This document shows, in pieces, positions 1 through 64,000 of a stretch of DNA of 64,000 bases (position 1 is its first letter; the number at the start of each line of letters is the position of its first letter). Made by a program: the position numbers and the translations under genes. The stretch is from the NCBI GenBank assembly GCA_943355005.1, contig CALRDV010000001.1, forward strand, positions 178,059 through 242,058. The letters run 5' to 3'. The notes beneath the pieces were generated by a model. The model saw only the letters and a program-made list of their open reading frames with translations, was not told the origin of the DNA and made no database searches. The stretch is from Patescibacteria group bacterium (GTDB taxonomy: Bacteria; Patescibacteriota; Microgenomatia; UBA1400; MFAQ01).

Positions 1-33
1 GTCTTAAAAACCCCGCCTACGGCGGGGTTTGCG
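1..33 (-). terminator. Rho-independent terminator for gene 48..416 (-)
   Basis: Hairpin ccccgcc-tac-ggcgggg (11-17/21-27). A-run at 6-10 gives a T-run after the stem on the minus strand. Confidence 0.6.
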
Positions 34-47
34 TAATAGATTAGTGA

Positions 48-416
48 TTAATCTTCATACTTATCAAGGATTTGTAATGCTTGTTTCAAGAAATTGTTCG
101 CGAAGGTGTGATGTTCATCTATGGTGTAGACTCGATAAAAGTTTTGAGCAAGTTCAGTGTTTATGGCTACCGAAAAGTAATCATGTTTTACGCTGGCAAA
201 ATTGAGGACTGCCAGCGATATCAATTCAGCCACGACTTGTCTATATGTTTCCACTGTGAAAGTCATTTGAATTCTTTGATCTTTTTGGTTTTGGAATTTA
301 TTTGTCTTCATTATCACTACTGTCATGTTAAAAATTCCAAACTTGGCGGCTAATAGTTCCAGGTCAATCATTGCATCATCATCCGGATCAATTTCGGAAA
401 TTTTATCAATCAGCAT
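48..416 (-). CDS. hypothetical protein (122 aa)
   Basis: Intact ORF followed by a terminator. Acidic N-terminus, no family motif recognised. Confidence 0.5.
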   Translation of the reverse strand: MLIDKISEIDPDDDAMIDLELLAAKFGIFNMTVVIMKTNKFQNQKDQRIQMTFTVETYRQVVAELISLAVLNFASVKHDYFSVAINTELAQNFYRVYTIDEHHTFANNFLKQALQILDKYED

Positions 417-467
417 TATTTTCTCCTTTAAGGTACGGCTATTGGAGATTCTATCACGAAGAAATCA

Positions 468-719
468 CTAGTAGAGGAGTATCCAGAGAGCGTGAAGTTG
501 ACCGGGAACGTATCCAAGAACCGTCAGCAATATATTTACCCAGAATTGCGTGGTAAACCCTACTTTTAATAGCACAGCAATTGGTGGCATAATCACGGCC
601 AGTATCACCAAGGCTACGCCTCCACCCGACAAATGACTTAGTTTGGAAATGAAGTCGACTACAAACGATTTAATGCCGGAAAAATCGATATTTATATTGA
701 TACTGTTCTGATTAGCCAT
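468..719 (-). CDS. Pmp3/YqaE (UPF0057) family small proteolipid membrane protein
   Basis: 83 aa with two TM helices. Segment 'PPIAVLLKVGFTTQFWVNILLTVLGYVPGQLHALWIL' resembles the Pmp3/YqaE consensus. Confidence 0.7.
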   Translation of the reverse strand: MANQNSININIDFSGIKSFVVDFISKLSHLSGGGVALVILAVIMPPIAVLLKVGFTTQFWVNILLTVLGYVPGQLHALWILLY

Positions 720-744
720 ACCTAATTATATCTCAGCTGAAAAT

Positions 745-1002
745 CTATTTACCTTTACGGTTTGTTTTCTTTGTTACCGCTTTTGGGGTACGGTTAAAGA
801 CGATATCTTTCTGGAGGACAAAATAGATTATCGGTAGGATACCCATGCTGTTAATAAGGAGTAAAGCAACAAACCAAATATTCTGACCTTTTCTGGCGCT
901 TTTATATAAAGCTATTCCTCTGAGAGCCAGATCCGCCGCCCAAACAATAAAGAGAAAAGGTCTGATACTTGGCGACATAAGGAAAAAAGAAGAATTGTTC
1001 AT
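745..1002 (-). CDS. small integral membrane protein (85 aa)
   Basis: Two predicted TM helices and a basic C-terminal tail. No family assignment. Confidence 0.4.
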   Translation of the reverse strand: MNNSSFFLMSPSIRPFLFIVWAADLALRGIALYKSARKGQNIWFVALLLINSMGILPIIYFVLQKDIVFNRTPKAVTKKTNRKGK

Positions 1003-1040
1003 AGTTTAATTATATACATTTTTTGGTCGTATACTAAATT

Positions 1041-1724
1041 ATGAATCTCTTTTTGGTTCCCATTAGTCTTTTATTATTGTTCTTTTCCAAAAGATGGTTG
1101 ACAGTCGAAATAAGTCGCTTTATCCGAAAGTTTGGTGGAGGACATCGTGCCACAATTATCGTTTGGAGCATTATTTTTTTACCCGGTACCGTGATTCACG
1201 AACTATCCCATTTCTTTTTTGCGATTTTGACAGGGGCTCGGACGGGCAAGATAGAAATTTTTCCGGAGTTTCTCGAAGAAGAGTGGGAAGAAGAAGGAAA
1301 AGGTCAAAATGTCACTTTGGGCTATGTTCAGACTCAGCGCTTAAATCCACTTCAGGGATTTCTGGTAGGTACCGCCCCGTTTTTGGTCGGGATAGTCTTG
1401 ATGGCTTGGCTGGCACAATTACTCCGGGCAAATTACGACCTAGGTCAATATTTAAATGTTTTTATTTTAGGTTATCTCTTTTTTACCATCACCAACTCCT
1501 TTTTCCCCAGTTGGTCGGATATAAAGCAAACCATTCCTCTAGTCATTATTTGCGGGGTCATAATTCTCATTTTTTGGATTCTCGGTTTTCAAATATTTTT
1601 ACAGCCAAACGCCGGGTTTATTTCCCTGATGGATACCGTTAGCACTACAGTTCTTATCAGCGTAATTATCAATCTCTTAATCATCGCTATTTTCTTCCTC
1701 TTGAATAAGACATTCCGTGTTTAG
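1041..1724 (+). CDS. polytopic membrane protein with HExxH motif (putative zinc metallopeptidase-like)
   Basis: Multiple TM helices. 'VIHELSHFFFAIL' carries HExxH next to a TM segment. Confidence 0.45.
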   Translation: MNLFLVPISLLLLFFSKRWLTVEISRFIRKFGGGHRATIIVWSIIFLPGTVIHELSHFFFAILTGARTGKIEIFPEFLEEEWEEEGKGQNVTLGYVQTQRLNPLQGFLVGTAPFLVGIVLMAWLAQLLRANYDLGQYLNVFILGYLFFTITNSFFPSWSDIKQTIPLVIICGVIILIFWILGFQIFLQPNAGFISLMDTVSTTVLISVIINLLIIAIFFLLNKTFRV

Positions 1725-2522
1725 GTGGTCATGCTAACATTGCTTATGAACTTTCTTCACGCCATAGTCTTGGGAATTATCGAAGGTGCTACTGAATTTC
1801 TCCCCATATCCTCTACATTTCATCTCATCTGGTCCGCCAAACTTCTTGGTCTGGTTCCGACCGATTTTTCCCGGCTTTTCGAAGTTTTTATTCAGGCTGG
1901 GGCAGTCGGAGCAGTCGTTTTTCTATATTTTAGGACCATTATTTCTGACAAGAAATTGATGTTAAAAGTTTTTGCTTCGTTTATTCCTACCGCGGTAGTA
2001 GGTCTTTTGCTTTACAAAGTAATCAAACAGTTTTTCTTCAACAACGATTTTTTACAGTTAGCTGTCTTTCTAATTGTCGGTTTAATTTTTATTCTTTACG
2101 AAAAGTTCGGGTCACACAAAGATAACAAGAAGGGTTTGGAAATGCTTACCTATACGGACGCCATTGTGGTGGGGTTAGTACAGGCTCTGGCTGTCATCCC
2201 GGGTGTCTCCCGCGCAGGAGCCGTTATTCTCGGTTTGATGTTTCTGAAGGTTCGCAGGGAGGAAGCCGCCAAATATTCTTTTTTACTGGCCATTCCTACC
2301 ATTTTTGCCGCCAGTGCTCTCGATCTATTTAAGATGAGAGATTTATTAATAAACAATTCGGGCAATATTTCACTTTTGTTGGTCGGGACAATAGCCGCCT
2401 TTATCTCAGCAATGCTTGTAGTCAAATGGCTTATCAAATATCTCCAGGGTCATTCATTAGCCAATTTTGGCTGGTACCGCATTGCTGTATTTACCGCCCT
2501 CATTTTCCTCTTTGTCCTTTAA
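1725..2522 (+). CDS. uppP: undecaprenyl-diphosphate phosphatase
   Basis: 'EGATEFLPISSTFHLI' and 'IPGVSRAGAVILG' match the two conserved UppP/BacA motifs. Length 265 aa with about 8 TM helices. Confidence 0.9.
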   Translation: MVMLTLLMNFLHAIVLGIIEGATEFLPISSTFHLIWSAKLLGLVPTDFSRLFEVFIQAGAVGAVVFLYFRTIISDKKLMLKVFASFIPTAVVGLLLYKVIKQFFFNNDFLQLAVFLIVGLIFILYEKFGSHKDNKKGLEMLTYTDAIVVGLVQALAVIPGVSRAGAVILGLMFLKVRREEAAKYSFLLAIPTIFAASALDLFKMRDLLINNSGNISLLLVGTIAAFISAMLVVKWLIKYLQGHSLANFGWYRIAVFTALIFLFVL

Positions 2523-2535
2523 TTCCACAATAAAA

Positions 2536-2553
2536 TCCCGCCTTTAGGCGGGA
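2536..2553. terminator. Hairpin between convergent genes (uppP + / 2562..3023 -)
   Basis: tcccgcc-ttta-ggcggga. The A-rich stretch upstream gives a T-run for the minus-strand transcript. Confidence 0.55.
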
Positions 2554-2561
2554 CTAACTAT

Positions 2562-3023
2562 CTATAACTTCACTGCAGCGAAGTGCCATCCGGGTGGCCA
2601 AGGTGAATCTATAGTCACAAGATGCATCCGTTTCTCTTCACCGGAAAGCCGGATGTGGGGGATTTGAGTCATCTCGTGTGATCTCCACTTGGAGCCAAGA
2701 ACAGCCACACTTACATAGCTCCAGGCAGGCATTGGCACATCTTTATTTATTAGAGAAGCCAAACACTCTTTTAAGTAAGCTGGCCTCAGACCCATGTGGT
2801 GAAGCATCCGCCTTACTTCGCCCGTGGTCATCCATCTATCGATTCTGACCAGGGTTGATTCAATCTCTTCCACGCCTTGGCGCAGACTAGGGAAGTTTCT
2901 AGAATTAAAGTCTAAATCGAAGTACTGGAATTTGGCTTCCAGTATCATTTCAATTAGGGTCTTTTCATAATTCACTATTTCTTTGGCCAGTTTGAGGCCC
3001 GGTTTCTTAGTAGTTGTAGCCAT
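2562..3023 (-). CDS. hypothetical protein (153 aa)
   Basis: Intact ORF. No recognisable motif. Confidence 0.5.
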   Translation of the reverse strand: MATTTKKPGLKLAKEIVNYEKTLIEMILEAKFQYFDLDFNSRNFPSLRQGVEEIESTLVRIDRWMTTGEVRRMLHHMGLRPAYLKECLASLINKDVPMPAWSYVSVAVLGSKWRSHEMTQIPHIRLSGEEKRMHLVTIDSPWPPGWHFAAVKL

Positions 3024-3212
3024 TACAGACCTCCTTTTCTTTTTTTGGATTATATCTCAGGGTACAGCCACATTATATACCTATATATATGGAAAATCCA
3101 TCTATGGGCTAGGATTAACGACCAAAGAAATGTATAATGATTCAACGAGTAAATTCATATCCTTCGAGATTCTTTTACGACTCACCTTTAAAATTCACAA
3201 ATCTTACCCAAT

Positions 3213-4166
3213 TTGGAGGCTCTTGTGCCTAAAAATATTTCAAAGTTGCTTTGGTGTACAGCCCTGTTGGGCATCGGTATTCATGTTATTGCGCACCTCC
3301 GGCATAAAAAAGCCAAACTTCTGGAAGATACAGCCCAAACAAATTACGGGCATCGGCTCAGAGAAGACGCTCTCCATGAAGCCGCCGACTTTCAAAAAAC
3401 CTTTTTGCCCCAAAACCCTTTAGAAATCGGTCAATTCCAAGTCTCAGGCCTCACGCGCCCTTCCGATATAGTCAATGGGGATTTCTACAGCTTTTTTGGT
3501 GTTCACCGAAGAGGTACTATTGGTATGGCTATCGGGGACATTACCGGCCACGGAGTCCAAGCTGCCATTTTCTATACCTGGATGCAACATCTATTTCGAG
3601 AAAAATCTGAATTTGCCACTTCTGCCTCAGAAACTATGTACCTAGTCGAAAATTCCATGGACAAGACAGTCTTAAAGGAAAATCGCGGAAGAAACAGAAT
3701 GCTGGTACCCGCCACGTGGATCGAAGTAAACGTCAACACAAGTCTTGCCAAAGTTGTTCGTGCTGGTCATACCTTTCCTGTACTTATTGATCCAGAGGGA
3801 AATTGTCAGAAAATCACTTCAGGAAGAGGCATGCTTCTCAACTCCGGTTATTATGATGATATGTATTCTGAAACTTCTCCGGACTCCCCTTGGTTGGACT
3901 TGGATGAAACCGAAATACAAATTCCATCGGGCTGGACCCTCCTTAATTTTACTGACGGTCTCATCGAGACTCACGATTGTGCCAACAATCTCTTAGGCGA
4001 AGCATGTGTCTTTAACGCTATCAAAGATTTTGTCCTATTTAAATCTAACATTTACACCTCAGAAGAGCTCTGCGCCATGCTCATGACTTTAGCCATGAAC
4101 CACAAAGGCAAAGCCAAGCAGCACGACGACATTACAGTAGTAGCTATTCGAAATCTTTCAGCTTAA
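3213..4166 (+). CDS. PP2C/SpoIIE-family serine phosphatase with N-terminal TM anchor
   Basis: 'GDFYSFFGV...GMAIGDITGHGVQAAIF' and 'FTDGLIE' match the SpoIIE/RsbU PP2C metal-binding motifs. Confidence 0.8.
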   Translation: MEALVPKNISKLLWCTALLGIGIHVIAHLRHKKAKLLEDTAQTNYGHRLREDALHEAADFQKTFLPQNPLEIGQFQVSGLTRPSDIVNGDFYSFFGVHRRGTIGMAIGDITGHGVQAAIFYTWMQHLFREKSEFATSASETMYLVENSMDKTVLKENRGRNRMLVPATWIEVNVNTSLAKVVRAGHTFPVLIDPEGNCQKITSGRGMLLNSGYYDDMYSETSPDSPWLDLDETEIQIPSGWTLLNFTDGLIETHDCANNLLGEACVFNAIKDFVLFKSNIYTSEELCAMLMTLAMNHKGKAKQHDDITVVAIRNLSA

Positions 4167-4173
4167 CTCTAGA

Positions 4174-4195
4174 CCCCTCCCAGCGAGGGGTTTTT
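4174..4195 (+). terminator. Rho-independent terminator after the PP2C gene
   Basis: cccctc-ccagc-gagggg followed by ttttt. Confidence 0.75.
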
Positions 4196-4230
4196 ATTTA
4201 CCCCTTATAATTAGTAAAAAGCTAATTTAT

Positions 4231-5388
4231 ATGAAAAATTCATTTAATTCCTCATTCGTCGGACGTATTATAATATTTTTCGCTATCATGCTCACTGGCT
4301 TTTTAGTCTGTACACGTGTGGTTTCTGCAGAAGAAATCAATCAAAAAGAAATATTTACCAAGGCGCAAGTTCTCGAAGTTTCTGAAGACAGTACCCACTT
4401 AATTGAAAGTTTTGGAGAGACGTATGTCACCCCATATCAAAAATTAAAATTACTGATTATTGATGGCACGGATACGGGTAAAACAGTTGTTGTAGAGTAT
4501 GCGGGTATGACTGAGACATCCTTCCAAAAAGTTAAAGTTGGACAATTTTTGGTACTAAACCAAGTGGAAGTTGCTGGCGGTTCAACTCAATATCAAGTGG
4601 TGGACAAACTAAGGATTAACGAACTTTTCATGATTATTTTACTGTTTTTAGTTCTTGTCGTTTTGCTTTCTAAGTGGAAGGGGATTGGTTCCATTCTTGG
4701 CATGCTTTTTAGTTTGATCGTCATCTTGAAGTTTATTATTCCTCAAATATTGGCCGGTCGGGATCCTCTATTGATAAGTATTCTTGGATCAATTGCAATT
4801 TTGGTAACCAGTATCTATTTGGCTCACGGCTTTTCCAAGCAGACCACTGTTGCGGTTATTTCTACCTCAATTACACTGGTTATTACCGGACTTCTTTCCG
4901 TCCTTTTTGTAAGACTGACAAATTTAAGCGGCATCTCAAATGAAGATACTTCGTCTTTACTTTTTGGGGGACCTACCGCCACTATCAATTACAAAGGTCT
5001 GTTACTTGGAGGCATGATTATTGGTTTTCTTGGAGTCCTGGACGACGTTACTACCGGCATGTCGGCAACTGTATTTGAGCTGAAAAAAGTAAATTCAAAA
5101 CTATCTTTTTCTGAATTAATTTCAAGTTCTTTAAACGTAGGTGTGGAGCACATTTCTTCTTTGGTTAATACTTTGGTGCTTGCTTACGCTGGTTCATCCC
5201 TACCTGTCTTTTTGTATTTAGTATTAAATCCCCAAGGTTACCCTGTTTGGTTCATGATAAATTCAGAGTTCATCGCCGAAGAAATCGTCAGAACTTTGGT
5301 CGGAAGCATTGGCTTACTCTTTGCTGTTCCCATCACTACCGCAATTGCCGCCTGGATAGTAACTAGAAACAGAAGGAAGTCGATTTAA
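4231..5388 (+). CDS. membrane protein, YibE/F-like topology (signal/TM, extracytoplasmic domain, multi-TM core)
   Basis: N-terminal TM, about 110-aa soluble domain, then about 7 TM helices. The family assignment rests on architecture only. Confidence 0.4.
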   Translation: MKNSFNSSFVGRIIIFFAIMLTGFLVCTRVVSAEEINQKEIFTKAQVLEVSEDSTHLIESFGETYVTPYQKLKLLIIDGTDTGKTVVVEYAGMTETSFQKVKVGQFLVLNQVEVAGGSTQYQVVDKLRINELFMIILLFLVLVVLLSKWKGIGSILGMLFSLIVILKFIIPQILAGRDPLLISILGSIAILVTSIYLAHGFSKQTTVAVISTSITLVITGLLSVLFVRLTNLSGISNEDTSSLLFGGPTATINYKGLLLGGMIIGFLGVLDDVTTGMSATVFELKKVNSKLSFSELISSSLNVGVEHISSLVNTLVLAYAGSSLPVFLYLVLNPQGYPVWFMINSEFIAEEIVRTLVGSIGLLFAVPITTAIAAWIVTRNRRKSI

Positions 5389-6407
5389 GGCTCTGTTTTC
5401 TGAATCTGGGAAATATATTTCTTTTTCTCCTCCTCGGATATAAAAGAGGATGTAAAAGAATTTTTCGCCAGCATAATTAAATCATTTTTTGTTAAGTTCA
5501 GAGCTTCGGCTACCGACACAAAATTTTCATTCATATAGCCTCCAAAATACGCAGGGTCATCAGAATTAATTGATACCACCAGACCAAAGTCCAACATCTT
5601 TTTTAGTGGGTGATTCTTCATGTCGTTTATCACTTTCAGTTTTAGATTGGATAGGGGACAGACGGTCAAAGGAATCTTTTTATCTACTAAGTACTCGATA
5701 AGTTTGGGGTCATCCAGACTGTGATTACCATGGTCTACTCTTTCTATTTTTAGTTCATACAGTGCCTCCCAGACATACTCGGCCGGACCTTCTTCTCCGG
5801 CGTGTGCCACCGCCTTAAATCCTTCTTCCCGTGCCATTTTGTATACTTCCCTAAAAATTGCCGGGGGAAAATTTTTCTCCGACGAATCAAGCCCAACTGC
5901 TTGAATTAAGTGTTTGTAAGGTAGCGCTTGTTTAAATGTTTCTATTGCTGAAGCTTCGGGTAAGTGGCGCAGGAAGCACATTATCAAGCTAGCTGTCATT
6001 CCCAGATTTTTCTCCGCGTCTTTTATGGCTCTATCAAGTCCCGTAATTACGGTCTCAAAGCTCACGCCTCTTTCCGTGTGGGTTTGAGGGTCAAAGAATA
6101 TTTCGGCATGTAATACATTTTGTGCTCTGGCTTTCTTGAGATATGCATAAGCCAGCTCGTAGAAATCAAGTTCATTTATGAGAACAGCTGCATTATCATA
6201 ATAAATATCCAAGAAATCCTGCAGATTATTAAAGTTATACGCCGCTTTCAATTCCTCGACTGAGCCATATTTCAGCTTTACACCATTTCTCTTGGCCATC
6301 TCGAAAGCCATCTCAGGCTCAAAAGACCCCTCAATATGAATATGTAGTTCTGCCTTCGGCAACCCCTTTATAAATTCTTGATTTGTCTCCATATCTATTT
6401 TTACCAC
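5385..6407 (-). CDS. add: adenosine deaminase
   Basis: 'LPKAELHIHIEGS' (metal-binding HxH) and 'SINSDDPAYFGG' match adenosine/AMP deaminase family motifs. Length 340 aa. Confidence 0.85.
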   Translation of the reverse strand: MVKIDMETNQEFIKGLPKAELHIHIEGSFEPEMAFEMAKRNGVKLKYGSVEELKAAYNFNNLQDFLDIYYDNAAVLINELDFYELAYAYLKKARAQNVLHAEIFFDPQTHTERGVSFETVITGLDRAIKDAEKNLGMTASLIMCFLRHLPEASAIETFKQALPYKHLIQAVGLDSSEKNFPPAIFREVYKMAREEGFKAVAHAGEEGPAEYVWEALYELKIERVDHGNHSLDDPKLIEYLVDKKIPLTVCPLSNLKLKVINDMKNHPLKKMLDFGLVVSINSDDPAYFGGYMNENFVSVAEALNLTKNDLIMLAKNSFTSSFISEEEKKKYISQIQKTEP

Positions 6408-6447
6408 ACACTTGACTTTTTAGCCTCATAGGCCTATAATAAGCGAA

Positions 6448-7974
6448 ATGGAATTACTCAGGAACGAATTTGAGCGTATCGAGGCTCAAGAGAAAGCCGA
6501 AAACTTGCTTGTAGATTTTCGTGGGAATTTGTCATTAGTGGAGTTAAGTTCGGATGTGTCCGAAAGATCTAGACAAATCGAGAAAATATGCCAAGAGTTT
6601 GATGATTTAGCCTTAAAACTTTTTCCTGTCGAGCTTGGCCATTTTACGGTCAAAGATCAAAAGACAATCTCTTCCAGGTACAAAAATGCTTCGTTTGAAC
6701 AAAAACGCACTCTCAGATCCATGCTTGCTGTGTTGGTTTTGGCTCCTGACAGACCCGAGAACATCATAGTCTCGGAATCAAGTCCTTTTTATCAGATATT
6801 CACCCATTCTCAGGAAATATCTCCCGTAATCAATAAAACAAAGCTAAGTATTGAGAGTTTTAATCAAATGCGCGAAGAAATGTTTATGGCTTGTCCGGAT
6901 AAACAAGATCTACTTACACTAGAAACGGTTCTCTCCTTGCACGATACAACTAAACTAAAGACTGTAGCTGCCAAAGTTGAAAGCTTGTCTGGGGTAACTA
7001 GTATTAATCATGATCTATTACTTTCTTTCATGACCCAGAATCCAAGACTAATAAATGAATTGGTTCCTAGTCTTAATCGCTTGTCTAGGGAACAAAAAGA
7101 GCTTGCAATTCAAGTCATGAATTTACAATACAATCGTGGCCAGCATGCCCAAGCCGAAGCATCTGCTGCCCATCTAATTTTTGTGGGCCAGGATTACGCC
7201 GATCAAAGGCTTGTTCGTATGCAAAGACAAGAAAGTAATGCAGATCTTGCCGGATTAGATGGCACTTTAGGTGGTAAGTATTTTGAAGAAATGTTTCAGC
7301 ATTATAAAATTGCAGATTTGTCTATCGATTTAATGCGCACTGGTGATTTAAACATTAAACAAGCTTACCTTTTTACTCTCCAAAACAGAGCTGCCATGAT
7401 GGGCGTAGAAATTGATTTGGATGAATGGGATTTTGAAACCAGAGCTGGTCTAGAAAAAATAACACTTCTCAGGTTTGCCTGCCAATATCAGATGAGTACT
7501 TATGATGAATTTATGCTTTTAAACCATTGTTTTGCCGGATTAGCACCACTAAACAGAGATGCCTTGGTAGAAACATTTGGAAGAAGTGGGTTGGATGACA
7601 AGGTTGGCATATTGTTCTATTACTCACCCGCGCTGATGTGTAGCATTAGAGACTTAGAAATCGAAGAAGACAAAATTGATGGTGCTCGATTCGGTATCGA
7701 GAGAGGCCTTAAACTAATGTCCAGAATCGCCAAAGAAACTCTTAGATTTTTCGAAAAACCGGAAATCCAAGCTTTTCCACTGTATACACTATTACGAACA
7801 GGTAAGTTAGTCATGTTGGAAGATGTTCTAGAGATTAGAGGTGTCAATCGGGATAAGTCCGGAAGAGTAATAGAATATGTCGTAGCTTTGACCGAAATCC
7901 TTAAAGATTATTCCAAAAAATTAAGTGTTTCAGAAGCCGGTCTGGGTGAAGCCGACTTTACTTTGGTAGATTAA
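6448..7974 (+). CDS. hypothetical protein (508 aa)
   Basis: Long intact ORF. No recognisable catalytic motif. Confidence 0.55.
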   Translation: MELLRNEFERIEAQEKAENLLVDFRGNLSLVELSSDVSERSRQIEKICQEFDDLALKLFPVELGHFTVKDQKTISSRYKNASFEQKRTLRSMLAVLVLAPDRPENIIVSESSPFYQIFTHSQEISPVINKTKLSIESFNQMREEMFMACPDKQDLLTLETVLSLHDTTKLKTVAAKVESLSGVTSINHDLLLSFMTQNPRLINELVPSLNRLSREQKELAIQVMNLQYNRGQHAQAEASAAHLIFVGQDYADQRLVRMQRQESNADLAGLDGTLGGKYFEEMFQHYKIADLSIDLMRTGDLNIKQAYLFTLQNRAAMMGVEIDLDEWDFETRAGLEKITLLRFACQYQMSTYDEFMLLNHCFAGLAPLNRDALVETFGRSGLDDKVGILFYYSPALMCSIRDLEIEEDKIDGARFGIERGLKLMSRIAKETLRFFEKPEIQAFPLYTLLRTGKLVMLEDVLEIRGVNRDKSGRVIEYVVALTEILKDYSKKLSVSEAGLGEADFTLVD

Positions 7975-9173
7975 ATCACTTCCCTCGCCAGCACATCGGA
8001 CTCTTGGTTGTGTTTTTCTGATACTTTAGTCTTGTAAAGTATTCCCAGTGCCAGGAGGCTAAACATTGAAGCAATCATGTATGGCAAATTTTCTCGATAT
8101 TGGAAAGCCAAACCAGACCCAATTGGAGCTAGGATGTTTGCGGCTGAAGATATTCCGGACAGGACACCTACTGCTTCTCCTCTTTCTTTGACGTCGGCTT
8201 CTCCCACAATCTCACTTGTCATAGCTACTCCTAGATTAGATTGTCCAAAGGCGGTAAAAATCATTCCGAGGACAAATATCCAAATTGAGTGAATAGACAT
8301 AAGGAGAAATCCAAAAGCAAAGAAACTAATCATCAATAAAATTAACTGTTTCTCTTTAAATTTCTGTAACCAGAAGTTCTTCAGCAAATATCCTTGATTA
8401 AGCGCCAGAATTACCCCAATGCCGGTAAAGAATAAGCCGGTCATGATTGGCGGAAAGCCGTAGGCTTTACCTAAGAAAAGTGCAAACACAGTATTGGATC
8501 CTACAGCTATGACGTTAAACATAAACCATACGATATATAGTGAGCGGAGTTTAATATTTTTGAAAGCTGCGACAATTGGCTTCAGGGGATTCCAGGTAAT
8601 TACCTTATCCTTATCAATATGTTTGTTGGTTTCAGGTAAGAAGAAGTAAGCCAAAATTACATTGATTAGAGCCATTCCTCCTACAAAGAAAAATGGAAAA
8701 GAGTGAGATACTTGCCCCAGCAGTCCACCAATCAGTGGTCCTACAATAAATCCGAGTCCAAATATCATTCCAATTATTCCCAAATTACCGGCTCTTTCTT
8801 TTGGGTCTTTAGCAATATCAGACATAGCCGATTGCGCAGTCGAAATATTCCCCGCCGCCAAACCATCTATGATTCTGCCGAGTAGTAGCAGAGGCATACT
8901 GTGACCAAGTGCAAAGATAAACCAGCCAATCGAAGTACTGGCAATGCTGGTGATTAATACGGGTCGGCGTCCGACTTTATCTGATAACACTCCCAAAAAA
9001 GGAGCACTTAGGAAAGAAAAAAGCGAGTAAACAGAGAAAAGTAGCGCCACGGAAAAAGCCGAAAGTCCAAAAGATTGTACGTATACAGGCAGTACCGGGA
9101 TGATTATCCCCAGCCCAATCACGTCAATTGCCGCCGTAAAAATAATTATTGCTTTTTCTTTTGACATGACCAT
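7971..9173 (-). CDS. MFS transporter
   Basis: 12 TM helices. MFS signature 'GRIIDGLAAGNISTAQSAMSDIA' lies between TM2 and TM3. Confidence 0.85.
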   Translation of the reverse strand: MVMSKEKAIIIFTAAIDVIGLGIIIPVLPVYVQSFGLSAFSVALLFSVYSLFSFLSAPFLGVLSDKVGRRPVLITSIASTSIGWFIFALGHSMPLLLLGRIIDGLAAGNISTAQSAMSDIAKDPKERAGNLGIIGMIFGLGFIVGPLIGGLLGQVSHSFPFFFVGGMALINVILAYFFLPETNKHIDKDKVITWNPLKPIVAAFKNIKLRSLYIVWFMFNVIAVGSNTVFALFLGKAYGFPPIMTGLFFTGIGVILALNQGYLLKNFWLQKFKEKQLILLMISFFAFGFLLMSIHSIWIFVLGMIFTAFGQSNLGVAMTSEIVGEADVKERGEAVGVLSGISSAANILAPIGSGLAFQYRENLPYMIASMFSLLALGILYKTKVSEKHNQESDVLAREVI

Positions 9174-9341
9174 CCATTTTACCCCACTCCAGGTTCATTT
9201 CCCATCCACCTACCCCATAACATTGACAAAAGCCCTCTCTTGTGGGATAATATTCATATTCTAGTAGCACATTCAGGCCAAAGGAGGCAAATATGATCAC
9301 TTCCGTCTTCTGAATGAGGTAAACCCTCATAAGGAGAATAA

Positions 9342-9686
9342 ATGAATCTTTATATCCGCACCATGTGGGTCTACGAGATCCACCGCAAGGTTCAGGAAAT
9401 ACACCACACTTACCAGGAAGTTTGCCCCAACTGCGCTTATTTTCTCGAGAAAAGTAATTTCTCCCGCGAAACTATACGCAACTTATCCTGGGGCTTGTGC
9501 GACGAGCATCTCGAAATCATCCGTCAGCTTCTCGCTGAGTCTGAAGGATATCATTTCGAACTCGAGCGTGACCTCGGTATTAGTGTGGATGGTTTCTTCC
9601 GCAATCTTCCCGACGGCCGCCCTTGCTCCATTCGCACCACTATCTGGCGCGACTACCTCCTGTCCTTGTGCACGACCCCCACCTAG
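9342..9686 (+). CDS. hypothetical protein (114 aa)
   Basis: Intact ORF ending inside a strong terminator hairpin. Confidence 0.4.
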   Translation: MNLYIRTMWVYEIHRKVQEIHHTYQEVCPNCAYFLEKSNFSRETIRNLSWGLCDEHLEIIRQLLAESEGYHFELERDLGISVDGFFRNLPDGRPCSIRTTIWRDYLLSLCTTPT

Positions 9687-9706
9687 CTAGGTGGGGTTTT
9701 TATTTT
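9677..9706 (+). terminator. Rho-independent terminator (perfect palindrome + T-run)
   Basis: ccccacctag|ctaggtgggg followed by tttttatttt. Lies between convergent genes. Confidence 0.8.
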
Positions 9707-9720
9707 GTCTCTCAAATTTT

Positions 9721-10290
9721 TTACCCTCTCAAAACCTCTACTGTATTTCCTAGCAAAGAAATCAGCTTCGAAGGCGACGAAATCTTTTCTCCGGCGTCTA
9801 TATAGATCACTTCATCATTTCCGAAATAGCCAATTGCCATATCAATATCTCTTGCCGGCTCGAGCCCTTCCGGATTCGCACTTGGTGCTATTAGCGGTCC
9901 TGACTCCTTTAGTAGTTTGCAAAGTAGCTCATCATCCGGAAATCTAAACGATAAAGATTCTGTTCCTCTCATTAAATAATCATATTTTTTGGTTCGGCAG
10001 GGGAGCTCTACACTTACTTTTCCCGGCCAATATTTTTCCAAGTTTTCTTTCTGTTCTGGATTAAGTTCAATATCAAACAAATTCAAATCCTCCATGTCAC
10101 CAATCAGCAGAATGCATTTTTTCTCAGGATTTCTGGATTTCAGCGAGTAAACTTTCTCCATCGCGGATTTATCTTTCGCCACTGCCACCAGTCCATAAAT
10201 CGTATCGGTCGGCAGCACAGCCACTCCACCACCGAGCAAGTACTCGGCAACCTCCTCAACAAGTGACTCCTTCCACTCCACAATTTTCAT
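9721..10290 (-). CDS. tsaC: L-threonylcarbamoyladenylate synthase (YrdC/TsaC family)
   Basis: 'GGVAVLPTDTIYGLVAVA' is the YrdC/Sua5 signature. Length 189 aa. Confidence 0.85.
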   Translation of the reverse strand: MKIVEWKESLVEEVAEYLLGGGVAVLPTDTIYGLVAVAKDKSAMEKVYSLKSRNPEKKCILLIGDMEDLNLFDIELNPEQKENLEKYWPGKVSVELPCRTKKYDYLMRGTESLSFRFPDDELLCKLLKESGPLIAPSANPEGLEPARDIDMAIGYFGNDEVIYIDAGEKISSPSKLISLLGNTVEVLRG

Positions 10291-10388
10291 ACCATATTAT
10301 AAAACACAAACCCACCATCATATCTCTAAATCTGCTATATTTATATTAGTTAAGCGTTACATCAACTTTATTTTAAATCAGGGAGATT

Positions 10389-11405
10389 GTGAAAATAAAG
10401 CCGAAATGTAATCCACAAGTGGAATTATTAATAAAATTGTCGAGTATCATGAAAAATAATAAACCTAAAATTAATTCGACATTAGCGGTTGTGGGTTTGT
10501 CTTTTCTTCTTTCCGGCGGTCTCTATTTCTATCAAAATAATATCCTAAAAACCGACAATACTTCGGGAACAACTCAAGAAGTTCCTACCGGAGATGTGAA
10601 CGGTACTACTGTAACTCAACTGTTTCAAACATACCAATTTAGTGCTTGGTCAATATATTCTCCTTACAAAACAGATATTGTTAGGCTGGAGCCCCAAGGT
10701 GTCTACATCTCACCCAATTCTACAATTTACTCATACCCCAGTTACTGGTCTGCTACTACAAATCCAAATCCTGAACTTGGTGATCCTGGGTATACATATT
10801 TAAAATCTTTTGACTTTTCTACCTCAGGACCAAAGCTAAACAGTAAGCTCGGATATAACGCAACAACTCATTTGTATACAGGAGCGTTTAAGAGTGTCAA
10901 TTTTGAATACAATGTTACGTGGAAGCCTTGCTGGGTATTTGAATTTACTCCAGATCAGCTCGCGACAGCCGGAACTTATACCGCAACTTACGACAATACT
11001 GTAGGTTTTAATTTTTATAAACTGAAGCCTACTCAAGTTAAACCCATGTTACCCGTAGCCTTAACAAGTGCTACCGGCACATTTCTCCAGACTTATGCTC
11101 CTGCTACCAAAACGAACAAGCCAAACCTATCAAAGACAGCTTCATTTCCTGTAACTAAATCTATCACCATAGATCCACGATATTCACCTGAGTGCATGTT
11201 GCCTGGCAGTGAAATCACACACACTTACAAGGTTTCCTTGACTAAAACTGAGCTAAATAAATTTGCTCCTTTAAGCACAGTCGTGATTATGCCTTCAGTT
11301 GATAGAAATCCGGTACGCTATCCAGACAATTCAGGCTCATTTGCAAACCCTTCAGCCATGGCAGACATTCATGTTAACTTCGTAAAAGTATCTGTCGTAA
11401 AGTAA
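10389..11405 (+). CDS. membrane-anchored secreted protein, Thr/Tyr/Ser-rich
   Basis: N-terminal TM/signal 'LAVVGLSFLLSGGLYFY'. Low-complexity T/S/Y-rich extracellular domain. Confidence 0.55.
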   Translation: MKIKPKCNPQVELLIKLSSIMKNNKPKINSTLAVVGLSFLLSGGLYFYQNNILKTDNTSGTTQEVPTGDVNGTTVTQLFQTYQFSAWSIYSPYKTDIVRLEPQGVYISPNSTIYSYPSYWSATTNPNPELGDPGYTYLKSFDFSTSGPKLNSKLGYNATTHLYTGAFKSVNFEYNVTWKPCWVFEFTPDQLATAGTYTATYDNTVGFNFYKLKPTQVKPMLPVALTSATGTFLQTYAPATKTNKPNLSKTASFPVTKSITIDPRYSPECMLPGSEITHTYKVSLTKTELNKFAPLSTVVIMPSVDRNPVRYPDNSGSFANPSAMADIHVNFVKVSVVK

Positions 11406-11437
11406 ACACTCGAGTCTAAGGCAAGCCCTTACTGAGA

Positions 11438-12898
11438 TTGACAATATTATTTTTCTCTATCATACTGATAAGTAATATGAGTAAAATTAAGAAAAGCAGG
11501 TTTACATCAGCTACAAAATATTTTGCTTTGATTGGTGTATTAATTGTCAGCGTGTTTGCAGTTCAGTACAAACAAAATATTGTAGGGCAAGCATCCAGAG
11601 TGTTAGGTGATCAGACTATCGCTGCACCAAATCTTATACAGCTTACAAGTCCACTAAATTATCACGGTCACTATATGGTCGATACTGATTTAGAAACAAG
11701 GTTTGATTGGACAGACACAGTCCCAAATGCACCAGTGACATATCAAATTGAAAAGTTTTTTCTAGGGAACGATGGTCGGGTTAATTCTAATCCGGAATAC
11801 GTGGCAACAAATTATTGCTCCCCTGCATGTACAGGAGCGGGCTGTTCTACTTGTTGGTTAGATAAATCACTTCTGACACAAACTGTATTTAGTGACAAAC
11901 ACCCAATCAATACAGGCGATGATTTACATACTCTATGGAGGGTAAATGCTAAAGATAGTCTTGGAAATGTGTATTCTTCAAATTGGAATACAGTCTTTTT
12001 GTTAGGTGAAGTCAGACCGATTATACCGGCGTGGAGACCTAATATTCTGGCCCCAAGTGATAGGGCAGTATTTATTAGAAAGCCATTTAAGTTTGCTTGG
12101 ACAGGCGCTTTGTGGGCAACTGGTTCTAAAATAAAGATAGCGACAGATATAAATTTTACTAATTTATTGGTAAACCAGGTGACAACTCTCTCAGAGTACA
12201 GTGATGTGGCAAATTTACCGGTGGGTGTGAAACTGTATTGGCATGCTACCACAACCGATGGGGGTGGAGAATTGTATGATTCTCCTACCGGAAGTTTTAT
12301 AATTTCAAATCCTCCATCAATTCCCGTGCAAACAGCTCCTGTTAATAATTTTTTAAGCAGTTCAGTATTACCGACCTTTAAATGGAATGTATCCACAGGC
12401 AGTCCATCTGGCTATCAATTTAAATTGTCCCTTGACTCTAGTTTTAATACTTCGGTTACATCGATTGATATTGTTCATCCAAATGCTAGCTATGTTCCAA
12501 CTACAGCATTAGTTAGAGGAAAAACTTATTACTGGAAAGTTCGCTCGATTATTTATAACGGAAACTTGATGGATTATAGTGACTGGTCTAGTACAAGAAC
12601 TGTAAAAATTGCTCCTGCTGTTCCGGTTCTTAAGTTACCGGCAAACAATTCAACGGGGATAATACGCAAACCTAAGCTAACTTGGGCAAATGCCGTTGGT
12701 GCTAGTTCCTATAAAGTTCAGGTGTCGAAAAATGCAGATATGACATTACCATTAATAAATAAAACAATTACCACTCCATATTTTACGCTCACAGTATCCC
12801 TTCCCTCCAAAACAAAATTATATTGGAGAGTTATGTCAGTATCACCAGTTGGTTCATCATTATGGTCAGCCAAGTGGAATTTTACAACAGCTTTATAG
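11438..12898 (+). CDS. membrane-anchored secreted protein with repeated beta-sandwich-like modules
   Basis: N-terminal TM. Recurring roughly 90-aa modules end in 'LYWHATT', 'YYWKVRS' and 'LYWRVMS' (FN3/Ig-like periodicity). Confidence 0.6.
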   Translation: MTILFFSIILISNMSKIKKSRFTSATKYFALIGVLIVSVFAVQYKQNIVGQASRVLGDQTIAAPNLIQLTSPLNYHGHYMVDTDLETRFDWTDTVPNAPVTYQIEKFFLGNDGRVNSNPEYVATNYCSPACTGAGCSTCWLDKSLLTQTVFSDKHPINTGDDLHTLWRVNAKDSLGNVYSSNWNTVFLLGEVRPIIPAWRPNILAPSDRAVFIRKPFKFAWTGALWATGSKIKIATDINFTNLLVNQVTTLSEYSDVANLPVGVKLYWHATTTDGGGELYDSPTGSFIISNPPSIPVQTAPVNNFLSSSVLPTFKWNVSTGSPSGYQFKLSLDSSFNTSVTSIDIVHPNASYVPTTALVRGKTYYWKVRSIIYNGNLMDYSDWSSTRTVKIAPAVPVLKLPANNSTGIIRKPKLTWANAVGASSYKVQVSKNADMTLPLINKTITTPYFTLTVSLPSKTKLYWRVMSVSPVGSSLWSAKWNFTTAL

Positions 12899-12987
12899 TG
12901 TGCTAGTTTACATCCATTCGCACAGACGAGACTACTAGGACGTCCTACTCCATGTCACATAGCTCCTTATGCTAGGATTGATTAGCC

Positions 12988-14184
12988 ATGAAAAAGTTTT
13001 TTGGTAAATATCTCCATCGCATATTTTTGATCACCATTGGATTGGTTGCGATTGTGATACTAAACCTCACCTTGTTCAAGATTCTATTAAAGTACCAAGA
13101 TGCTCAGAAAACAAACACCGAGCTACGTCAGAGTATTTCAGGTAACGAGGAAAGTATCAGGAATCTTCAATCGGAAACGGCGCAGCTAAAAGGCGAAGAT
13201 TTGAGGAAAACAAATGATGGTTTAAAGCTGGAAATTGACAATATCAAGAAAAGTTTCAAATCGGCCGTAGGTCTTTACGAACAAATTTTAATTCTAAAGG
13301 AAGGTGGCTCCACCGGCACTAGTATGGAAAGTAAGCTTTCCTCGATACTCAATTTCCTGTCCCAAGACAATCTTCCTTCAGCACAGAAGACCGGTGACAC
13401 ATTACTGGCAGAGATAAACAAAGAAAAAGCCAAGCAGGCTTCTCAGAAAGTCGCAGCCATTCCCGCCAATGTCCCTGAGATTTCCGGAGCGCCGGCATCG
13501 GGCTACCGCAGACAAAAAGTTACCGTTGGAGATGCTTCGTTTTTAGTCGATATTATTTCTGCAGATTTAAATAGTACCAAAGTAATTGTTGACACCGCTT
13601 CGGACAGCACCTGTGGCAATAATTGTCCTGTCTTACCTCTCGCCACTTATGTCAGTAGAAGTAATGCTTACGCGGGGATAAACGGTACCTATTTTTGTCC
13701 TGAGACTTATCCCTCCTGTGTAGATAAGAAAAACGCTTTCGACATCCTGGTCATGAACAAAAATAAAGTCTATTTCAACTCCGATAACAATGTCTACAGT
13801 TCGGTACCCGCCGCTATTTTTTCCGGAAACTCCGCGAGGTTTGTTGGGAAATCTTCCGAGTGGGGGAGAGATACTGGGGTAGACGCCGTAATTGCAAACA
13901 GACCTCTGCTAATGTTGGATGGGAACTTGATGTTTGGGGCGGGTGGCGAAGACAAAGAAACTATTAAGAGTAATAGAAGTTTCCTTGGTGCTTCCGGCAG
14001 TACAGCCTACATCGGTGTAGTACACAGCGCGACCGTCGCCGAGTCTGCCAAGGTCTTACAAGCCATGGGCATAAGAAGTGCCATCAATCTCGATTCTGGT
14101 GGCTCAACCGCTCTCTGGAGCGGCGGCTACAAAGTCGGCCCCGGCCGAAACCTCCCCAACGTCGTCCTCTTCGTACGGAGATAA
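12988..14184 (+). CDS. membrane-anchored protein with coiled-coil and C-terminal phosphodiester glycosidase (NAGPA-like) domain
   Basis: N-terminal TM, then a coiled-coil region. The C-terminal 'AINLDSGGSTALW' resembles the NLDGGGS motif of the phosphodiester glycosidase family. Confidence 0.5.
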   Translation: MKKFFGKYLHRIFLITIGLVAIVILNLTLFKILLKYQDAQKTNTELRQSISGNEESIRNLQSETAQLKGEDLRKTNDGLKLEIDNIKKSFKSAVGLYEQILILKEGGSTGTSMESKLSSILNFLSQDNLPSAQKTGDTLLAEINKEKAKQASQKVAAIPANVPEISGAPASGYRRQKVTVGDASFLVDIISADLNSTKVIVDTASDSTCGNNCPVLPLATYVSRSNAYAGINGTYFCPETYPSCVDKKNAFDILVMNKNKVYFNSDNNVYSSVPAAIFSGNSARFVGKSSEWGRDTGVDAVIANRPLLMLDGNLMFGAGGEDKETIKSNRSFLGASGSTAYIGVVHSATVAESAKVLQAMGIRSAINLDSGGSTALWSGGYKVGPGRNLPNVVLFVRR

Positions 14185-14212
14185 ACCCTCTTGCTTATTA
14201 TTCCTCGAAAAA

Positions 14213-14809
14213 TCATTTAGCCAAAAACTTCTCTGTAGTTGGATATTTCTCAGAAATACTCTTTTTCCATCCCTCTACTACCTTTTTTCTCTCATCTCTT
14301 GTTCTTCCGGCATTAGACCTAAATACCTCTTTTAGCATGCGTCCATTATCAAATATTGGAAAATGATGAATATTTACTACTTTATTTTCAAAATCATATT
14401 CTCTGTTATTTTCTGCCGCTCTAAACTCGTTTTCGATCTGTCTGGTTGCGATAAGAGATATCTCTTGCACTACTTGAGCTAACTGTCGCGGATAGTCACC
14501 ACCTTCGTTTTTCAGCATTAATTTTGCTTTACGATATGTTTCAATCTTGTTTTCAACAAGTTCACCATCAGCTAAAGACGGGTGTCCTCCACCTCTTTCC
14601 TTTTTGTAGTTGGTCCAGTAGGCCAATCCTCTGTCGCAGAAATCATCTATACTATCGGCAAGATTTTCTTTATTTGTCACCATCTCTCTCACTCCATCCT
14701 CAAATTTTATTCTTGTCACATGTCTAGTCTCTTGTGGAAAGAGTTCTCCCGTTGTCACATGCTCACCCATTAGTTGTTCAGGTAAAAAAGCTATATCATT
14801 TAATTCCAT
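14213..14809 (-). CDS. hypothetical protein (198 aa)
   Basis: Intact ORF. No motif recognised. Confidence 0.5.
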   Translation of the reverse strand: MELNDIAFLPEQLMGEHVTTGELFPQETRHVTRIKFEDGVREMVTNKENLADSIDDFCDRGLAYWTNYKKERGGGHPSLADGELVENKIETYRKAKLMLKNEGGDYPRQLAQVVQEISLIATRQIENEFRAAENNREYDFENKVVNIHHFPIFDNGRMLKEVFRSNAGRTRDERKKVVEGWKKSISEKYPTTEKFLAK

Positions 14810-14846
14810 GCCATCATTATACTCAAAATTACCTATTCTGGCGGCT

Positions 14847-15566
14847 CTAGGCCTTGGTGAATAGATCTATGTCTAGTAGGTGTAAAGCCATTCGACCATC
14901 AGCATCTATTTCTGCCAAGAATTGATTTGATTGTAAATCATGGGGGATAATATTTTTATCTGTAATTATTACCTCCAGTCTTCGAATCGTACTAAACATT
15001 CTTTTCAATAGATCTGGGTTTTTTAAAAGATGTTTCTTTAGACTGATTCCCTCAGCGTATTTATATATAATATTTTTTTCCCCGGTCTCCTTATTTATGA
15101 TTCCTATCAAAGGTTCTATATAATCAATCGACGTTACTCCGGAATTGCGAAAAATTTCCTGTACTTCTTTAGAACCCACTATCTTTCGAATACTGGTAGC
15201 CAACGACATCTCGTTCATTATGCTTGCAGAAGCATAAATCATCTTTCGGAATTCCAGATCGGAGCTTAGACTGCTATTTTCAAGTTCTTCTTCTTTTCCA
15301 AAGTCATAATTTTCTGGACGTATCCATTTTTGTTTAATAACAAAGCTTGGAGAGGCGCGATCGTCAACCCTTACTCTATAATCCTCACCCTGCTTCCAAG
15401 AAATTAGCAGATTTCCATTCTGACTGTCTTTTAAATCTTCAGCAACCGTATTTTTTAGAGCCTCTAGTTCTTTTTCTGATATGGAAGACTGTAGTCTGTT
15501 AACCAATAAATCAAATTTGCCAAAATGAAGAATTTCAATCTTTGTCCTATTATTTTCCGATTCCAT
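14847..15566 (-). CDS. hypothetical protein (239 aa)
   Basis: Intact ORF. No motif recognised. Confidence 0.5.
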   Translation of the reverse strand: MESENNRTKIEILHFGKFDLLVNRLQSSISEKELEALKNTVAEDLKDSQNGNLLISWKQGEDYRVRVDDRASPSFVIKQKWIRPENYDFGKEEELENSSLSSDLEFRKMIYASASIMNEMSLATSIRKIVGSKEVQEIFRNSGVTSIDYIEPLIGIINKETGEKNIIYKYAEGISLKKHLLKNPDLLKRMFSTIRRLEVIITDKNIIPHDLQSNQFLAEIDADGRMALHLLDIDLFTKA

Positions 15567-15634
15567 AAAGTGATATTACCACTCAAAACTATTTTATTGG
15601 AAATTGGTGTAAAACAATTTTTTAATGCCAGATT

Positions 15635-16441
15635 CTATCTGGTCAGGTTGACAAAAGGAACTGTCGACCCCGGAATCATCTGTACAGGCAAAACACCATT
15701 CCATTTTTGAATAGCCTGGAGTGCCACATAGTCCGCTCCACCTTGCGAGTTTATTGCTTCAGCTTGAATACGAATAGTTTCAGCTTGAGCTTTGGCACTG
15801 ACAATTTGTTGTTCAGCCTCGTACTTGATCTGTTCCAATTTGTTTTTACTGGCCAAGGCATTCTGTTCTGCTACTACCTTAGCTTCGATAGATTTATCAA
15901 ACGATTCTGAAAAATCAAAATTGACAATATTCACCGCCTCGATGACGAAACCTCTTGCTTGCAGTCTTTCTTTGATATGAGATTCCATAAGTTCACGAAC
16001 AATAGCTCTCTTGGTAACAAGTTCTTCGGCGGTGAATTGAGCCGTCGAGGCCTTAATTGATTCTTGAACAGCAGGATCTATTACCCTGGCTTCGAAACTC
16101 CTACCCACAGTCTTATAAATATCCCCGACCAGAAGAGGGTTGAGACTAAAGTTTACCGCCACAGTTGCATTTATTGTTTGTAGATCTTTACTGGCTGAAT
16201 TTGCTTTTGCTTCATGCTTCTGTGTTTTTACGTCCATTTGAATAACATTTTCAATCAGTGGAATCTTAAAGTTTAGTCCCTCATCCATAACCCGAACAAC
16301 TCTTCCCAGTTGTACAACCACCCCTCTTTGTCCAGCTTGGATTATCGAGATAGGGTTAAGTACCATAATCGCTAAAATGACGATTAGAGGGATTAAATAT
16401 TTACCGACCACTCCCTTCACTTCATTCATGTCTTTGTTCAT
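15635..16441 (-). CDS. SPFH/band-7 (prohibitin/HflC-like) membrane protein
   Basis: N-terminal TM, SPFH core 'QAGQRGVVVQLGRV...', and a C-terminal coiled coil 'EQIKYEAEQQIVSAKAQAETIRIQAEA'. Confidence 0.85.
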   Translation of the reverse strand: MNKDMNEVKGVVGKYLIPLIVILAIMVLNPISIIQAGQRGVVVQLGRVVRVMDEGLNFKIPLIENVIQMDVKTQKHEAKANSASKDLQTINATVAVNFSLNPLLVGDIYKTVGRSFEARVIDPAVQESIKASTAQFTAEELVTKRAIVRELMESHIKERLQARGFVIEAVNIVNFDFSESFDKSIEAKVVAEQNALASKNKLEQIKYEAEQQIVSAKAQAETIRIQAEAINSQGGADYVALQAIQKWNGVLPVQMIPGSTVPFVNLTR

Positions 16442-16527
16442 ACCTATATGTTATCACTATGCGGACACAATCTTCTTTTCCCAGTAGCTAGGGATATTCT
16501 CTTTTCCGATTTCGACCGTTGCTTGCA

Positions 16528-17145
16528 TTACCTCACCCGTATCTCCAGCTCGCTCTTCTTATCCTTATATATCTCCTCAAACATCTTCATCGTAAAAAGA
16601 GCCGCCTCCGGAGCCATCTTATGGAATCGCCCGGAAATAGTTTTCGTCCCTCCACTGTATTCCATTTTGTATGTATGATACGGCTTAGTTTTTACAAAAA
16701 ATACTTGCTCGGGCACAAAAGTATTACTCACAAAGTCCATCTCGGCCAGCAACCCCAGCACCGAATAGTAGTACTTTTTATTTCCATTCTTTTTGTCGAT
16801 AGAGAAAGTAAACTCAAGCTTGCCTCGATAAGCCCAAAACTCGACACTTTTTTTGCCTCTCAAAAACACTATATATATGCATCCGGTCAACGCTTTCTCC
16901 AGAGCATACGTGATGTACTTCATTTCATCCTTTTTATCCTTAAAGTTATCTATCCGGTTCTGAACCCCTTCCGCAAACTCATCATGATTTTTGATCACCA
17001 GTCTAATACTGTTCCCATCCTTCCGAAACCAAAAATGCTTCCTCATCAGCTCCCCCCGAAAGATAAAGTTCTCCAGCCAATTGACCGCATACGCAATCAG
17101 ATAGACTCCCTTATAAAAAATTTTTGTAACCCACTCCATACCCAT
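16528..17145 (-). CDS. hypothetical protein, paralog of 44219..44845
   Basis: About 45% aa identity to the ORF at 44219..44845, in blocks such as 'KHFWFRKDG/KHFLFQKEG' and 'MFEEIYKDKK/MFEEIYKEKK'. The DNA of the C-terminal region is also similar. Confidence 0.6.
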   Translation of the reverse strand: MGMEWVTKIFYKGVYLIAYAVNWLENFIFRGELMRKHFWFRKDGNSIRLVIKNHDEFAEGVQNRIDNFKDKKDEMKYITYALEKALTGCIYIVFLRGKKSVEFWAYRGKLEFTFSIDKKNGNKKYYYSVLGLLAEMDFVSNTFVPEQVFFVKTKPYHTYKMEYSGGTKTISGRFHKMAPEAALFTMKMFEEIYKDKKSELEIRVR

Positions 17146-17175
17146 ATCTTACACTTATAGTGCTAGAATCTGCAT

Positions 17176-19047
17176 ATGGCCAATATCAGAAAAATTCTTT
17201 CTTTTCTTGGTCAATATCTGTGGAACAAGTATGTTCTGATTTTTTCGTTTCTCGCTATCCACCTTCTGGCCTTTCAGCGTGGTTATCAGGACATATACGT
17301 CATTCTCAGGTGCATTTTTTTGCTTTATTTCTTCTTGTTTTTTCTAAACGGCTTCTATAAATTTTTCCATTCACTTTCCGGATTTGCCCACAAAATCAAC
17401 TTCTACTTTTCTTTCTTGTTAGCCTTCTATTTCTTACAGGCATTTTTGGCCGGTGCCTCCCGCGAGGTAGTCAACACTTTCTGGTTACTAATTTGGGTAG
17501 CCATAGCTTCCTTGTTTATTCTTCCTTTTTACTCTTTTATTCGGCATTGGAGAACACACGAGAGAATTACCAAGAATCTGGTGCGAAACCCCAAACGCTT
17601 TCGTTTTTTTAAATTCATTTTTTCTTGGCGGGTATTCCTCTTGGTTTACGTGGCTTTTTGGTACGCCTTTTTCAAATTCCAATTTAATATCCATCTTCCA
17701 GACAATCCCTTGGTAATCATCATTTTGTTTTATCTTCCTATTTCCGTCTATGTTCTCAGTTTGGTTTCTCTCCACAGGATCTCTCGATTCTATTCCGTGC
17801 CTTTAAGCATTTTGGGGGTTATTGCCACCCCGATAACTATTTTCTATTTCTCACCGGATATAAATGCGGATGCAACCTTTGATGAACTCTATCGATACTT
17901 TATTAGTCTAGCGTTTCCAATTGGGGCAGCTTCGGTTTCCACTATCATTCTGGCTATTCCGGGGTACTTCCGTCTTCTTCTCAGAAAACCCCAATACTTC
18001 ATGTTCTCGGTTTTTACTCTCCTTCTCTTTGGTTACATTTTCATGGTTGAGTATCGCCTGTTCGTTCATATGGAGAGTTACGAAAAGTTCTTCTGCTCCT
18101 ACCAAGAAACCAAGAAGATTAATTCTCCCAAAGTTGTTCGCATCATGGGCTCTCGCTCGGAAGGCTCCGGTTTCTTTATCACAGATACGATGGTAGTCAC
18201 CAATCGTCATGTGGTCAAAGGAGAAGACTATCCCAAAGTAGTTTTGCCTTCGGGAGAGTTCCTTACACCGACAAAAGTAGAGATGTCCGTAGACTACGAC
18301 GTTGCTTTCCTGACAGTCGGTACACCCAAGCCGGACTATGCAATAAATCTACGCGAAGCAAAATTACTTTCCGGAGAAGAAGCCCTTTCTTTTGGCTACG
18401 CCCTCGGCTCAGATATCAAAGGAGCACCCACTATTCTCCCCATCCGCTATGAAGACTTGCGAGAGATGCCCAATGATCCAGCCAAATATCTTCAGTTTTC
18501 CTCCTCTATTGTCTCCGGCATGAGTGGTGGGCCGGTATTTGATAAGTGCGGTGATTTTGTAGGGATAAATGTTATGTCCACTTCAGGAACATCTCTCATT
18601 ATTTCTAAGTCCACCATGGCGGTTGCCGAGCAATCAAATAGAGAGGAGCCAAAGAAAATAAAACTGGAAGCAGGAGCAACTCCGGAAGATACCGTTTACG
18701 CTTACTACTATCTACTAAAGGCCAGAGAGACCCGGAAGTGTTATGACCTTCTTAGTACAAGTTACAAAACCCGGTCCACCTACGAGGAGTGGACAGCGCG
18801 GTTTCCACAGGTCATCAATGTTGTTGTTTTCACTGTAAAAGAACTCAAGCCAAACCTGGTCTACGTCATGTTCGGCATGGAAGAGTGGGTAAATGGCGAA
18901 AGAATATCTCAACTCTACGAAGGCACCTGGGAAACCATCAGAGAAGGAGAGTTCTACTTTTTAAACAGATCTTACATTCTGGAACTGGACAGCTTTTACG
19001 ATTCCCAAGGCCCAGAATTCTTCCTAAATCCAGAAGCAAAAAAGTAG
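17176..19047 (+). CDS. polytopic membrane protein fused to trypsin-like (S1/DegP-type) serine protease domain
   Basis: About 300 aa of TM helices precede a protease domain. Its catalytic triad is in 'VVTNRHVV' (His), 'DVAFL' (Asp) and 'GMSGGPVF' (Ser). Confidence 0.8.
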   Translation: MANIRKILSFLGQYLWNKYVLIFSFLAIHLLAFQRGYQDIYVILRCIFLLYFFLFFLNGFYKFFHSLSGFAHKINFYFSFLLAFYFLQAFLAGASREVVNTFWLLIWVAIASLFILPFYSFIRHWRTHERITKNLVRNPKRFRFFKFIFSWRVFLLVYVAFWYAFFKFQFNIHLPDNPLVIIILFYLPISVYVLSLVSLHRISRFYSVPLSILGVIATPITIFYFSPDINADATFDELYRYFISLAFPIGAASVSTIILAIPGYFRLLLRKPQYFMFSVFTLLLFGYIFMVEYRLFVHMESYEKFFCSYQETKKINSPKVVRIMGSRSEGSGFFITDTMVVTNRHVVKGEDYPKVVLPSGEFLTPTKVEMSVDYDVAFLTVGTPKPDYAINLREAKLLSGEEALSFGYALGSDIKGAPTILPIRYEDLREMPNDPAKYLQFSSSIVSGMSGGPVFDKCGDFVGINVMSTSGTSLIISKSTMAVAEQSNREEPKKIKLEAGATPEDTVYAYYYLLKARETRKCYDLLSTSYKTRSTYEEWTARFPQVINVVVFTVKELKPNLVYVMFGMEEWVNGERISQLYEGTWETIREGEFYFLNRSYILELDSFYDSQGPEFFLNPEAKK

Positions 19048-19142
19048 TATTTATATTTACCTATTGATTTCGGGTAATTTATGGTATTTAATAAATACAT
19101 TGTTGATGTTTATAACGGCAGAAATGCTCGACAAAATACCCG

Positions 19143-20039
19143 ATGACAAAACAAATTAAATCAAAAATTAAGGCCGACATTGAGAGTGTTTCGGGACCTA
19201 AACCATTCGTAAAATGGGTCGGTGGAAAAGGAAAATTAATTCCTGAGATGATGAAATTCATGCCATCTAAGTTCGAGCATTATTTTGAGCCATTTGTTGG
19301 CGGAGGAGCGCTATTCTTTTCAATTATTCAATCGAGAGATATTTCTTTTTCATGCATAAATGATATCAACAGTAAACTTACTAATTCCTACAAGCAAATA
19401 AAGCTGAACCCTGGGAGTTTAGTTTCTCAGTTAACTGTAATAGATTCAGGATACAAAAAACTGTCTCCCGAAGAAAGAAAAGAATATTTTTACGAAAAAA
19501 GAAGAATATACAATGAAGACAATCTCGATGAGTTAACACTTGCCAGTTATCTTATTTTTCTAAACAAAACTTGTTTTAATGGTATGTATAGGGAAAACTC
19601 TAAAGGTCATTACAACATACCATTTGGAGATCAGAAAAATCCCAAAATCTGCGATGAAGAAAATATTTATGCTGTATCTAAACACTTACAGAATACAGAA
19701 ATATGCAATTTATCATTCGAAAAATCAGTAGAAAACTGTCGGCAGGGTGATTTCATCTATTTCGACCCACCATATTATCCAATCAACAAGACATCAAGCT
19801 TTACCTCCTATTCAAAAAAATCTTTTGGTTCTCAGCAACAAGAAGAGTTGAGGGATGTTTTTGCCGCTCTTGCAAAAAAAGGCTGTTATGTAATGTTAAG
19901 TAATTCTCATACTCCAGAAGTTGAAAAACTCTATAAAGACTTCAACATTAACTATATATATGCGGCGAGATCGATAAACAGTGATGGAAGAAAAAGAGGA
20001 AAAATTAAGGAAGTGATAGTAACCAATTTTAAACACTGA
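19143..20039 (+). CDS. Dam-like (D12 class, alpha) N6-adenine DNA methyltransferase, DpnM/M.MboIA-like
   Basis: 'KPFVKWVGGKGKLIPEM', 'FEPFVGGGALFF' (motif I) and 'IYFDPPYY' (motif IV). Confidence 0.9.
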   Translation: MTKQIKSKIKADIESVSGPKPFVKWVGGKGKLIPEMMKFMPSKFEHYFEPFVGGGALFFSIIQSRDISFSCINDINSKLTNSYKQIKLNPGSLVSQLTVIDSGYKKLSPEERKEYFYEKRRIYNEDNLDELTLASYLIFLNKTCFNGMYRENSKGHYNIPFGDQKNPKICDEENIYAVSKHLQNTEICNLSFEKSVENCRQGDFIYFDPPYYPINKTSSFTSYSKKSFGSQQQEELRDVFAALAKKGCYVMLSNSHTPEVEKLYKDFNINYIYAARSINSDGRKRGKIKEVIVTNFKH

Positions 20040-20044
20040 CTGAC

Positions 20045-20809
20045 TCAGACAATTTTATACCTACCAGAGTCAACAAGCTTAATGCTATTGTAATTCTCAG
20101 AATCTTCAAATTCAAACCGCCAAATGGAGTAGATGTCCCCCCCAATCTCTTTATCAAAGAATAATGTGGTTACCTTTTTTGTTGTACGACTCTGCCACTG
20201 CCTGTACGGATAATAGAGCTGTCGAATAATTATGTTTGAGGCATTAAAGTTTTTGGCTTCAATTAAAACTATTTGGTTCTTCCCTTCATATCCCGCATCT
20301 ACTTCTGTTTGCACACTTGAAGTCGAAATTTTATGTTTACCAATATAAAAATCAAAATCTGGTGTATACTTCCGACCTCTTATTGTTAATACAAGTGTAG
20401 GATCGTCTGTAATTGTTCTAATCAGGCTTGCGGCATAAGCATAATCAAGATGTTGCATTTCGGAATCTCCAATGGATGTTGTTTCTAAATGGAAGTCTAA
20501 TTTTGATCTATATTCAATTACATCAGTGTTAATTTCTGGAACGTCGACATAACCTTCCCCCTTAATAATATTATAAAAGCCATTCTTAACTGGGAGTATA
20601 AATAGGTTGTGATTTTTGAAGACTTCAGGTCTATCGTGTTTACAGTCCTGTTTGCACAGTATTCTTGGTTCCTTTTCGCCTGTCTCTGTAAAGTTTTGGC
20701 AGGCAATCTTTATCTGGTTAGCCGAAATTGGGTAGGGTGAATCATCAAAATTATGTTCAAGGATATTGTATACATCAAATATTTTTTTCCATGAAGCACT
20801 GTTTGCCAT
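20045..20809 (-). CDS. putative Type II restriction endonuclease (DpnII/MboI-type, GATC) - assignment by synteny
   Basis: 254-aa ORF sandwiched between a Dam-like and a DpnA-like methyltransferase, as in the dpnM-dpnA-dpnB cassettes. I could not verify a family motif. Confidence 0.5.
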   Translation of the reverse strand: MANSASWKKIFDVYNILEHNFDDSPYPISANQIKIACQNFTETGEKEPRILCKQDCKHDRPEVFKNHNLFILPVKNGFYNIIKGEGYVDVPEINTDVIEYRSKLDFHLETTSIGDSEMQHLDYAYAASLIRTITDDPTLVLTIRGRKYTPDFDFYIGKHKISTSSVQTEVDAGYEGKNQIVLIEAKNFNASNIIIRQLYYPYRQWQSRTTKKVTTLFFDKEIGGDIYSIWRFEFEDSENYNSIKLVDSGRYKIV

Positions 20810-20817
20810 TTGAGGAA

Positions 20818-21621
20818 TTATATACTTGAATCTACAGATGTGGAAGTTAATCTTTTATATCTTTTTATCGACAAGTCTAGATATTCTTTTTCTAGGTCAA
20901 AACCTAAAAATTTGCGATTGTAGATGGTTGCTGCTATGCCGGTGGTAGAGCTACCTGTAAATGGGTCTAGCACACGATCACCTTCATTTGTGCATGCCAT
21001 AATAATTCTTTTTAATAGATCAAGAGATTTTTGTGTAGGGTGTTTTCCGAAGGTTTTTTCATCTCTCTTTGGTGTCCCGATAGCCCAGACCGACCTCATT
21101 TGTAATCCTTGCTTTTTAATAGAGTCAGAGGGCCATTCACCATTTTTTAGAATGTCATAATTAAAGGTGTGAACTCCTTTTTGTTCTTTTCGTGCCCATA
21201 TTAGGGTCTCATGACTGGCAGTAAAAAATCTACAACTTAAATTTGGTGAGGCGTTTGGCTTATACCAGACAATTTCATTTAAGATACGATAGTTGTTTAG
21301 CTGTAGTGCGTAGCCACATTGATAAATGGAGTGGTATGTACCACTAATCCATATTGTTCCTCCTGGTTTTAGCACTCTCTTGCATTCCTTAATCCAGGAT
21401 TTATGAAACTTTAGGTTTTCCTCTAACCCATAACCCATATCCCATTCTCCTTTTTTTACACTAACCATTTTTCCATTCTGACAAGTAAATGTACCATTGG
21501 ACAAAAAATATGGTGGATCTGCGAATATCATATCGACAGAATTCTCCTTTACTTTTTTTAAGAGATCTAAACAATTCCCCTGATATAGCCTAAAATTTTT
21601 ATCCTCAAAATATGGAGACAT
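20818..21621 (-). CDS. DpnA/M.MboIC-like (beta-class) N6-adenine DNA methyltransferase
   Basis: 'VDMIFADPPYFLSNG', 'PNLSCRFFTASHETLIWARK', 'GKHPTQKS' and 'VLDPFTGSSTTGI' closely follow the layout of DpnA (M2.DpnII). Confidence 0.9.
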   Translation of the reverse strand: MSPYFEDKNFRLYQGNCLDLLKKVKENSVDMIFADPPYFLSNGTFTCQNGKMVSVKKGEWDMGYGLEENLKFHKSWIKECKRVLKPGGTIWISGTYHSIYQCGYALQLNNYRILNEIVWYKPNASPNLSCRFFTASHETLIWARKEQKGVHTFNYDILKNGEWPSDSIKKQGLQMRSVWAIGTPKRDEKTFGKHPTQKSLDLLKRIIMACTNEGDRVLDPFTGSSTTGIAATIYNRKFLGFDLEKEYLDLSIKRYKRLTSTSVDSSI

Positions 21622-21764
21622 AAATAAATACTAACCCAAACAAAACCAGAAGACAACGCATCATAAGGTATCATAATTTTTACAAAACAATAAATTTCAC
21701 AAAAAACTAAAAAATACTCCCATATTAACAATATACAGATATATTCTGGTAATATTGCCTTATC

Positions 21765-23816
21765 ATGTTAAAAGAACTTACTCTTAAAAAGACTTACGAC
21801 TCTGAAACTGACGATCTGCTAGGTCAGTTTTATATTCCAGCTCTTCAAAACAGTAAGTTTTATAATAGAATAACTGGATATTTTTCGGCTCAGGCGTTAG
21901 TATCCGCGGCCAAAGGTCTGTCTAATTTTTTCGTCAACAATGGACACTATAAACTAATTACTGGAATTATTACCTCTGAAAAAGATTTTGACGCTATAAA
22001 GAGTGGATTGGCAAAGGCTGAAGATGTCGTTCCGGAAAACCTTTTTTTAGACGAAGATGTCTTATACGATGAAATACAGCATGATTATCTTAAAATACTG
22101 GCATATTTAATTAGGGAGAACCGACTAGATATAAAGATTGCTGTATTACCAGAGTCACAAAGAGGAATATTTCATGAAAAAATAGGGATATTCGAGGACG
22201 AGGAGGGTGATAAAGTTTCTTTCAGTGGATCAATTAACGAAACTGGCAAGGGTTGGGGAAATAATAAAGAGGAGTTTAAAGTTTTTAGAAGTTGGGATGA
22301 GGGGCAAAATGAATATTTGAATACTGATTGTGACAAATTCGATAAATATTGGAACAATAGAGTATTTAGTTTTAACGTTATAGATATTCCGACCGCAATC
22401 AAACGTAATTTGATCAATATTGGATCAGATGAGAACATTGAGAGTGTATTAAAAAGAATTAGCTCTCGAGAAACTAAAGAGTCAGAACAAATAAAACTAC
22501 ACCCATTTCAAAATGAGGCTATAAAGTGCTGGATTGAAAACGGGAGCAGGGGTATTTTGGAAATGGCAACTGGAACCGGAAAAACATATACAGCTCTAGG
22601 AGCAGCAAAAATAATAATTAATAAATTCGAGAAAATTTGTCTAATAATCTCAGTTCCATATACTCATTTAGCCACACAATGGTCAAAGGATGTAAGTAGG
22701 TTCTTCCCAAAAATGATAGTAATTGCAGCACATAGTCAGTCTATTGGATGGGAAAAAAAGGTAAGTGAATTTCTGTCCGACTTCAGAGATGGAAATAGTG
22801 GTAGTTTCGCTATTATCGTTACTTACGACACACTTGCCTCGGAAAAGTTTATTCATCTTTTCTCAAAAAAAATGAATAAAAACAACGCTTATATGTTGAT
22901 CTCAGATGAGGTTCACAATATGGGGTCTTCTAGGAGAAAAAGTGGCATGATTGACGGAATCAATTTTAGGTTAGGACTGAGTGCAACACCAATGAGATGG
23001 CGTGATGAAGAGGGTACAGAAGAAATTAAAAAATATTTTGATAAATCTGTTTTTAAATACGATTTGAAACAAGCCATTGAAGATGGATTTTTGTCTCACT
23101 ATACATATCATCCAATTTTTGTAAAGATGTCAGAGGATGAGATGGAAAAATACGAAGAGTTTACTTTAAAGATAAGTAAAAGTTTTAGGGGGGGAGACAT
23201 TAATATAAATAATAGTTATATGAGTTTGTTGTTAATTCAGCGTAGTAAGGTATTAAAAAATATTAAGTCCAAAATAAATAGATTTGAAGAATTAATTACA
23301 ACCATGCGGTCTAATAATAAGACCGATCATCTGCTTGTTTACTGTGACGCAAGCGACCAGTTAAAAATTACCCAAGAGATTATAAATAAATATGGAATAA
23401 TTAATCATCAGTTTACTCAAGAAGAATCGAATGAAGAAAGAGAAAAAATTCTAAAAAATTTTGATACTGGCGTGTATGACTGCTTGGTAGCCATAAAGTG
23501 TTTGGATGAGGGTGTGAATGTACCTTCAACAAAAAGAGCAATAATATTAGCTAGTACAACAAATCCTCGTGAATATATACAAAGGCGAGGCAGAGTACTT
23601 AGAAAAATAGATGGACAAGAGAAAATTGCAGAAATATATGACTTTACTGTTCTTCCACCAGACGATAAAGGAAAAGAGGTAATCTCAGAAACTGAAAGAA
23701 AGATTTTTAAGAACGAACTCACCAGAATTGAAGAGTTTTTAGACACAGCCGACAATAAAGCTGAGGTGTTGATTGAAATTAATCAATATATGTTAAAATA
23801 CGAAGTATACCTATAA
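21765..23816 (+). CDS. PLD-family nuclease domain fused to SF2 (DExH) helicase
   Basis: N-terminal HKD motif 'FHEKIGIFEDEEGDKVSFSGSINET'. Helicase motif I 'ATGTGKTYTA', motif II 'ISDEVHNMG' and motif VI 'QRRGRVLR'. Confidence 0.8.
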   Translation: MLKELTLKKTYDSETDDLLGQFYIPALQNSKFYNRITGYFSAQALVSAAKGLSNFFVNNGHYKLITGIITSEKDFDAIKSGLAKAEDVVPENLFLDEDVLYDEIQHDYLKILAYLIRENRLDIKIAVLPESQRGIFHEKIGIFEDEEGDKVSFSGSINETGKGWGNNKEEFKVFRSWDEGQNEYLNTDCDKFDKYWNNRVFSFNVIDIPTAIKRNLINIGSDENIESVLKRISSRETKESEQIKLHPFQNEAIKCWIENGSRGILEMATGTGKTYTALGAAKIIINKFEKICLIISVPYTHLATQWSKDVSRFFPKMIVIAAHSQSIGWEKKVSEFLSDFRDGNSGSFAIIVTYDTLASEKFIHLFSKKMNKNNAYMLISDEVHNMGSSRRKSGMIDGINFRLGLSATPMRWRDEEGTEEIKKYFDKSVFKYDLKQAIEDGFLSHYTYHPIFVKMSEDEMEKYEEFTLKISKSFRGGDININNSYMSLLLIQRSKVLKNIKSKINRFEELITTMRSNNKTDHLLVYCDASDQLKITQEIINKYGIINHQFTQEESNEEREKILKNFDTGVYDCLVAIKCLDEGVNVPSTKRAIILASTTNPREYIQRRGRVLRKIDGQEKIAEIYDFTVLPPDDKGKEVISETERKIFKNELTRIEEFLDTADNKAEVLIEINQYMLKYEVYL

Positions 23817-23838
23817 TAGTCAATTAAGGTAATACACT

Positions 23839-24027
23839 ATGCCTACCATAAATGAAAATGTACTGAGTGAAATAAATTGTCTTCCCAATACTACAGATGA
23901 AATGAAAAGTTTTTTGAAATGGATTCTAGGCTATGAAAGGGACCATGCGGAACAGAGAGCTTTCTATAAGGTTGATATTGAAAAAAAACTTGATCAAACA
24001 TTAATTATTAATAAAGCCAACAATTAA
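23839..24027 (+). CDS. small protein (62 aa), translationally coupled to downstream ATPase
   Basis: Its stop codon TAA overlaps the ATG of the next gene (TAATG). Confidence 0.35.
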   Translation: MPTINENVLSEINCLPNTTDEMKSFLKWILGYERDHAEQRAFYKVDIEKKLDQTLIINKANN

Positions 24028-25949
24028 TGTTAAGTATAAGACGTATTCAAATTAAGAACTTTAGACAGTATCAGAATGTTGAACTATTTTTTGATGACTC
24101 TAGAGATATGCACTTATTTATTGGTAAAAATGGCATGGGTAAGTCAAATTTTCTAAATGCAATTTATTGGTGTCTTTATGCACACCAGCCTTTTAAATTT
24201 CACGAGGAAGATAAACAACTATTAAATGAAGAGACTTCAAAAAAAGAACCAAATGGTGAAATAAAAGTTGAATTAGAAATAGAAATGGACGATGGTAGAA
24301 CAACACTATTCAGAAGACAACTTAGTGAAGCTTGGGACAATTCAAAATTTACTGTAATGGAAAAGACACCCAGAGGATGGGAGCCTGTTGATGACCCCAC
24401 CTCAATTCGCAACGCCTTTCTTCCAGAGAGTATAAGTAAATTCTTTTTGTTTGATGGAGAAGCTGTTCAAAAACTATATAAAGGTGATTACGCAAAAAAT
24501 CTAAAGGAGGGTATTCTTCGCGTTTCTGATATAACTGTACTTGATTCTAGCCTTGAACATGTCGCAAATACTTATGAAGATATTAGAAAAAGGGTCAGTA
24601 AGGATAATCCGGACACAAATAATCAAGAAAAAATATTAGAAGTATTACAGGTCCAAAAAACAAAACTTGAATCACAATATCAGTTAAATGAGTCAAATAT
24701 AAAAAATCTCAAAGCTGGCATTCAACAACTTGAAACAAAACTAGATGGGTATAGAGAATATGAACACTTTCAAAAAGAAAAAAGGCAACTTGAATCAGAC
24801 ATAACTGATTCTGAAATCCAAATTACAGCATATCGTGAACAGGTAAATAATATAATAACTGAGTACGCACCATTTTGGTTTATCAAAGAAGCGCTGGTTG
24901 AGATTGCTATACAAATCAACCAAGCAGAAAAAAGGGGTGAAATTCCTCCTGATATTAATCCCGACTATGTTAACCAGCTGATTAAAAACAAACAGTGCAT
25001 TTGCGGCACACATATTAATGATGGTGATTCTGCATATAAATATCTGAATGACCTTATCACAAAAATATCTCCACTTAGTGATCGTACATATCTAATAAAG
25101 GACAATGTTAAAGTCGGCTCCTTAATCGTAAAAGTTTCCCGCGAAATTCCGAATATTCTCAAAGAAATACGCAACAAGAGAGCACAGATTAGACAAAGGA
25201 GTATCACTCTTAAAAAGCAACTTGACGAGATCAAAGAAAAGCTTATACACGCACCGGAACGAGAGGTGGGCAGTATTCAAATAACATTAAATAATAATAA
25301 AAATGAAATAGAATCTAGGCTTAAGGATAAGGGCCAGTTAGAACTCGAGATAAAACAGACAACTTCACAAATTCAAGAAATCCTTGAAAAACTCGAAAAG
25401 ATGAACAGGGGAAAAGAAAGATTTCAAATGGAAAACAATAAAGCTAATTTTCTGGAGGAAGCTAGGGATAAACTTGAATTGATAAGAGAAAAGATAATTC
25501 GTCAAGTTAGGGAAAGTGTGTCGGCGCACACAGACAGATATTTTAAGGAACTAATATGGAAGAAGGAGGATTTTGATAGAATCAGCTTCACAGAGGACTA
25601 TAGTGTTGAAGTTCTAAAAAGGAATTCATCATCGAATAGTTTTAAGGACCTGTCTACAGGAGAGATGAAAGTTCTAAGCTTGGCGACAATAAAAGCACTT
25701 GATATATTAAGCGGATATTCAAATGTGCCTTTATTTGTTGACGGTCCTCTTGAAAACCTGGACGAAGAGGTACAGGAAAACTTCTTAAAGTTTCTTCCAA
25801 AATTTATGGAAAATAAACATGTGTTTATCTTTTCACTCGACAAACCAGTTATGTTATCTTTTGGAAATAAGGTAGTAGCGCCAGAGAATTTTTACAAATT
25901 AACACGAATTAACAGCTCCCATTCTACAAGTATTCAAAAATATGATTGA
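24027..25949 (+). CDS. SMC/Rad50/DndD-like split-head ABC ATPase with central coiled coil
   Basis: N-terminal Walker A 'FIGKNGMGKSNFLNAI'. Long E/K/Q-rich coiled coil with a central 'CICGTH' Cys pair. C-terminal signature 'LSTGEMKVLSLA' and Walker B/D-loop 'LFVDGPLENLDEE'. Confidence 0.8.
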   Translation: MLSIRRIQIKNFRQYQNVELFFDDSRDMHLFIGKNGMGKSNFLNAIYWCLYAHQPFKFHEEDKQLLNEETSKKEPNGEIKVELEIEMDDGRTTLFRRQLSEAWDNSKFTVMEKTPRGWEPVDDPTSIRNAFLPESISKFFLFDGEAVQKLYKGDYAKNLKEGILRVSDITVLDSSLEHVANTYEDIRKRVSKDNPDTNNQEKILEVLQVQKTKLESQYQLNESNIKNLKAGIQQLETKLDGYREYEHFQKEKRQLESDITDSEIQITAYREQVNNIITEYAPFWFIKEALVEIAIQINQAEKRGEIPPDINPDYVNQLIKNKQCICGTHINDGDSAYKYLNDLITKISPLSDRTYLIKDNVKVGSLIVKVSREIPNILKEIRNKRAQIRQRSITLKKQLDEIKEKLIHAPEREVGSIQITLNNNKNEIESRLKDKGQLELEIKQTTSQIQEILEKLEKMNRGKERFQMENNKANFLEEARDKLELIREKIIRQVRESVSAHTDRYFKELIWKKEDFDRISFTEDYSVEVLKRNSSSNSFKDLSTGEMKVLSLATIKALDILSGYSNVPLFVDGPLENLDEEVQENFLKFLPKFMENKHVFIFSLDKPVMLSFGNKVVAPENFYKLTRINSSHSTSIQKYD

Positions 25950-26352
25950 CATAGACGAAGGATATCCCCAGACGATTAAAATGGACCGGAGTGTAAAGGC
26001 CACATATCTTGAACCATTAATAAATACTACTTCTTCTCAGTTTTATAAAAAAGAACAAGGTGAAGTTTATTTCATAGCTGCTGCAATTGGATACAAAAAC
26101 AATGTGAGTCAGGAAACGAGCGACACCACAGACATCAGACTTTATAGTAGTCTCAGAGACGAATCCAAGCTTCTTATCAGGCTTATCGCGCTAGCTCACA
26201 GTAAATACGATTATGAACTCCTAAGGGATGGAAAAAAAGTATGTAAAATTATCGAAGAATATGCTAACGGTGGAATGAAATTATTACATGACAAGATATT
26301 TAAAGGTTCGGATTTTTCTCTTGAAGATGAAGTTTTTGTGACAGAGGAATAA
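25942..26352 (+). CDS. small protein (136 aa) overlapping the end of the ATPase gene by 8 nt
   Basis: Operonic overlap. No motif recognised. Confidence 0.5.
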   Translation: MIDIDEGYPQTIKMDRSVKATYLEPLINTTSSQFYKKEQGEVYFIAAAIGYKNNVSQETSDTTDIRLYSSLRDESKLLIRLIALAHSKYDYELLRDGKKVCKIIEEYANGGMKLLHDKIFKGSDFSLEDEVFVTEE

Positions 26353-26585
26353 TGACTCTTTGATAACAAAATTCATCATAACTGTTAGATTTTCTATAAA
26401 AAAGATTGGGCTGCAGACGTTTCTCAACAACAACGCTGCATATAGATCCACTATCATAGTAGAATGTAGACTTTTCCTGGGGAGTATTACGAATACCAGA
26501 GGTGCGGACGAGCGTGATATGTGTTTGGCGGTATAATAAGGCACCTTGTTAGTCGAACGAAGATTAAATTAAAAGAAACTACACA

Positions 26586-27374
26586 GTGGCGCAGTTTATG
26601 GAAAAGAATAAGTGTTCGGAGTGTAATTCCCCAACAAATGATAGGGGCGATATTCATTGCCGTAAAATATTTAAAGTAAAGGTAGAAGTACATATATCAA
26701 ATGGTGATTTATTACTAGCTAGGGACTTGTGCAGGACAACAAATTTTATTAATCCAGATGCAAATATTTGGAAAGATGCAGAGAAAAAAATAATCGAGAA
26801 ATTAATTAGGGTTGAAGCAATCGAGGAGATTAAAAATATTGAAGTTAAAATTCAACATGAGGAGGCACTTGGTGATTATGAAAAAGAGCTACTAGTTATG
26901 AGTCATAAATATGAATTGTTAGGGGATTACCACAGAAACCGCTTCCAAATAAATAAAGATCCGTGGGAATTAAGTAAATCATGTAAAAATTATAGACTTG
27001 CCGGTATGCCGGAACTCGGCATTAAAGTTGCAGATCAATTAAGCAATGAGAGCTCCGACATCATAGCGAGTAGCGCGGTCCTTGTTAGTAAGGGCGCTGC
27101 ATTTAAAGATCTTCGGGAACTTGAAGAAGCCAAGAGGTGTGCATATAAAGCTATTGAATATAATCGCACCTTTTACCCCTTTACACTATTGGGTGCGATA
27201 GAGATATTGGAGGAAAACTTCGAAATGGCCGATCGATCATTTCAAGAGGCTACTAGGCTTGGTGCACCCATGAAGGCTGTAGCAAGAGAAATAAAGAACG
27301 CTTCAGAAAATCTTAGTGAAGAAGCTAAAGAAAAAATGGAAAAAATATTTTACGGAAGACAAGTCGTGAAATAG
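26586..27374 (+). CDS. hypothetical protein with N-terminal Cys4 zinc-ribbon-like motif and helical C-terminal half
   Basis: 'CSECNSPTNDRGDIHC' at the N-terminus. The C-terminal half is helical and repeat-like (TPR-like). Confidence 0.5.
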   Translation: MAQFMEKNKCSECNSPTNDRGDIHCRKIFKVKVEVHISNGDLLLARDLCRTTNFINPDANIWKDAEKKIIEKLIRVEAIEEIKNIEVKIQHEEALGDYEKELLVMSHKYELLGDYHRNRFQINKDPWELSKSCKNYRLAGMPELGIKVADQLSNESSDIIASSAVLVSKGAAFKDLRELEEAKRCAYKAIEYNRTFYPFTLLGAIEILEENFEMADRSFQEATRLGAPMKAVAREIKNASENLSEEAKEKMEKIFYGRQVVK

Positions 27375-27460
27375 ATAATAATCTATTGTAACCACGACGG
27401 AAACGTATAATTAATCTCTAAATAGTCGGAATCTTTACAGTCTATTTTGGCGTAAATTAT

Positions 27461-27775
27461 CTATGAAATCCACTGATCGTCCGTCACGCATTTAGATACT
27501 TTGTCATCCTTATCAAACGAAACTGTCCATTCACCACCGTCTCCTGCAGTCATATCAACTTGGCATCCGAATTCAATTTTGCATTTAGCTCCGGATAAGT
27601 TTGCTATTTTCAGAGAGTATCCATAACCGTTGTGTTTTTTCAAAAGACTATCCAATGAATCACCCTTTTTAAGCGATTCAAGCATGAATTCTGCCGCCAG
27701 GAGTCCACTATTTTTTTTAATATATCGTAAAAAACTTAAAAATCTTTCGTAGCTTAAGTCACCTAGATGATTCAT
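27461..27775 (-). CDS. hypothetical protein (104 aa)
   Basis: Intact ORF. No motif recognised. Confidence 0.4.
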   Translation of the reverse strand: MNHLGDLSYERFLSFLRYIKKNSGLLAAEFMLESLKKGDSLDSLLKKHNGYGYSLKIANLSGAKCKIEFGCQVDMTAGDGGEWTVSFDKDDKVSKCVTDDQWIS

Positions 27776-28163
27776 ACGTCATTATAATACGTCAACCTTT
27801 GAGAGGAGTAGAATTAGCCAATGAAATCACTTTTTCAGATACTCAAAAAATGGTTGTTGAAATCCCGTACTTCAGAAAAGGAGATACTGCTTCATAGTGA
27901 TGGCGCAACCAAATATAAAATCCGAGCGTGCATCCCCGCAGTAGAAGAAGACTTGGAAGTAATCTGTTGCCCAGGAATGAGGATAAATAAAGACTCCAGA
28001 GATACACCGGCAGCTGATGCCTGCCGGCAGCCAAAAGTTTTATAGAGATTAGCCATTTACTACTCCACCCTATCCCCAAGTTCACCCATATTTACCAGTT
28101 AGCATGCTCAGTCGTGCCTGGGACTTCCCAAGATAACTAATATCTAACATATCCAACAAGTAC

Positions 28164-28192
28164 TTGACAGATATCTATCAATGCACTAGAAT
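28164..28192 (+). promoter_or_regulatory. sigma70-type promoter upstream of 28230..29099
   Basis: TTGACA (28164-28169), a 17-nt spacer, then TAGAAT (28187-28192), about 38 nt upstream of the ATG. Confidence 0.6.
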
Positions 28193-28229
28193 ATCCAAAG
28201 TTAGATAATAAATATAGAAAAACAACAAA

Positions 28230-29099
28230 ATGATGGAAACAACCAAGGATTCCCGAGATCGCATAGCCACCAGAGTATTTGAAGTGCTTAAGCGCCGAGG
28301 TGATGCTCTCACGAATAGGGAGATTTATGAGCGAATTGCCGATGAATTGAACCTTACGGAGGCAGACATGATGGATAAGTACGACTCCGGTCTATTTAAA
28401 TACCGAAACATGATCCAATTTGGCCTTCTTGGCCTAAAGAAAATGGGACTCGTTACTAATGAAGAGAGAGGACTCTGGTCCTTGACCAATCAGGGTAGGG
28501 ACAAGGATAGGCTTAGTATCGATGAATATACCGATTTCCAACGAAAGTTTTGGAATGAAGAGGTGTCCAAAAAGAGAAGGGGATTGTCCCAGGATGGTCT
28601 ATCTGGAGACAGAGCTTTTAATATTGACTCCTCCCACGGAAGAAGTCCTAAAGAAAGAATACTTCTCGAAATACTTGAACAGAACAAACGCATCTTGGAC
28701 TATTTACTCCCGAGATCTCGATTTAATGCTTCTCCGAAGCATCGTTCCTTTGATGAGAGACTTGTCACGGATGAACCTTATTATTTGAGAGGTAACGGAT
28801 ACAACGCTCAAGGAGTAATGCAAAAAAATGGGGAATTCTTAATTATAAAGAACTCTCTAGCAAAAATCGAAGAATCCGAGAATCTTGCGGGAACTTTGGC
28901 GCACAAGGAAAGACAAAGACTGGTTATGGAAAGAAAATTATTAAAATTTCCCACTAATATGTATAGTTTTGAGGATGAAATTATTTTCAAAAATCCAACC
29001 ATAGCTGGAGGTGTGATTGTGGGTAGAAGGATAAATGGCTGGACTGCTTGGAGAAGTTCGATTAGCGGTAAGACACTCGACGAAATTGTTAGAAGATAA
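28230..29099 (+). CDS. Mrr_N-like winged-helix N-terminal domain protein with DUF4357-like C-terminus
   Basis: The N-terminus 'RIATRVFEVLKRRGDALTNREIYERIADEL...FKYRNMIQFGLLGLKKMGLV' resembles the Mrr N-terminal wHTH. The C-terminal 'GRRINGWTAWR' block resembles DUF4357. Confidence 0.55.
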   Translation: MMETTKDSRDRIATRVFEVLKRRGDALTNREIYERIADELNLTEADMMDKYDSGLFKYRNMIQFGLLGLKKMGLVTNEERGLWSLTNQGRDKDRLSIDEYTDFQRKFWNEEVSKKRRGLSQDGLSGDRAFNIDSSHGRSPKERILLEILEQNKRILDYLLPRSRFNASPKHRSFDERLVTDEPYYLRGNGYNAQGVMQKNGEFLIIKNSLAKIEESENLAGTLAHKERQRLVMERKLLKFPTNMYSFEDEIIFKNPTIAGGVIVGRRINGWTAWRSSISGKTLDEIVRR

Positions 29100-29107
29100 A
29101 TAAAATA

Positions 29108-29563
29108 ATGAGAACAATCAAAATAATTAATGAGCCGTTTTTCAGACTTGACTCTTACCAAGAGGAGTCGTATGTTTGGGCAAAAATGGTCACAAAAAGA
29201 ATTGATTCGAGCTTTTTTAACGAGAAGGACCCATTAATTATTTCAGCCTCGTTTGCCTACATTCACGGTAGTTTTACACATTTTACAGTCAATAATTTCA
29301 TGGACGGTTTTAGATATTACGTTCAGGATGATCTCGGGGAAATTATTCGCGACGCATGGAACAGAATGCTTAATTGTGTTGGTGAAATCTATTCGGCTAT
29401 GAAGGTGGAGTATGAGGACGATTATCAAATATTTTTATCATTAAGAGAATCAATTCTTTTTGAAGATTACTACTACTACGGAGATCATAGAAAAATCGAA
29501 CCATTTAATTTTGACGGCGCAGTTCGTGGGTTAAGCTTTGTCAATAATCAATTTAGCTATTAA
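29108..29563 (+). CDS. hypothetical protein (151 aa)
   Basis: Intact ORF 9 nt downstream of the previous gene. Confidence 0.45.
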   Translation: MRTIKIINEPFFRLDSYQEESYVWAKMVTKRIDSSFFNEKDPLIISASFAYIHGSFTHFTVNNFMDGFRYYVQDDLGEIIRDAWNRMLNCVGEIYSAMKVEYEDDYQIFLSLRESILFEDYYYYGDHRKIEPFNFDGAVRGLSFVNNQFSY

Positions 29564-29583
29564 CAAGAAGGATATTCAATAAC

Positions 29584-30258
29584 ATGTACAACTACAAATA
29601 CCAAGATGGCATAATTATTGCCGACATAGACGGAAAACAGTGTCTGATAGATACCGGTGCACCAAATAGTATGGGTGTGGGAGAAATAAGAGTCGATGGA
29701 ATAGCTCACAGACTGGGAGGAGACACCTTTATGGGAGCAAGTCTGGAGAGTATCTCTGAACAGGTGGGTACCCCTCTTGATGCTCTGATCGGAGGTGATA
29801 TCCTATCTGCCCATGAAGGTTTGTATGTGTGGCTGAGAAAAAACGAAATATCTTTTACTAACAATGTGGGTGGTGAAGGAATACCGCTAGAACTATTTAT
29901 GACTATACCAATAATTCCAATTACTATCCAAGGTCAAGAAGTGCAAGCATTTGTTGATACGGGCGCAAAGCAGTCATATCTGGATACCTCAATTGCCAGA
30001 GACCTTCCTTCGGAAGAAACGGGGACTGATTATTATCCCGGGGTAGGAACATTCGATGTACCGCTCGTATCTGCCGAATATAAAGATCCAACAGGTACTG
30101 GTACAGCTGTCTTAAAGTTTGGAATTCTCCCTGACGCATTGGCACCATTGATTGCCATGGCCGGCTGTAAAGCTATACTGGGTATGGATTGGCTTATAAA
30201 TAACGGAAAGAATCACTTTCAAGTAAACTATTCCGATCGAAAGTTTACAAACTATTAA
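29584..30258 (+). CDS. tandem-duplicated retropepsin-like (clan AA) aspartic protease
   Basis: Two active-site motifs, 'CLIDTGAPNS' and 'AFVDTGAKQS', plus 'ILGMDWL' (retropepsin flap-like) in one 224-aa chain. Confidence 0.65.
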   Translation: MYNYKYQDGIIIADIDGKQCLIDTGAPNSMGVGEIRVDGIAHRLGGDTFMGASLESISEQVGTPLDALIGGDILSAHEGLYVWLRKNEISFTNNVGGEGIPLELFMTIPIIPITIQGQEVQAFVDTGAKQSYLDTSIARDLPSEETGTDYYPGVGTFDVPLVSAEYKDPTGTGTAVLKFGILPDALAPLIAMAGCKAILGMDWLINNGKNHFQVNYSDRKFTNY

Positions 30259-30397
30259 TAAAGAAATAAAAGATATCGCAACACCAGGTTTTAGTCAGAA
30301 TAGTCATTGGGCCTTCTCTAATCATAATCTCACCCAAGAACAACCTACCCAAATCGATGGATTTTTAGTCGTATATTATCAAGCAGATTGATAACAC

Positions 30398-31228
30398 TTG
30401 ATGTTCTGGGATACACTAGAGATAGTGAATAAAACAATTATTTCCTTGTTTTTTGTGGCTTTAACGTTTTGGGGTTTTGGTTTCGTAATGGGAAAAAATA
30501 TGCAAAACGTTAAATTTGTTCCAATTAAATCAAAGGTAGAAACTGTTCCTGTAGAATCGGCAATTGATAGGTATGGAAAATATTTGGAAAAGTATCCATT
30601 TTTAAATTTGTCAAAAGACTACTTTGAAAAAGATGATCTTTATCAATATGATATTGTTAAGAATCCTTCGTTCCAATCATATCCTTCAATAGTAATCACT
30701 TCTGGAGGGTGGAAAATCTTTCCTGATACAAAACCTTCAAGTCTTGAAGAAGTGCTGGGTGATTATAGATCGCAAAAAGAACAGAGGAGAGATTCGGATA
30801 TGAAAATATGGGATGATTCTGAACTAGTATCTGAGTTTAGAAAGTATCCTTATTTTGCTGGATATTTTTTACCAGACTTAACTGTTGATTTTGTTGACAA
30901 GTTTGATGTAAACAAGGATGGGCTTGATGAGTATGTTGTTTATGGAAGTTCTGTTACTATGATGGCTAAAGACATTAGAAGGGTAATTATTGTTGATTCA
31001 AAAGGGAAAATATTATTTGAATATTACGATAGATCTCTCGAAATTGTTTCCATAAAGGATGGGAATGGTTTTTATTTATTGTCTGCTCACGAGGAAGACA
31101 TGGAAGTGCCTTGTTGTGCAAGAGTCAAAATTAAAACAAGATTTGTTTATAGCAATAATACTTTCACTCCTGTTTATGAACAGAAGGTCGTTTACGTAAG
31201 GATTGGTAATATCGAAGACTACCCTTAA
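30398..31228 (+). CDS. membrane-anchored hypothetical protein (276 aa)
   Basis: N-terminal TM 'IISLFFVALTFWGFGFVMG'. No motif recognised. Confidence 0.5.
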   Translation: MMFWDTLEIVNKTIISLFFVALTFWGFGFVMGKNMQNVKFVPIKSKVETVPVESAIDRYGKYLEKYPFLNLSKDYFEKDDLYQYDIVKNPSFQSYPSIVITSGGWKIFPDTKPSSLEEVLGDYRSQKEQRRDSDMKIWDDSELVSEFRKYPYFAGYFLPDLTVDFVDKFDVNKDGLDEYVVYGSSVTMMAKDIRRVIIVDSKGKILFEYYDRSLEIVSIKDGNGFYLLSAHEEDMEVPCCARVKIKTRFVYSNNTFTPVYEQKVVYVRIGNIEDYP

Positions 31229-31652
31229 ATCTATAAAAGTTCACCAGACCTATCAGATTGGAACCAAATTTGGGAGGAATATAGGCTCATCTACCATTTA
31301 ATTAGAAGCCTCATTACAGGGCTGGGAGCTGGATGGGCTACTATACCAATTCAACGATGAATTCGTCTCGGAATTGCTGAAGGTTTAGTATATTACGTGG
31401 CAAATCACTGTCTCAGATACTTAAGGGACTAGATAAGCCTCAATTGCAATTACTGTTGTCGGGCTGTCAATGTACTGGATTATGTATTTTTTCCCTGAAC
31501 AGCTTGTGGGAGAAGTAACCCGAGTTGACCTAACACGGGATGTAAAAATACCAGAAAGTGGGGAAAAAGGTCAAGATGATATATGGTGATTTGGTTCGCT
31601 GATTGTCTTTAATAACTTCTACGACATCCTCTACTGGCTCGATTTCTCCCAC

Positions 31653-32333
31653 CTACCCCTTCGTCTTCCTGTCCTCGATGATATTTCCGTCAGACAAAGT
31701 TATGACTCTGTCGGCTCTGCGGGAGTACTCTTCCTCGTGAGTGACCATGATAATTGTTAGTCCCGCGCCGTTTAATTTTTCAAACACTTCCAGCACTTGC
31801 TCGGATGATTCCAAATCTAGATTTGCTGTGGGCTCATCCGCAAACAAAATCTTTGGCTTCGTCACAATCCCTCTGGCGATACTTACTCTTTGCTGTTGTC
31901 CTCCGGAGAGTTTCGCCGGCACATTTTCTGCTTTGTCCAGTAGCCCCACAGACTCCAGCGCTTCCTCTGCCATCGCAAAAGCGGTCTTCATCTTTAAGCC
32001 TTTCATAATTAGTGGTACAGCTACATTTTCGAGTGCCGTCAGAGTTGGGATGAGAGCATAGTCCTGGAACACATATCCCAAATTATTTAGTCGGAACAAA
32101 GTTCTTTCGTCACTTGGCATCCCGGTAGTTTCATTTTTATCAATCAAGATTGAGCCCTCCGTCGGCCTGTCCAATAAACTCATTTGATAGAGCAGAGTAC
32201 TCTTTCCGGAGCCGGATCTGCCGACGATAGCCAAGAACTGGCCGGAAGGCACCGAGAAAGATAAATTCTTCAGTGCCGCAAAATCACCGGCGGGTGTTTT
32301 GAAAACTTTGGATAATTTTTTGACTTCAATCAT
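31653..32333 (-). CDS. ABC transporter ATP-binding protein (MacB/LolD-type)
   Basis: Walker A 'GRSGSGKSTLL', signature 'LSGGQQQRVSIARG' and Walker B 'LFADEPTANLD'. Confidence 0.9.
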   Translation of the reverse strand: MIEVKKLSKVFKTPAGDFAALKNLSFSVPSGQFLAIVGRSGSGKSTLLYQMSLLDRPTEGSILIDKNETTGMPSDERTLFRLNNLGYVFQDYALIPTLTALENVAVPLIMKGLKMKTAFAMAEEALESVGLLDKAENVPAKLSGGQQQRVSIARGIVTKPKILFADEPTANLDLESSEQVLEVFEKLNGAGLTIIMVTHEEEYSRRADRVITLSDGNIIEDRKTKG

Positions 32334-32334
32334 T

Positions 32335-33603
32335 TTATCTTCCTAAAATCGCATCTAAAGTATTTTGTTTCACGATTATTCTCGCAGGTAGGTAGCCGGC
32401 TATGGCCGTGGAAGCCATCAGCAGAGCCGCCCTCTGCAACACGTCTTTCATGCTGGCGACAAGTATGCCATCGGAGAATGGAAAGTTAATCGGGTTGGCA
32501 TCGAAATATGGTTTGATGAGTAGAAATACAATTAGCATGCCTACTCCAATACCTGTAATCGCATAAAACAAAGCCTGAAAGACATACGAAATTTCTATCG
32601 CCGTCGCATTGATGCCGATTCCTTTCAGGATTCCAATGTACTTTCTTCTGGTAATCGCATTTACGAAAATGACGATAAAAATAGTAATGGTTGCCACCGC
32701 CAGTCCAATCGAGCCGATTAGGTCGCCCAAAAGAGAAAATGTCGTGGCAATATCTTTTACAAATTTTGGTAAGGCTTCGGTACTGGTCTGAATCACGGCA
32801 AAGCGGTCAAAGCCCTGGTTTAATATTAGAGATTTTACGTAGTCCTCATCCGACCCGGGAGCAATCTTGATAGAAATTTCGGAAGCATTCAAATCACTTC
32901 GGCCAATCATCTGCCTTAGTTGTCTATCCATCATGATAATTCTGTTATCGATGGAGCTGATTTTTCCTTTTAGCACTCCCTTTATCGTCACCTCTATCGT
33001 CTTGTTCCCGACGGTCAGACGAATCTTGTCTCCGACATCAGCGTCTTTTAGCGGAGAAGATCCTGCCTGCTCGACAGCCGTGTATTTAAATAGTAGGGAA
33101 GAGCCGACCAGGACTTTGTCGTCATCTGTGTCATTTAGATACTGACCGTTGATGACATACTGGGACAAGCCGGTTACGGCATTTTCTTTATCCGGGTCGA
33201 TTCCGGCCACTTGGCCCACGGCAAAGTTCGGAATATCGTTTGGACCAATTTTTGTTTTGTAGCCTGATTCTATTTTTCCACTGGACAGATATCTGGCGCT
33301 AATACTGTCGACTTGTGGCAGACTCTCCAGATACTTTACGATTTGAGTCGAATCTTCGATGTAATCCTTATCCCTCAGCTCGGTCAAGAAAATATTGCTA
33401 CTGTATCTGAATTTGTTGGCATCAACCGAGCCTTGAGTCAGACCGACGAGGACCCCTCTCACCACTACCAAATTCAAGAAAGTCAAAGTCATCACAAACG
33501 AAATCAAAACGGTCGTCCAGATATTCGATCTCCGGATATCGCGCAGGGCCAAGAAGAACCCCATGTTTAGTGAAACAAGGATTTTATAAAAAAACTTATT
33601 CAT
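32335..33603 (-). CDS. ABC transporter permease, FtsX/MacB-like
   Basis: 422 aa with an N-terminal TM, a large periplasmic domain and three C-terminal TM helices. Adjacent to the ATPase gene with a 1-nt gap. Confidence 0.8.
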   Translation of the reverse strand: MNKFFYKILVSLNMGFFLALRDIRRSNIWTTVLISFVMTLTFLNLVVVRGVLVGLTQGSVDANKFRYSSNIFLTELRDKDYIEDSTQIVKYLESLPQVDSISARYLSSGKIESGYKTKIGPNDIPNFAVGQVAGIDPDKENAVTGLSQYVINGQYLNDTDDDKVLVGSSLLFKYTAVEQAGSSPLKDADVGDKIRLTVGNKTIEVTIKGVLKGKISSIDNRIIMMDRQLRQMIGRSDLNASEISIKIAPGSDEDYVKSLILNQGFDRFAVIQTSTEALPKFVKDIATTFSLLGDLIGSIGLAVATITIFIVIFVNAITRRKYIGILKGIGINATAIEISYVFQALFYAITGIGVGMLIVFLLIKPYFDANPINFPFSDGILVASMKDVLQRAALLMASTAIAGYLPARIIVKQNTLDAILGR

Positions 33604-33604
33604 G

Positions 33605-34807
33605 TTACAGAAGAAACACTTTCTTGATTTGATCTTCTTTGTTTAGTCCGGACTCGATCTCTACTTTGTCGGCTCCCATGACTCCCACTTTCACCTCGGT
33701 CTCCGTCGCTCTTCCGTTATTAAGTTTAACGACGGTAGATTTGCCATTGCTGAGTTTCAAAGCGGATCTGGGAATTGTCAGTACATTTTCTTTAAAATCT
33801 GTCGTAATCGCCAAGTTCGCCGTCATCGCCGGTCTGATTTTGGCTAGCTCATCCATGGTTGGTTTTAGTCGAATCACTACACCATACTTCACCGTTCCCA
33901 AGTTCGAGTTACCAAGAGTATCAACTCCTTCGACTACACCCTTAATTGTCGAGCCGGGTAGGGCATCAAAGGTAATCGTGGTTTCTTGTCCGGTGGAAAT
34001 CTTCCCGATATTAAATTCAGAAACTTGAAAAGAGATAGTCAGCTGATCTAGATTTGCGAGTACCAGTACCGGCTCGCCGTCAGCCAAAACTCCTACAGCG
34101 TCTCCCGTATTTTTCTTGAGATTAAAGATGGTTCCGGCAATCGGGCTCTTGGTTACCGAGTCGCGTGTGTTTCTATAATTTACACTTGCTTCCGATAGTG
34201 CGGATTTGGCAGACTGGATAGAGTCATCGGCCGCCAAGTACTGTCCCTCAATGGACTTAAAGCTACTGGTGGCACTTATCAAAGTTGATCGGATGGATAA
34301 TTTTTCGGCATCGGTGTACGACTCGTTAGTGGCCGGATTATTTTTTTGGTTACTCAAATTATCATTCAATTTATTTGAAGCATTTGTGGCATCGATAATT
34401 GCTTTTCTGGCGGCTTCCAGCTGAGACTGCAAACTAACTTTGGCATTCTCGGCGGTTTTGACGGCTACTTTGGCTGCCAGTAGTCCGGCATAGGAGGTGG
34501 CCTTTTCTTGTTCGGTGGCCGAAGATGTCACTTCAAACAAAATCTCATTTGGTTTTACATTCTGACCATTGGCGACAAAAATCTTTTTTACAATTCCTTT
34601 GGTAGGGGAGTAGACCGCGGTTACTCCGGCAGCTGTCAGAGAGCCGGTTCCCTCAATTACTTCTTTCACGCTTCCCATTTCCGGATTTGCATACTCGGAG
34701 ATTGTCACCTTTTTAGGTTTAAAAGCAAAAGCCAAAAATGCCACCAAAACCACTCCCAAGACAAGCCAAGTTTTATATCTAGATATCCATTCCATCTGTG
34801 GTTTCAT
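33605..34807 (-). CDS. efflux periplasmic adaptor (HlyD/MacA-like membrane fusion protein)
   Basis: N-terminal TM, a coiled-coil hairpin region, then beta-barrel/lipoyl-like segments. First gene of the three-gene efflux operon. Confidence 0.75.
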   Translation of the reverse strand: MKPQMEWISRYKTWLVLGVVLVAFLAFAFKPKKVTISEYANPEMGSVKEVIEGTGSLTAAGVTAVYSPTKGIVKKIFVANGQNVKPNEILFEVTSSATEQEKATSYAGLLAAKVAVKTAENAKVSLQSQLEAARKAIIDATNASNKLNDNLSNQKNNPATNESYTDAEKLSIRSTLISATSSFKSIEGQYLAADDSIQSAKSALSEASVNYRNTRDSVTKSPIAGTIFNLKKNTGDAVGVLADGEPVLVLANLDQLTISFQVSEFNIGKISTGQETTITFDALPGSTIKGVVEGVDTLGNSNLGTVKYGVVIRLKPTMDELAKIRPAMTANLAITTDFKENVLTIPRSALKLSNGKSTVVKLNNGRATETEVKVGVMGADKVEIESGLNKEDQIKKVFLL

Positions 34808-34846
34808 ATATTCCTCAGGTAATTGTAGTTTACGAGCCTCCAGACT

Positions 34847-35398
34847 TCAATTCTTCTTGAAATAATTACCAAGTGCTTCAATCATCCCTGTTGCTCTTGT
34901 GGTGATGCTGGCATCTACCGGCTCTCCGTTTTCATCAAAGGCAGCCCAGACATTTTGAATCGTCACATCTTCCTTTAGAGGTATCATTCGAAGCTCAATT
35001 ACTACTTGTCTAAGTTGTTCGATAGCTCTTATTCCTCCGGAAACCGCTCCATATCCTACAAATGTTACCGGTTTATAATTCCACTCTTTGTAAATTACAT
35101 CAAGAGCATTTTTTAGTACGGCAGTATATCCGTGGTTATATTCGGGGGAGATGATGATGTATCCATCAGCCTCTTCCATTTTCTTAGCCCAATCGGTAGT
35201 GATTCCAGCGGGATATGTACCCATAGAAGGCGGCATGGCACTTTCTATAAATGGAATATTCCATTCAGACAAATCTACCAGCTCGAAAGAAAGGTCACTG
35301 TCTTTTGTGGCTTTCGCTAGATTCATAAACCAATTAGCAACTTTGATACCGTTTCTACCATCTCTGGTACTTCCTAGAATTACATTTATTTTTTTCAT
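34847..35398 (-). CDS. NAD(P)H-dependent FMN reductase (flavodoxin-like fold)
   Basis: 'MKKINVILGSTRDGRNG' is an FMN_red-type N-terminus. Length 183 aa. Confidence 0.7.
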   Translation of the reverse strand: MKKINVILGSTRDGRNGIKVANWFMNLAKATKDSDLSFELVDLSEWNIPFIESAMPPSMGTYPAGITTDWAKKMEEADGYIIISPEYNHGYTAVLKNALDVIYKEWNYKPVTFVGYGAVSGGIRAIEQLRQVVIELRMIPLKEDVTIQNVWAAFDENGEPVDASITTRATGMIEALGNYFKKN

Positions 35399-35479
35399 AT
35401 TGTGATAATAACAAGTACATTACAAAATACATAGTACGTACTATATAGTTTCTTAGTTACTCATGGTATACTATCAATA

Positions 35480-35794
35480 ATGAATACCTGTACTAGCTGT
35501 TCACCAGTCAATGTAACTCTTGGTGTTTTGGGTGGCAAATGGCGCCCGGAAATCCTGTGGCATTTAAATTCCCAAACACTCAGATTTAGCGAGTTAAAAA
35601 AACTCACATCCGGCATTACCCAAAAAATGCTGACTCAAGAGCTAAGACAATTAGAGCTTCAGGGCATCATCGTCAGGAAAATTTACCCGGTAGTTCCTCC
35701 CAAGGTTGAGTACTCACTTAGCGTCTACGGCCACACCCTGGAACCCATTCTCAAAGCCATGGCCGACTGGGGCAGAAACCACAAACCGGCATAA
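35480..35794 (+). CDS. HxlR-family transcriptional regulator
   Basis: 'CSPVNVTLGVLGGKWRPEILWHL' and 'VVPPKVEYSLS' match the HxlR wHTH. Divergent from the reductase gene. Confidence 0.8.
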   Translation: MNTCTSCSPVNVTLGVLGGKWRPEILWHLNSQTLRFSELKKLTSGITQKMLTQELRQLELQGIIVRKIYPVVPPKVEYSLSVYGHTLEPILKAMADWGRNHKPA

Positions 35795-35830
35795 AAACTT
35801 CTTAAGATTTTGTCATTCTCAGTCACAAAA

Positions 35831-35852
35831 AACCGCACTTAAAAAAGTGCGG
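35831..35852 (-). terminator. Rho-independent terminator for 35861..37198 (-)
   Basis: accgcactt-aaaa-aagtgcggt. A T-run follows on the minus strand. Confidence 0.7.
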
Positions 35853-35860
35853 TTAAAATC

Positions 35861-37198
35861 CTAGTACCCCATGAGCTTGAGAGTCAGTTCGTAATTATGA
35901 GACAGGTCTTGTGCTCTCATTACCTGTTTACCGGTGTCCACCTCTACTCGATAAAACTGGATGTCACAAGTTTGGAGTTCAGGATTTCCATCTTTCCAAA
36001 CAATTTCAGGTTCTCCCACAAAACAGTATGCATTAGCTTGCGGGGGCGCAAATTCCCGTACCCGGCTGATTTCATATTTAAATAAGCCGTGGTATCCAAG
36101 TATTGGAGTTGTAAATTTTCTGACTTCTGCAACAGGTTGGATTGATTTGACTACAAACTGTGGTTCGCTCGAATCCATGATCTCATCTTTTGTCCGATAT
36201 TCCGTAAACCATTGATTACCCCGTTTCATCAAGGTGAACATATTCGAAACAAATTCGGTGGTTGTTTCTGCCATTAGATCTTGCCAGTGTTTTTCGATCA
36301 ATTCTCGTGCATCCGGACCTTCAATTACCTGGTCGAGTTTTGCTCCCAAAGGAATCATCAAAAGTCTGGTCCCATCGTTCCAGCCATGGCAGGAAATTTC
36401 CATTGCTATTGATGGGTACTTATCTTCACTATATTGAATTCCACCAAGGCTACCGATGGATAAAAGGTGTGCGAATGCCAATTCACCTTCGGGGTGAAAC
36501 TTGTCGTAAGCGAAATAAGGCAAATTGCTCTGATCCCGGTTTTCTAGAATGGTTGGGTTAGTATATTGTTGATGCATCCTCACCCGTTGTATCTCAGTCC
36601 GGCATTGAAAAACTTGAGAAGAATTGTTTGGATCGAGCCCGGGGAGCATGATTTCCATCAATCTTGCACGGTTGAGTCCAACCATCTTTTCTCTGTATTG
36701 TTTCTGGTTTTCCATTCCGCCCAGTCTGGCCCATGCAAGTTGGTCAGTTAAAAAGCCATGAGCTTTAGTTGACTCAATAAAAGGATACTCAAAACGACGT
36801 ACATAATCTGCGTAATCGACAACAAATACCTTGCCGAATTCGCCGGCTTCAAGTTTTAGAAACTCTTTTCTGGTAATTCGGCCCCCTCGGCGATTCCTGT
36901 CGCTCGACTTATACGAGTAGGAATATGCCTGCTTAATTCCCTCGAGCGTGGAAAGCGGTCCAGCGCGGTGAGCGACGATAATCTTCAGGCGTCCGTCGGC
37001 GCCAATTCCAAGGTACTCCGCAGACATGGTCGTAAAATAACGATTCCAAACATATGATCCTGTTGGCGAAGCCAAACGAGCCTGGATGATCTCGGGAATG
37101 GTAGCTATCTTCCCTCCTTCGTTTGCGTATGCCATTGCGTTTGCCCAAGCAGGAACCAGACCGTCCAAATGAAAAAATCCCATAGCAAGTCTTTGCAT
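35861..37198 (-). CDS. hypothetical protein (445 aa), locally elevated GC
   Basis: Long intact ORF. No motif recognised. Its composition looks richer in G+C than neighbouring genes. Confidence 0.5.
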   Translation of the reverse strand: MQRLAMGFFHLDGLVPAWANAMAYANEGGKIATIPEIIQARLASPTGSYVWNRYFTTMSAEYLGIGADGRLKIIVAHRAGPLSTLEGIKQAYSYSYKSSDRNRRGGRITRKEFLKLEAGEFGKVFVVDYADYVRRFEYPFIESTKAHGFLTDQLAWARLGGMENQKQYREKMVGLNRARLMEIMLPGLDPNNSSQVFQCRTEIQRVRMHQQYTNPTILENRDQSNLPYFAYDKFHPEGELAFAHLLSIGSLGGIQYSEDKYPSIAMEISCHGWNDGTRLLMIPLGAKLDQVIEGPDARELIEKHWQDLMAETTTEFVSNMFTLMKRGNQWFTEYRTKDEIMDSSEPQFVVKSIQPVAEVRKFTTPILGYHGLFKYEISRVREFAPPQANAYCFVGEPEIVWKDGNPELQTCDIQFYRVEVDTGKQVMRAQDLSHNYELTLKLMGY

Positions 37199-37284
37199 GT
37201 ATTGCTCCTTTCCCTTTTCGGGGGTTTTAGGATGGAAATGTGCTTCTGGAAAACCCAGAGCGTCTGTATTATCACATTTTTATC

Positions 37285-37623
37285 TCAAAATCTCAATCCC
37301 ATAAGTCTTTCTGGACGGTCCTTCAACTTAATTCCCCTTAGCCCCAAAACTACCAAAAATATTATAAGAACTTTTAAGCCGTAACTCCCTTGTGCATTCA
37401 TAAAGTTCTTGACCATCAAAGTATTTGTCCCTACAAGCAGATGCACCAAAATTCCCAGAGGAAGTGTCAGGTATAGCCAATTTTCTTTTGGAATCACGAC
37501 TCCAATTTTCAAAAACAACTTACTTAGCCACGGCGCCAGCAGATACATTCCCAAGAAAGAAGCAGCCAGATCAAAAATCGCATATCCTCCCACCCGGAAC
37601 GACCTTAAATATTCAATTGTCAT
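37285..37623 (-). CDS. small membrane protein (112 aa)
   Basis: Three predicted TM helices. Confidence 0.4.
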   Translation of the reverse strand: MTIEYLRSFRVGGYAIFDLAASFLGMYLLAPWLSKLFLKIGVVIPKENWLYLTLPLGILVHLLVGTNTLMVKNFMNAQGSYGLKVLIIFLVVLGLRGIKLKDRPERLMGLRF

Positions 37624-37693
37624 ATCTTCATATTACTCTAGTGGTAATCTGATCGTGGATAATAAATAGCTTGTGTTGGTTATCTTTCCTGCC

Positions 37694-38242
37694 TCAAACT
37701 TTGATGGCGTTCACAACCTGTGTCGCAGGTGTAAATACCCTGACTCCCCCTGATCCTTGAAAATAGGCTACGAACGAAGTGGGGACACCCTTCTCGTTTA
37801 GTACACCAATTACTGTTACTCTAAAGTTGTAATCATCTTTGAGTACCACTTCACCTTTCTTCCTCTGTGATGCCTCCCTAACTGTGTCTTTACCAAAGTA
37901 ATCAACAGTAATTGCACCACCAAGTCGTTCACCATGAGCCAATAATTCTTTTATTTTATTGTTTCCCACCAATCTTGTTAATGGCTCTACATTTCTACCG
38001 TTAAAAAAATTAGCAATATGTTGCATAAATATCGGGGTTAATTCCGTTTTAGTCAAGAAACCTTCTTCTTTAAGATATTCAATTTGTTGAACTGTCGGGC
38101 GGGTGGTAGAGAATAGAGTTGCAATTTCGTCAATTTTTTCCATGATTCTGGGCTGAGTAGGTAATTTGACACCAGGAAACATCGTGCCCCATGCAATCTC
38201 AAAATCAGTCTGAATATTTATATTTTCCTCGCTTCCTACCAT
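37694..38242 (-). CDS. hypothetical protein (182 aa)
   Basis: Intact ORF. No motif recognised. Confidence 0.45.
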   Translation of the reverse strand: MVGSEENINIQTDFEIAWGTMFPGVKLPTQPRIMEKIDEIATLFSTTRPTVQQIEYLKEEGFLTKTELTPIFMQHIANFFNGRNVEPLTRLVGNNKIKELLAHGERLGGAITVDYFGKDTVREASQRKKGEVVLKDDYNFRVTVIGVLNEKGVPTSFVAYFQGSGGVRVFTPATQVVNAIKV

Positions 38243-38379
38243 ATGAGCATATTATAGTAATCTATTGCTAATCTCTACAATAATCTTTGTAGCTGGCAAA
38301 AGTGGTAACATCTTTTTATAGAAGAAAATAGTTAATGGGTAATACAGAAGTTAGCGTCTAACCTAATAAACGATAAAAT

Positions 38380-39522
38380 ATGTCTGAATCTAGCACAGAA
38401 TACGATGGTCGGTTGACCGATGTCATGAATTATCCTCCATCAGGAGAACGTGAAGGTAATGATAAAAATTTTGAAGTAATTGGAATTCCGGCTTTTGTTG
38501 CTGAGTTCAATGCTAAGGCATCAGTCGCCCAAAAAAGAGCTTTAATGCAGACGATGTATCTCTTACCTTCTCACTTTAGTGATTTACTGGTAAATTCTCT
38601 CGTAAAAGCCTCTAAGAGGGGAGTTGAGGCTTCTATCGTTACGGATGGCATTGTCAAAATTTCTCGAGCCAGAGACAAGGCAACTGCGGCAATTCTTGGT
38701 AGCAACTCTACCAGGGAATTTGACGTATATGCTACTAAAAAAATGGATGAAAAACTGAAAGACAGTGGAGTAAAAGTAGTAGAAAGTCGACCTTTTACCA
38801 AGCTTAACCTGCTTTTATTCGCTTTCAAAAGAAATCACTTCAAAATGGCAGTAGTAGATAATACAGCCTGGATTGGAGGACTCAACGCAGGCAAAGAATC
38901 TGATTTTAATCGGATAGATTTTATGATGAGGGTTACGGACCAAGAACTGGTTGACGAATTGGCATCAATTATTCAGGCACCGGAAAAAATAAATAAGGAT
39001 TATTCAAAAACAGTTGGCAATGTAGATTTGATTGTTGATGGTGGTGTTCCAGGTCAATCTATTATTATGGAAAAAGTTAACCAGGCAATTGAGTCTATTG
39101 AGCATCCTGAGGATGCAGAAATTACAATTCTCTCCCCGTGGGTTCCGGATGGTAAATTGCTTGATGTCTTACATGAAGCAGGGTTGAAGGGTACAAAAAT
39201 TACCGTTGTTACGAGTTATCACCCTTTTGAATTCGCCTTCGAAGGGGTTTACGCATTGGTAAAAAATTACAACATTCTAATGATGAATCTAAAAGGTAAA
39301 AGACTCACAACCTTATACACGCCTTTAGAGGTCCATGGAAAGATGTTATTTATCAGAGACGGCTCAAAGAAAACTGCCATGATTACAACTCACAACTTTA
39401 CAGACAAGGGTGTAAAGATGGGAACGGCAGAGATCGCTCTCATGTCTCAAAACGAAACTTTTGCAGATTCTTGTAACACTTTTATAGAAAAAGTAAAATC
39501 TGTCTCAAAAACCACAAAATAA
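38380..39522 (+). CDS. PLD-superfamily protein (one canonical and one degenerate HKD motif)
   Basis: Motif 1 'HFKMAVVDNTAWIGGLNAG'. Motif 2 'VHGKMLFIRDGSKKTAMITTHNFTD' is degenerate. Confidence 0.5.
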   Translation: MSESSTEYDGRLTDVMNYPPSGEREGNDKNFEVIGIPAFVAEFNAKASVAQKRALMQTMYLLPSHFSDLLVNSLVKASKRGVEASIVTDGIVKISRARDKATAAILGSNSTREFDVYATKKMDEKLKDSGVKVVESRPFTKLNLLLFAFKRNHFKMAVVDNTAWIGGLNAGKESDFNRIDFMMRVTDQELVDELASIIQAPEKINKDYSKTVGNVDLIVDGGVPGQSIIMEKVNQAIESIEHPEDAEITILSPWVPDGKLLDVLHEAGLKGTKITVVTSYHPFEFAFEGVYALVKNYNILMMNLKGKRLTTLYTPLEVHGKMLFIRDGSKKTAMITTHNFTDKGVKMGTAEIALMSQNETFADSCNTFIEKVKSVSKTTK

Positions 39523-39619
39523 AACCATTAAGTTGCAAAATCTGATGTTGGGCACTGGAAGAATCGGGATAGAACCAAAGCTGGGAGGAGTTTAAGTTTT
39601 TCTCTGGTACAAAATAGAT

Positions 39620-39970
39620 TTATATTGCTAAAAAAAATCCAATAATCACGACTATGATACTCCAGATCTGTGTTTTCCAGCCTTTATGGCGACGAAAAGC
39701 GCTATCTGGTAAAGCAAAAATCGACGCAGGAAAAACGCTGACTAAAGAACTATTCTTCAGTGAAGGTTTGAGAGTGTATGATTCCTTCTTAAAAAAATAA
39801 TATATACCACCAATTATTAGCAAGATACCAAACAGACGAGTTGATTTACCATCTAGAATAAAAGTCATAAAATTCGGAAATAAAACAGCAATCATTAAGA
39901 ATAGAAACGTAAGAATAGCTGATCCGAAAACACCGTATTTATAGTTCTTAGCTACATCCTTTTGCTTCAT
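39620..39970 (-). CDS. small membrane protein (116 aa)
   Basis: Three TM helices. Confidence 0.4.
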   Translation of the reverse strand: MKQKDVAKNYKYGVFGSAILTFLFLMIAVLFPNFMTFILDGKSTRLFGILLIIGGIYYFFKKESYTLKPSLKNSSLVSVFPASIFALPDSAFRRHKGWKTQIWSIIVVIIGFFLAI

Positions 39971-42079
39971 AAAATAACTCTAACACAAGAGTTGTTTTGT
40001 GGTACTTTACTTATCTTACGAAAGTTATTCTATAATCCACCCATGGAAACTTACTCAAGAAAAAGAACTCCTGAAATGGCGCTTGCTTTGGTAGACTACA
40101 TCCCTGTAGCTAATTTAAGAGGAGAAATAAGACAAGAGCTCAGAGAACATCCAAATTTTGTTCTAATCGGGGAGACGGGGTCGGGAAAGACTACCTGCCT
40201 GGGTCCACTACTTATAGAACTAAGAGACGAACTAAAGCTCAAAGGTAAGGTCGGTATCACTCAACCAAGAAGAATTGCTACCACTTCAGTTTCTGACAGA
40301 GTTTCCGACATGATGGATAGTGATGTAGGTGGTCGCATTGGTTACCATGTTCGTTATGACGACAACACTTCAAGCGAGACAGATCTGACATTTATGACCG
40401 ACGGTATTTTGCTAAAAAAGATTCAATACGATCCACTACTGGAAGAATTCGCAATTATCATGATCGACGAAGCTCACGAAAGAAGCTTAAATATAGATCT
40501 TTGCCTGGGACTACTCAAATTGGTGAACGAATCCCGTGCTCGTCTAGGTATAAACCCAATTAGAATAATTGTTTCTTCAGCCACCATAGATCGTAACCTC
40601 TTTGCAGACTACATTGGTTATGGTGATAAAACAAACTCAGTTGAGATTCAGGGTCAAATGTTCCCAGTCAAGGTTTTCTACGAAAAAGAAGAACTGCAAA
40701 TATCCGACTACCCTATGGCAGCAGCCAAGAAAATCGAACAAATATTGAATTCTGGCTCCCAGGGTGACATTCTCATTTTTATGCCAGGAAAAAAAGAGAT
40801 CGATCAAACAACTGAAAGCATCCTAAATGAAGTTGATTGCTCTGATATAGAAATTCTTCAGCTACACTCCGAGTTATCTCCGGAAGAACAAAACAAAATT
40901 TTCTTACCTTCGCAAAAAAGAAAGATCATCGTTTCTACAAATATAGCCGAAACTTCAGTTACTATCGACGGTATCATTCATGTTATTGACTCCGGTTTGG
41001 TTAAACAAATCCAGTTTGACCCCAGAACCGGTATTGATCAGCTGGTCTTAGTTGAGCATGCTATCAGTGGTATCAGCCAAAGAATGGGCAGAGCCGGTAG
41101 AACAGCACCGGGATTTTGTCACCGTCTTTTTACAGAAAAAAGTCTTAGCAGAAGACAAGAATTCCAAACCCCGGAAATTCAAAGGTCAAATTTATCTCAA
41201 GTAATTCTTGCTATGAAAAAGGTTGGTATAGAAGACATTGAGAGTTTTGACTTTATACAGCAACCTGATCGTGAATCTATCGACCATGCCATCGATCTCC
41301 TGACTAAACTAGGTGCTCTAGATGAACATGGTGATATAACGGAAATTGGAGAATTTATGGTCGAGCTTAGTATAGAGCCAAAGCTGGCTCGGATGATTAT
41401 CGAAGCTTCTGATCCTAGTAGTAACTGTTTAAATGAAATCTGTATTCTGGCTTCCTTCTTGGACGGTAAAAACGTGTTTGTCCGTCCTAGTGATCCATTT
41501 TTAGCCAATATAGTAGACAATATCCACGCTCGGTTCAAAACCAACAAAGAGTCAGACTTCCTTACCTATCTAAATGTATGGCAAGGCTACGTCCAAAGTG
41601 GTTACAGCGAAAGTTGGGCTCAAGCAAACTATCTCAACGAAAAAGTACTGGAAGAAGCCGTAAGAGTAAGAGAAGAACTTTTAAACGTTCTCTCGCTCAA
41701 GGGAATCAGCATTGATTCAAGAGCTAGACCAAAGATGAACGTTGATGCTATCGGCAGAGTTCTTGCTGTAGGTATGATAGATAGCATTCTTCGCAACACC
41801 AAAAGTGGTTTTAAGAAAATCGATAACACCAAAAGTGAAATTTTTATTCATCCATCTTCTGTTTTGGGTAGAGTAAATTTTAGAGAGGGTGACTATATTT
41901 TATCGGCAGATATCTTCATGGATGCTTATGGAAAAACTCACGCTTCAAGCTGTATGTATCTCAAACAGGAGTGGATTAGAGATTTAATTCCGCAATCAAA
42001 CAGATACTCCGAAAAAAGCCACAAACACGCTCATAAAAAGTCGCGTAATATCTACAGGAATTCCAGAAAACGAAGATAA
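39962..42079 (+). CDS. DEAH-box ATP-dependent helicase, HrpB/HrpA family
   Basis: Motif I 'LIGETGSGKTT', motif II 'IMIDEAHERS', 'SSATID' and motif VI 'QRMGRAGRT'. An HA2-like C-terminal region follows. Confidence 0.85.
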   Translation: MLHKITLTQELFCGTLLILRKLFYNPPMETYSRKRTPEMALALVDYIPVANLRGEIRQELREHPNFVLIGETGSGKTTCLGPLLIELRDELKLKGKVGITQPRRIATTSVSDRVSDMMDSDVGGRIGYHVRYDDNTSSETDLTFMTDGILLKKIQYDPLLEEFAIIMIDEAHERSLNIDLCLGLLKLVNESRARLGINPIRIIVSSATIDRNLFADYIGYGDKTNSVEIQGQMFPVKVFYEKEELQISDYPMAAAKKIEQILNSGSQGDILIFMPGKKEIDQTTESILNEVDCSDIEILQLHSELSPEEQNKIFLPSQKRKIIVSTNIAETSVTIDGIIHVIDSGLVKQIQFDPRTGIDQLVLVEHAISGISQRMGRAGRTAPGFCHRLFTEKSLSRRQEFQTPEIQRSNLSQVILAMKKVGIEDIESFDFIQQPDRESIDHAIDLLTKLGALDEHGDITEIGEFMVELSIEPKLARMIIEASDPSSNCLNEICILASFLDGKNVFVRPSDPFLANIVDNIHARFKTNKESDFLTYLNVWQGYVQSGYSESWAQANYLNEKVLEEAVRVREELLNVLSLKGISIDSRARPKMNVDAIGRVLAVGMIDSILRNTKSGFKKIDNTKSEIFIHPSSVLGRVNFREGDYILSADIFMDAYGKTHASSCMYLKQEWIRDLIPQSNRYSEKSHKHAHKKSRNIYRNSRKRR

Positions 42080-42128
42080 AAATAAGACTGGATTATTATC
42101 CAAAACCTCAGTCACATCTAGCCACCAT

Positions 42129-42695
42129 CTAATTTACTTTTACGAAACCAACATACCCCGGTATATGTGTTTTGCCAGAGAGTGCCGCAGCAATACTTCG
42201 ATGAGAACCATCATCAGAGTCAACTGGAAGAACCTGGAGAGATAAGTCTTTGCGAATTTCTCCTCCCTGATACACTATTGGTGGAAAGTAACTAGTAATA
42301 ATATCGGGGTATCGAGAAATGACCTTAATGCGCCTGATAGAGTCAGAGTCAACATTGGGGTTACATTTTATCTTCGACGCAACATCGACTACTGACATCG
42401 AGCACCATTCTTCTGGTAAATCACCTGTAGCGTACCAGGGGGCAAGGTACTTTAGTTCTATAGATTTGAAAACCCATGAGTGTTTTTGGTACAACTCAAA
42501 TCTCCACATCTCAGTAGGCAAGAGTGTATACAGTTGATCCAAAGTCAAATGATCAATTTTTGATTTTTGAATTTCAAACTTCTTAACCAAGTCGTCAGTA
42601 GAATCGTCCAAAGATATCTCATCTTTTATCAAATTAGATTTTACAAAAGAACAAATTACCTCAATTGGATCTACAATTTGATCAAAATTCTGCAT
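42129..42695 (-). CDS. hypothetical protein (188 aa)
   Basis: Intact ORF. Confidence 0.45.
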   Translation of the reverse strand: MQNFDQIVDPIEVICSFVKSNLIKDEISLDDSTDDLVKKFEIQKSKIDHLTLDQLYTLLPTEMWRFELYQKHSWVFKSIELKYLAPWYATGDLPEEWCSMSVVDVASKIKCNPNVDSDSIRRIKVISRYPDIITSYFPPIVYQGGEIRKDLSLQVLPVDSDDGSHRSIAAALSGKTHIPGYVGFVKVN

Positions 42696-42798
42696 AGCAA
42701 TTCCAAGTATACAAAACCTACACTAGTTTAGGTAATCACATTCGCTGCTGACCTGGGGTCGCTGATATAGAATCAATATATACTGACAAAAGAACAAA

Positions 42799-43269
42799 AT
42801 GGAAGTAAAACCGGAAACCGAAAAACCAGAAACAATTAGAGAAAAAGTCGATAGGATAATAAATAATCCGATGTCGGAAGCTGATTTCAATCAGCAAGCC
42901 AAGTTAGGAAAAACGGCCGAAAGAGGAACTGTTGTGTTCATGAATAAAAATGAATTTGTCGATGCCTTAAAGTATGCCCAAATAAGATTACCGTGGTTGT
43001 CAAATGAGTGGGTGGACTACACTATAGAGCACGAAGATGAGCATATTGATGAGGCGAGAAAAAGACTTGGAGACAGGGCAGTATACAAATACAAACTTCA
43101 AGCCATACTAATGAATAATGGAAATCTAGGTATAGCAGGAGGGTTCGAAGTCGTGGCTAAATTTATACTTCAGTCAACAATGGACGAACATGCAGTAAAA
43201 ATTGTAAAAGCACCAAAAGAATTATCAGAGTCAGATAAAATAGCAACGGGCGTTGTCATATATGATTAG
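42799..43269 (+). CDS. hypothetical protein (156 aa)
   Basis: Intact ORF. Confidence 0.45.
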   Translation: MEVKPETEKPETIREKVDRIINNPMSEADFNQQAKLGKTAERGTVVFMNKNEFVDALKYAQIRLPWLSNEWVDYTIEHEDEHIDEARKRLGDRAVYKYKLQAILMNNGNLGIAGGFEVVAKFILQSTMDEHAVKIVKAPKELSESDKIATGVVIYD

Positions 43270-43414
43270 TAATAAAAGCTTGTGAGCCATCTGGGACTGG
43301 CACACTTTCGTCGCTATAACTGTCTCATACTTGAGGCTAAATAAGACAAATGAGACAGTATAAAAGGGCAAGGCGAATCGAGAACAATGATATAGATTGA
43401 TATAGTAAAAAGGT

Positions 43415-44206
43415 TTACTCTAATTCCTTAGTTGCAGATTTTAGCTCATTCGCCAGATCCTCGATAGTTACTTGATATTCATATTTGAAATGTCTCTGGT
43501 ACTCATCTGCAACAAGAATTATCATGTTTACAGCAGATACTAAAGCAAGACCGGCATGTTCGGCATTAGGACCGTGATTTGTAATTATCTTGCCGCCGAT
43601 ATCCTTAAAATATCTATTCATTGACCTCGGAGTACTGTGTATAAGTTGAGATTGTAGGTCAAAGGCAGTCTTATAATAATGGTCTAATTTTAACGACCCA
43701 AGATACTCAGATTGTTTATTCTTATCGAACCAATTATCCTTAAACCACTTTCCATATCTCTCAACCAGTTCATTGGCTGAGTTAATTATCTTATCAATAT
43801 CTTCATCGCCTTCTTTAGGATTAGCGATTCTGTCTTTAAACACTTCACTAAAGTTTTGGTTGTCTTTTACTTTTTTATACAGTTTAGATCTCTGCACCTC
43901 ATCAAAATTAAAATACTGGAGAGCCATTTCTTCACTGTCATCCTTGGTACATAGTTTGACCAACAAACATATATCAAACAAGGTTCTCGCTAGCATTTCC
44001 GCGTCTTCAATAAGCCCTTTGTTTATAAGCAAGAGAATTGCTCCATGTGTTTTGTAAGCTTTTATCAGTGAAAACAATACAACTCCGTCTCTCGGTGTGT
44101 TTACATCCGGATGCATATTTATCAGTTCGAGCGACACCCTCCTTAATCTCTCATTAAGTCTAATTAGTTTTATGCTGTTTAGCCTGATTGATGTTCCTAT
44201 TTTCAT
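43415..44206 (-). CDS. hypothetical protein (263 aa)
   Basis: Intact ORF. Confidence 0.5.
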   Translation of the reverse strand: MKIGTSIRLNSIKLIRLNERLRRVSLELINMHPDVNTPRDGVVLFSLIKAYKTHGAILLLINKGLIEDAEMLARTLFDICLLVKLCTKDDSEEMALQYFNFDEVQRSKLYKKVKDNQNFSEVFKDRIANPKEGDEDIDKIINSANELVERYGKWFKDNWFDKNKQSEYLGSLKLDHYYKTAFDLQSQLIHSTPRSMNRYFKDIGGKIITNHGPNAEHAGLALVSAVNMIILVADEYQRHFKYEYQVTIEDLANELKSATKELE

Positions 44207-44218
44207 TGCAATAAGTTT

Positions 44219-44845
44219 CTACCCAACCTTAATTTCTAATTTTCCCTTCTTCTCCTTATATATCTCCTCGAACATTTTCATAGTTAACTCAGTTGCCTCC
44301 GGAACCATCTTGTTAAAATAACCAGTTACAGTTTTCATCTTGCCATCATCTTCAATTCTGTATGTATGGTTAGGTTTGATTCTGGTAAAAGTCGGGTATT
44401 GTGTCGGAACAAATGTGTCTCGAACAAAGTCCATGGTCGCCAGAAGCCCAACTACTTGATAATAGTGCTTGGAATTACCGTTTCCCTTCTTAATCGGAAA
44501 ATCAAAATCTAGCCGGCCATGATTAGTCCAAAACTGGACAAATTTCTCTCCTTTGGAAATAACAATATACATACATCCTCTCAATGCTTGTTCCAGGGCA
44601 TACTTTATATATTTCTTCTCGTCCTTTTTCCTTTTATATCCATCTATCTTGTTCTGGATATTTTCTACAAAATCATCATGATCTTGAAGGAGAATCCTAA
44701 TTTGACTGCCTTCCTTTTGAAACAAGAAGTGTTTCCTCTCAAATTCTCCCCAGAATACATAGTTTTTCACCCTGTAGTACTGGTTTAATAGCCAATAGGC
44801 ACCTCTATAGAAATACTTCTTAAAATTATCCATTATCTGCTTCAT
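44219..44845 (-). CDS. hypothetical protein, paralog of 16528..17145
   Basis: See 16528..17145. The nucleotide stretch 'cttatatatctcctc(a/g)aacat(c/t)ttcat' is shared between the two loci. Confidence 0.6.
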   Translation of the reverse strand: MKQIMDNFKKYFYRGAYWLLNQYYRVKNYVFWGEFERKHFLFQKEGSQIRILLQDHDDFVENIQNKIDGYKRKKDEKKYIKYALEQALRGCMYIVISKGEKFVQFWTNHGRLDFDFPIKKGNGNSKHYYQVVGLLATMDFVRDTFVPTQYPTFTRIKPNHTYRIEDDGKMKTVTGYFNKMVPEATELTMKMFEEIYKEKKGKLEIKVG

Positions 44846-44888
44846 ATCTTACTCTCAGCTTCAACAAACCTCTAGTATTTTTATCTAT
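44843..44888. repeat. Leader repeat copy A (catatcttac...aacaaacctctagtatttt)
   Basis: About 40-bp imperfect direct repeat of 45955..46004. It lies immediately 5' of the start codon of the minus-strand gene. Confidence 0.6.
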
Positions 44889-45963
44889 AAACAGATAGTT
44901 TTTCCACTTTCCCGTATGCAGGTATGAAAATAAATTCATCTTCATTGGATAGTTCAAACGCGTCGTCAGTTCCCAATAAATCAGCTTGTGAAGTAGAAAA
45001 CGTCTTGAAAATGATTTTGGTAGGAAATGAGGTAAGCAATTTAGAATATTTTCTTTCCATAGTCAGGGGAGAACTTACTATTAAGTGAATCCCAGCCAAG
45101 TGGCCAGAAGACATTAATCTCTCCATGCGATAAAAAACGGCGTCATCAATAGAGAAAATTTTATTTATTCCACTCACCACACATACAATTTCAGGTAAGG
45201 AGGCTCCATCAAGCTCATTATATTTTTTCAAGCTATTAACACTGCATTCTTGAAACATCTTAAGTCTTCTTTCGATTTCCATTATTACCCAACCCAAAGC
45301 GTTTTCGACCTTCGACTGATCCAGGATAACTGGAGTAAGTAAATGCTCGCTTCCATTGAAGTCAGCAAGTAATCTAGTGTCATCACTCACGATCAGCTTT
45401 AACCTATCCGGACTATATGTATTTACCAAAAAGTCGAGTTGGGATCTAAGTAGTCCAATAGAGTTACTTAGGGGACTGTTAAACACATAGATATGTCCAA
45501 GCTCTTCGATTGAAGCAGAAACCATTCTCCTCTTATCAATACCAATTGGAACCCGGACCTCATTCAAATCAGCAACTTCTTTCTGAAGTTCGGACAACAA
45601 CAGGTTTGACAGTTTCTTTGGCTGCCATTCTTTTTTGATATCTTCTGGATAAACCTCCTCTGGTCCGACATCCACACCCTTATTTTTCATGTAATCTTCA
45701 AATGAATTTATAATTACTTCTCTAGGTTTATTTCCTTCGGAAGCAGAGATAATCCCTGCCTGTTCTAGTTGGTCTAGCATTCGGGCAGCTCTGGCATAAC
45801 CAACCTCCAATCGTCTTTGAATTAGAGAGGCTGATCCAATTCTGTTTTCTATTACTAGTCTTGCTGCCTGCTCAAACAGCTCATCTACATCCACCATATC
45901 CGACATTTCATGCTTAACATGGAACTTTCCATCGTTTGCAAGAATATATTTAGTCATATCCAT
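44881..45963 (-). CDS. FtsK-gamma-like winged-helix domain fused to degenerate FtsK/ATPase-like region
   Basis: N-terminal 'SASLIQRRLEVGYARAARMLDQLEQAGIIS' matches the FtsK gamma domain. The downstream region resembles the FtsK motor C-terminus ('HLIVSSPLTME'), but no Walker A GxxGxGKS/T is present. Confidence 0.6.
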   Translation of the reverse strand: MDMTKYILANDGKFHVKHEMSDMVDVDELFEQAARLVIENRIGSASLIQRRLEVGYARAARMLDQLEQAGIISASEGNKPREVIINSFEDYMKNKGVDVGPEEVYPEDIKKEWQPKKLSNLLLSELQKEVADLNEVRVPIGIDKRRMVSASIEELGHIYVFNSPLSNSIGLLRSQLDFLVNTYSPDRLKLIVSDDTRLLADFNGSEHLLTPVILDQSKVENALGWVIMEIERRLKMFQECSVNSLKKYNELDGASLPEIVCVVSGINKIFSIDDAVFYRMERLMSSGHLAGIHLIVSSPLTMERKYSKLLTSFPTKIIFKTFSTSQADLLGTDDAFELSNEDEFIFIPAYGKVEKLSVYR

Positions 45964-46004
45964 ATCTTACACTTCAAGCTCAACAAACCTCTAGTATTTT
46001 ATTA
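45955..46004. repeat. Leader repeat copy B
   Basis: Matches 44843..44888, with 10 of 10 then 19 of 19 identical positions around a short indel. A shorter copy 'catatcttacactt' is at 17143..17156. Confidence 0.6.
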
Positions 46005-46027
46005 AATATTGTTTCACAATAGCCTTA

Positions 46028-47056
46028 ATGGCTAACACTATAAATAAAGACAAAGATACTATTGAGTCATCAAGAAAATTTTTTGCTCAATTATGGGTAA
46101 AGATCATTCGATGGTTGTTTGGAATCATCTTCATTGGATCCTCAATCGCCACATACGAAACCTTTATTCCTGGATCAATTATCTATCTCGCTCTTGGTAT
46201 TCTTTGTATTCCTCCACTTTGGAACATCTTTAGGCCAAAAATCATCCAACTTTGGAAGGTCATTAAGTCATTACCGTTTTCAAGTATTGCTAATCCAATA
46301 ACAAAACCGCTATCCAGCATTTCCCCCAATCTGATATTTATCGGTGCAATTGTTCTGGCAAGCACGATTATTTGGTCGACTGCATTCTCCAAAAAAGAAA
46401 TAAAGACATTTAAAAACTCCGTGTCAGTCACCGGTGTCGCAACAAAGAACGTCACCTCAGACAAAGCTCTCTGGAGAATAGGCATATCCAGAAAGAGCTT
46501 AGATCGATCAAAGAATCTTCAGTTACTAAAATCAGACGAGCAAGACTTACGTGAATATGTTGCTGGACTTGGGTTTGAGAAAAATGAGATATCAGAATCA
46601 CAATTCAATGTCGCTACGGTATATAAGGAGAAAGAAAGTGGCTATGGTACAACCAACGTGATTGAAAACTACACCTCAACCGTCAGTATCTTCGTTACCA
46701 CCAACAAAGTGTATAAAGTAGGTGAGGGTGTAAATAAACTTAGGTTATTTGTCGAGGACAAAGGAATTGATCTTTCTGATAATAGAGCGGAATATACATA
46801 CTCTGCCTTTGAAACGGAGAAAATTCCATTACTTGAAAAAGCAGTCGCAGATGCCCAGCTAAGAGCCAACGCTCTGGTAAGTTCGACCACGGGGGTGTCA
46901 AAGACATCAATCGGTAAAGTTTTAAGTGCACAGCAAGGGGTGTTCCAGGTTAATAGCGCCAACGACCTAAGCGTGTCGGATTATGGTGATTTTGATCTAA
47001 CTTCAATTGATAAAACCATCAGGGCTACCGTAAAAGTTGAGTTTGGGACTGAATAG
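46028..47056 (+). CDS. membrane-anchored protein, possible SIMPL/DUF541-like C-terminal domain
   Basis: Three or four N-terminal TM helices. The C-terminal soluble domain has SIMPL-like topology. Weak assignment. Confidence 0.4.
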   Translation: MANTINKDKDTIESSRKFFAQLWVKIIRWLFGIIFIGSSIATYETFIPGSIIYLALGILCIPPLWNIFRPKIIQLWKVIKSLPFSSIANPITKPLSSISPNLIFIGAIVLASTIIWSTAFSKKEIKTFKNSVSVTGVATKNVTSDKALWRIGISRKSLDRSKNLQLLKSDEQDLREYVAGLGFEKNEISESQFNVATVYKEKESGYGTTNVIENYTSTVSIFVTTNKVYKVGEGVNKLRLFVEDKGIDLSDNRAEYTYSAFETEKIPLLEKAVADAQLRANALVSSTTGVSKTSIGKVLSAQQGVFQVNSANDLSVSDYGDFDLTSIDKTIRATVKVEFGTE

Positions 47057-47061
47057 CACAA

Positions 47062-47835
47062 CTAGTCAACTGGTCTCTTTTTTAAATCAAGATAAAACAC
47101 CACGAATTTGTCAGGTCTCTTTCCGTTTTTGAATGGCCTATTTTCTTGGGTGATTATTTTCTTCTGGTCTTTGATTAGTTGCTTTTTTGAGAATTTGTAT
47201 TTCTCCAATACTCCATTAAGTTCAAAAAGTTTGCGGGATGCTGCATCGTTATCATTGAGTACACATCTGATCATGGACAATAGAGATAGAGATAGTTCGT
47301 CAGCTTTACGACAAGAATCCCTTAAGATTGGTAAAAATGTTAAGTAAGTTGAAATACCACTAAAATTAATTTGTCCTTGTTTCGCTTCGCTCTTTATACT
47401 TTCTGTAATTCCTTCAAGATAGTGAAGGTCACTATTTATGCTTTCCACCAAGGTATAAAGCTCAGAATACTTATTGATGAAATTTATATCAAGCATATTG
47501 ATGCCCAAATTAGAACTTAAATCTAATTTGTAAGTTCTAAGAATGACTCTTGTTGTGTTTTCATCACATCCAGAAATAGTTTCATCGAGAGTCTTAAGAT
47601 CACGTCCAATATTAAGCCTAAGAGGGATTATTTCGTGTTCAACTTGAACTAAAGTGTTTCGATGTAAAAGATATCTCTCTGTTCTTTTCTCTCTGGTTCT
47701 GCCTTGAGAATCAAGATAATAAGTGACAAGGGCTGCAGCAATTCCTCCAAAAGAGGATATCAAAACATTAGCTACGTTATTTAATGCTGGCTCGGGAGGT
47801 TGAAATGGTTGAAGTTGATATAGTATTTCGTGCAC
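47062..47835 (-). CDS. hypothetical protein (257 aa) with N-terminal TM
   Basis: Intact ORF. 'VLISSFGGIAAALVTYY' is a TM segment. Confidence 0.5.
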   Translation of the reverse strand: MHEILYQLQPFQPPEPALNNVANVLISSFGGIAAALVTYYLDSQGRTREKRTERYLLHRNTLVQVEHEIIPLRLNIGRDLKTLDETISGCDENTTRVILRTYKLDLSSNLGINMLDINFINKYSELYTLVESINSDLHYLEGITESIKSEAKQGQINFSGISTYLTFLPILRDSCRKADELSLSLLSMIRCVLNDNDAASRKLFELNGVLEKYKFSKKQLIKDQKKIITQENRPFKNGKRPDKFVVFYLDLKKRPVD

Positions 47836-47917
47836 GTCACCGTATTATATTGCAATTACAAATAACAATATTTATATTATGACCAATCGAGGGTAACATT
47901 AGAGTAAAATTAACTAA

Positions 47918-50900
47918 ATGTCCATCATAGATAATCAATCTCAAACAATGCTAGAAGCTCTTAGGAATGCCCTGTCGATATCCGATAGGGTAGACATTCA
48001 GGTTGGATATTTTTATTTTTCCGGGTTTGAGCTCCTTGCTGAAGAACTAAAAGACAAAAAGGTCAGGATTTTGGTTGGTAAACAAATTGATCCGAATGCG
48101 GTTCCAAAAATTATCGCCATGCAACAAAAGACAGGGAAACCTGTGGATCTAGATAGATTTCAACCACAAGAATCACATTCGTCTCGATCAGCTCAAAAAG
48201 CTGATTATTTCGAAGGATTTACCAGACTCTTTAATGAAACATCCGTATTTGATGAGCCAAGATCGCAGGACGCCTATAAAACCTTTGAACAGAAAATTAT
48301 AGACGGATCCCTTGAAATTAAACTAACCAACACTGATGAACACGGAAAAATGTATTTAGTTCATAACAAAAGTGAAACCAATCAAGGAGGAGATGCACCC
48401 GGAACTATATTTATTGGGTCAAGCAACCTGACATACAATGGACTCTTGGATCAAGGAGAACTGAATAGTGTAAACAGAGAAAAGTCACAATTTTTAGAAG
48501 GTCTCCAAAAATTTGAGGCTATGTGGTCTGACTCTGACAATATTGATGTTGCGACCATAGATAATCAGTCTGAATTCAAGGATGTTATTAGGAAACTATG
48601 GATTAATGCTGTGGAGCGTCCCTACTTAATGTATATTAGAGTTCTTCACGAGCTATTTGGACAAGACAAAGACACCGAGATAAAAACCCCATCAAAGATC
48701 ACTGGAGAATCATTTATAGATTTGGAGTATCAACTTGATGCCATTAAAATGGGCATAAATAAAATTGAACAGTACGGTGGTGTGATAATCGCCGATGTTG
48801 TTGGACTGGGAAAAAGTATTATTGCGTCCACAATTGCCTACAATATTGCTCACAAAGATAACATCAATGTCATCATCATTTGTCCACCGCATTTGATATC
48901 ACAATGGGAAGATTATCAAGCAAACTTCCACTTACCAGGAACAAAGATATTCAGCTCAGGAAAAATTGAAGAAGCTTACAACTGGTGTTTTAATCAGCAG
49001 TCTGGTCCAGCAATAATTGTCATTGATGAGGCGCACAGATACAGAAATGAGTTAACCGATGACTACATGCTTCTTCACCAGCTTGTAAGAAGTAATAAGG
49101 ATAACAAGGTTGTTGTTTTGACGGCTACGCCATTCAACAATGATCCTAAGGATGTTTTTGCCTTAGTCAAACTTTTTCAAACTCCAGGGCAGTCAACGAT
49201 CAAATCTGTTGACAACCTTTCAATCAGATTCAGAGAATTAATACAAAGATACAAGGAGCTAAGAAATGCCATGAGGGGTAACAAGCTGTCTGAAGAAGAA
49301 GTTGAGGTAGAGGCAAAAGATATTTCAAGGGAGTTAAAAAGATTAATAGAGCCAATCATTATTCGTCGTTCAAGACTTGATCTCAAGAGAATTTCAAGAT
49401 ATCGAAACAACTTAATCAAACAAGGCATAGAATTCGCAGAAATTGACGGTCCTACTCTACTTGAGTATGACCTTGAGGATTTGTTCGGATTGTATGTAAC
49501 AACTCTTGAAAAAATTACCGACGAAGAAAATGGGTTTATAGGTGCGCGTTACAAACCAGTCACATATCTGTCAGAAGAAAGCAGAGAAGAATTTGTGAAA
49601 AAATATGGAAATCAAATAGACGTCGACCTTGTAACAGCACAAACTAACCTTGCAAAGTTCATGAAACGATTGCTTGTGATGCGGTTCGAAAGTTCCAAAC
49701 AAGCCTTTGGAATTACCCTTCAGAATATGATCGATTCCAACCTCTTCATTTCCAAGTGGTATCACGAAAAAGGCCAAATTCCGGTATTGAAAAAAGGTCG
49801 GATTCCAGATCCGGATTCATATGAAATAGACACCGATGACAATATCTCAGAAGAGCTTACAGAACAGCTCGAAGACCAACCAACATCAAAACATAAATTG
49901 ATCTTTGTCGACAGAAATTGGATTAGCCCATCTTTTATTAAGGAGGTTGAGGCAGATACTCAGTTACTTCAACAAATTAAATCAGATTGGTTCGAAGATC
50001 CAAAAGTAAAAGACTTTGATCCCAAGCTCGACAATCTAACAGAGAAAATAAAGGACTTGCTTAATGAAAATCCGGATAAAAAAATAATCATTTTCTCTGC
50101 ATACGCAGATACCGTGGACTATGTTGGAGAGCAACTGAAGAAGAAAGGATTCATGAGAACATTTAAATATACGGCCGCAGATGCCTCAAAGAGTTATCGT
50201 GAAGAGTTAAAACATAATTTCGACGCAGGAATTAGGGAAGAGTTGCAAAAAAATGACTACGACATATTGGTGGCCACGGATGCTCTTAGTGAAGGATACA
50301 ATTTGCATCGGGCCGGAATTATCTTTAATTATGATATTCCATTCAATCCAACAAGAGTCATTCAAAGAATTGGACGTATCAATCGTATCAACAAGAAGGT
50401 CTTTGATAGATTGCATATATATAATTTCTTCCCGACCAGTATCGGTGAAGATGTGACCAGAATAAAACAAATTTCTATGTTGAAAATGAGTTTAATTAAT
50501 TCGGTTGTGGGAAGTGACACGAAAACATTGACTGACACCGAAGAATTAAAAACATTCCAAGAAGACAAGGATGTAGAAAAACTGCTAAAGGCACAATTAA
50601 AACAGGCAACAGACGAAGCAGAAGAAGAGTCTTGGGATGCAATTCACAGGGATAGATATGATCAAACACCAGATGACGTTATAGATAAAGCAAAAACTGT
50701 TAGACCAAGAAGCAGAGTTATTCGCAAAGGCCAAACAGAGGAAATTGCGATAGCATACGGTAAAAGAGGAGATCATTCAGTATTTGCGATCAAGCATGAC
50801 ACCGAAGATCCGATTATTGTTTCAGCAGAACAAGTTCTGCCTTTTTTTGTTGCCAGAGAGGATGAGGAGGGCTATGCACCAGACAGTGAATACAATAAAT

Positions 50901-51241
50901 TATTTGTTACAGTCAGAGATAAATTATTTGAAAGATCAAAGTTGCCAAAGATCCAAGGCAACAGAGCTGAAGCAATTCAAAGACTTACAGTTCTCTCTGA
51001 TAACCTGCCCCTAGCAAAGGATTATGCTCTTGACCTAATAAAAGTAATAAAAGAATATGACGATTTGAGCGATGGACAATACAAAGATATTGCTAGAGTC
51101 AAATTAGATAATCTTGATGAAGCATATAAAAAGATTCAAGGGATTGCTCCCGTACAGGTTATTAAGGTTAGTTTGAATAAGGCTGACCAGCTTCAAGGTC
51201 AATCTGAGCTGATTGTACTTAGTCAAGAGTTAAGAGTATGA
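47918..51241 (+). CDS. PLD-family nuclease fused to SNF2-family helicase (1107 aa)
   Basis: N-terminal PLD motif 'YLVHNKSETNQGGDAPGTIFIGSSNLT'. SNF2 motif I 'VVGLGKSIIA', motif II 'IVIDEAHRYRN', motif III 'LTATPFNN' and motif VI 'IQRIGRINR'. Confidence 0.85.
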   Translation: MSIIDNQSQTMLEALRNALSISDRVDIQVGYFYFSGFELLAEELKDKKVRILVGKQIDPNAVPKIIAMQQKTGKPVDLDRFQPQESHSSRSAQKADYFEGFTRLFNETSVFDEPRSQDAYKTFEQKIIDGSLEIKLTNTDEHGKMYLVHNKSETNQGGDAPGTIFIGSSNLTYNGLLDQGELNSVNREKSQFLEGLQKFEAMWSDSDNIDVATIDNQSEFKDVIRKLWINAVERPYLMYIRVLHELFGQDKDTEIKTPSKITGESFIDLEYQLDAIKMGINKIEQYGGVIIADVVGLGKSIIASTIAYNIAHKDNINVIIICPPHLISQWEDYQANFHLPGTKIFSSGKIEEAYNWCFNQQSGPAIIVIDEAHRYRNELTDDYMLLHQLVRSNKDNKVVVLTATPFNNDPKDVFALVKLFQTPGQSTIKSVDNLSIRFRELIQRYKELRNAMRGNKLSEEEVEVEAKDISRELKRLIEPIIIRRSRLDLKRISRYRNNLIKQGIEFAEIDGPTLLEYDLEDLFGLYVTTLEKITDEENGFIGARYKPVTYLSEESREEFVKKYGNQIDVDLVTAQTNLAKFMKRLLVMRFESSKQAFGITLQNMIDSNLFISKWYHEKGQIPVLKKGRIPDPDSYEIDTDDNISEELTEQLEDQPTSKHKLIFVDRNWISPSFIKEVEADTQLLQQIKSDWFEDPKVKDFDPKLDNLTEKIKDLLNENPDKKIIIFSAYADTVDYVGEQLKKKGFMRTFKYTAADASKSYREELKHNFDAGIREELQKNDYDILVATDALSEGYNLHRAGIIFNYDIPFNPTRVIQRIGRINRINKKVFDRLHIYNFFPTSIGEDVTRIKQISMLKMSLINSVVGSDTKTLTDTEELKTFQEDKDVEKLLKAQLKQATDEAEEESWDAIHRDRYDQTPDDVIDKAKTVRPRSRVIRKGQTEEIAIAYGKRGDHSVFAIKHDTEDPIIVSAEQVLPFFVAREDEEGYAPDSEYNKLFVTVRDKLFERSKLPKIQGNRAEAIQRLTVLSDNLPLAKDYALDLIKVIKEYDDLSDGQYKDIARVKLDNLDEAYKKIQGIAPVQVIKVSLNKADQLQGQSELIVLSQELRV

Positions 51242-54200
51242 AATTAAACGAAAAGTACAACAAAGAACAATTTCTTGATTGGTTAGAGGAGTTACTTCCA
51301 GATTTTGAGAGAGACATTAAAAAAGTTGACGTCCCAAGTTCATTTGGTGATGTCAATCTAATTGAGTCGCTCGGCAAAACATCGATAGGCGTCATGGTGT
51401 TTGCAATTCAAATGGAATTTGATCCTACGCGACGTAGAATATCAATCACAAAGGACAGTTTTAATATCTTAAAGAATTATTCAGTTCAAAATGCAATCAT
51501 TGCATACTTTTGTCCAGACTTCGGTCAATGGAGGTTATCTCTACTTACCAGTACCGCTACCTGGGAAGATGGTAGGGTTATTTCAAAATTATCTAACCTT
51601 AAGAGGCAGTCATTTGTACTCGGTGTCGGAGCCAAAACTAAAACTCCTACAAAATATCTTGCTGGTAGGGTTAATAGCTTGGCAGATCTTAAAAAGAGAT
51701 TCTCAATAGAAGTTGTCAATAAAGATTTCTACAAAGAAATATCTACTGCGTTCAATTCTTTGCAGTCAGTACTACAGGTTCCAAGCAAGGAAGCAAAGAG
51801 TCAAACAAATCTTGAATTTTCGGTAAGACTAATTGGAAGAATTATATTCTGTTGGTTCCTTAGAGAAAAGAGGAGTGAGGCGGGAATTTCCTTGATATCA
51901 GATAAGGTACTTTCACTTCAAGCAGTAAAAAGTAGCAAAGACTATTATCACAAGTTGCTTGAACCATTATTTTTTGAGGTTCTCAACAAACCTTTAGAAA
52001 GTAGAAACTTTGATGAGTTCGACAAAGAACCCTTTACCCAAACTCCTTATCTCAATGGTGGTCTTTTTTCCGCCCAATACGATGATTACTACGAACGAGG
52101 CAGAAACGATTTTCAGTCCAAATATCACAATACACTAGTTATCCCAAATAACTGGATCGAGTCGTTATTCGATATACTTGAAACCTACCATTTTACAATC
52201 GACGAGAATACTAGTTATGATGAAGAGCTTTCAATAGACCCTGAAATGCTAGGTCGAATATTTGAAAATCTCTTAGCAGAAATTAACCCTGACACAGGTG
52301 AATCGGCAAGAAAAAGTACTGGTAGTTATTACACTCCAAGAGTAATTGTCGATTATATGGTAGATGAAAGTCTGGCTTTATATCTTAAGAACAAAACAAA
52401 CATTGATGAAGATAAAATCAGGGCTGTAATTAGTTATGACCTTGATGACGATCAGACAAAACCCCTAACAGAAGAAGAAAAAGTAAAAATAATTGACTCC
52501 CTAGGTAAACTAAAGATTCTAGACCCTGCCTGTGGGTCAGGAGCTTTTCCAATGGGTGTTCTTCAAAAAATTGTCTTCATTCTTCAGCAGATAGATCCAA
52601 ACGCAGAAGTCATGCATTCAATGGACTTAAAACAAACTCCTCCAGAATTTAGAAGGCACATACAGGAAGAATTTAGTGCCGGAAACTATGATTATCTGCG
52701 GAAATTAAGAGTAATTAGAGAATGTATTTATGGGGTAGACATCCAACCGATTGCTACTGAAATCTCGAGACTAAGATGTTTCCTAACGCTTGTTGTTGAT
52801 CAGGCAATAAAAGACGATAGGCCAGATAGGGGGATTAAACCCCTTCCAAACCTAGATTTTAAGTTTGTTACAGCAAATACATTAATCGGATTACCAAAAG
52901 TTGATAGCACCTCTCCCTCACTTTTTGATGACTTTAAGCTCATAGATGAGCTTAAACAAGTTCGTGATGATTATTTCAATTCATATGGGATCGAAAGAGA
53001 AAAACTAAAAAACGACTTTTCAGAAAAACAAAACGATTTAATCAACGAATTAATTGAAAAGCATGATTATGTAGGTTACTCAAAAGCTGATCTAACAAGA
53101 AGTTTAACAAGCTGGAAACCGTTTAAACATATAACGACAGAATGGTTCGATGCTGAGTGGATGTTTGGTGTAAAAGACGGTTTTGACATGATAATTGCAA
53201 ACCCACCATATGTTGGAGAAAAAAGTCATAAGGAATTGTTTGATGTTTTGAGAAAATCACCACTAGGAAAACAGTTTGGTAAGGGAAAGATGGACCTTTT
53301 TTACTATTTTTTTCATCACGGGATTAATAATCTAAAAGATGGAGGCACACTTTCTTTTATTACCACGAATTATTATCCGACAGCGGATGGAGCAATCAGC
53401 CTTCGTAGAGATTTTTATAATAGGACTAACGTTGTTGAGCTAATCAACTTCAACGAGTACAAAATATTTGAATCAGCATTAGGTCAGCACAACATGATTA
53501 CTTTGCTGCAAAAAGAAGGTCCAAAAGATAACTTTCTTACAAGTGAAACTTTTGTAACAATCACGGGAGGGCCAAATTCAGAAGAAATTGTAAAAATTCT
53601 TAACCATACTTGCGAAGAATGTGTATATGGAAATATATCTCGCTCAAAATTATATGAAGGTAACAATTATTATCTGAGATTTGTTTCAGGAAAAACTGAA
53701 ACTGATCAACTACTTGAAAAACTGTATTTAAGCGGGAAGCCGCTAATTGAGTTTGCGAATACCAACGAAGGTTTACACACTGGTCTAGATTCGGTATCTG
53801 ACAAAGACCTTCTGAAAACGAAAAACAAAGCCATTACAAAGGGTGAAGAAATATTTGTTGTTACCAAGGGGCGTTACGGCTTTGGCCACCTTCATCCATG
53901 GTTCAAAGGTTCCGACATCAAACACTATGTGGCAAATACAGAATCAAATTATGAGGTTATATATTACGATAACGATACGCATCCAGAGAAAGATGAGCTA
54001 AACCATTTGAGTAAATTTAGAGATCTCCTTGAAAAAAGAGTCGCCATCAAGAGGGCAAACAGGCCTTGGTATCAACTTAATTGGCCAAGAAAACAATCAA
54101 TGTTCGAAGGACAAAAGATAGTAAACCCGTATAGGTCACTTAATAACTATTTTGCTCTAGTTAATACTCCATGGTATGCTTCTGCAGATGTATTTTTCAC

Positions 54201-54531
54201 ACAGACAAAAAATTCAGAATTAATATCGAATGAGGTTTTGACGGCCATCCTTAACAGTAAGTTGGTATTGTTTTGGCTAAAGCATCGAGGCAAACGGAAG
54301 GGTAAAATCTTGGAAATAAAATCGATTCCTATTGGACAAATCCCTATAGTATTACCTGAAGAAGATGATAAGAAGAAGTTGGAATCTTATGTCAAACAAA
54401 TCCTAGAGGTTAAAAAAAATGATTCGGATGCAGATATTTCAATACATCAAAATCACATTGATCGTTTGGTTTATAAAGTCTATGGACTTAATGATATAGA
54501 AATCAAAATTGTGGAGAATTCATTAGCGTAA
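51238..54531 (+). CDS. Eco57I/PglX-like gamma-class N6-adenine DNA methyltransferase with unassigned N-terminal domain and C-terminal target-recognition region (1097 aa)
   Basis: 'YYTPRVIVDYMVDE', motif I 'LDPACGSGAFPMGV' and motif IV 'IANPPYVGEK'. About 350-aa N-terminal extension and about 400-aa C-terminal extension. Start overlaps the stop of the upstream gene (ATGA). Confidence 0.85.
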   Translation: MKLNEKYNKEQFLDWLEELLPDFERDIKKVDVPSSFGDVNLIESLGKTSIGVMVFAIQMEFDPTRRRISITKDSFNILKNYSVQNAIIAYFCPDFGQWRLSLLTSTATWEDGRVISKLSNLKRQSFVLGVGAKTKTPTKYLAGRVNSLADLKKRFSIEVVNKDFYKEISTAFNSLQSVLQVPSKEAKSQTNLEFSVRLIGRIIFCWFLREKRSEAGISLISDKVLSLQAVKSSKDYYHKLLEPLFFEVLNKPLESRNFDEFDKEPFTQTPYLNGGLFSAQYDDYYERGRNDFQSKYHNTLVIPNNWIESLFDILETYHFTIDENTSYDEELSIDPEMLGRIFENLLAEINPDTGESARKSTGSYYTPRVIVDYMVDESLALYLKNKTNIDEDKIRAVISYDLDDDQTKPLTEEEKVKIIDSLGKLKILDPACGSGAFPMGVLQKIVFILQQIDPNAEVMHSMDLKQTPPEFRRHIQEEFSAGNYDYLRKLRVIRECIYGVDIQPIATEISRLRCFLTLVVDQAIKDDRPDRGIKPLPNLDFKFVTANTLIGLPKVDSTSPSLFDDFKLIDELKQVRDDYFNSYGIEREKLKNDFSEKQNDLINELIEKHDYVGYSKADLTRSLTSWKPFKHITTEWFDAEWMFGVKDGFDMIIANPPYVGEKSHKELFDVLRKSPLGKQFGKGKMDLFYYFFHHGINNLKDGGTLSFITTNYYPTADGAISLRRDFYNRTNVVELINFNEYKIFESALGQHNMITLLQKEGPKDNFLTSETFVTITGGPNSEEIVKILNHTCEECVYGNISRSKLYEGNNYYLRFVSGKTETDQLLEKLYLSGKPLIEFANTNEGLHTGLDSVSDKDLLKTKNKAITKGEEIFVVTKGRYGFGHLHPWFKGSDIKHYVANTESNYEVIYYDNDTHPEKDELNHLSKFRDLLEKRVAIKRANRPWYQLNWPRKQSMFEGQKIVNPYRSLNNYFALVNTPWYASADVFFTQTKNSELISNEVLTAILNSKLVLFWLKHRGKRKGKILEIKSIPIGQIPIVLPEEDDKKKLESYVKQILEVKKNDSDADISIHQNHIDRLVYKVYGLNDIEIKIVENSLA

Positions 54532-54749
54532 AAAAATTCAATAAAAATCTATATAATTATAGATAGGGATAGTACAAATTACTGAACCGTCAGGGCATGA
54601 TAAATGATTCCGAGCGCGACAGTAGGCTCGCAAGAGCCACCTAAAAGGCAAAGGGGGATAACAGATCGCCTATGCGACCTAGATGAACAATATCTCAGTC
54701 TAGGAGTTGATTATTAACATATTTTTACGGCATAAGCCGTTCAAAACAT

Positions 54750-56096
54750 ATGGAAAAACAACTCCGACGGGATATATCCGTCAAATATATAAAAGTTAGC
54801 GAGCTAAACCCTGCGGTCTACAACCCCAGAAAGCACGACAAAAAATCAGCCGACCAGCTGAAAGAAAGTATTACCAAATTTGGATTGGTCGACCCCATTA
54901 TCGTCAACGAGGCAATCGAAAGGAAAAACATCGTCATTGGTGGTCATTTCCGTTTGGAGGTTGCCAAAGAAATGGGTTTCGAAACAATTCCTGTCGTCTA
55001 CGTCAAAATTCCTGATATTGAGAAAGAAAAGGAGCTAAATCTCAGGTTAAATAAAAATACTGGTGAGTGGGATTGGGAATTACTCGCTAACTACGATTCA
55101 GCCTTTTTGGACTGCGTTGGTTTTAGTAGTGAAGAAATCGACCAAATCTTCGACATCGAAGATACTCCAGAGCAATTCGACCTTCAGAAAGAACTTGAAA
55201 AGCTCAATATCACTGAGATAAATATCAAGAAAGGTGATATTTACGATCTAGGTGGAAGTAGATTGATGTGTGGAGACTCTACAAATGAAGATGAATGGCT
55301 GAAGTTAATGGACGGTGAAAAGGCGGATATGTGTTTTACCGATCCACCTTACATTCTTGACTATTTAAAAACAAAGCGACACGGTAAGGCAGTCACAGGA
55401 TTTGGATCCAAGCGAGATAGACGCTACCTAGAAACTGAAAGCCTTCCAATTGACTTCACAGAAAAGTGGATGAAGAGTATTGCCAATATCCAAAAAGAGC
55501 ATTTCTCCATAATAGTTTATGAAAATTGGAAAAACTTAAGAACCATTTGGGGCGAGATGGAGAAACATTGGAAAGTGAAAAACATGATCGTTTGGCATTT
55601 ACCAAATCGTCACCAAGGTTTTTCATCTAAATATAAGTTCTTTAGTAAACACGATATTGCCATGGTGGGTGCATCCAAAAATGTTGATATCGAGTACAAC
55701 AACGAGGAGGAGATTGATGGTCTTCAAGAAGAATACGAAACAGCTCTCTATGCCATCTCTGGTAAACCACAATGGGAAGGTTACGAGAAAGGGAAGAAAA
55801 CCCAACCAACAGATTTCATCGAGTTCAATGCCTCTGACGAAAAACATTCCGGTCAGGGTGTTGTGTTTGGTACAAAGCCAACTGAGATACTGATTCCCTA
55901 TATCAAAGTTCTCACTAAACGAGGCGACTTAATTGTCGAACCTTTTGGTGGCAGTGGCTCAACCTTAATTGCGGCAACCAAGATGAAGCGCCGTTGCTAC
56001 TTAATGGAGAAGTCACCTGTCTATGCAGAAGTTATTAAAAGTCGTTGGGAAAAACTAACTGGGCTAAAAGCAAAGCTCTATGAAAAGCAAGATTGA
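54750..56096 (+). CDS. ParB-like nuclease domain fused to DNA methyltransferase (beta-class N4/N6)
   Basis: ParB box 'GGHFRLEVAKEMG'. Methyltransferase motif IV 'CFTDPPYIL' precedes motif I 'EPFGGSGSTLIAA'. Confidence 0.85.
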   Translation: MEKQLRRDISVKYIKVSELNPAVYNPRKHDKKSADQLKESITKFGLVDPIIVNEAIERKNIVIGGHFRLEVAKEMGFETIPVVYVKIPDIEKEKELNLRLNKNTGEWDWELLANYDSAFLDCVGFSSEEIDQIFDIEDTPEQFDLQKELEKLNITEINIKKGDIYDLGGSRLMCGDSTNEDEWLKLMDGEKADMCFTDPPYILDYLKTKRHGKAVTGFGSKRDRRYLETESLPIDFTEKWMKSIANIQKEHFSIIVYENWKNLRTIWGEMEKHWKVKNMIVWHLPNRHQGFSSKYKFFSKHDIAMVGASKNVDIEYNNEEEIDGLQEEYETALYAISGKPQWEGYEKGKKTQPTDFIEFNASDEKHSGQGVVFGTKPTEILIPYIKVLTKRGDLIVEPFGGSGSTLIAATKMKRRCYLMEKSPVYAEVIKSRWEKLTGLKAKLYEKQD

Positions 56097-56370
56097 TGTC
56101 CTTAAACATCTAAAATCTACGCCGATAGTGCAGGTGGCTTGTCAAAAGGCAGGTGTTAGTCGAGCCACCTACTATCGATGGCGTGAAGAAGATCCAGATT
56201 TTAAGAAAAAGTCAGATATCGCTATGGGGGAAGGGATAGAGATGGTAAATGATTTGTGTGAATCTCAATTATTAAAAAATATTAGAGATGGGCATCCGAC
56301 CTCTACTTTTTACTGGCTAAACAATCACCATCCCAGTTACTCCCAAAGAAGAATCTTGCTGCCGTATTAG
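56080..56370 (+). CDS. small HTH DNA-binding protein (terminase-small-subunit/excisionase-like)
   Basis: 'VACQKAGVSRATYYRWREEDPDF' is a helix-turn-helix motif. It overlaps the methyltransferase gene end. Confidence 0.5.
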   Translation: MKSKIDVLKHLKSTPIVQVACQKAGVSRATYYRWREEDPDFKKKSDIAMGEGIEMVNDLCESQLLKNIRDGHPTSTFYWLNNHHPSYSQRRILLPY

Positions 56371-56652
56371 GAAAAGTCAGACATTGGAGAAAGTATTGCA
56401 GGGTTTAAGAGAGATAATCTGATGATAACGCTACTAAACATGGTGTTTGAAGGTCAATTACCAATAAGTGTGGCTGGTTCACTAATGAACTCAGTTACTA
56501 AACACCAAAAACATAAAGACAGCCAGGAAATGGATGAAAGTGTGGAGCAGTTGAGACAGTTAATAAATGCTGTTTCAACAGAGTCCAGAGCTGAAACAAA
56601 AAGGAAACTTTCGGGCTAGACTTCCACAGACCTTGCGGTACATTGATTAGTA

Positions 56653-57978
56653 ATGGATACATCCACAAAAACACAAGAAATAAACTACTGTCTCTACGCT
56701 CGCAAGTCTTCCGAAAGTGACGAAAGACAAATTATGTCGATTGATTCTCAAATCGACGAAATGAAGGTACTTGCCAAGAGAGAAAACATAAAAGTAAAAG
56801 AAATAAAAATAGAAAGTCACTCCGCAAAAGAGTCAGGAGCCAGACCAGTATTTGTCGAGTTGATAAAAGGAATACGCTCCGGAAAGTTTAACGGAATACT
56901 CACGTGGGCACCAGATCGTTTAAGCCGTAACGCAGGTGATCTAGGTACACTAGTGGACCTCATGGACCAGAAGAAACTACTCCGCATCCAAACATATAGC
57001 CAATCATTTACCAATAGTCCAAATGAAAAATTTCTGCTGATGATCCTCTGCTCTCAGGCAAAGCTAGAAAATGATAACAAAGGAGTAAATGTCGAAAGGG
57101 GGCTGAGAAATAAATGTAGTTTGGGATGGAAACCCAGTCTCGCTCCCATGGGATATCTCAATCAAAAAGGAGATGGTCGAACCGACGAGTTAGTAGTCCT
57201 TGATCCGGTAAGAGCACAATTTGTAAAACAAATGTTTGAAAGAGTGGGTGTCCAAGGACAAAGCGGCAGAGCGGTAAAAAGATGGTTAGATAGAATTGGC
57301 TTTGAAACAAGACAGGGTGTTATGTGTCCCCTGAGTAAGGTTCATACAATTCTCCGAAACCCTTTCTACTACGGAGAGTTTGAATTCCCGGCCGGAAGTG
57401 GCATCTGGTACAAGGGAAAGCACAAACCACTAATATCCAAAGAGCTGTTTGAAAAAGTCCAAAAACAGTTGGAAACAGTCCCTAAGACCTGGAATAAAAA
57501 TATCTTTGCATTTAAGACCCTCATGAAGTGTGGCTCATGCGGTAGTAGTGTGACCGCTGAGGAAAGATACAGAAGATTAAAGAGTGGTGGGTATCATAAG
57601 CATATCTATTACCATTGCAGAAGATATTTGAATTACGAATGCAAAGAGCCATACATCGACGAGGATGATTTAATTAAGCAGATAATCGCCAATCTTGACA
57701 AGATCTCCTTCAACCAAGCAGGAATATCCCGGAAAATCCAAGAGGACATCGAGAGATACCATCGACTAAAAACCGATGTGCTTCGCCAAGAGTATATGTT
57801 GGGAAAATTTGACGGAGATAACGGCATTATTCCCGGGAAACTTGAATTCAAAGCAATGGCAAAAAATTATCTGATCCATATTCTCAGGGGAGGAACGTCG
57901 GAAGAAAGACTAGAAGTATTATCCTTGATAAAGACACGATTCATTCTCCATGATAAAAAAGTTAGTATTAATGCTTGA
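56653..57978 (+). CDS. large serine recombinase
   Basis: N-terminal resolvase-type catalytic region 'YCLYARKSSESDERQIMSIDSQ'. Recombinase zinc-ribbon 'CGSCGSS...YYHCRRY'. Coiled-coil C-terminus. Confidence 0.8.
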   Translation: MDTSTKTQEINYCLYARKSSESDERQIMSIDSQIDEMKVLAKRENIKVKEIKIESHSAKESGARPVFVELIKGIRSGKFNGILTWAPDRLSRNAGDLGTLVDLMDQKKLLRIQTYSQSFTNSPNEKFLLMILCSQAKLENDNKGVNVERGLRNKCSLGWKPSLAPMGYLNQKGDGRTDELVVLDPVRAQFVKQMFERVGVQGQSGRAVKRWLDRIGFETRQGVMCPLSKVHTILRNPFYYGEFEFPAGSGIWYKGKHKPLISKELFEKVQKQLETVPKTWNKNIFAFKTLMKCGSCGSSVTAEERYRRLKSGGYHKHIYYHCRRYLNYECKEPYIDEDDLIKQIIANLDKISFNQAGISRKIQEDIERYHRLKTDVLRQEYMLGKFDGDNGIIPGKLEFKAMAKNYLIHILRGGTSEERLEVLSLIKTRFILHDKKVSINA

Positions 57979-58990
57979 AATTGGCTACTTTACCGTATTC
58001 TTCTTTGTCCCTCATTTTTGATGCTAAAAAATTTATCCACGCTTGGGAGTATCTGTAATCGTTCTCGGCAGATTTATATTCAACAATCTCTGATTTATAG
58101 TTAAGCCTCTTTTCTTGTGGGCGAACTTTATAAAATTTCCATGCTTTGGTGTGCATACCAGTTCCAAAATCAATTTTGGCTATTCTAGCTACTTCAGACG
58201 CTACATGAGATGGTCGATATATGTAAATATCTTCACCCACCAAGATCTTTTGTCTTTTAACTGCTGAAACTGGCACCGCCTGTAATTCTCCTACTAACTT
58301 AAGAGTCGGAGATCCGTTTTTTTCAGTAAAGTCACCTTCTCGTATGAATTTAAGTTTGGGAATTAGTTCTTCACCAATCACTACAGTTCCACCATTTCCA
58401 GAAATTTCCCCATTCAGAGTATTCATTACAGCAACATTTATGGGGTTAATTTGTGCAGATTTTGTAATTACTCTTCTCCACGCGTCGTTCTGCTTTTCAA
58501 TTTGTTTATCGAGCAATTTTCTGAGTTCTGGGAAATGTATTTTTTCCGATCTCGCACGATATCTAAAATAGATCTCTCCCTCTTTAATGTCTCCGTCATT
58601 TTTTGTTGCAATTATTGGCTTTGTTTCTGACTCAGATGTATATATCAAACCAAATGTTTTTCCATCCAAATCATAAACATCTACCTCCCATTCAATAGCT
58701 GGTTGAAAAATATCGTTAAGTTCAGCAGTGAATCTTTCTTGGCTGAATGTATCAAAATTCGATCTATCAATTCCGATAATTTCTCTTGGGTCATCCTTTA
58801 TACCAAATACGATATAGCCACCTTTGTTGTTGGCAAAAGCCGCCATCGTTTTGGCGTACTCACCAACACTTCCAATAGAAAATGTCTCTTTAAATTCAAG
58901 AGTTAAAGATTCTCTAGACCCAATTAAACTTGGATTTTGAGAGTTTTTATAGAATATATCTGATAGCTTTTCGCTTGAAAAGTTGTTCAA
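57968..58990 (-). CDS. AlbA_2 (Schlafen-like) DNA-binding domain protein
   Basis: 'ESLTLEFKETFS...MAAFANNKGGYIVFGIKDD' matches the AlbA_2/divergent-AAA Schlafen core. Confidence 0.6.
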   Translation of the reverse strand: MNNFSSEKLSDIFYKNSQNPSLIGSRESLTLEFKETFSIGSVGEYAKTMAAFANNKGGYIVFGIKDDPREIIGIDRSNFDTFSQERFTAELNDIFQPAIEWEVDVYDLDGKTFGLIYTSESETKPIIATKNDGDIKEGEIYFRYRARSEKIHFPELRKLLDKQIEKQNDAWRRVITKSAQINPINVAVMNTLNGEISGNGGTVVIGEELIPKLKFIREGDFTEKNGSPTLKLVGELQAVPVSAVKRQKILVGEDIYIYRPSHVASEVARIAKIDFGTGMHTKAWKFYKVRPQEKRLNYKSEIVEYKSAENDYRYSQAWINFLASKMRDKEEYGKVANFKH

Positions 58991-59228
58991 TTTAGGGCAA
59001 TTATAACAACCAATAACAACCCTTACGGGACTCGAACACGATTTTCAATCAATTTAGAAAAAATTTAGTCGGATACATCAATACAACGAAGCGACCCTTG
59101 CGGATCGCCTCGGAACAAACTGAACTTAGTGAGCGTAGTTGCCCGTAGGTGGAACTTTATTCTTCCCAGTCTTCTAGGTACTTTCATAAAGCTTCAAAAA
59201 CTAGGTTTTACCTACGAGAACAATACAG

Positions 59229-59765
59229 GTGTTATTTTACCCCATTTATCTGGGAAAAAGGAGGACCATGAATAATCTTCTGGTTTTTTGTATCAAAAAA
59301 TGGCTACACCTATCACCTGATCTGGTTGAGTCCCGACTATTTGATGAAGAGAGTTTCTACAAACAGTTCAGAGACGACTTACGCCACGCCAAGAAAGAAG
59401 TCATCATTGAGAGCCCATTTATCTCAACCAACCGCATGTATTCCCTCCTAGCGCCATTTGAAGAGCTAGTTCGTAGGAAGGTTAAGGTTTATGTATTTAC
59501 TCGTCATCCTGACGAACACGATCTGGGCATGAAACAGCAGGCGGAATCGGCAATTCGGAGATTTGAAGCTATGGGAGTGCAAGTACTCATAACGACTGAT
59601 TACCACCACCGAAAGATTGCTATCTTGGATAGGAATGTCTTATGGGAAGGAAGTCTAAATATACTATCTCAGACTTGTAGCCGTGAAATTATGCGCCGGA
59701 TAGACAGCGATAGCCTATCAAAAGAAATGTTTGAATATTTGAAGCTAAATAGATTTATATACTAA
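59229..59765 (+). CDS. Nuc-like single-HKD PLD-family endonuclease
   Basis: 'YHHRKIAILDRNVLWEGSLNI' is a canonical HxK(x)4D(x)6GSxN motif. 178 aa, the size of dimeric Nuc/BfiI-N-type nucleases. Confidence 0.7.
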   Translation: MLFYPIYLGKRRTMNNLLVFCIKKWLHLSPDLVESRLFDEESFYKQFRDDLRHAKKEVIIESPFISTNRMYSLLAPFEELVRRKVKVYVFTRHPDEHDLGMKQQAESAIRRFEAMGVQVLITTDYHHRKIAILDRNVLWEGSLNILSQTCSREIMRRIDSDSLSKEMFEYLKLNRFIY

Positions 59766-59769
59766 AAAT

Positions 59770-59952
59770 ATGGACAAAATTGATGAAATTCGCGAACTAA
59801 TACTGAAAAATAATATTGAAATGAACGATGATGAAATTCAGACAACCGTCGCGGAATTACAGTATTTGATTGATCTCTGGCTCAACAACATCGAACAGCA
59901 AGTATTTGAAGGTAAAACGCTGGATGAACTACTTATAGATATGAATCTATGA
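59770..59952 (+). CDS. small protein (60 aa) translationally coupled to recombinase
   Basis: Its stop overlaps the recombinase start by 4 nt. Possible recombination directionality factor. No motif. Confidence 0.3.
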   Translation: MDKIDEIRELILKNNIEMNDDEIQTTVAELQYLIDLWLNNIEQQVFEGKTLDELLIDMNL

Positions 59953-61418
59953 AACAGACACAAAAGAACGCAATTCTCTACCTTCGAGTATCTACCGAAG
60001 AGCAGGTAGATAATTACTCGCTAGGTACGCAAGAAGAAGTGTGTCGGCGAGAAATGGATCGACTGGGATATATCGTTACCCAAGTATTTCGCGAGGAAGG
60101 CAAATCTGCCAAAACCATCACTGGGCGTGTTGAGTTGATTAGGCTTCTGGAGTATTGCAGGCGACACTCTAAAGATGTCCAAGCCGTCGTATTCTATAAA
60201 ACAGATCGATTATCGAGACAGATGACTGATTACCTTGTTATCAAAGAGAAATTGAGTCTCATGGGAATTAAGCTTATTTCAGCAACCGAACCATTTGACG
60301 ATTCCCCTATGGGCAAATTTATCGGTAATTTCTATGCTGGGATTGCACAACTGGATAACGAAATGAAAAGTGAACGAGCGAGAAATGGGATGCATGCTCG
60401 ATTTCAGTCTGGTCTGGTTTGTTCCGGCAGAGCTCAGTTGGGATATGTCCGGCACGAAGGACACGTGTTTAAGGATACCAAGACTTGGGATAAAGTCAAA
60501 AAGGCATGGGATCTCATGGCTACGGGGACAATGTCTATACGAGAGATGATGAATATTATGAATGACTGGGGTTTGCGAGTATCTATCAATCAACAAGAAT
60601 ATCTCCTACGTAAGCAAACTGTGCATAGAATATTTCGATCAAAATTCTATACAGGTATTCTCGTATCCAAGCGGTACAACGAAGAAGTTCGTGGTCAACA
60701 TGAGGCGATGATATCGAAAGAATTGTTTGAAAAAGTCCAAGTAATACTCGATGGCAGGCACAATAAATCATCACTCGTTATTCGCAATAAACCGAACGGA
60801 AATTTTCCGTTTCGACGGTTGGTAAAGTGTGGTAAATGCGGATATGGATTTACCTCTGGATGGTGCAATGGTCATGCCAAGAAGTTTGCTTATTATTGGT
60901 GTTACAAATCTCAGTTATGCCGTTCTCGGTACGTACAAGCTAAATTTCTTCACTTTGATTTAGATATAATATTAAAGAAGACAAAGCTCTCTACATTGGG
61001 TCGCGAAATCATACAAATATTACTAGAAGAAGAATATGGCAAACGATATTCTAAAATCAGACTTCAGAGGGCAAAACGAGAACAATTAATAGGCAAGCTT
61101 ACTGCAATGCGGACTAATCTCGTCCAAAAACATTTATCTGGTCTTTATACTGATGAGATATTTTCTGAACAGAATACGTTGCTATCAGCGAATATCGATC
61201 GTCTCAAGATATCGACGAACATTACAGCGCTAAAGGAATATACTCTGTCAGTCTGCAAGGAATATGTGGATTCACGACTAGACAATATCTTTGTCACCTA
61301 TACTAATTTGGCAGTCGATAATCAGAAAGCTATTCTAAGCACCATATTCCCACTCGGTTTCGTATGGCAATATCCCGGATTAACATATCCTAAAATAAAT
61401 CCTTTGTTTGAGGTATAA
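59949..61418 (+). CDS. large serine recombinase
   Basis: 'AILYLRVSTEEQ' carries the catalytic Ser. Recombinase domain and zinc ribbon 'CGKCGYGF...YYWCYKS'. Coiled-coil C-terminus. Confidence 0.9.
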   Translation: MKQTQKNAILYLRVSTEEQVDNYSLGTQEEVCRREMDRLGYIVTQVFREEGKSAKTITGRVELIRLLEYCRRHSKDVQAVVFYKTDRLSRQMTDYLVIKEKLSLMGIKLISATEPFDDSPMGKFIGNFYAGIAQLDNEMKSERARNGMHARFQSGLVCSGRAQLGYVRHEGHVFKDTKTWDKVKKAWDLMATGTMSIREMMNIMNDWGLRVSINQQEYLLRKQTVHRIFRSKFYTGILVSKRYNEEVRGQHEAMISKELFEKVQVILDGRHNKSSLVIRNKPNGNFPFRRLVKCGKCGYGFTSGWCNGHAKKFAYYWCYKSQLCRSRYVQAKFLHFDLDIILKKTKLSTLGREIIQILLEEEYGKRYSKIRLQRAKREQLIGKLTAMRTNLVQKHLSGLYTDEIFSEQNTLLSANIDRLKISTNITALKEYTLSVCKEYVDSRLDNIFVTYTNLAVDNQKAILSTIFPLGFVWQYPGLTYPKINPLFEV

Positions 61419-61644
61419 TTATCCCGATGAGAGCAAAAGCAGGCAATTATCAGATCACGGAAAAAGATATTGACGTGGTTCTGCGCTTTCTTAAAGCCAC
61501 CGATCCAGAACACGCTACGCCTGAAATGGCGATTGAAATACTCGAACATCTCCATACTACGTTTCACACCATGAGCCACACCGATCCAGATGCTTTAGCG
61601 AAAATTTACGAAGATCTCAAAAAACAAAAAGAACTGAGTCGAAA

Positions 61645-61923
61645 TTAAAAGGTAAGTACCTCGGAAGATTTAATCCCTAGCGCTCCTAATACTTTTTTTA
61701 GCGTTATCACAGAAGGAATAGCCTCACCACGTTCCACCTTAGAGTAATAGTTGCTATTTAGTCCTGCTTTGTTGGCCACATCCGACTGCTTCATCCCCTT
61801 TTGCAGGCGGTATTGCTTGAGCTTTGAAGCTATTTCGAGACGTGTTTTATTATCTTTGTCGGTATGCATATCTGGGGATAGTATAACATTATGAGGGACC
61901 AGACCAAAATGCTTTGATCTCAT
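61645..61923 (-). CDS. XRE-family HTH transcriptional regulator
   Basis: 'LRLEIASKLKQYRLQKGMKQSDVANKAGLNSNYYSKVERGEAIPSVITLKKVLGALG' is an XRE-family HTH. Confidence 0.75.
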   Translation of the reverse strand: MRSKHFGLVPHNVILSPDMHTDKDNKTRLEIASKLKQYRLQKGMKQSDVANKAGLNSNYYSKVERGEAIPSVITLKKVLGALGIKSSEVLTF

Positions 61924-62164
61924 TTCATTCGAGTGAGTAGAAGACTATTCTCTTGGGGAGCAAAGCAAAATAGAAATCAGATCTAATAATTAACTCGAGA
62001 AAAGAGTAAAATACGTTCATGCTGATTATTGAGCTCTGGCTTAGCCTGTTCCGCAAAAGATTGGCGTATGTTATTAAAAATTCAATGGTGGGGATATGAA
62101 TGTATATTGAGGATACGTATGCGCATTATTCTTTTCGCCACAAAAAACAAAGTAGAATATACTT

Positions 62165-63619
62165 ATGAAAATTAAGCAGAGTCCGCCTTATGCACCCCTA
62201 CTCATAGAATCAATGCGTTCACTAGGTTACTCTTTCGACACTGCTATTGCCGATCTTATTGACAATAGCGTAAGTGCACAAGCTAAGAGTATAAATATTT
62301 TACTCGATCCGTCTGATAATCCACAACTAATCATTTTCGATGACGGTAACGGCATGGACGCTATTACACTAGAAGAAGCTCTCAGATTTGGTAGTAGAGG
62401 ACCGCTTGAAAAACGCAATGAGTTTGATCTTGGTCGATTCGGTCTTGGATTAAAGTCTGCGTCACTTTCCCAGTGCAGACGGTTGGTGGTGGCGAGTAAG
62501 CACGACGGTGCTTTAAGTTGCTTCTCTTGGGATTTGGATGAAGTTGAAAAGACTGGTGACTGGTCAGTGCTAGAATATTCACAAGAGGAGATTAGCAAGC
62601 TTCCATCGATCGATCTTTTTGATTCTGTTGAATCCGGTACATACGTATTGCTACAAAATTTTGACCGAATTTCAGCTTCATCACACGACGTAAAAAAGAC
62701 ATTGGATACGCTAATTGAGATTGCCGAAGACCACTTATCATTAGTATTTCATCGAATAATTGCTGAAGATCGAGTTACAATAGCCATCAATGGTAGACCA
62801 ATCGCATCCAAAGACCCTTTCTTAGAAAATCATAAATCTACTCAACGTCTCCGAGAGCAAAGCATCAACATCGACGACAAAAAGATCACACTTCAACCTT
62901 ACATCCTGCCACACAGAAGCAAACTTTCTAGGGAAGATTTGCGTAAAGTAGGAGGTGCTGAAGATCTGCGCACAAATCAGGGTTTTTATATCTACCGTTG
63001 CAAGAGACTAATTATTTGGGGCACTTGGTTCAGATTGCTAAGTAAAGAAGAATTGAACAAGCTTGCGCGAGTAAAAGTAGATATTCCAAATTCGCTTGAT
63101 GAAATTTGGAGCATTGACGTTAAGAAAAGCACTGCGAACTTACCTGATAAAATTAGAAAAAATCTCTACGGCAGTATTAAAGAATCCATATTTGGAAGTA
63201 AAAAAGTAATTGAATATCGTGGCAAGCTCAATCGGGACGAAGACATTACCTATATTTGGCAACGACTAACTGAAAGAGACGGAAGTGTAACGTATTCAAT
63301 CAATCGTGACTTGCCTCAAATCCAGATTCTAACGAACAGCTTTGATCAAACGGGACAACGTGTTTTAGAAACACTACTAGAAAATATTGAAGATAATTTT
63401 CCTGCAAGTAGTGTTTATCTAGATGTTGCAGATGGTGAGATTAGTACAGTCTTAAAAGACAACCAGAAGATTGTAGATGATTTTGAAGAGCAACTTACTT
63501 TTGCAGATAAATTAGGCATATCTCGAGATGAATTGATCAATATGCTTTTGAAAACAGAACCGTACGCAAGTAATGATGACCTTAAAGAAATGTATAATAA
63601 TCATCAGGTAGACTTATGA
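62165..63619 (+). CDS. GHKL-superfamily ATPase (HATPase_c_3, MORC-like)
   Basis: Bergerat-fold N box 'IADLIDNSVSAQA', G1 'IFDDGNGMD' and G2 'GRFGLGLKSAS'. Confidence 0.75.
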   Translation: MKIKQSPPYAPLLIESMRSLGYSFDTAIADLIDNSVSAQAKSINILLDPSDNPQLIIFDDGNGMDAITLEEALRFGSRGPLEKRNEFDLGRFGLGLKSASLSQCRRLVVASKHDGALSCFSWDLDEVEKTGDWSVLEYSQEEISKLPSIDLFDSVESGTYVLLQNFDRISASSHDVKKTLDTLIEIAEDHLSLVFHRIIAEDRVTIAINGRPIASKDPFLENHKSTQRLREQSINIDDKKITLQPYILPHRSKLSREDLRKVGGAEDLRTNQGFYIYRCKRLIIWGTWFRLLSKEELNKLARVKVDIPNSLDEIWSIDVKKSTANLPDKIRKNLYGSIKESIFGSKKVIEYRGKLNRDEDITYIWQRLTERDGSVTYSINRDLPQIQILTNSFDQTGQRVLETLLENIEDNFPASSVYLDVADGEISTVLKDNQKIVDDFEEQLTFADKLGISRDELINMLLKTEPYASNDDLKEMYNNHQVDL

Positions 63620-64000
63620 CAGAAGACGTAAAGACATTCAAAAGAATCGTTCAAGACCTGCTAGACAAACATAGCGCCAAGGATTCGATAAGTGATACTT
63701 TGATTGACGAACAGGTGGAGAAGACATTCGCTGCAAAAGATGTCCTTGGGATGGTTATATCCGAAGATGAGAAAAAGTTTGTTCGCAATGAGTTGCTTGC
63801 TGACAACAAAATCCGTCTTGAGCCAGGCGTTGCGATTGTTCCTCGAACTCACAAAAAATGGTTTGCTGAACGGAAGCCAGTGATAGATTTGGATTATTGG
63901 AATCGATTCAAAGAGCTCCTTGTTAAGGATAAGGGATTCCCCCTCAATGTTGTTGCCGAAATGGACAATGTTTCTGATGAGATCGTTGATTTATTGGGTG
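63616..64000 (+). CDS. partner gene of GHKL ATPase, 5' portion only (window end)
   Basis: Its ATG overlaps the TGA of the upstream gene (ATGA). The reading frame stays open for 128 codons to the window edge. It is not in the supplied track because it is truncated. Confidence 0.5.
   Translation, partial: MTEDVKTFKRIVQDLLDKHSAKDSISDTLIDEQVEKTFAAKDVLGMVISEDEKKFVRNELLADNKIRLEPGVAIVPRTHKKWFAERKPVIDLDYWNRFKELLVKDKGFPLNVVAEMDNVSDEIVDLLG

Follow-up and report, generated by a model that had tools for sequence, protein, structure and literature searches.

A predicted, divergent PbeABCD anti-virus operon adjoining adenine methyltransferase genes

Organization of the locus

The locus lies in a window of 64 kb (the whole stretch of DNA that was analysed) from a metagenomic source lineage with a GC content of about 39%, and within it a low-GC block at 19-27 kb spans both a set of restriction-modification (RM) genes and four co-directional ORFs of the + strand, which encode proteins of 683, 62, 640 and 136 aa. 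These ORFs are referred to here as pbeA (21765..23816), pbeB (23839..24027), pbeC (24027..25949) and pbeD (25942..26352). The original prediction had described four genes on one strand with tight junctions, and a re-reading of coordinates and junctions agrees with it: a 22-nt spacer, with AAGG inside it, separates the pbeA stop codon from pbeB, a TAATG stop/start overlap at 24025-24029 joins pbeB to pbeC, and pbeC and pbeD share 8 nt (ATGATTGA, 25942-25949). The 143-nt AT-rich divergent intergenic region ahead of pbeA (21622..21764, no strand assigned) is presumed to contain the promoter; a consensus scan of this region gave a chance-level result.

On the other side of this intergenic region, and divergent from pbeA, lies the gene for a N6_N4 (beta-class) DNA methyltransferase (MTase; 20818..21621, - strand; Pfam N6_N4_Mtase, 1.6e-55), whose best solved relative is CcrM (6.6e-52), a GANTC enzyme. 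It is preceded by a Type II restriction endonuclease (REase) candidate (20045..20809, - strand; PADLOC REase_II, 2.5e-31) and by a D12-class N6-adenine DNA MTase (19143..20039, + strand; Pfam MethyltransfD12, 5.9e-59), which is DpnM-like, with DpnM/M1.DpnII (2dpm) as best solved relative (E 8.9e-74). Both MTases are candidate partners of the operon. A search for a solved relative of the REase found none. Its plasmid homologues abut genes annotated as ‘DNA adenine methylase’, and it is likely the cognate of the MTases that flank it. Finally, a Mrr_N protein (28230-29099, Pfam) is encoded on the far side of the operon. The proposal of a defence-type operon in a defence-island setting is borne out. 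The genes originally described as a DpnII-type RM cassette and a Mrr_N gene are present, and the D12 MTase resembles DpnM, but Pfam places the REase in DUF6996/DUF6997 and not in the DpnII family (PF04556).

Assignment of the four proteins

PbeA combines an N-terminal HKD nuclease domain with a SF2 DExH helicase/translocase, a fusion already noticed in the original prediction and on which motifs and Pfam domains (PLDc_2, ResIII and Helicase_C) agree. The HKD motif consists of H137, K139, D145 and SGSxN at 154-158 (nt 22173-22238 encode H137-N158), and it is followed by the helicase motifs I, II, III and VI (GTGKT, DEVH, SAT and QRRGR, respectively), all of them invariant in alignments of 22-26 homologues. 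The PADLOC PbeA model (PDLC02707, a 672-position profile) matches residues 2-668 with an E-value of 4.2e-227, and the NCBIfam model TIGR04095 (dnd_restrict_1, “DNA phosphorothioation system restriction enzyme”) matches at 3.1e-134; weak matches are also found to ResIII, HsdR and EcoAI models. The nearest PbeA among 5.8 billion clusters is 55% identical.

The sequence of the third protein identifies it as PbeC, a CxC-hook coiled-coil ABC ATPase from a sister clade of DndD. It carries a Walker A motif (GKNGMGKS, nt 24123-24146), a LSTGE signature and a Walker B aspartate (D572), and at the midpoint of its 640 aa a CIC motif (C324/C326, nt 24996-25004), in keeping with the mid-protein CxC originally described; C324, C326, G38, K39 and D572 are 100% conserved across 127 cassette ATPases. 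The PADLOC PbeC model (PDLC02723) matches with an E-value of 1e-91, while the DndD models of the same collection are weaker (3e-38). Homology to DndD nevertheless extends over the whole length (NCBIfam TIGR03185, E 4.5e-37), and Rad50 models of NCBIfam match weakly. PbeD, the predicted DNA-binding cognate of the CxC ATPase, has a DndE (double ribbon-helix-helix) fold, its gene occupies the expected position directly after or overlapping pbeC, and the protein matches the NCBIfam model dnd_assoc_4 (“DNA phosphorothioation-associated protein 4”) at 6e-10.

For PbeB, searches of Pfam, PADLOC and NCBIfam yield no match, and neither the PbeB nor the PbeD model of PADLOC matches its counterpart here, even at E<=10. 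Local iterated jackhmmer searches nevertheless relate PbeB to ORFs in the corresponding gap at 63 loci, and it occupies a gap of 112-273 nt that is conserved between pbeA and pbeC across loci. The motif SEI..L.NT.EMK.FL.W[IV]L.[YF]ER is kept in eight of eight close loci, and 12 small-protein relatives exist among 1.84 billion representatives. Of the four genes, pbeB is the fastest to evolve, with few detectable relatives and dN/dS values of 0.10-0.28 in the relatives, and a single-sequence, low-confidence AF2 model consists of two helices (pLDDT 71.6). Judged by sequence and position, the second ORF is PbeB, the small, fast-diverging and apparently helical protein of the cassette.

These assignments identify the operon, with a probability of about 0.95, as PbeABCD, a known four-gene anti-virus module also termed a CxC ABC ATPase-DndE-anchored conflict system. 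That this identity comes with a general role in defence, irrespective of the self-mark discussed below, is highly probable, if somewhat less so than the identity by itself. By its sequences it is a divergent member, since the NCBIfam matches fall under the curated equivalog cut-offs (448 of 600 bits for PbeA, 128 of 246 for PbeC against DndD, and 39.5 of 74 for PbeD).

Recurrence and selection of the cassette

Co-occurrence of the four genes, for which a gene-neighbourhood check had been proposed, was assessed in 68 genome loci with room downstream of a PbeA match. PbeC lies directly downstream of PbeA, in the order A-B-C-D, in 63 of them, from bacteria as well as archaea; a PbeD-like ORF is present in 55 loci, and a small ORF fills the gap in 55. 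This recurrence is far beyond chance, and RefSeq annotates the relatives with the same phosphorothioation-system names as the NCBIfam models. A DndC-like PP-loop ORF is found at up to 10 kb in 35 of 80 sampled genome loci. In an enlarged set of 126 cassettes, partner genes encode, among others, cysteine desulfurase (35), DndD (23), DndC (22) and DndB (8), whereas at 22 cassettes a search of the surrounding 5 kb shows no recurrent partner.

The window, for its part, contains no dnd or ssp genes according to Pfam scans, in agreement with the original statement that DndA and DndC are missing nearby. About 48 of the ~55 larger window ORFs were covered, among them all those large enough to be DndC or DndA, and PAPS_reduct/DndC, Aminotran_5, DndB, DUF4007 and Ssp domains were not found among them. 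The original prediction had opposed to its own reading one in which the ATPase and the 136-aa protein are DndD and DndE with dndA/dndC close by; the first half of this applies, as both proteins belong to the DndD/DndE families, and the second does not within the window. The dnd-less relatives of the cassette are under strong purifying selection, their dN/dS values ranging from 0.02 to 0.28 over all four pbe genes.

Adenine methylation as a candidate self-mark

In all seven closest relatives sampled, an adenine MTase gene adjoins the cassette, starting 3-126 nt from pbeD, or only 3-5 nt in the tight close-clade loci, whereas the outer flanks of the seven cassettes are unrelated. Six of these MTases are D12 enzymes of ~455 aa; the seventh locus (L082) has a DpnII-family REase with a N6_N4 MTase, to which the N6_N4 MTase of the window is 67% identical. 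Even in distant loci (L140, L133, L123 and L077), DpnM-like Dam genes overlap or abut the pbe genes in operon register. The lack of dnd and ssp genes, the adjoining MTases of the window and the adjacent adenine MTases of the relatives together make m6A, instead of phosphorothioate (PT), the most likely self-mark of this cassette; it is a plausible candidate pairing that we put forward tentatively. If m6A is the mark, its site would probably be GATC. Several observations count against such a coupling: the D12 Dam of the window is not an orthologue of the ~455-aa enzyme of the relatives, MTase and PbeA do not significantly co-diverge (Spearman 0.26, compared with 0.93 for PbeA and PbeC), MTase dS has reached saturation, compared with 0.5-0.7 for the pbe genes, and certain plasmid cassettes that lack dnd genes also lack a neighbouring MTase. 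In addition, the specificities of the MTases and the REase of the window are predicted ones, and CcrM, the closest solved relative of the N6_N4 enzyme, acts at GANTC. Since the MTases of the window already have a REase of their own, adjacency could also reflect simple clustering in a defence island.

Among the alternatives, a mark-independent abortive-infection or suicide module, in which PbeB restrains PbeA until a viral factor removes PbeB and the RM genes are mere neighbours, is improbable but the most serious. It is the alternative model of PMC10853773, it would accommodate both the 22 partnerless cassettes and a cassette on an L. plantarum plasmid with neither MTase nor dnd genes, and the fast evolution of PbeB is the pattern expected of a protein contacting viral factors. 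However, in the model system protection is lost when the DndA C344S substitution abolishes PT, and PT-modified virus escapes (PMC6459918); the 3-5-nt adjacency of MTases in the close clade would also be left unexplained. Rather unlikely, too, is a cassette that still depends on PT, with dnd/ssp genes located beyond the 64 kb in another part of the genome, and an unrelated RM neighbour. The sole experimental system is PT-dependent, modification and Pbe modules evolve independently (PMC6459918), and DndC-like ORFs and dnd-type partners accompany many of the cassettes counted above; against this stand the dnd/ssp-free window and the lack of such genes in the 10 kb around each of the seven closest relatives, whose cassettes travel with a MTase on prophages and conjugative elements, suggesting a self-contained mobile unit.

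In the literature, 58% of pbeAC pairs are solitary, i.e. without dnd modification genes. Xiong et al. 2019 (PMC6459918) raised as possibility (1) that solitary cassettes are inactive remnants lacking their PT partner, and some relatives are indeed IS-disrupted, for instance in pbeC on a Leuconostoc plasmid. This explanation is very unlikely here, where the four ORFs are intact, every catalytic motif is present and the stop/start overlaps are kept, while purifying selection in the dnd-less relatives extends even to the 72-codon pbeB. Least probable by far is the original idea of an undescribed nuclease-helicase system with a SMC-like sensor. In its favour, Pfam offers generic domains only and nothing for the two small proteins, but the claim of no named match gives way to the full-length, very strong PADLOC matches of PbeA and PbeC, the dnd-associated NCBIfam models and the DndE fold, and that of a new module to a gene order identical to published PbeABCD (PMC6459918) and an architecture described as the CxC ABC ATPase-DndE system (PMC10853773).

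For the favoured reading, a PbeABCD cassette with m6A as its possible mark, domain anatomy and the literature suggest the following mechanism. PbeC would dimerise via its CxC zinc hook and, together with the DndE-like PbeD, load onto DNA for an ATP-driven scan that checks specific sites for the mark of the host; DNA recognition presumably falls to this pair. PbeA would be the effector, its helicase motor and single HKD domain, the latter in need of dimerisation, blocking or nicking unmarked invading DNA, and PbeB may act as a small helical regulatory subunit. DNA cleavage by PbeA is disputed: PMC6459918 saw no DNA degradation in the model system, whereas the authors of PMC10853773 take the conservation of the HKD motif as an argument for it.

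Comparison with known systems

Rad50/SbcC shares with PbeC the split ABC head, the coiled coil and the cysteine hook at the midpoint, but the hook of PbeC is CxC and not CxxC, its coiled coil is much shorter, and no Mre11/SbcD partner is present. The restriction enzymes of Type I and III systems (HsdR/Res) likewise consist of a SF2 translocase with a fused nuclease, and here as well the self-mark could come from an adenine MTase encoded next door. The nuclease of PbeA, however, is an N-terminal HKD/PLD domain and not a PD-(D/E)xK domain, which is C-terminal in Res, and neither Mod nor HsdM/HsdS accompanies it; a Type III R-M system (Res/Mod) was ruled out on the grounds of this N-terminal domain, the absence of Mod from the operon and best matches to Pbe and dnd_restrict models. 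In DndABCDE systems, DndD and DndE are homologous to PbeC and PbeD, but DndA, DndB and DndC are lacking in the window and a nuclease-helicase effector is attached. A DndABCDE modification system was ruled out for the operon, given the absence of DndC and DndA from the window, the sub-threshold DndD score of the ATPase and its sister-clade CxC, a hook reported as absent from DndD (PMC10853773).

PbeABCD was shown experimentally in 2019 in the archaeon Haloterrigena jeotgali (Natrinema thermotolerans) A29, where the four genes are co-transcribed as one unit and all required, PbeB included, for a ~10^4-fold protection that depends on host phosphorothioate at GpsATC and that brings the replication of viral DNA to a halt (Xiong et al. 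2019, PMC6459918). The genes, their order and their tight packing are the same here, and the sizes are similar (PbeB 66 aa in A29 and 62 aa here, PbeD 152 and 136 aa); PbeA is of helicase type and PbeC a SMC/Rad50-like ATPase in both, and the PADLOC Pbe models cover the two proteins over their full length. The differences are divergent sequences, the presence of adenine MTases and a type II REase alongside and, within the 64-kb window, no adjacent dndCDEA of the kind that defines the characterised DndCDEA-PbeABCD system.

The 2024 re-annotation by the Aravind group (PMC10853773) describes CxC ABC ATPase-DndE-anchored conflict systems, occurring also independently of dnd, that consist of a HKD endoDNase-SF2 helicase, a small fast-evolving protein, a CxC zinc-hook ABC ATPase and a cognate DndE. 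This architecture is, gene for gene, that of the present operon, although PbeB is described as mostly disordered in those systems and predicted to be helical in its conserved part here. PMC10853773 couples the systems to cytosine C5/N4 methylases and MTaX1, whereas adenine MTases accompany the operon and its close clade. What is distinctive at this locus, in a modest way, is a PbeABCD cassette with no dnd/ssp genes in the 64 kb and with adenine MTase genes adjoining it.

The PbeABCD cassette

When compared with profile libraries, the four-gene operon at window positions 21765-26352 (+ strand) is readily named. ORF1 gives a full-length match to the PADLOC PbeA model (E 4.2e-227), and the best PADLOC matches of ORF3 are the PbeC models (1e-91), with the DndD models behind (3e-38). 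In NCBIfam, ORF1 falls into TIGR04095, "DNA phosphorothioation system restriction enzyme" (3.1e-134), ORF3 is DndD-like under the equivalog cut-off (4.5e-37), and ORF4 matches TIGR04062, "DNA phosphorothioation-associated protein 4" (5.8e-10); PF27807 (DNA_S_mod_dnd_assoc_4) is the precomputed Pfam label of ORF4 and of all ten of its relatives. RefSeq relatives carry identical product names in identical gene order. The original prediction of an operon with no named match thus fails at the first profile search, and a new system is unsupported, as models, gene order and published architecture all assign the operon to the PbeABCD / CxC-DndE family, of which it is a divergent, intact member lacking nearby DNA phosphorothioation (dnd) genes. 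Other candidates, namely DndD/DndE proper, Type III Res, DISARM, Septu, Gabija and Rad50/SbcCD, were rejected, none being the best model match and their defining partners being absent. As the discovery of a new system the cassette has no value: a name, PADLOC and NCBIfam models and an experimental paper already exist.

The cassette was named pbeABCD by Xiong et al. in 2019 in a haloarchaeon, where all four genes, including those for PbeB (66 aa) and PbeD (152 aa), are needed for ~10^4-fold protection against virus SNJ1, and where protection requires the phosphorothioate (PT) at GpsATC made by DndCDEA (PMC6459918). A 2024 reappraisal by the Aravind group describes PbeABCD as a CxC ABC ATPase-DndE system (PMC10853773). 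There, PbeA joins an HKD endoDNase to an SF2 helicase, the small PbeB evolves rapidly, PbeC is classed as an ABC ATPase with a CxC zinc hook and not as an SMC, and PbeD is a DndE cognate. On DNA cutting by PbeA the literature is divided: viral DNA replication was halted with undetectable degradation in one study (PMC6459918), and the protein is an HKD endoDNase in the other (PMC10853773). The anatomy that had been predicted, including a "CxC pair in the middle", agrees with the published architecture (PMC10853773).

The sequence, read directly, also bears out the four ORFs, their coordinates and their tight junctions: pbeA (21765-23816, +, 683 aa) is separated by a 22-nt spacer containing AAGG from pbeB (23839-24027, +, 62 aa), which shares a TAATG stop/start overlap with the ATPase gene pbeC (24027-25949, +, 640 aa), and the latter overlaps pbeD (25942-26352, +, 136 aa) by 8 nt, ATGATTGA. 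The block lies inside a stretch of 31-35% GC (~19-27 kb, against roughly 40% on both sides) that also holds three RM genes to its left. No tRNA genes were found as island-boundary markers, and scans for promoters (35 vs 34.4 expected) and terminators (5 vs 4.0 expected) stayed at chance level.

In PbeA, the HKD residues H137, K139, D145 and S154-G155-S156-x-N158 are invariant across 22 diverse and 26 close homologues, and so are GTGKT, DExH, SAT and QRRGR. An alignment of 127 cassette ATPases shows C324 and C326 of PbeC to be 100% conserved, equalling Walker A G38/K39 and Walker B D572. The two small proteins are harder to trace, searches of both against Pfam and PADLOC at E<=10 yielding nothing meaningful. 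PbeB has no match in the Pfam, PADLOC or NCBIfam libraries, and a word-seeded search recovered the query alone; a full HMMER scan of 1.84 billion representatives gave 12 weak small-protein relatives, and an iterated search connected PbeB with gap ORFs at 63 loci. Conservation across the eight close loci is clear, and the single-sequence model of PbeB, of low overall confidence, consists of a short and a long helix, with best confidence over the conserved motif. A PbeD profile gave chance matches only among PDB sequences, and its relationship to DndE is visible by fold alone.

Distribution and mobility

A degenerate-pattern scan combined with a PbeA alignment and limited to one genome per species gave 485 matched stretches encoding a PbeA relative, from which 80 loci across many bacterial and archaeal phyla were kept. 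Gene order was counted in the 68 loci with room downstream of PbeA: a PbeC-like ATPase begins 112-273 nt after PbeA in 63, a small ORF is called in the intervening gap in 55, and a PbeD-like ORF adjoins PbeC in 55. The four genes clearly do co-occur elsewhere, and they do so because they form the known system. In metagenomes, a scan with the single PbeA sequence found nothing and one with the clade alignment returned relatives at 33-44% only, so that the close clade, the seven closest relatives sampled, was reached via contigs encoding relatives.

Full-length PbeA homologues of 34-38% identity are encoded by two uncultured gut phage genomes (MT835493.1 and MT835506.1). A methyltransferase (MTase) gene with pbeABCD directly follows the tail and lysis genes of a prophage (Phage_tube_2, TMP, Amidase_2) in two close relatives (L083 and L168, upstream 1-9800), and beside T4SS/relaxase genes in two further loci (L084 and L167); the Pbe cassette therefore travels on mobile elements.

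Partner genes

Solitary cassettes are common: 320 of 553 pbeAC pairs were so classified, 155 of them near methyltransferases (PMC6459918). CxC ABC ATPase-DndE systems, too, are described as occurring independently of dnd genes, and cytosine methylases are coupled to some of them (PMC10853773). In the window, Pfam searches of ~48 of the roughly 55 larger ORFs, covering every ORF of DndC or DndA size, found no DndC/SspD PP-loop protein, cysteine desulfurase, DndB or DUF4007. The cassette is an intact and clear-cut representative of the solitary majority, for which the discrimination of self from non-self is a question raised in both key papers (PMC6459918, PMC10853773).

In a census reaching 5 kb out from each of 126 cassettes, the classical Dnd partners are represented by a cysteine desulfurase in 35 loci, DndD in 23, DndC in 22 and DndB in 8, the others including GmrSD, adenine MTases, an Ssp-like set (DUF4007 plus a ~1200-aa ORF) and a radical-SAM-like protein. 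The Pbe cassette is a module that pairs with differing partners.

The Ssp-like set precedes about 19 cassettes, in Firmicutes (e.g. L078:5200-8814, L055:4321-5217 and L054), and comprises a cysteine desulfurase, a DUF4007 (SspB-like) protein, the ~1200-aa ORF, which has no Pfam match, and a 570-580-aa PP-loop ORF, a composition suggesting Ssp-type phosphorothioation as a further partner of Pbe modules. The radical-SAM-like ORF (~390-490 aa) adjoins 38 of the 126 cassettes at a median distance of 108 nt, mostly co-directionally, and is the sole recurrent partner in 35; it has a canonical CxxxCxxC and a weak Pfam Radical_SAM match (27 bits). Examples are L103:13303-14772 (+), L007:12463-13725, L020:8940-10382 and a fused, 704-aa form at L042:7891-10005, with 232-aa companions at L019:9280-9978, L021:3777-4475 and L057:4451-5155. 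Such a partner is unmentioned in the 2024 reappraisal (PMC10853773) and could be an undescribed DNA-modification partner.

A subclade associated with adenine methyltransferases

The seven nearest relatives inspected, with PbeA 50-57% identical to that of the window, are all without dnd genes. A ~455-aa D12-class MTase is present in six and a DpnII REase with an N6_N4 MTase in the seventh, these genes starting 3-126 nt past pbeD, and the outer flanks are unrelated (prophage tail/lysis, T4SS/conjugation or housekeeping genes). The seven MTase-linked relatives group together in PbeC and PbeD similarity, sharply apart from all other cassettes, and the window PbeC and PbeD are likewise sharply separated from all other sampled cassettes. 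Judged from these comparisons, the window cassette is part of a distinct Pbe subclade to which adenine MTases are consistently linked, always flanking the cassette and being of three different kinds.

In the window, the D12 MTase (19143-20039, +) has as its nearest relative DpnM, which methylates GATC in the DpnII system (8.9e-74); its predicted specificity is GATC. Plasmid-borne homologues of the REase (20045-20809, -) adjoin genes annotated "DNA adenine methylase". The N6_N4 MTase (20818-21621, -), whose best solved relative is CcrM (GANTC), is 67% identical to that of the close relative L082, exceeding the PbeA identity between the two loci. Its ENA gene call of 206 aa is probably N-terminally truncated, since Pfam covers residues 29-252 of the 267-aa ORF and the alignment with the L082 homologue starts at residue 4.

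Further afield, a DpnM-like Dam stands in operon register with the cassette in four distant loci of unrelated lineages, overlapping pbeA by 4 nt in one (L140) and beginning 3 nt after pbeD in another (L077), and an adenine methylase lies near a Leuconostoc plasmid cassette. Compared with the window PbeD, the PbeD proteins of the distant Dam- or N6_N4-linked loci score z 2.2-2.8 in four of seven cases and ~0 or negative in three.

Other loci in the window

A Trypsin_2 protein is encoded no more than a few kb from pbeABCD in the window (17176-19047) and in three of the seven close relatives (L082:7907-9076 and 16369-16878; L083:20532-22052; L168:16097-17850), where it often adjoins a PDDEXK_1 nuclease; its recurrence could mean a two-gene defence system in its own right or a neighbour common to these islands. 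The Mrr_N protein (28230-29099) carries DUF4357 at its C-terminus and matches PDC-S14, a PADLOC candidate family (1.8e-18); without a match to the Mrr catalytic domain, it is not a classical Mrr restriction enzyme.

A second defence-like operon (47918-56096) encodes a 1107-aa HKD+SNF2 helicase (PADLOC DrmD and 'HKD+Snf2' C3a139 matches) whose gene overlaps that of a 1097-aa type IIG-like REase-MTase/PglX-like protein by 4 nt, after which comes a ParB_N+N6_N4 MTase (54750-56096). A two-PLD-domain protein (NgoFVII-like, weak DrmC match), a 705-aa DEAH/HA2 helicase, a DUF5677 protein and an FtsK-gamma/FtsK-like protein (38380-45963) may form a further conflict or mobile-element cluster. Two large serine recombinases (56653-57978 and 59949-61418) flank a Schlafen/AlbA_2 protein (57968-58990, PADLOC PDC-S19 match), and one or more mobile elements seem to have integrated in the right third of the window. 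Near its end, a HATPase_c_3 protein (62165-63619) strongly matches PADLOC MzaB (E 1.6e-76) and may be part of a Mza (Menshen-type) system running past the window end. GGCC is the most under-represented 4-bp palindrome in the window (O/E 0.59), ahead of GATC, and its scarcity hints at HaeIII-type restriction pressure in the lineage.

Activity and the putative self mark

That a solitary cassette is simply dead is rejected here: ORFs and motifs are intact in the window, and dN/dS among dnd-less relatives is 0.07-0.09 for pbeA, 0.10-0.28 for pbeB, 0.05-0.10 for pbeC and 0.02-0.10 for pbeD. With such strong purifying selection, dnd-less cassettes are therefore not remnants. From the anatomy seen here and in PMC10853773, a PbeC dimer joined via its zinc hook would scan DNA together with a double-RHH PbeD, PbeA would be an ATP-driven HKD nuclease/translocase effector and PbeB may act as a regulator; the features shown experimentally, in the archaeal model, are the requirement for four genes, PT dependence and the replication block (PMC6459918).

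In the MTase-associated subclade the self mark may have changed from phosphorothioate to N6-adenine methylation by a Dam-family enzyme, probably at GATC, a reading to which we give a probability of about 0.35; a coupling of the window cassette itself to this methylation is about as likely. The same GATC core motif carries PT in the archaeal model system, and methylation reading was raised in general terms in 2019 (PMC6459918); no published test of Pbe reading N6-adenine methylation was found in the literature searched. GATC is under-represented in the window (O/E 0.72, and 0.56 in the first 19 kb), which is weak evidence. The window MTases have their own REase, so that their adjacency may be island clustering; the ~455-aa MTase of the relatives is not orthologous to the window's Dam, and no MTase accompanies one plasmid cassette of L. 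plantarum.

Were this subclade to read N6-adenine methylation instead of phosphorothioate, its CxC-ATPase/DndE scanner would act as a general modification-status reader, re-targetable from a backbone mark to a base mark, and MTase plus PbeABCD would form a five-gene, mobile R-M-like unit on prophages and conjugative elements. The findings on selection, MTase flanks, Dam register and exchangeability together open the idea of methylation reading by Pbe to a direct test with a small construct.

This exchangeability emerges from divergence within the loci. PbeA and PbeC co-diverge (rho 0.93); the D12 MTase and PbeA do not (rho 0.26, n.s.), and synonymous divergence of the MTase is saturated where that of the pbe genes is 0.5-0.7. 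An MTase that does not co-diverge with the cassette is an exchangeable modification partner, mirroring the known phosphorothioation systems, in which co-evolution between DndCD and PbeAC was reported to be absent (PMC6459918).

What the first reader, a model, noticed from the sequence alone, without database searches (positions are those of the whole stretch)
54750..64000. Integrative mobile element with two large serine recombinases, ParB-methyltransferase, Nuc-like PLD nuclease, Schlafen-like AlbA_2 protein and XRE regulator
Two large serine recombinases sit in this stretch: 'YLRVSTEEQ' at 59949 and a diverged one at 56653. Each is preceded by a small coupled ORF. The small HTH protein at 56080 and the 60-aa ORF at 59770 are possible directionality factors. 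Around them are a ParB-methyltransferase fusion of the orphan type typical of phages and plasmids, a single-HKD Nuc-like endonuclease, an AlbA_2 protein, an XRE repressor-like regulator and a GHKL ATPase. The stretch from about 47 kb to the window end looks like an integrated element or prophage remnant carrying anti-restriction and defense cargo. Its right boundary is beyond the window.
Basis: partly seen in the sequence, partly recalled or inferred. Interest (0 to 1): 0.55.

Follow-up and report, generated by a model that had tools for sequence, protein, structure and literature searches.

The report
Tandem serine-recombinase islands at a tRNA
The stretch holds two separate mobile gene islands, each with its own large serine recombinase and each loaded with anti-phage defence genes, parked one behind the other at the end of a tRNA-Glu gene in what is probably a candidate-phyla-radiation bacterium; serine recombinases were not thought to use tRNA genes as landing sites.

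Summary
The reading as one element with two recombinases does not hold.

LSR1 (56653-57978) belongs to a very large family whose usual core is ParB-methyltransferase, TerS, TerL and the recombinase, followed by a minus-strand tRNA gene. In the window TerL is missing. The "HTH protein" and the "small coupled ORF" are two halves of one TerS-like gene cut by an in-frame TAG.

LSR2 (59949-61418) sits in a 2.76-kb module (PLD nuclease, 60-aa ORF, LSR2, 73-aa ORF, XRE; 59129-61889). The module has the same sharp ends in six unrelated contexts, each with different defence genes to its right.

The 134 nt left of the module are 91-95% identical to sequence that, in close relatives, abuts the 3' end of an intact tRNA-Glu. 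So the LSR2 island is inserted exactly at that tRNA end, behind the LSR1 island.

In 59 of 64 more distant LSR2 relatives the recombinase ORF runs into an antisense tRNA gene. These relatives are flanked by a T4SS coupling protein and a Replic_Relax protein, which points to conjugative or mobilisable islands.

The right end was not reached within 19 kb beyond the window. Verdict: a real integrative system and a new variant of a known kind.

The parts
47918..54531 (+). Cargo of the LSR1 island: a PLD-SNF2 helicase-nuclease (47918-51241) and an Eco57I/type IIG-like N6-methyltransferase (51238-54531).
   Evidence: Pfam and PADLOC. The pair is colinear at about 80% nt identity with relative L167. 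In L170 other restriction-modification genes take its place.
54750..56096 (+). ParB_N-N6/N4 DNA methyltransferase, the first gene of the conserved LSR1-family core.
   Evidence: Pfam and phrog_498 at 4.5e-84. Found upstream of LSR1 homologues in 64 of 93 loci that have at least 4.5 kb of upstream sequence.
56080..56619 (+). Terminase-small-subunit-like gene broken by an in-frame TAG at 56368-56370.
   Evidence: PHROG TerS hits. It is 83% identical over 179 aa to the intact ORF of L167, with a stop at codon 97. TerL, which follows TerS in 56 of 93 relatives, is absent here without trace.
56653..57978 (+). LSR1, a large serine recombinase of 441 aa.
   Evidence: All three LSR domains are present. 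The catalytic residues R17, S19, D88, R89 and R92 are invariant or nearly invariant in the family alignment. More than 8000 homologues were found. In 67 of 67 loci the first downstream tRNA is on the opposite strand.
57968..58990 (-). Schlafen/AlbA_2 protein, a cargo gene inserted between LSR1 and the tRNA flank.
   Evidence: Pfam and PADLOC PDC-S19 at the C-terminus. It is absent at this position in L167 and L170, replaced by two other genes in L087, and present at 57% identity in L107.
58999..59128 (-). Orphaned 3' flank of a tRNA-Glu gene, including the tRNA's terminator-like hairpin (59087-59112, minus strand).
   Evidence: It is 91-95% identical to L167-L171 and 77% identical to L087. In L170 and L087 it directly abuts the 3' end of an intact tRNA-Glu (in L171 the contig ends within the tRNA). 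The hairpin was found.
59124..59132 (.). Left junction (attL) of the LSR2 island. The sequence ...ACTTA|GTGA retains the last 4 nt of the tRNA and is followed by island DNA.
   Evidence: Three states occupy one site. Empty (L170, L087): ACTTAGTGACCCCGG, continuing into the tRNA. Window: ACTTAGTGAGCGTAG. L167-L169: ACTTAGTAGAGACCG.
59129..59267 (+). Conserved non-coding leader at the left end of the island (presumed P' arm plus control region). It holds an invariant inverted repeat, CGTAGGTGGAAC (59144-59155) and GGTTTTACCTACG (59203-59215).
   Evidence: Homology starts sharply at GTGAGCG in five contexts. A sixth context, L244, aligns from 59148. The repeat is invariant and shows no covariation.
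59268..59765 (+). Single-HKD, Nuc-like PLD nuclease.
   Evidence: Pfam PLDc_2 and the HKD motif. It is part of the module in all members with at least 53% LSR identity.
59770..59952 (+). 60-aa acidic helical protein, translationally coupled to LSR2. It is a candidate recombination directionality factor or accessory factor.
   Evidence: It lies immediately upstream of the LSR in most of the 80 family loci, down to 42% LSR identity. The AlphaFold2 model is helical with pLDDT 85. Foldseek, PHROGs and PADLOC gave no match.
59949..61418 (+). LSR2, a large serine recombinase of 489 aa.
   Evidence: Pfam. R13, S15, four cysteines and other residues are invariant or nearly invariant in the family alignment. 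The family-wide tRNA association is shown.
61427..61648 (+). 73-aa three-helix protein of unknown role, specific to the module.
   Evidence: Conserved in L004, L006, L007, L036 and L244. AlphaFold2 pLDDT 80.
61645..61889 (-). XRE-family regulator (61645-61869), followed by the right edge of the conserved 2.76-kb module at about 61889.
   Evidence: Pfam HTH_3. The same right breakpoint, ATAGTATAnCA, occurs in six contexts.
62165..64000 (+). Start of the variable defence cargo: MzaB (62165-63619) and the beginning of MzaC/Z1 (63616 onward).
   Evidence: PADLOC MzaB. Beyond the window lie MzaC, MzaD and MzaE, a C5 methyltransferase and a methyl-directed restriction enzyme.

Best explanation
Window 46-64 kb, and at least 19 kb beyond it, is a tandem array of two unrelated integrative islands at the 3' end of a tRNA-Glu gene. 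The genome is most likely a Patescibacteria (CPR) genome.

Island 1. Its left end is unmapped. It includes at least 47.9-59.0 kb. It belongs to a family whose conserved core is ParB-methyltransferase, TerS, TerL and LSR1, lying beside a tRNA 3' end. Variable restriction-modification and defence cargo sits upstream of the core, and sometimes between LSR1 and the tRNA. The window copy is decayed: TerL is gone and TerS carries a nonsense codon. LSR1 itself is intact.

Island 2. It starts exactly at 59129, within the last 4 nt of the tRNA. It is a later insertion between island 1 and the tRNA.
- Its left end is a conserved control and integration module: leader, PLD nuclease, 60-aa partner protein, LSR2, 73-aa protein, and a convergent XRE repressor.
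- Next to XRE comes a hot spot of exchangeable defence systems. Here these are Mza, a C5 methyltransferase with a methyl-directed restriction enzyme, and PDC-S19.
- After that comes backbone shared with relatives: DUF2779, and a DsbA/P-type-ATPase block.

Inferred mechanism. LSR2 recombines an attP, formed by joining the island's two ends, with an attB that spans the discriminator/CCA end of the tRNA. XRE keeps the operon off. The 60-aa protein biases the reaction towards excision. Transfer of relatives uses a coupling protein, a Replic_Relax protein and a T4SS.

Shown: gene content, module boundaries, the three-state junction, and the family-wide tRNA adjacency. Inferred: recombination activity, the roles of the small proteins and XRE, the crossover dinucleotide, and the right end.
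For: 1. Three states of one site. The 134-nt flank (58999-59130) is followed by an intact tRNA-Glu in L170 and L087 (L171's contig ends within it), by the LSR2 module in the window, and by a third unrelated sequence in L167-L169. The three diverge within 2-4 nt of the tRNA 3' end.
2. The module 59129-61889 has the same right breakpoint in six contexts and the same left breakpoint (GTGAGCG) in five, the sixth aligning from 59148. The contexts are L004/5, L006/8, L007, L036, L244 and the window. Flanks are unrelated, and different defence systems lie to the right each time.
3. Backbone is shared further right. DUF2779 is 81% identical (aa) with L036. The 169-aa/DsbA block is 84.6% identical (nt) with L007, lying after 13.5 kb of cargo in the window and 2.9 kb in L007.
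4. In the wider LSR2 family, 59 of 64 loci have a minus-strand tRNA 3' end 31-65 nt after the last aligned LSR residue. In all 59 the LSR ORF reads 12-259 nt into the tRNA. Fourteen tRNA identities are used.
5. LSR pairs at least 70% identical share the tRNA type in 64% of cases, against about 12% for more distant pairs.
6. Conserved neighbours in the wider family are a TrwB/TraG-like coupling protein (50 loci), Replic_Relax (46 loci), VirB4, T4SS pilin and DUF2958. In the PLD subfamily these genes lie to the right of the LSR: VirB4 and M23 in L009, DUF2958 in L004 and L036.
7. In the LSR1 family, 67 of 67 first downstream tRNAs are on the minus strand, and only 3 tRNAs lie upstream. TerS, ParB-MTase and TerL are present in 65, 64 and 56 of 93 loci.
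8. The commonest domains among 126 cluster-representative ORFs taken from the up-to-7-kb upstream of ParB-MTase are defence and restriction-modification domains.
9. Both recombinases are full length with intact catalytic residues.
Against: - The tRNA-Glu body and a P arm that should close island 2 were not found in the 21.5 kb to the right of the module. No tRNA, no T-arm remnant and no further recombinase were found there.
- No conjugation gene lies in the window or its extension.
- In the PLD subfamily the LSR sits at the tRNA-distal end, the opposite of the wider family. The geometry is therefore extrapolated, not observed at both ends.
- LSR1's own junction is not mapped. The 134 nt could be native tRNA flank rather than island DNA.
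- LSR1 is syntenic next to tRNA-Glu in relatives at only 78-83% nt identity. That fits long residence rather than recent movement.
- All data come from metagenome assemblies. The window spans the join of two MEGAHIT contigs at 44829-44969.
- Host assignment rests on record names, which conflict. The closest loci are titled 'uncultured Gammaproteobacteria/Pseudomonadales', while the more distant ones are titled as CPR lineages.
Confidence: 0.65

Rival explanations
1. The 2.76-kb module (59129-61889) is itself the whole mobile element, a minimal serine-recombinase island. The defence genes to its right belong to other, later insertions or to the host.
For: The same right end occurs in six contexts and the same left end in five (the sixth aligns from 19 nt further in), with unrelated DNA on both sides. 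The module encodes a recombinase, a candidate directionality factor and a repressor, which is enough for integration and excision.
Against: A tRNA-targeting mini-element should have the tRNA body directly to its right in at least some copies. None of the six contexts does. The right end does not resemble the sequence next to the tRNA in the wider family. No integrase that could have brought in the right-hand genes lies within 21 kb. Backbone genes recur to the right in relatives.
Confidence: 0.15
2. It is one composite element in which the two recombinases work together, as CcrA and CcrB do in SCCmec.
For: The two intact LSR genes lie 2 kb apart on the same strand.
Against: The two are only about 25% identical and belong to separate families. 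Neither family carries the other as a regular neighbour in about 230 loci. Close relatives have LSR1 followed by the tRNA with no LSR2 (L170, L087). Others have LSR2 with no LSR1 (L004, L006, L007, L036, L244). A tRNA flank with its terminator lies between the two genes.
Confidence: 0.04
3. The recombinases are grounded or domesticated. The islands no longer move, and the variability comes from homologous recombination and gene turnover in a defence hot spot next to a tRNA.
For: LSR1 is syntenic with tRNA-Glu across relatives at 78-83% nt identity. TerL is lost and TerS is broken in the window. The right end was not found. Paralogous family members within one genome are only 65-69% identical at the nt level, so there has been no recent burst of copies.
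Against: Both recombinases are full length with all catalytic residues. Three different states break at the same 2-4 nt at the tRNA end. That is the signature of site-specific recombination, not homologous recombination. The families use at least 14 different tRNA types with constant geometry.
Confidence: 0.13
4. LSR1 with ParB-MTase and the terminase genes is the remnant of an ordinary temperate phage of this host.
For: TerS and TerL are phage packaging genes. Sixty-seven family loci lie in contigs that IMG/VR calls viral.
Against: TerL is followed directly by the recombinase and then the tRNA, not by portal and capsid genes. The 200 ORFs upstream of ParB-MTase fall into 133 clusters, and their commonest domains are restriction-modification and defence domains. 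No structural-protein family is among the top 25. The four-gene core recurs across dozens of loci with variable surroundings, which is not how random prophage decay looks.
Confidence: 0.1

Closest known systems
Serine-recombinase ICEs and IMEs of Firmicutes (Tn5397/TndX, Tn4451/TnpX, streptococcal serine-integrase elements)
   Same: A large serine recombinase serves as integrase of a conjugative or mobilisable island. In LSR2 relatives, relaxase-like and coupling-protein genes lie next to the integrase. Cargo is variable.
   Different: The known elements insert into protein-coding genes or low-specificity sites. Reviews state that tRNA 3' ends are the domain of tyrosine integrases (PMC4383910; PMC5704250). 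Here the target is the extreme 3' end of tRNA genes. The host is probably CPR. The candidate relaxase is a Replic_Relax (PF13814) protein. The window copy shows no transfer genes.
Tycheposons of Prochlorococcus (bioRxiv 10.1101/2020.12.28.424599)
   Same: tRNA-targeting cargo islands in a streamlined genome. They come in cargo-carrying and satellite-like (TerS or capsid) forms, stack in tandem at one tRNA, and build variable genomic islands.
   Different: 910 of 937 tycheposons use tyrosine recombinases. The replication modules typical of tycheposons were not seen here. The LSR1 core carries both TerS and TerL together with a ParB-methyltransferase.
Phage satellites (PICI, cf-PICI, and PLE of Vibrio cholerae)
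   Same: A small integrated island with an integrase and terminase gene(s) but no full virion module, carrying defence functions. PLE also uses a large serine recombinase.
   Different: No primase/replicase, no helper-sensing regulator and no capsid-remodelling genes were identified. Carrying TerS and TerL together without capsid genes matches no described satellite type. Helper dependence is untested. The window copy has lost TerL.
Defence hot spots inside mobile elements (P2/P4 hot spots, pipolins, SXT ICE hot spots)
   Same: A conserved backbone surrounds one position where unrelated defence systems are swapped. Six contexts carry six different sets directly next to XRE.
   Different: The backbone is a serine-recombinase module, and the host phylum is different.
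SSV-type integrases and mycobacteriophage integration-dependent immunity
   Same: In the wider LSR2 family the crossover lies inside the 3' end of the integrase ORF. The protein's C-terminal tail therefore differs between the integrated and excised states.
   Different: Those systems use tyrosine recombinases, or place attP in the repressor gene. The window's own LSR2 ends before the junction, so the feature applies to relatives only.

Membership tests
Large serine recombinase (serine integrase) | N-terminal resolvase catalytic domain with nucleophilic Ser and the conserved Arg/Asp residues | tested here: met
   PF00239: 1.2e-18 for LSR1 and 4.6e-28 for LSR2. R13 and S15 (LSR2) and D88, R89 and R92 (LSR1) are invariant in the family alignments; R17 and S19 of LSR1 are nearly invariant (at least 90%).
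Large serine recombinase (serine integrase) | Recombinase domain followed by a zinc-ribbon domain | tested here: met
   PF07508 is present in both. PF13408 scores 2.9e-10 in LSR1. In LSR2 it scores only 8.8e-4, below Pfam's cut-off, but C294, C297 and C318 are invariant and C324 nearly invariant in the family alignment.
Large serine recombinase (serine integrase) | Catalyses attP x attB recombination with a 2-bp crossover | not testable with these tools
   Only the left junction of the LSR2 island is mapped.
tRNA-integrated genomic island | An occupied site and an empty site at the same tRNA in related genomes | tested here: met
   The L170 and L087 sites are empty. The window and L167-L169 are occupied by different DNA, all sharing the 134-nt flank.
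tRNA-integrated genomic island | Both ends defined, with the tRNA gene at one junction | tested here: not met
   No tRNA or tRNA fragment was found from 61.9 to 83.4 kb. The island may extend further.
Integrative conjugative or mobilisable element | Relaxase, coupling protein and/or T4SS genes inside the element | tested here: inconclusive
   None was found in the window plus 19 kb. They are present beside LSR2 relatives: coupling protein in 50 loci, Replic_Relax in 46 loci, and VirB4 next to PLD-subfamily member L009.
Temperate prophage | Capsid, portal and tail genes within the integrated unit | tested here: not met
   None was found in 44-83 kb. None is among the top 25 Pfam families of 126 cluster representatives from the region upstream of ParB-MTase in LSR1 loci.
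Phage satellite (PICI-like) | Integrase plus packaging gene(s), without a full virion module | tested here: inconclusive
   The family core has TerS and TerL. In the window TerL is missing and TerS is interrupted.
Phage satellite (PICI-like) | Own replication module and helper-induced excision | not tested
   No primase or replicase was noticed among the commonest neighbouring families. Induction cannot be tested here.
SCCmec-type paired recombinases (CcrAB) | Two LSR genes co-conserved as an adjacent pair | tested here: not met
   The two families do not co-occur in about 230 loci.
Mza defence system (cargo) | MzaB (GHKL ATPase), MzaC (Z1), MzaD (DUF4420) and MzaE (AIPR) in one operon with a cytosine methyltransferase | tested here: met
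   PADLOC scores: MzaB 1.6e-76, MzaC 6.1e-121, MzaD 1e-18, MzaE 1e-71. A C5 methyltransferase is adjacent.

The most novel reading that the evidence does not exclude
Patescibacteria harbour two very large, lineage-specific families of large serine recombinases that have taken over the tRNA-3'-end niche held elsewhere by tyrosine integrases. One family (LSR2-like) is the integrase of conjugative or mobilisable islands that carry the coupling protein, and in some loci T4SS genes, of Patescibacteria. Its Replic_Relax protein would be the 'missing' relaxase. That would mean these T4SS-related genes are, at least partly, still mobile-element genes. The other family (LSR1-like) drives terminase-bearing, satellite-like islands. 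Together they would be the main vehicles of defence systems in these small genomes.
Probability: 0.4. Interest if true: 0.8.

Novelty: new variant of a known kind. Interest (0 to 1): 0.6.

Why it matters
Three reasons.

1. Target choice. The Islander database paper (2014) and an IME review (2017) state that tRNA genes are targets of tyrosine integrases, and that serine integrases are not known to use them. Here two serine-recombinase families, with hundreds to thousands of members, sit at tRNA 3' ends with constant geometry. This also gives a large pool of recombinases with short, conserved and predictable target sites.

2. The T4SS of Patescibacteria. A 2025 study concluded that this T4SS mostly lacks relaxases and has probably been co-opted for another use. 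The recurrent block of Replic_Relax, coupling protein, LSR and tRNA makes it directly testable whether these genes lie on integrative conjugative or mobilisable islands.

3. Defence in CPR genomes. CPR genomes rarely carry CRISPR. These islands show how restriction-modification, Mza, CBASS-like and other systems are stored and exchanged in such genomes.

Tried and rejected
- Direct and inverted repeat search over window 52-64 kb plus 9.6 kb found only chance-level matches.
- A search for an inverted-repeat partner of the island's left end across 44-83 kb found nothing.
- Searches of 44-83 kb for a tRNA-Glu copy or a T-arm motif found nothing relevant.
- Rfam on 44-64 kb at E<=1 gave no hits. 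RNAalifold on the conserved leader gave invariant pairs only and no covariation.
- tblastn of both recombinases against PLSDB plasmids gave only matches below 30% identity, which were uninformative.
- AlphaFold2 and Foldseek on the 60-aa protein gave a helical model but no PDB match. The 73-aa protein gave a three-helix bundle.
- An invertible-segment (phase-variation) reading was dropped because no inverted repeats flank any segment.
- The idea that the MEGAHIT contig break at 44829-44969 marks the left island boundary cannot be supported. Window proteins from 4-35 kb also lie on a 326-kb NCBI contig that I could not read.
- The contig was extended twice to the right. A third extension was not possible because the look-ups were exhausted.
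- The 115 nt of the third insert in L167 match nothing in any fetched locus.

Full report
**1. The observation**

- ParB_N-N6_N4 methyltransferase, 54750-56096.
- A small HTH ORF, 56080-56370.
- LSR1, 56653-57978, with Resolvase, Recombinase and Zn_ribbon_recom domains.
- An AlbA_2 protein, 57968-58990 on the minus strand.
- A PLD nuclease, 59268-59765, with one HKD motif.
- A 60-aa ORF, 59770-59952, overlapping the LSR2 start by ATGA.
- LSR2, 59949-61418.
- An XRE regulator, 61645-61869 on the minus strand.
- A GHKL ATPase, 62165-63619.

Upstream lie a PLD-SNF2 helicase (47918-51241) and an Eco57I/type IIG-like methyltransferase (51238-54531). Family alignments show that both recombinases keep their catalytic residues. 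The window contains no tRNA gene.

**2. Source and extension**

- The right part of the window is 100% identical to ENA metagenome contig k141_2119755, 202 kb.
- The left part comes from contig k141_147785. The two MEGAHIT contigs overlap by 141 nt at window 44829-44969.
- I extended the sequence 19.35 kb to the right. In order, it holds MzaC, MzaD and MzaE, a C5 methyltransferase, a methyl-directed AspBHI-like restriction enzyme (PADLOC), DUF2779, DUF3644 (PDC-S19), DsrE, DUF305, DsbA-like proteins, a cysteine desulfurase, a P-type ATPase and YtkA.
- That stretch holds no tRNA, no further recombinase and no phage structural gene.

**3. The host**

- Homologues of both recombinases that carry an organism name are mostly Patescibacteria/CPR: Shapiro-, Levy-, Roizman-, Davies-, Woese-, Berkel- and Saccharibacteria.
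- Many of the closest loci come from records titled 'uncultured Gammaproteobacteria' or 'Pseudomonadales'. They have the same gene families and the same 36-41% G+C.
- I take the host to be CPR. I flag that this rests on record names.

**4. LSR1 and its family**

- More than 8000 homologues were found.
- I fetched 152 loci from JGI metagenomes, IMG/VR and ENA. The usual order is ParB-methyltransferase, terminase small subunit, terminase large subunit (phrog_38, 1.6e-86), LSR1.
- Of 93 loci with enough upstream sequence, 65 have TerS, 64 have ParB-MTase, 56 have TerL, and 13 have TerS without TerL.
- In all 67 loci where a tRNA lies downstream, the first one is on the opposite strand. It lies 95 nt to several kb after LSR1. 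Only three tRNAs occur upstream in all loci together.
- Clades use the same tRNA. The window's clade (66-90% identity) uses tRNA-Glu; the clade at 53-60% mostly uses tRNA-Ser.
- The DNA upstream of ParB-MTase is highly variable: 200 ORFs fall into 133 clusters. Its commonest domains are type I, IIG and III restriction-modification, SWI2/SNF2, AbiEii/OLD-like ATPases, SMODS with S_4TM, and Mza. No capsid, portal or tail family is among the top 25.
- Sixty-seven family loci lie in IMG/VR contigs, against one for LSR2.

In the window the core is decayed:
- TerL is absent without trace.
- The 'HTH protein' and the '65-aa ORF' are one 179-aa TerS-like gene. It is intact in L167 (83% identical) and is cut here by an in-frame TAG at 56368-56370.
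- The ORF in front of LSR1 is therefore not a coupled accessory gene.
- AlbA_2 is cargo. It is absent between LSR1 and the flank in L167 and L170, replaced by two other genes in L087, and present in L107.

**5. LSR2 and its module**

- Close relatives (67-83% nt identity) share one block, window 59129-61889: leader, PLD, 60-aa ORF, LSR2, 73-aa ORF, XRE.
- The right breakpoint is the same in all of L004/L005, L006/L008, L007, L036 and L244. The left breakpoint (GTGAGCG) is the same in all but L244, which aligns from 59148. Nothing is shared on either side next to the block.
- Directly right of XRE the content differs each time:
  - the window: Mza;
  - L004: an OLD-family nuclease, a type III-like restriction-modification system and a diversity-generating retroelement;
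  - L006: HEPN_AbiV, SIR2 with a HerA-like protein, and a type III-like system;
  - L036: a Ser/Thr kinase and an NgoFVII restriction-modification system;
  - L007: four unknown ORFs;
  - L244: a caspase-like protease, ThsB_TIR and a type I restriction-modification system.
- Further right, pieces of backbone recur. DUF2779 is 81% identical (aa) with L036. The 169-aa/DsbA block is 84.6% identical (nt) with L007. It follows 13.5 kb of cargo here and 2.9 kb there.
- The 60-aa ORF is conserved directly upstream of the recombinase in most of the 80 family loci, down to 42% LSR identity. PLD, the 73-aa ORF and XRE are specific to the closer subfamily.

**6. The junction**

- The 134 nt to the left of the module (58999-59130) are 91-95% identical to sequence in L167-L171 and 77% identical to L087, all just downstream of LSR1 homologues.
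- In L170 and L087 this sequence runs straight into the 3' end of an intact minus-strand tRNA-Glu: ...ACTTA|GTGACCCCGG... L171 reads the same way until its contig ends within the tRNA.
- In the window it runs into the module: ...ACTTA|GTGAGCGTAG...
- In L167-L169 it runs into a third, unrelated sequence...ACTTAGT|AGAGACCG....
- The flank carries a terminator-like hairpin on the tRNA's strand, 59087-59112.
- One site therefore exists in three states that diverge within the last 2-4 nt of the tRNA. This is the expected picture for site-specific insertion with a very short crossover. It also explains why no att repeats are found.

**7. The wider LSR2 family**

- Among 64 loci at 42-47% identity with enough downstream sequence, 59 have a minus-strand tRNA whose 3' end lies 31-65 nt (31-40 nt in 57 of them) after the last aligned recombinase residue.
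- In all 59 the recombinase ORF continues 12-259 nt into the antisense tRNA. The junction therefore lies inside the 3' end of the gene. Fourteen tRNA identities are used.
- Pairs of recombinases at least 70% identical share the tRNA type in 64% of cases, against about 12% for more distant pairs.
- The conserved upstream neighbours are a TrwB/TraG-like coupling protein (50 loci) and a Replic_Relax protein (46 loci). Less often there are DUF2958, VirB4, T4SS pilin, an M23 peptidase, heavy-metal P-type ATPases, DsbA-like proteins and retroelement reverse transcriptases.
- These are hallmarks of integrative conjugative or mobilisable elements.
- In the PLD subfamily such genes lie to the right of the recombinase: VirB4 and M23 in L009, DUF2958 in L004 and L036. 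This fits an island whose body extends rightwards from the module, as in the window.

**8. Interpretation**

The best reading is two independent islands stacked at one tRNA-Glu.
- The first is an older, partly decayed LSR1 island with restriction-modification and AlbA_2 cargo.
- The second is an LSR2 island inserted between the first island and the tRNA. Its left end is mapped to the nucleotide. A defence hot spot sits next to its XRE gene.
- The roles of XRE (repressor) and the 60-aa protein (directionality or accessory factor) are inferred from position and conservation only. Structure prediction and fold search gave nothing specific.
- The leader holds an invariant inverted repeat, 59144-59155 and 59203-59215. 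It may be a protein-binding site.

Main weaknesses:
- The right end and the tRNA body were not reached.
- No transfer genes lie in the sequence at hand.
- LSR1's own junction is unmapped.

Rivals considered are a 2.76-kb mini-element, a single element with two recombinases, grounded islands, and a prophage remnant. They are weighed in the fields above.

**9. Comparison with the literature**

- A review of integrative mobilisable elements says that tyrosine integrases use tRNA 3' ends, while serine-recombinase elements disrupt dispensable genes (PMC5704250).
- Tycheposons stack at tRNAs, but 910 of 937 use tyrosine recombinases.
- A 2025 survey of the Patescibacteria T4SS found few relaxases and does not mention recombinases or tRNAs (PMC12102498).
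- Full-text searches pairing serine recombinases with Patescibacteria or Saccharibacteria found nothing on such islands.
- I could not read the later TIGER mapping paper (doi 10.1093/nar/gkaa156). Isolated earlier reports of tRNA-targeting serine integrases cannot be excluded.

**10. Verdict**

The anatomy is different and more interesting than proposed. I rate it a new variant of a known kind, with interest 0.6.

Noticed in passing
window 44829-44969: The window spans the 141-nt overlap of two MEGAHIT k141 contigs of ENA ERZ27280309: k141_147785 to the left and k141_2119755 to the right. Proteins from 4-35 kb also lie on a 326,620-nt NCBI contig. The join could be an assembly-graph branch point.
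   Followed up: partly
window 19143-29099: A second stretch packed with defence-type genes, with low G+C (0.32-0.35). It holds a Dam-like D12 methyltransferase, DUF6996/DUF6997, an N6_N4 methyltransferase, a PLD+ResIII/SNF2 helicase, an SMC-like AAA_15 ATPase with a small dnd-associated protein, and Mrr_N-DUF4357. It has no recombinase.
   Followed up: partly
window 38380-45963: More defence-like or orphan genes lie left of the finding: a two-HKD NgoFVII-like PLD protein, a DEAH/HA2 helicase, DUF5677, and a 360-aa FtsK-gamma/FtsK_SpoIIIE protein (44881-45963, minus strand). The FtsK-like protein could be a DNA translocase of an element. The left end of the LSR1 island may lie somewhere in this region.
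   Followed up: no
loci L012-L086 (for example L012, L017, L034): In 59 of 59 wider-family loci that have an adjacent tRNA, the LSR ORF has its stop codon 12-259 nt inside the antisense tRNA gene. The recombinase's C-terminal tail must therefore differ between the integrated and excised states.
   Followed up: partly
window 59144-59155 and 59203-59215: An invariant inverted repeat, CGTAGGTGGAAC / GGTTTTACCTACG, sits in the 139-nt leader of the LSR2 module. The leader is conserved at least as well as the neighbouring coding DNA. Its function is unknown; it could be an operator or a recombinase-binding site.
   Followed up: partly
window about 59029-59045 (minus strand): A tRNA T-arm-like fragment (GTTCGAGTCCCGTAAGGG) lies inside the conserved 134-nt flank. 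ARAGORN does not call it. It may be a relic of an older junction.
   Followed up: no
loci L167, L168, L169 (L167:11814-11928): A third, unidentified insert occupies the same tRNA-Glu end. In the MAFFT alignment its first 60 nt or so show scattered matches to the left end of the LSR2 module. All three contigs stop about 115 nt into the insert.
   Followed up: partly
loci L182, L188, L191, L199, L204, L239; L214: Some LSR1-family islands carry two tandem TerL genes. L214 has two convergent LSR1-family genes back to back. Several IMG/VR contigs carry two LSR1 copies.
   Followed up: no
loci L007, L010-L012, L014, L015, L017 and others: Many records holding these CPR-type islands are titled 'uncultured Gammaproteobacteria' or 'Pseudomonadales', including a 1.61-Mb chromosome, OZ246394.1. 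The titles look like placeholder taxonomy, but I could not verify this.
   Followed up: no
L004:19853-21250; several wider-family loci: Diversity-generating retroelement genes (bAvd plus a reverse transcriptase) and DUF2958 recur inside these islands.
   Followed up: no

What the first reader, a model, noticed from the sequence alone, without database searches (positions are those of the whole stretch)
62165..64000. MORC-like GHKL ATPase coupled by ATGA overlap to an uncharacterised downstream gene at the window edge
The 484-aa protein has clear Bergerat-fold motifs of the HATPase_c_3/MORC type. Prokaryotic MORC-like ATPases have been predicted to act in RM-like defense operons. Its stop overlaps the start of an ORF that remains open for 128 codons to the window edge and is not in the supplied ORF track. 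The pair lies just downstream of an XRE regulator on the opposite strand. It could be part of an uncharacterised GHKL-based defense module carried by the mobile element.
Basis: partly seen in the sequence, partly recalled or inferred. Interest (0 to 1): 0.55.

Follow-up and report, generated by a model that had tools for sequence, protein, structure and literature searches.

The report
MORC–Z1 methylase-linked restriction-type defence operon
The ATPase and the gene it overlaps are the first two genes of a widespread, already described bacterial anti-virus operon (a relative of the "Mza" system, built around a DNA-methylating enzyme), so the finding is real but is a new member of a known kind.

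Summary
Window 62165-63619 (+) encodes a 484-aa GHKL ATPase. Its stop overlaps (ATGA, 63616-63619) an ORF that runs off the window.

I recovered the same contig from a public assembly (0 mismatches over 11,836 nt) and read the rest. The partner is an 892-aa DEAD-Z1 helicase-like protein. It is followed by a DUF4420 PD-(D/E)XK nuclease, an AIPR protein, a C5 cytosine methyltransferase and an AspBHI-type 5mC-dependent endonuclease, all tightly packed on one strand.

The ATPase carries the S5-domain signature that defines prokaryotic MORCs. The four core proteins are homologues of MzaB-E but score far below the NCBIfam equivalog cut-offs, and there is no sigma-factor-like MzaA.

The MORC-Z1-DUF4420-AIPR order recurs in 65 other loci from many phyla and from viral contigs. 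A C5 methylase lies within the fetched flanks in 63 of them.

This architecture was predicted as an R-M-like system in 2008 (Iyer et al.) and again in 2022 (Miller et al., "type II"). The related mzaABCDE system is phage-validated.

The most likely mechanism is methylation-marked self, with ATP-driven restriction of unmethylated DNA. That step is inferred, not shown.

Verdict: a new member of a known kind, probably in a Saccharibacteria genome. Interest is modest.

The parts
62165..63619 (+). Prokaryotic MORC-family GHKL+S5 ATPase (MzaB-like), 484 aa; first gene of the operon
   Evidence: Family matches: Pfam HATPase_c_3 E 8e-34; PADLOC MzaB E 1.6e-76; NCBIfam MzaB 321.6 bits, below the equivalog cut-off of 850.

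Motif conservation in 58 orthologues: motif I D30/N34 58/58; G1 D59xG61xG63 58/58; G2 G90xxG93xG95 58/58; T159 58/58; MORC S5 signature G273-FYIYRCKR281-LI 57/58; K321 57/58.

Structure: best PDB sequence matches are MORC4/2/3. AF2 model (pLDDT 67) gives Foldseek top hits MORC3/4/2 and SMCHD1, then MutL and Hsp90.
63616..64000 (+). First 128 codons of the 892-aa DEAD-Z1 SF2 helicase-like protein (MzaC-like). The full gene runs to window-equivalent 66294 (L001 11452-14130).
   Evidence: Translation is open to the window end. The same contig was recovered as L001.

Full protein: Pfam Z1 E 3e-72; PADLOC MzaC E 6e-121; NCBIfam MzaC 491.6 bits against a cut-off of 1500. The window fragment alone hits MzaC at E 5.6e-08.

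Walker A GDVQSGKT, DDEAD, TAT and the Z1 motif D562-TLMQMGRWFG are conserved in 52-53 of 53 orthologues.
63616..63619 (+). ATGA stop/start overlap between the MORC and Z1 genes
   Evidence: Read directly from the sequence. An overlap or a gap of only a few nucleotides between the two genes is seen in most related loci (the ORF starts there were assigned mechanically).
61645..61923 (-). XRE/C-protein-like HTH regulator, divergently oriented. A possible local controller, not a conserved component.
   Evidence: Pfam HTH_3 E 2.5e-14. PADLOC R-M 'Control_protein' E 3e-12. The public gene call uses a shorter 74-aa start. No homologue was found upstream of the operon in the 57 related genomic loci.
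61924..62164 (.). 241-nt intergenic region between the XRE gene and the MORC gene; presumed divergent promoter region (unverified)
   Evidence: Consensus promoter and terminator matches are no more frequent than in shuffled sequence. Only weak inverted repeats were found.
59949..61418 (+). Large serine recombinase immediately upstream (context, not a component of the system)
   Evidence: Pfam Resolvase, Recombinase and Zn_ribbon_recom. A second recombinase lies at 56653-57978. Serine recombinases recur next to related operons: 7 neighbouring ORFs among the 30 viral-contig loci, weak matches in several genomic loci, and the Thalassospira plasmid.

Best explanation
The finding is the 5' end of a six-gene, single-strand operon about 9.7 kb long. 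Coordinates are window-equivalent (L001 + 52164):

- MORC GHKL ATPase, 62165-63619
- DEAD-Z1 helicase-like motor, 63616-66294
- DUF4420 PD-(D/E)XK nuclease, 66287-67204
- AIPR protein, 67207-69306
- C5 cytosine DNA methyltransferase, 69343-70638
- AspBHI-type 5mC-dependent endonuclease, 70657-71856

It is a methylase-linked relative of the Mza anti-phage system. It is the same as the prokaryotic MORC 'type 3' R-M-like operon of Iyer et al. 2008 and fits the 'type II' system of Miller et al. 2022.

Proposed mechanism (inferred):
1. The C5 methylase marks the host's own DNA at a specific sequence.
2. On unmethylated incoming DNA, the Z1 motor translocates along dsDNA using ATP, as H.CglI does.
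3. The MORC dimer acts as an ATP-gated DNA clamp or looping switch that licenses the DUF4420 nuclease to cut.
4. AIPR acts as a further DNA-binding or effector subunit of unknown chemistry.
5. The AspBHI-like enzyme is an optional add-on that cuts phage DNA carrying 5mC in contexts the host methylase does not make.

Shown here: gene content, order, tight coupling, intact catalytic motifs, homology, and near-universal methylase linkage.
Inferred: the direction of the methylation logic, the complex formation, and the roles of MORC and AIPR.
For: Same contig:
- L001 matches the window with 0 mismatches over 11,836 nt.

Domain assignments:
- Z1 E 3e-72; DUF4420 E 2e-51; AIPR E 4e-97 plus AIPR_N; DNA_methylase E 3e-46; RE_AspBHI_N plus Mrr_cat.
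- PADLOC MzaB/C/D/E hits at E 1.6e-76, 6e-121, 1e-18 and 1e-71.

Operon structure in L001:
- Gene spacings are -4, -8, +2, +36 and +18 nt.

Catalytic motifs are intact and conserved across 37-58 orthologues:
- GHKL motifs I-IV.
- SF2 motifs I, II and III plus the Z1 motif VI.
- DUF4420 E139...D169...E178xK180.
- C5 methylase motifs I, IV (PCQ), VI (ENV), VIII (QxRxR) and X (GNS).

Synteny and methylase linkage:
- The MORC-Z1-DUF4420-AIPR core is present in 47 of 57 genomic loci and 18 of 30 viral-contig loci. Most of the others are cut by contig ends.
- A C5 methylase lies within the fetched flanks in 63 of those 65 complete loci. It is usually less than 120 nt away on the same strand (Pfam counts).

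Literature:
- Iyer et al. 2008 describe exactly this operon type, and both signature motifs are met here.
- Miller et al. 2022 define a core of Z1, DUF4420 and cytosine methylase; their type II adds AIPR and is associated with a MORC protein and a regulator.
- mzaABCDE protects against T4, and purified MzaD cuts phage DNA (preprint).
- H.CglI DEAD-Z1 is an ATP-driven dsDNA translocase that activates a nuclease.
Against: - No experiment or methylome is available for this clade.
- mzaABCDE, as named and tested, lists no methylase among its five genes. The MORC/Z1/nuclease/AIPR machinery may therefore discriminate targets without methylation.
- No subunit has a recognisable sequence-specific DNA-reading domain.
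- AIPR has no structural or biochemical precedent. The PDB sequence search found nothing and the best Foldseek E-value was 0.23.
- Motif I has Asp (D30, 58/58) where other GHKL ATPases have the catalytic Glu, so ATP turnover may be slow or regulatory.
- A 5mC-dependent nuclease beside a 5mC methylase is awkward for simple R-M logic unless their specificities do not overlap.
- The operon promoter and terminator could not be identified above chance.
Confidence: 0.65

Rival explanations
1. Two or three independent systems sit side by side in a defence island: (a) a methylation-independent Mza-like effector complex (MORC, Z1, DUF4420, AIPR) that senses infection in some other way; (b) a stand-alone C5 methylase; (c) a stand-alone type IV (AspBHI-like) enzyme.
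For: - mzaABCDE protects E. coli and lists no methylase among its genes.
- The best PADLOC model for the methylase is an 'orphan methyltransferase'.
- The surrounding region is packed with unrelated defence genes.
- The AspBHI-like gene is present in only 7 of 87 related loci.
Against: - A C5 methylase accompanies 63 of 65 complete core operons across phyla and viral contigs, mostly within 120 nt on the same strand. That is far tighter than island co-occurrence.
- Miller et al. list the methylase as a core gene.
- The 36-nt and 18-nt gaps leave little room for separate promoters.
Confidence: 0.22
2. It is a modification-dependent system. The machinery attacks modified rather than unmodified DNA, or the methylase marks foreign DNA that the AspBHI-like enzyme then cuts.
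For: - An AspBHI orthologue (PDB 4oc8, E 6e-93) is embedded in MORC-type operons at three different positions in at least five unrelated contexts.
- Zheng et al. 2010 found about half of the MspJI-family genes next to a 5mC methylase and called this unexplained.
- mzaABCDE activity varies with T4 cytosine modification.
Against: - Most operons of this clade (about 90%) lack the AspBHI-like gene, so it cannot be the core effector.
- mzaABCDE restricts unmodified T4(C) at least as well as modified T4.
- Vsr, typical of hosts that carry 5mC in their own DNA, is a frequent neighbour: 11 downstream and 4 upstream ORFs in the genomic loci, and 3 ORFs in the viral loci.
Confidence: 0.08
3. It is a DNA-repair or maintenance module, not a defence system: a MutL-like ATPase, a helicase and a nuclease acting on 5mC-related lesions or mismatches.
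For: - The GHKL+S5 fold is shared with MutL.
- The module is linked to Dcm and often to Vsr.
- Iyer et al. note that a few MORC operons may have been recruited for repair.
Against: - The distribution is sporadic and horizontally mobile, including viral contigs, plasmids and recombinase-flanked islands.
- The proteins are homologous to a phage-validated system.
- AIPR/AbiU-type proteins are linked to abortive infection.
- There is no MutS-like partner.
Confidence: 0.04
4. The ATPase is a fragment of a conventional two-component sensor histidine kinase.
For: Only the generic HATPase fold. A few homologues also carry a precomputed PF02518 hit.
Against: - No HisKA, HAMP, PAS or transmembrane domain was reported.
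- The protein is full length and collinear with 58 orthologues.
- The MORC-specific S5 motif is present.
- The best structural matches are MORC, SMCHD1 and MutL, not kinases.
- There is no response regulator nearby.
Confidence: 0.01

Closest known systems
mzaABCDE (Mza) anti-phage system (per my recollection first reported by Gao et al. 2020; modelled in PADLOC and NCBIfam NF041932-5)
   Same: - Four homologous proteins in the same order: GHKL ATPase (MzaB), Z1 helicase-like protein (MzaC), PD-(D/E)XK DUF4420 protein (MzaD) and AIPR (MzaE).
- All four hit the PADLOC and NCBIfam Mza models.
- 35% identity to the MzaB-position protein of a Thalassospira plasmid operon in which PGAP names MzaE.
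   Different: - Scores are far below the NCBIfam equivalog cut-offs: 322/850, 492/1500, 94/420 and 332/1050.
- There is no MzaA (sigma-factor-like) gene.
- A C5 methylase is an obligatory neighbour in this clade.
- The host is probably Saccharibacteria rather than Enterobacteria.
Prokaryotic MORC 'type 3' R-M-like operon (Iyer, Abhiman and Aravind 2008, PMC2292703)
   Same: - MORC with the S5 motif GhXhhpXXRhl.
- SFII helicase with a C-terminal domain carrying DThhQXuRhFG (later named Z1).
- An RE-fold protein with E-D-ExK.
- Frequent DCM, VSR and AIPR neighbours.
Every feature is met here.
   Different: Nothing essential. This locus lacks Vsr and adds an AspBHI-like gene.
Putative defence system 'type II' of Miller et al. 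2022 (PMC9523054)
   Same: - Core of a Z1 protein (about 925 aa), a PD-(D/E)XK DUF protein and a cytosine methyltransferase.
- Type II adds AIPR and is associated with a MORC-family ATPase and a transcriptional regulator.
- Low identity to mzaBCDE, and mzaA mostly absent.
   Different: I could not assign subtype II-A or II-B because the figures are not held. The regulator here (XRE) is not conserved among close relatives.
CglI / NgoAVII ATP-dependent restriction-modification systems (PMC5861437, PMC4267653)
   Same: A C5 methylase plus a DEAD-Z1 motor subunit whose ATP-driven dsDNA translocation activates a separate nuclease. This is the only biochemical precedent for a Z1 protein.
   Different: [quoted passage not shown]
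- No PDB sequence match was found for the Z1 protein here.
- A Neisseria gonorrhoeae record, the species that carries NgoAVII, gave only about 24% identity over part of the protein in tblastn.
Eukaryotic MORC2/3/4 and SMCHD1 ATPase modules; bacterial MutL
   Same: GHKL+S5 fold. These are the top sequence matches (E 1e-6) and structure matches (E 1e-10, TM 0.35-0.44). The MORC S5 signature is shared.
   Different: - No CW, coiled-coil or hinge domains.
- Asp instead of Glu at the motif I catalytic position.
- A distinct C-terminal region of about 130 residues.
- Works in an operon with a helicase-like protein and a nuclease.
AspBHI / MspJI family of 5mC-dependent endonucleases (sixth gene)
   Same: Full-length match to AspBHI, PDB 4oc8 (E 6e-93). 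Adjacency to a 5mC methylase, as noted for about half of the family.
   Different: Here, and in at least five unrelated contexts, it is embedded in a MORC-Z1-AIPR operon. Its specificity is unknown.

Membership tests
GHKL (Bergerat-fold) ATPases | Motifs I (ExxxNxxD), II/G1 (DxGxG), III/G2 (GxxGxG) and IV (T) | tested here: met
   N34, D59xG61xG63, G90xxG93xG95 and T159 are invariant in 58 of 58 orthologues. Pfam HATPase_c_3 is matched full length. Caveat: the motif I acidic residue is Asp (D30, 58/58), not Glu (alignment to MORC4).
Prokaryotic MORC family (Iyer et al. 2008) | S5-fold domain after the GHKL domain, with the family-specific GhXhhpXXRhl motif | tested here: met
   G273-F-Y-I-Y-R-C-K-R281-L-I fits the pattern. 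G273, R281 and L282 are conserved in 57 of 58 orthologues. The best Foldseek hits are MORC3/4/2. The S5 region of the model has low confidence.
Prokaryotic MORC family (Iyer et al. 2008) | Operon with an SFII helicase (type 3: C-terminal domain with DThhQXuRhFG) and an RE-fold E-D-ExK protein | tested here: met
   Z1 protein D562-TLMQMGRWFG is conserved in 49-53 of 53 orthologues. DUF4420 has E139, D169 and E178xK180 in 52-53 of 54. Synteny is shown.
Mza system (MzaABCDE) | Homologues of MzaB, MzaC, MzaD and MzaE adjacent and collinear | tested here: met
   PADLOC E-values 1.6e-76, 6e-121, 1e-18 and 1e-71. Gene order.
Mza system (MzaABCDE) | Proteins reach the NCBIfam equivalog cut-offs (same-function subfamily) | tested here: not met
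   Scores against cut-offs: 321.6 vs 850; 491.6 vs 1500; 94 vs 420; 332.4 vs 1050 bits.
Mza system (MzaABCDE) | MzaA (sigma-factor-like protein) upstream | tested here: not met
   The upstream genes are an XRE HTH, a 73-aa ORF with no family hit and a serine recombinase. No sigma-factor family appears among the listed families for the upstream neighbours of 50 related loci (only the 25 top families are shown). A sigma-70 gene is present in the Thalassospira Mza operon.
Mza system (MzaABCDE) | Confers phage resistance | not testable with these tools
   Requires heterologous expression and plaque assays.
Miller et al. 2022 putative system, type II | Core of a Z1 protein, a PD-(D/E)XK DUF protein and a cytosine methyltransferase, plus AIPR; associated MORC ATPase and regulator | tested here: met
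   All six elements are present. The methylase accompanies 63 of 65 complete related operons.
DEAD-Z1 helicase-like motors (H.CglI prototype) | N-terminal RecA-like core with Walker A/B plus a Z1 domain as C-core with motif VI | tested here: met
   Pfam Z1 E 3e-72 at residues 404-628. Walker A GDVQSGKT, DDEAD and the QMGRWFGYR motif are conserved.
DEAD-Z1 helicase-like motors (H.CglI prototype) | ATP-dependent dsDNA translocation that activates a partner nuclease | not testable with these tools
   This is a biochemical property, known only for CglI.
Restriction-modification system (functional sense) | Active-looking methyltransferase and nuclease encoded together | tested here: met
   C5 methylase motifs I, IV, VI, VIII and X are intact, and the PD-(D/E)XK triad is intact.
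Restriction-modification system (functional sense) | Methylation by the cognate methylase protects DNA from the nuclease | not testable with these tools
   Needs a methylome and in vivo or in vitro restriction assays.
Two-component sensor histidine kinases | HisKA/dimerisation-phosphoacceptor domain N-terminal to the HATPase domain | tested here: not met
   HATPase_c_3 is the only Pfam family hit, and it starts at residue 22.
MspJI/AspBHI modification-dependent endonucleases (sixth gene) | SRA-like N-terminal domain plus Mrr-type D...(Q/E)xK catalytic domain | tested here: met
   RE_AspBHI_N E 1.5e-48 and Mrr_cat E 7e-11. Full-length alignment to AspBHI 4oc8 includes RDGGRD...EAK.

The most novel reading that the evidence does not exclude
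The recurrent embedding of an AspBHI-type 5mC-dependent nuclease inside operons that also encode a C5 methylase and a MORC/Z1 motor is not a coincidence of defence islands. It could reflect a 'mark-then-cut' or fail-safe mechanism. In one version, the ATP-driven machinery directs or unleashes cytosine methylation on invading DNA, or on the host chromosome during infection, and the 5mC-dependent nuclease then destroys the marked DNA. This would explain the long-noted, unexplained pairing of MspJI-family enzymes with 5mC methylases.
Probability: 0.07. Interest if true: 0.75.

Novelty: new member of a known kind. Interest (0 to 1): 0.3.

Why it matters
The mechanism of Mza-type systems is still unknown: how a MORC clamp, a Z1 translocase, a PD-(D/E)XK nuclease and AIPR cooperate has not been worked out. 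Prokaryotic MORCs are also the presumed ancestors of the eukaryotic MORC chromatin silencers that respond to DNA methylation.

This locus adds three things:
- A compact, intact example, probably from a reduced Saccharibacteria genome.
- A quantitative result that the C5 methylase is practically obligatory in this clade (63 of 65 complete operons). This argues that the clade works by methylation-based self-marking.
- The observation that AspBHI-type enzymes are repeatedly built into these operons.

None of this overturns current views. It makes a good, testable construct for the open question of what bacterial MORCs do.

Tried and rejected
- Sensor-kinase reading: rejected. There is no HisKA domain, and the MORC S5 motif and fold are present.
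- XRE as a conserved controller: there was no tblastn match in 57 related genomic loci. I kept it only as a possible local regulator.
- Promoter and terminator scan of the operon: 28 promoter-like sites against 33.8 expected, and 3 terminator-like sites against 7.8 expected. This is uninformative.
- Search for C-box-like inverted repeats in the 241-nt intergenic region: only weak, short repeats were found.
- MzaA search: no PADLOC hit for the 73-aa upstream ORF or its neighbours.
- PDB sequence searches found nothing significant for the Z1 protein, AIPR or DUF4420.
- AIPR AF2 model: the N-terminal domain is confident but the core domain has pLDDT 25-35. The best Foldseek E-value was 0.23. The weak top hits included McrC and Can2 chains, which I recall as containing PD-(D/E)XK-type nuclease domains. 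I treat this as a lead only, not evidence.
- Two literature searches were swamped by unrelated uses of 'AIPR' and 'Mza'.
- No tRNA gene was found in the window that could mark an integration site.
- I ran no further search on taxonomic placement. The Saccharibacteria assignment rests on the closest operon relatives only.
Full report
OBSERVATION

The ORF at window 62165-63619 (+) is real: 484 aa with an ATG start. It matches Pfam HATPase_c_3 end to end (residues 22-159, E 8e-34). Its TGA stop overlaps an ATG at 63616 (…cttATGAcag…), and that frame stays open for 128 codons to the window end. An XRE/HTH_3 gene lies on the opposite strand at 61645-61923.

GETTING THE MISSING SEQUENCE

An exact-sequence look-up of the ATPase found one public contig, ENA ERZ27280309 k141_2119755 (202 kb), fetched as L001. 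It is identical to the window over the whole 11,836-nt overlap (window coordinate = L001 + 52164).

That contig ends near window position 44,829. The window itself must therefore come from a longer assembly of the same genome; the protein index lists a 326,620-bp contig.

L001 gives 9.6 kb beyond the window end.

WHAT IS ENCODED

Downstream of the ATPase, all on the + strand, the gaps between genes are -4, -8, +2, +36 and +18 nt. The genes are:

- An 892-aa protein with a DEAD-type N-core and a Z1 domain (Pfam Z1 E 3e-72).
- A 305-aa DUF4420 PD-(D/E)XK protein (E 2e-51).
- A 699-aa AIPR_N+AIPR protein (E 4e-97).
- A 431-aa C5 cytosine methyltransferase (E 3e-46).
- A 399-aa RE_AspBHI_N+Mrr_cat endonuclease.

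PADLOC models MzaB, MzaC, MzaD and MzaE hit the first four proteins at E 1.6e-76, 6e-121, 1e-18 and 1e-71. NCBIfam's MzaB-E equivalog models also hit, but far below their trusted cut-offs: 322/850, 492/1500, 94/420 and 332/1050 bits. Even the 128-codon fragment inside the window hits MzaC (E 5.6e-08).

The sixth protein aligns full length to the crystallised 5mC-dependent enzyme AspBHI (PDB 4oc8, E 6e-93).

IS THE ATPASE 'MORC-LIKE'?

Yes, by three tests:

1. By sequence, the only PDB matches are MORC4, MORC2 and MORC3 (E 1e-6 to 1e-4, GHKL region only).
2. An AlphaFold2 model has mean pLDDT 67. The GHKL part is good and the S5 part is weak. Its best Foldseek hits are MORC3/4/2 and SMCHD1, followed by MutL and Hsp90 (E about 1e-10, TM 0.35-0.44).
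3. Iyer, Abhiman and Aravind (2008, PMC2292703) define the MORC family by a GhXhhpXXRhl motif in the S5 domain. The protein has G273-FYIYRCKR-LI, conserved in 57 of 58 orthologues.

The four GHKL motifs are invariant. The one oddity is that the motif I acidic residue is Asp (D30, 58/58), where MORC4 aligns a Glu and, from general knowledge, MutL and Hsp90 also have Glu. No HisKA or other kinase domain is present, so the sensor-kinase alternative is rejected.

THE PARTNER

The same 2008 paper describes a 'type 3' MORC operon. It has a distinct SFII helicase whose C-terminal domain carries DThhQXuRhFG, plus an RE-fold protein with E-D-ExK, and often DCM, VSR and AIPR genes.

- The partner here has D562-TLMQMGRWFG (49-53 of 53 orthologues) and intact Walker A, DDEAD and TAT motifs.
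- The DUF4420 protein has E139…D169…E178xK180.

The only biochemically studied Z1 protein is the H subunit of the CglI restriction enzyme. There, the DEAD-Z1 pair forms an ATP-driven dsDNA translocase whose movement activates a separate nuclease (PMC5861437).

CONSERVATION

The ATPase has thousands of database relatives: 7,895 clusters at E ≤ 1e-10, with the scored candidates capped at 8,000. All the close ones are unnamed.

A scan of one genome per species returned 57 loci:

- The closest (76-87% identity) are four Candidatus Saccharibacteria MAGs, one further MAG titled only 'bacterium', and one more Saccharibacteria contig at 77%.
- Next come Bacillota (about 48-58%).
- Then Muribaculaceae, Nitrospirae, Proteobacteria, Myxococcota and Planctomycetes (32-55%).

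Thirty IMG/VR viral contigs also carry relatives at 28-44% identity.

Profile searches of all ORFs in these loci found the complete MORC-Z1-DUF4420-AIPR core in 47 genomic and 18 viral loci. Most of the rest are truncated by contig ends. A C5 methylase lies within the fetched flanks in 63 of those 65, usually less than 120 nt from the operon on the same strand (independent Pfam counts). One exception, L010, ends in a partial methylase at the contig edge.

Other neighbourhood results:

- Vsr is a frequent neighbour, seen in 18 neighbouring ORFs in all.
- MORC-to-Z1 spacing is an overlap or a few nucleotides in most loci.
- The XRE gene has no detectable counterpart upstream of any genomic relative.
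- No sigma-factor gene (MzaA) appears among the listed neighbour families.
- A plasmid operon in Thalassospira marina, annotated by PGAP with mzaE, does have a sigma-70 gene in front. It is also followed by an AspBHI-like gene (43% identical to the one here) and a C5 methylase.

WHAT IS ALREADY KNOWN

- mzaABCDE is cited as a validated anti-phage system. A preprint reports 10^3-10^4-fold protection against T4(C) and T4(hmC), no growth arrest, and DNA cleavage by purified MzaD (10.1101/2022.06.16.496414).
- Miller et al. (2022, PMC9523054) describe a widespread putative system whose core is a Z1 protein of about 925 aa, a PD-(D/E)XK DUF protein and a cytosine methyltransferase. Their 'type II' adds AIPR and is associated with a MORC-family protein and a transcriptional regulator. 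It shows about 20% identity to mzaBCDE, and mzaA is mostly absent.

The present locus fits that description gene for gene.

MECHANISM

Shown: the architecture, the tight coupling, the intact active sites, the homologies and the obligatory methylase.

Inferred, from established R-M logic, the CglI precedent and the 2008 proposal that MORCs loop DNA between recognition and cleavage sites:

1. The methylase marks the host's own DNA.
2. The Z1 motor translocates on unmethylated DNA.
3. The MORC dimer gates or bridges the complex.
4. DUF4420 cuts.
5. AIPR contributes an unknown DNA-binding or effector function.
6. The AspBHI-like enzyme covers phages that methylate their own cytosines.

My confidence figures:

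- About 0.95 that this is a member of the MORC/Z1/DUF4420/AIPR/Dcm family.
- About 0.6 for the methylation-protects-self logic.
- 0.65 for the combined statement.

The main rival (0.22) is that the four-protein core works without methylation, as mzaABCDE does, and that the methylase and the AspBHI-like gene are separate neighbours. The 63/65 linkage argues against it.

CONTEXT

The operon sits at the end of a defence-rich stretch:

- A PLD+SNF2 helicase fused protein, coupled to an Eco57I/MmeI-type methylase (47918-54531).
- A ParB-N6/N4 methylase (54750-56096).
- A Schlafen/AlbA_2 protein (57968-58990, minus strand).
- A small PLD nuclease (59229-59765).
- Two large serine recombinases (56653-57978 and 59949-61418).

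Serine recombinases also flank related operons elsewhere, so 'carried by a mobile element' is plausible. I could not define the island ends.

VERDICT

It belongs to a kind predicted in 2008, validated in a sister clade, and described again in 2022.

It is a new member, probably from Saccharibacteria, and not a new kind. Interest is 0.3.

The most interesting loose end is the repeated insertion of AspBHI-type 5mC-dependent nucleases into these methylase-containing operons. It connects to an association that Zheng et al. (2010, PMC2938202) called unusual and unexplained.

Noticed in passing
L001 18493-19692 (window-equivalent 70657-71856); also L002, L004, L006, L011, L013, L058, L060 and L072: An AspBHI orthologue (a 5mC-dependent endonuclease) lies 18 nt after the C5 methylase. 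The same family is built into MORC/Mza-type operons at three different positions (after the methylase, before MORC, and between AIPR and the methylase) in at least five unrelated contexts. Zheng et al. 2010 noted that MspJI-family genes often neighbour 5mC methylases and left it unexplained.
   Followed up: partly
window 47918-51241 and 51238-54531 (+): An 1107-aa PLD+SNF2 helicase fusion (PADLOC DrmD and 'HKD+Snf2' models) overlaps by 4 nt a 1097-aa Eco57I/MmeI-type methylase (type IIG model, E 9e-73). This is a second, two-gene restriction- or DISARM-like module.
   Followed up: partly
window 54750-56096 (+): A ParB_N domain is fused to an N6/N4 DNA methyltransferase (448 aa). This architecture is, in my recollection, typical of mobile-element methylases.
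   Followed up: no
window 57968-58990 (-) and 59229-59765 (+): A Schlafen/AlbA_2 protein (PADLOC candidate PDC-S19, E 3.5e-13) and a small PLD-family nuclease (weak MkoC/DrmC hits) lie between two large serine recombinases (56653-57978 and 59949-61418).
   Followed up: no
window 62252-62254 (codon D30 of the MORC protein): The catalytic acidic residue of GHKL motif I is Asp, not Glu, in all 58 orthologues and in the Thalassospira Mza-type protein. This may indicate a slow, switch-like ATPase.
   Followed up: partly
window 21765-25949 and 38380-39522: Further nucleic-acid-enzyme genes lie earlier in the window: a ResIII/SNF2 helicase (683 aa), an SMC_N/AAA_15 ATPase (640 aa) and a double-PLD protein (380 aa). 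The defence-rich region may be much larger than the finding. No tRNA gene is present in the window.
   Followed up: no
L001 15043-15600 (AIPR N-terminal domain; window-equivalent about 67207-67760): The AIPR N-terminal domain is predicted with high confidence (pLDDT 85-95). Its weak, non-significant Foldseek hits include McrC and Can2 chains, which I recall as containing PD-(D/E)XK-type nuclease domains. This hints at a second nuclease-like fold.
   Followed up: partly
window about 44829: The public ENA contig that matches the window ends here. The window therefore derives from a longer (326,620-bp) assembly of the same genome. Its closest operon relatives are in Candidatus Saccharibacteria MAGs, and the window G+C content is 38.8%.
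   Followed up: partly
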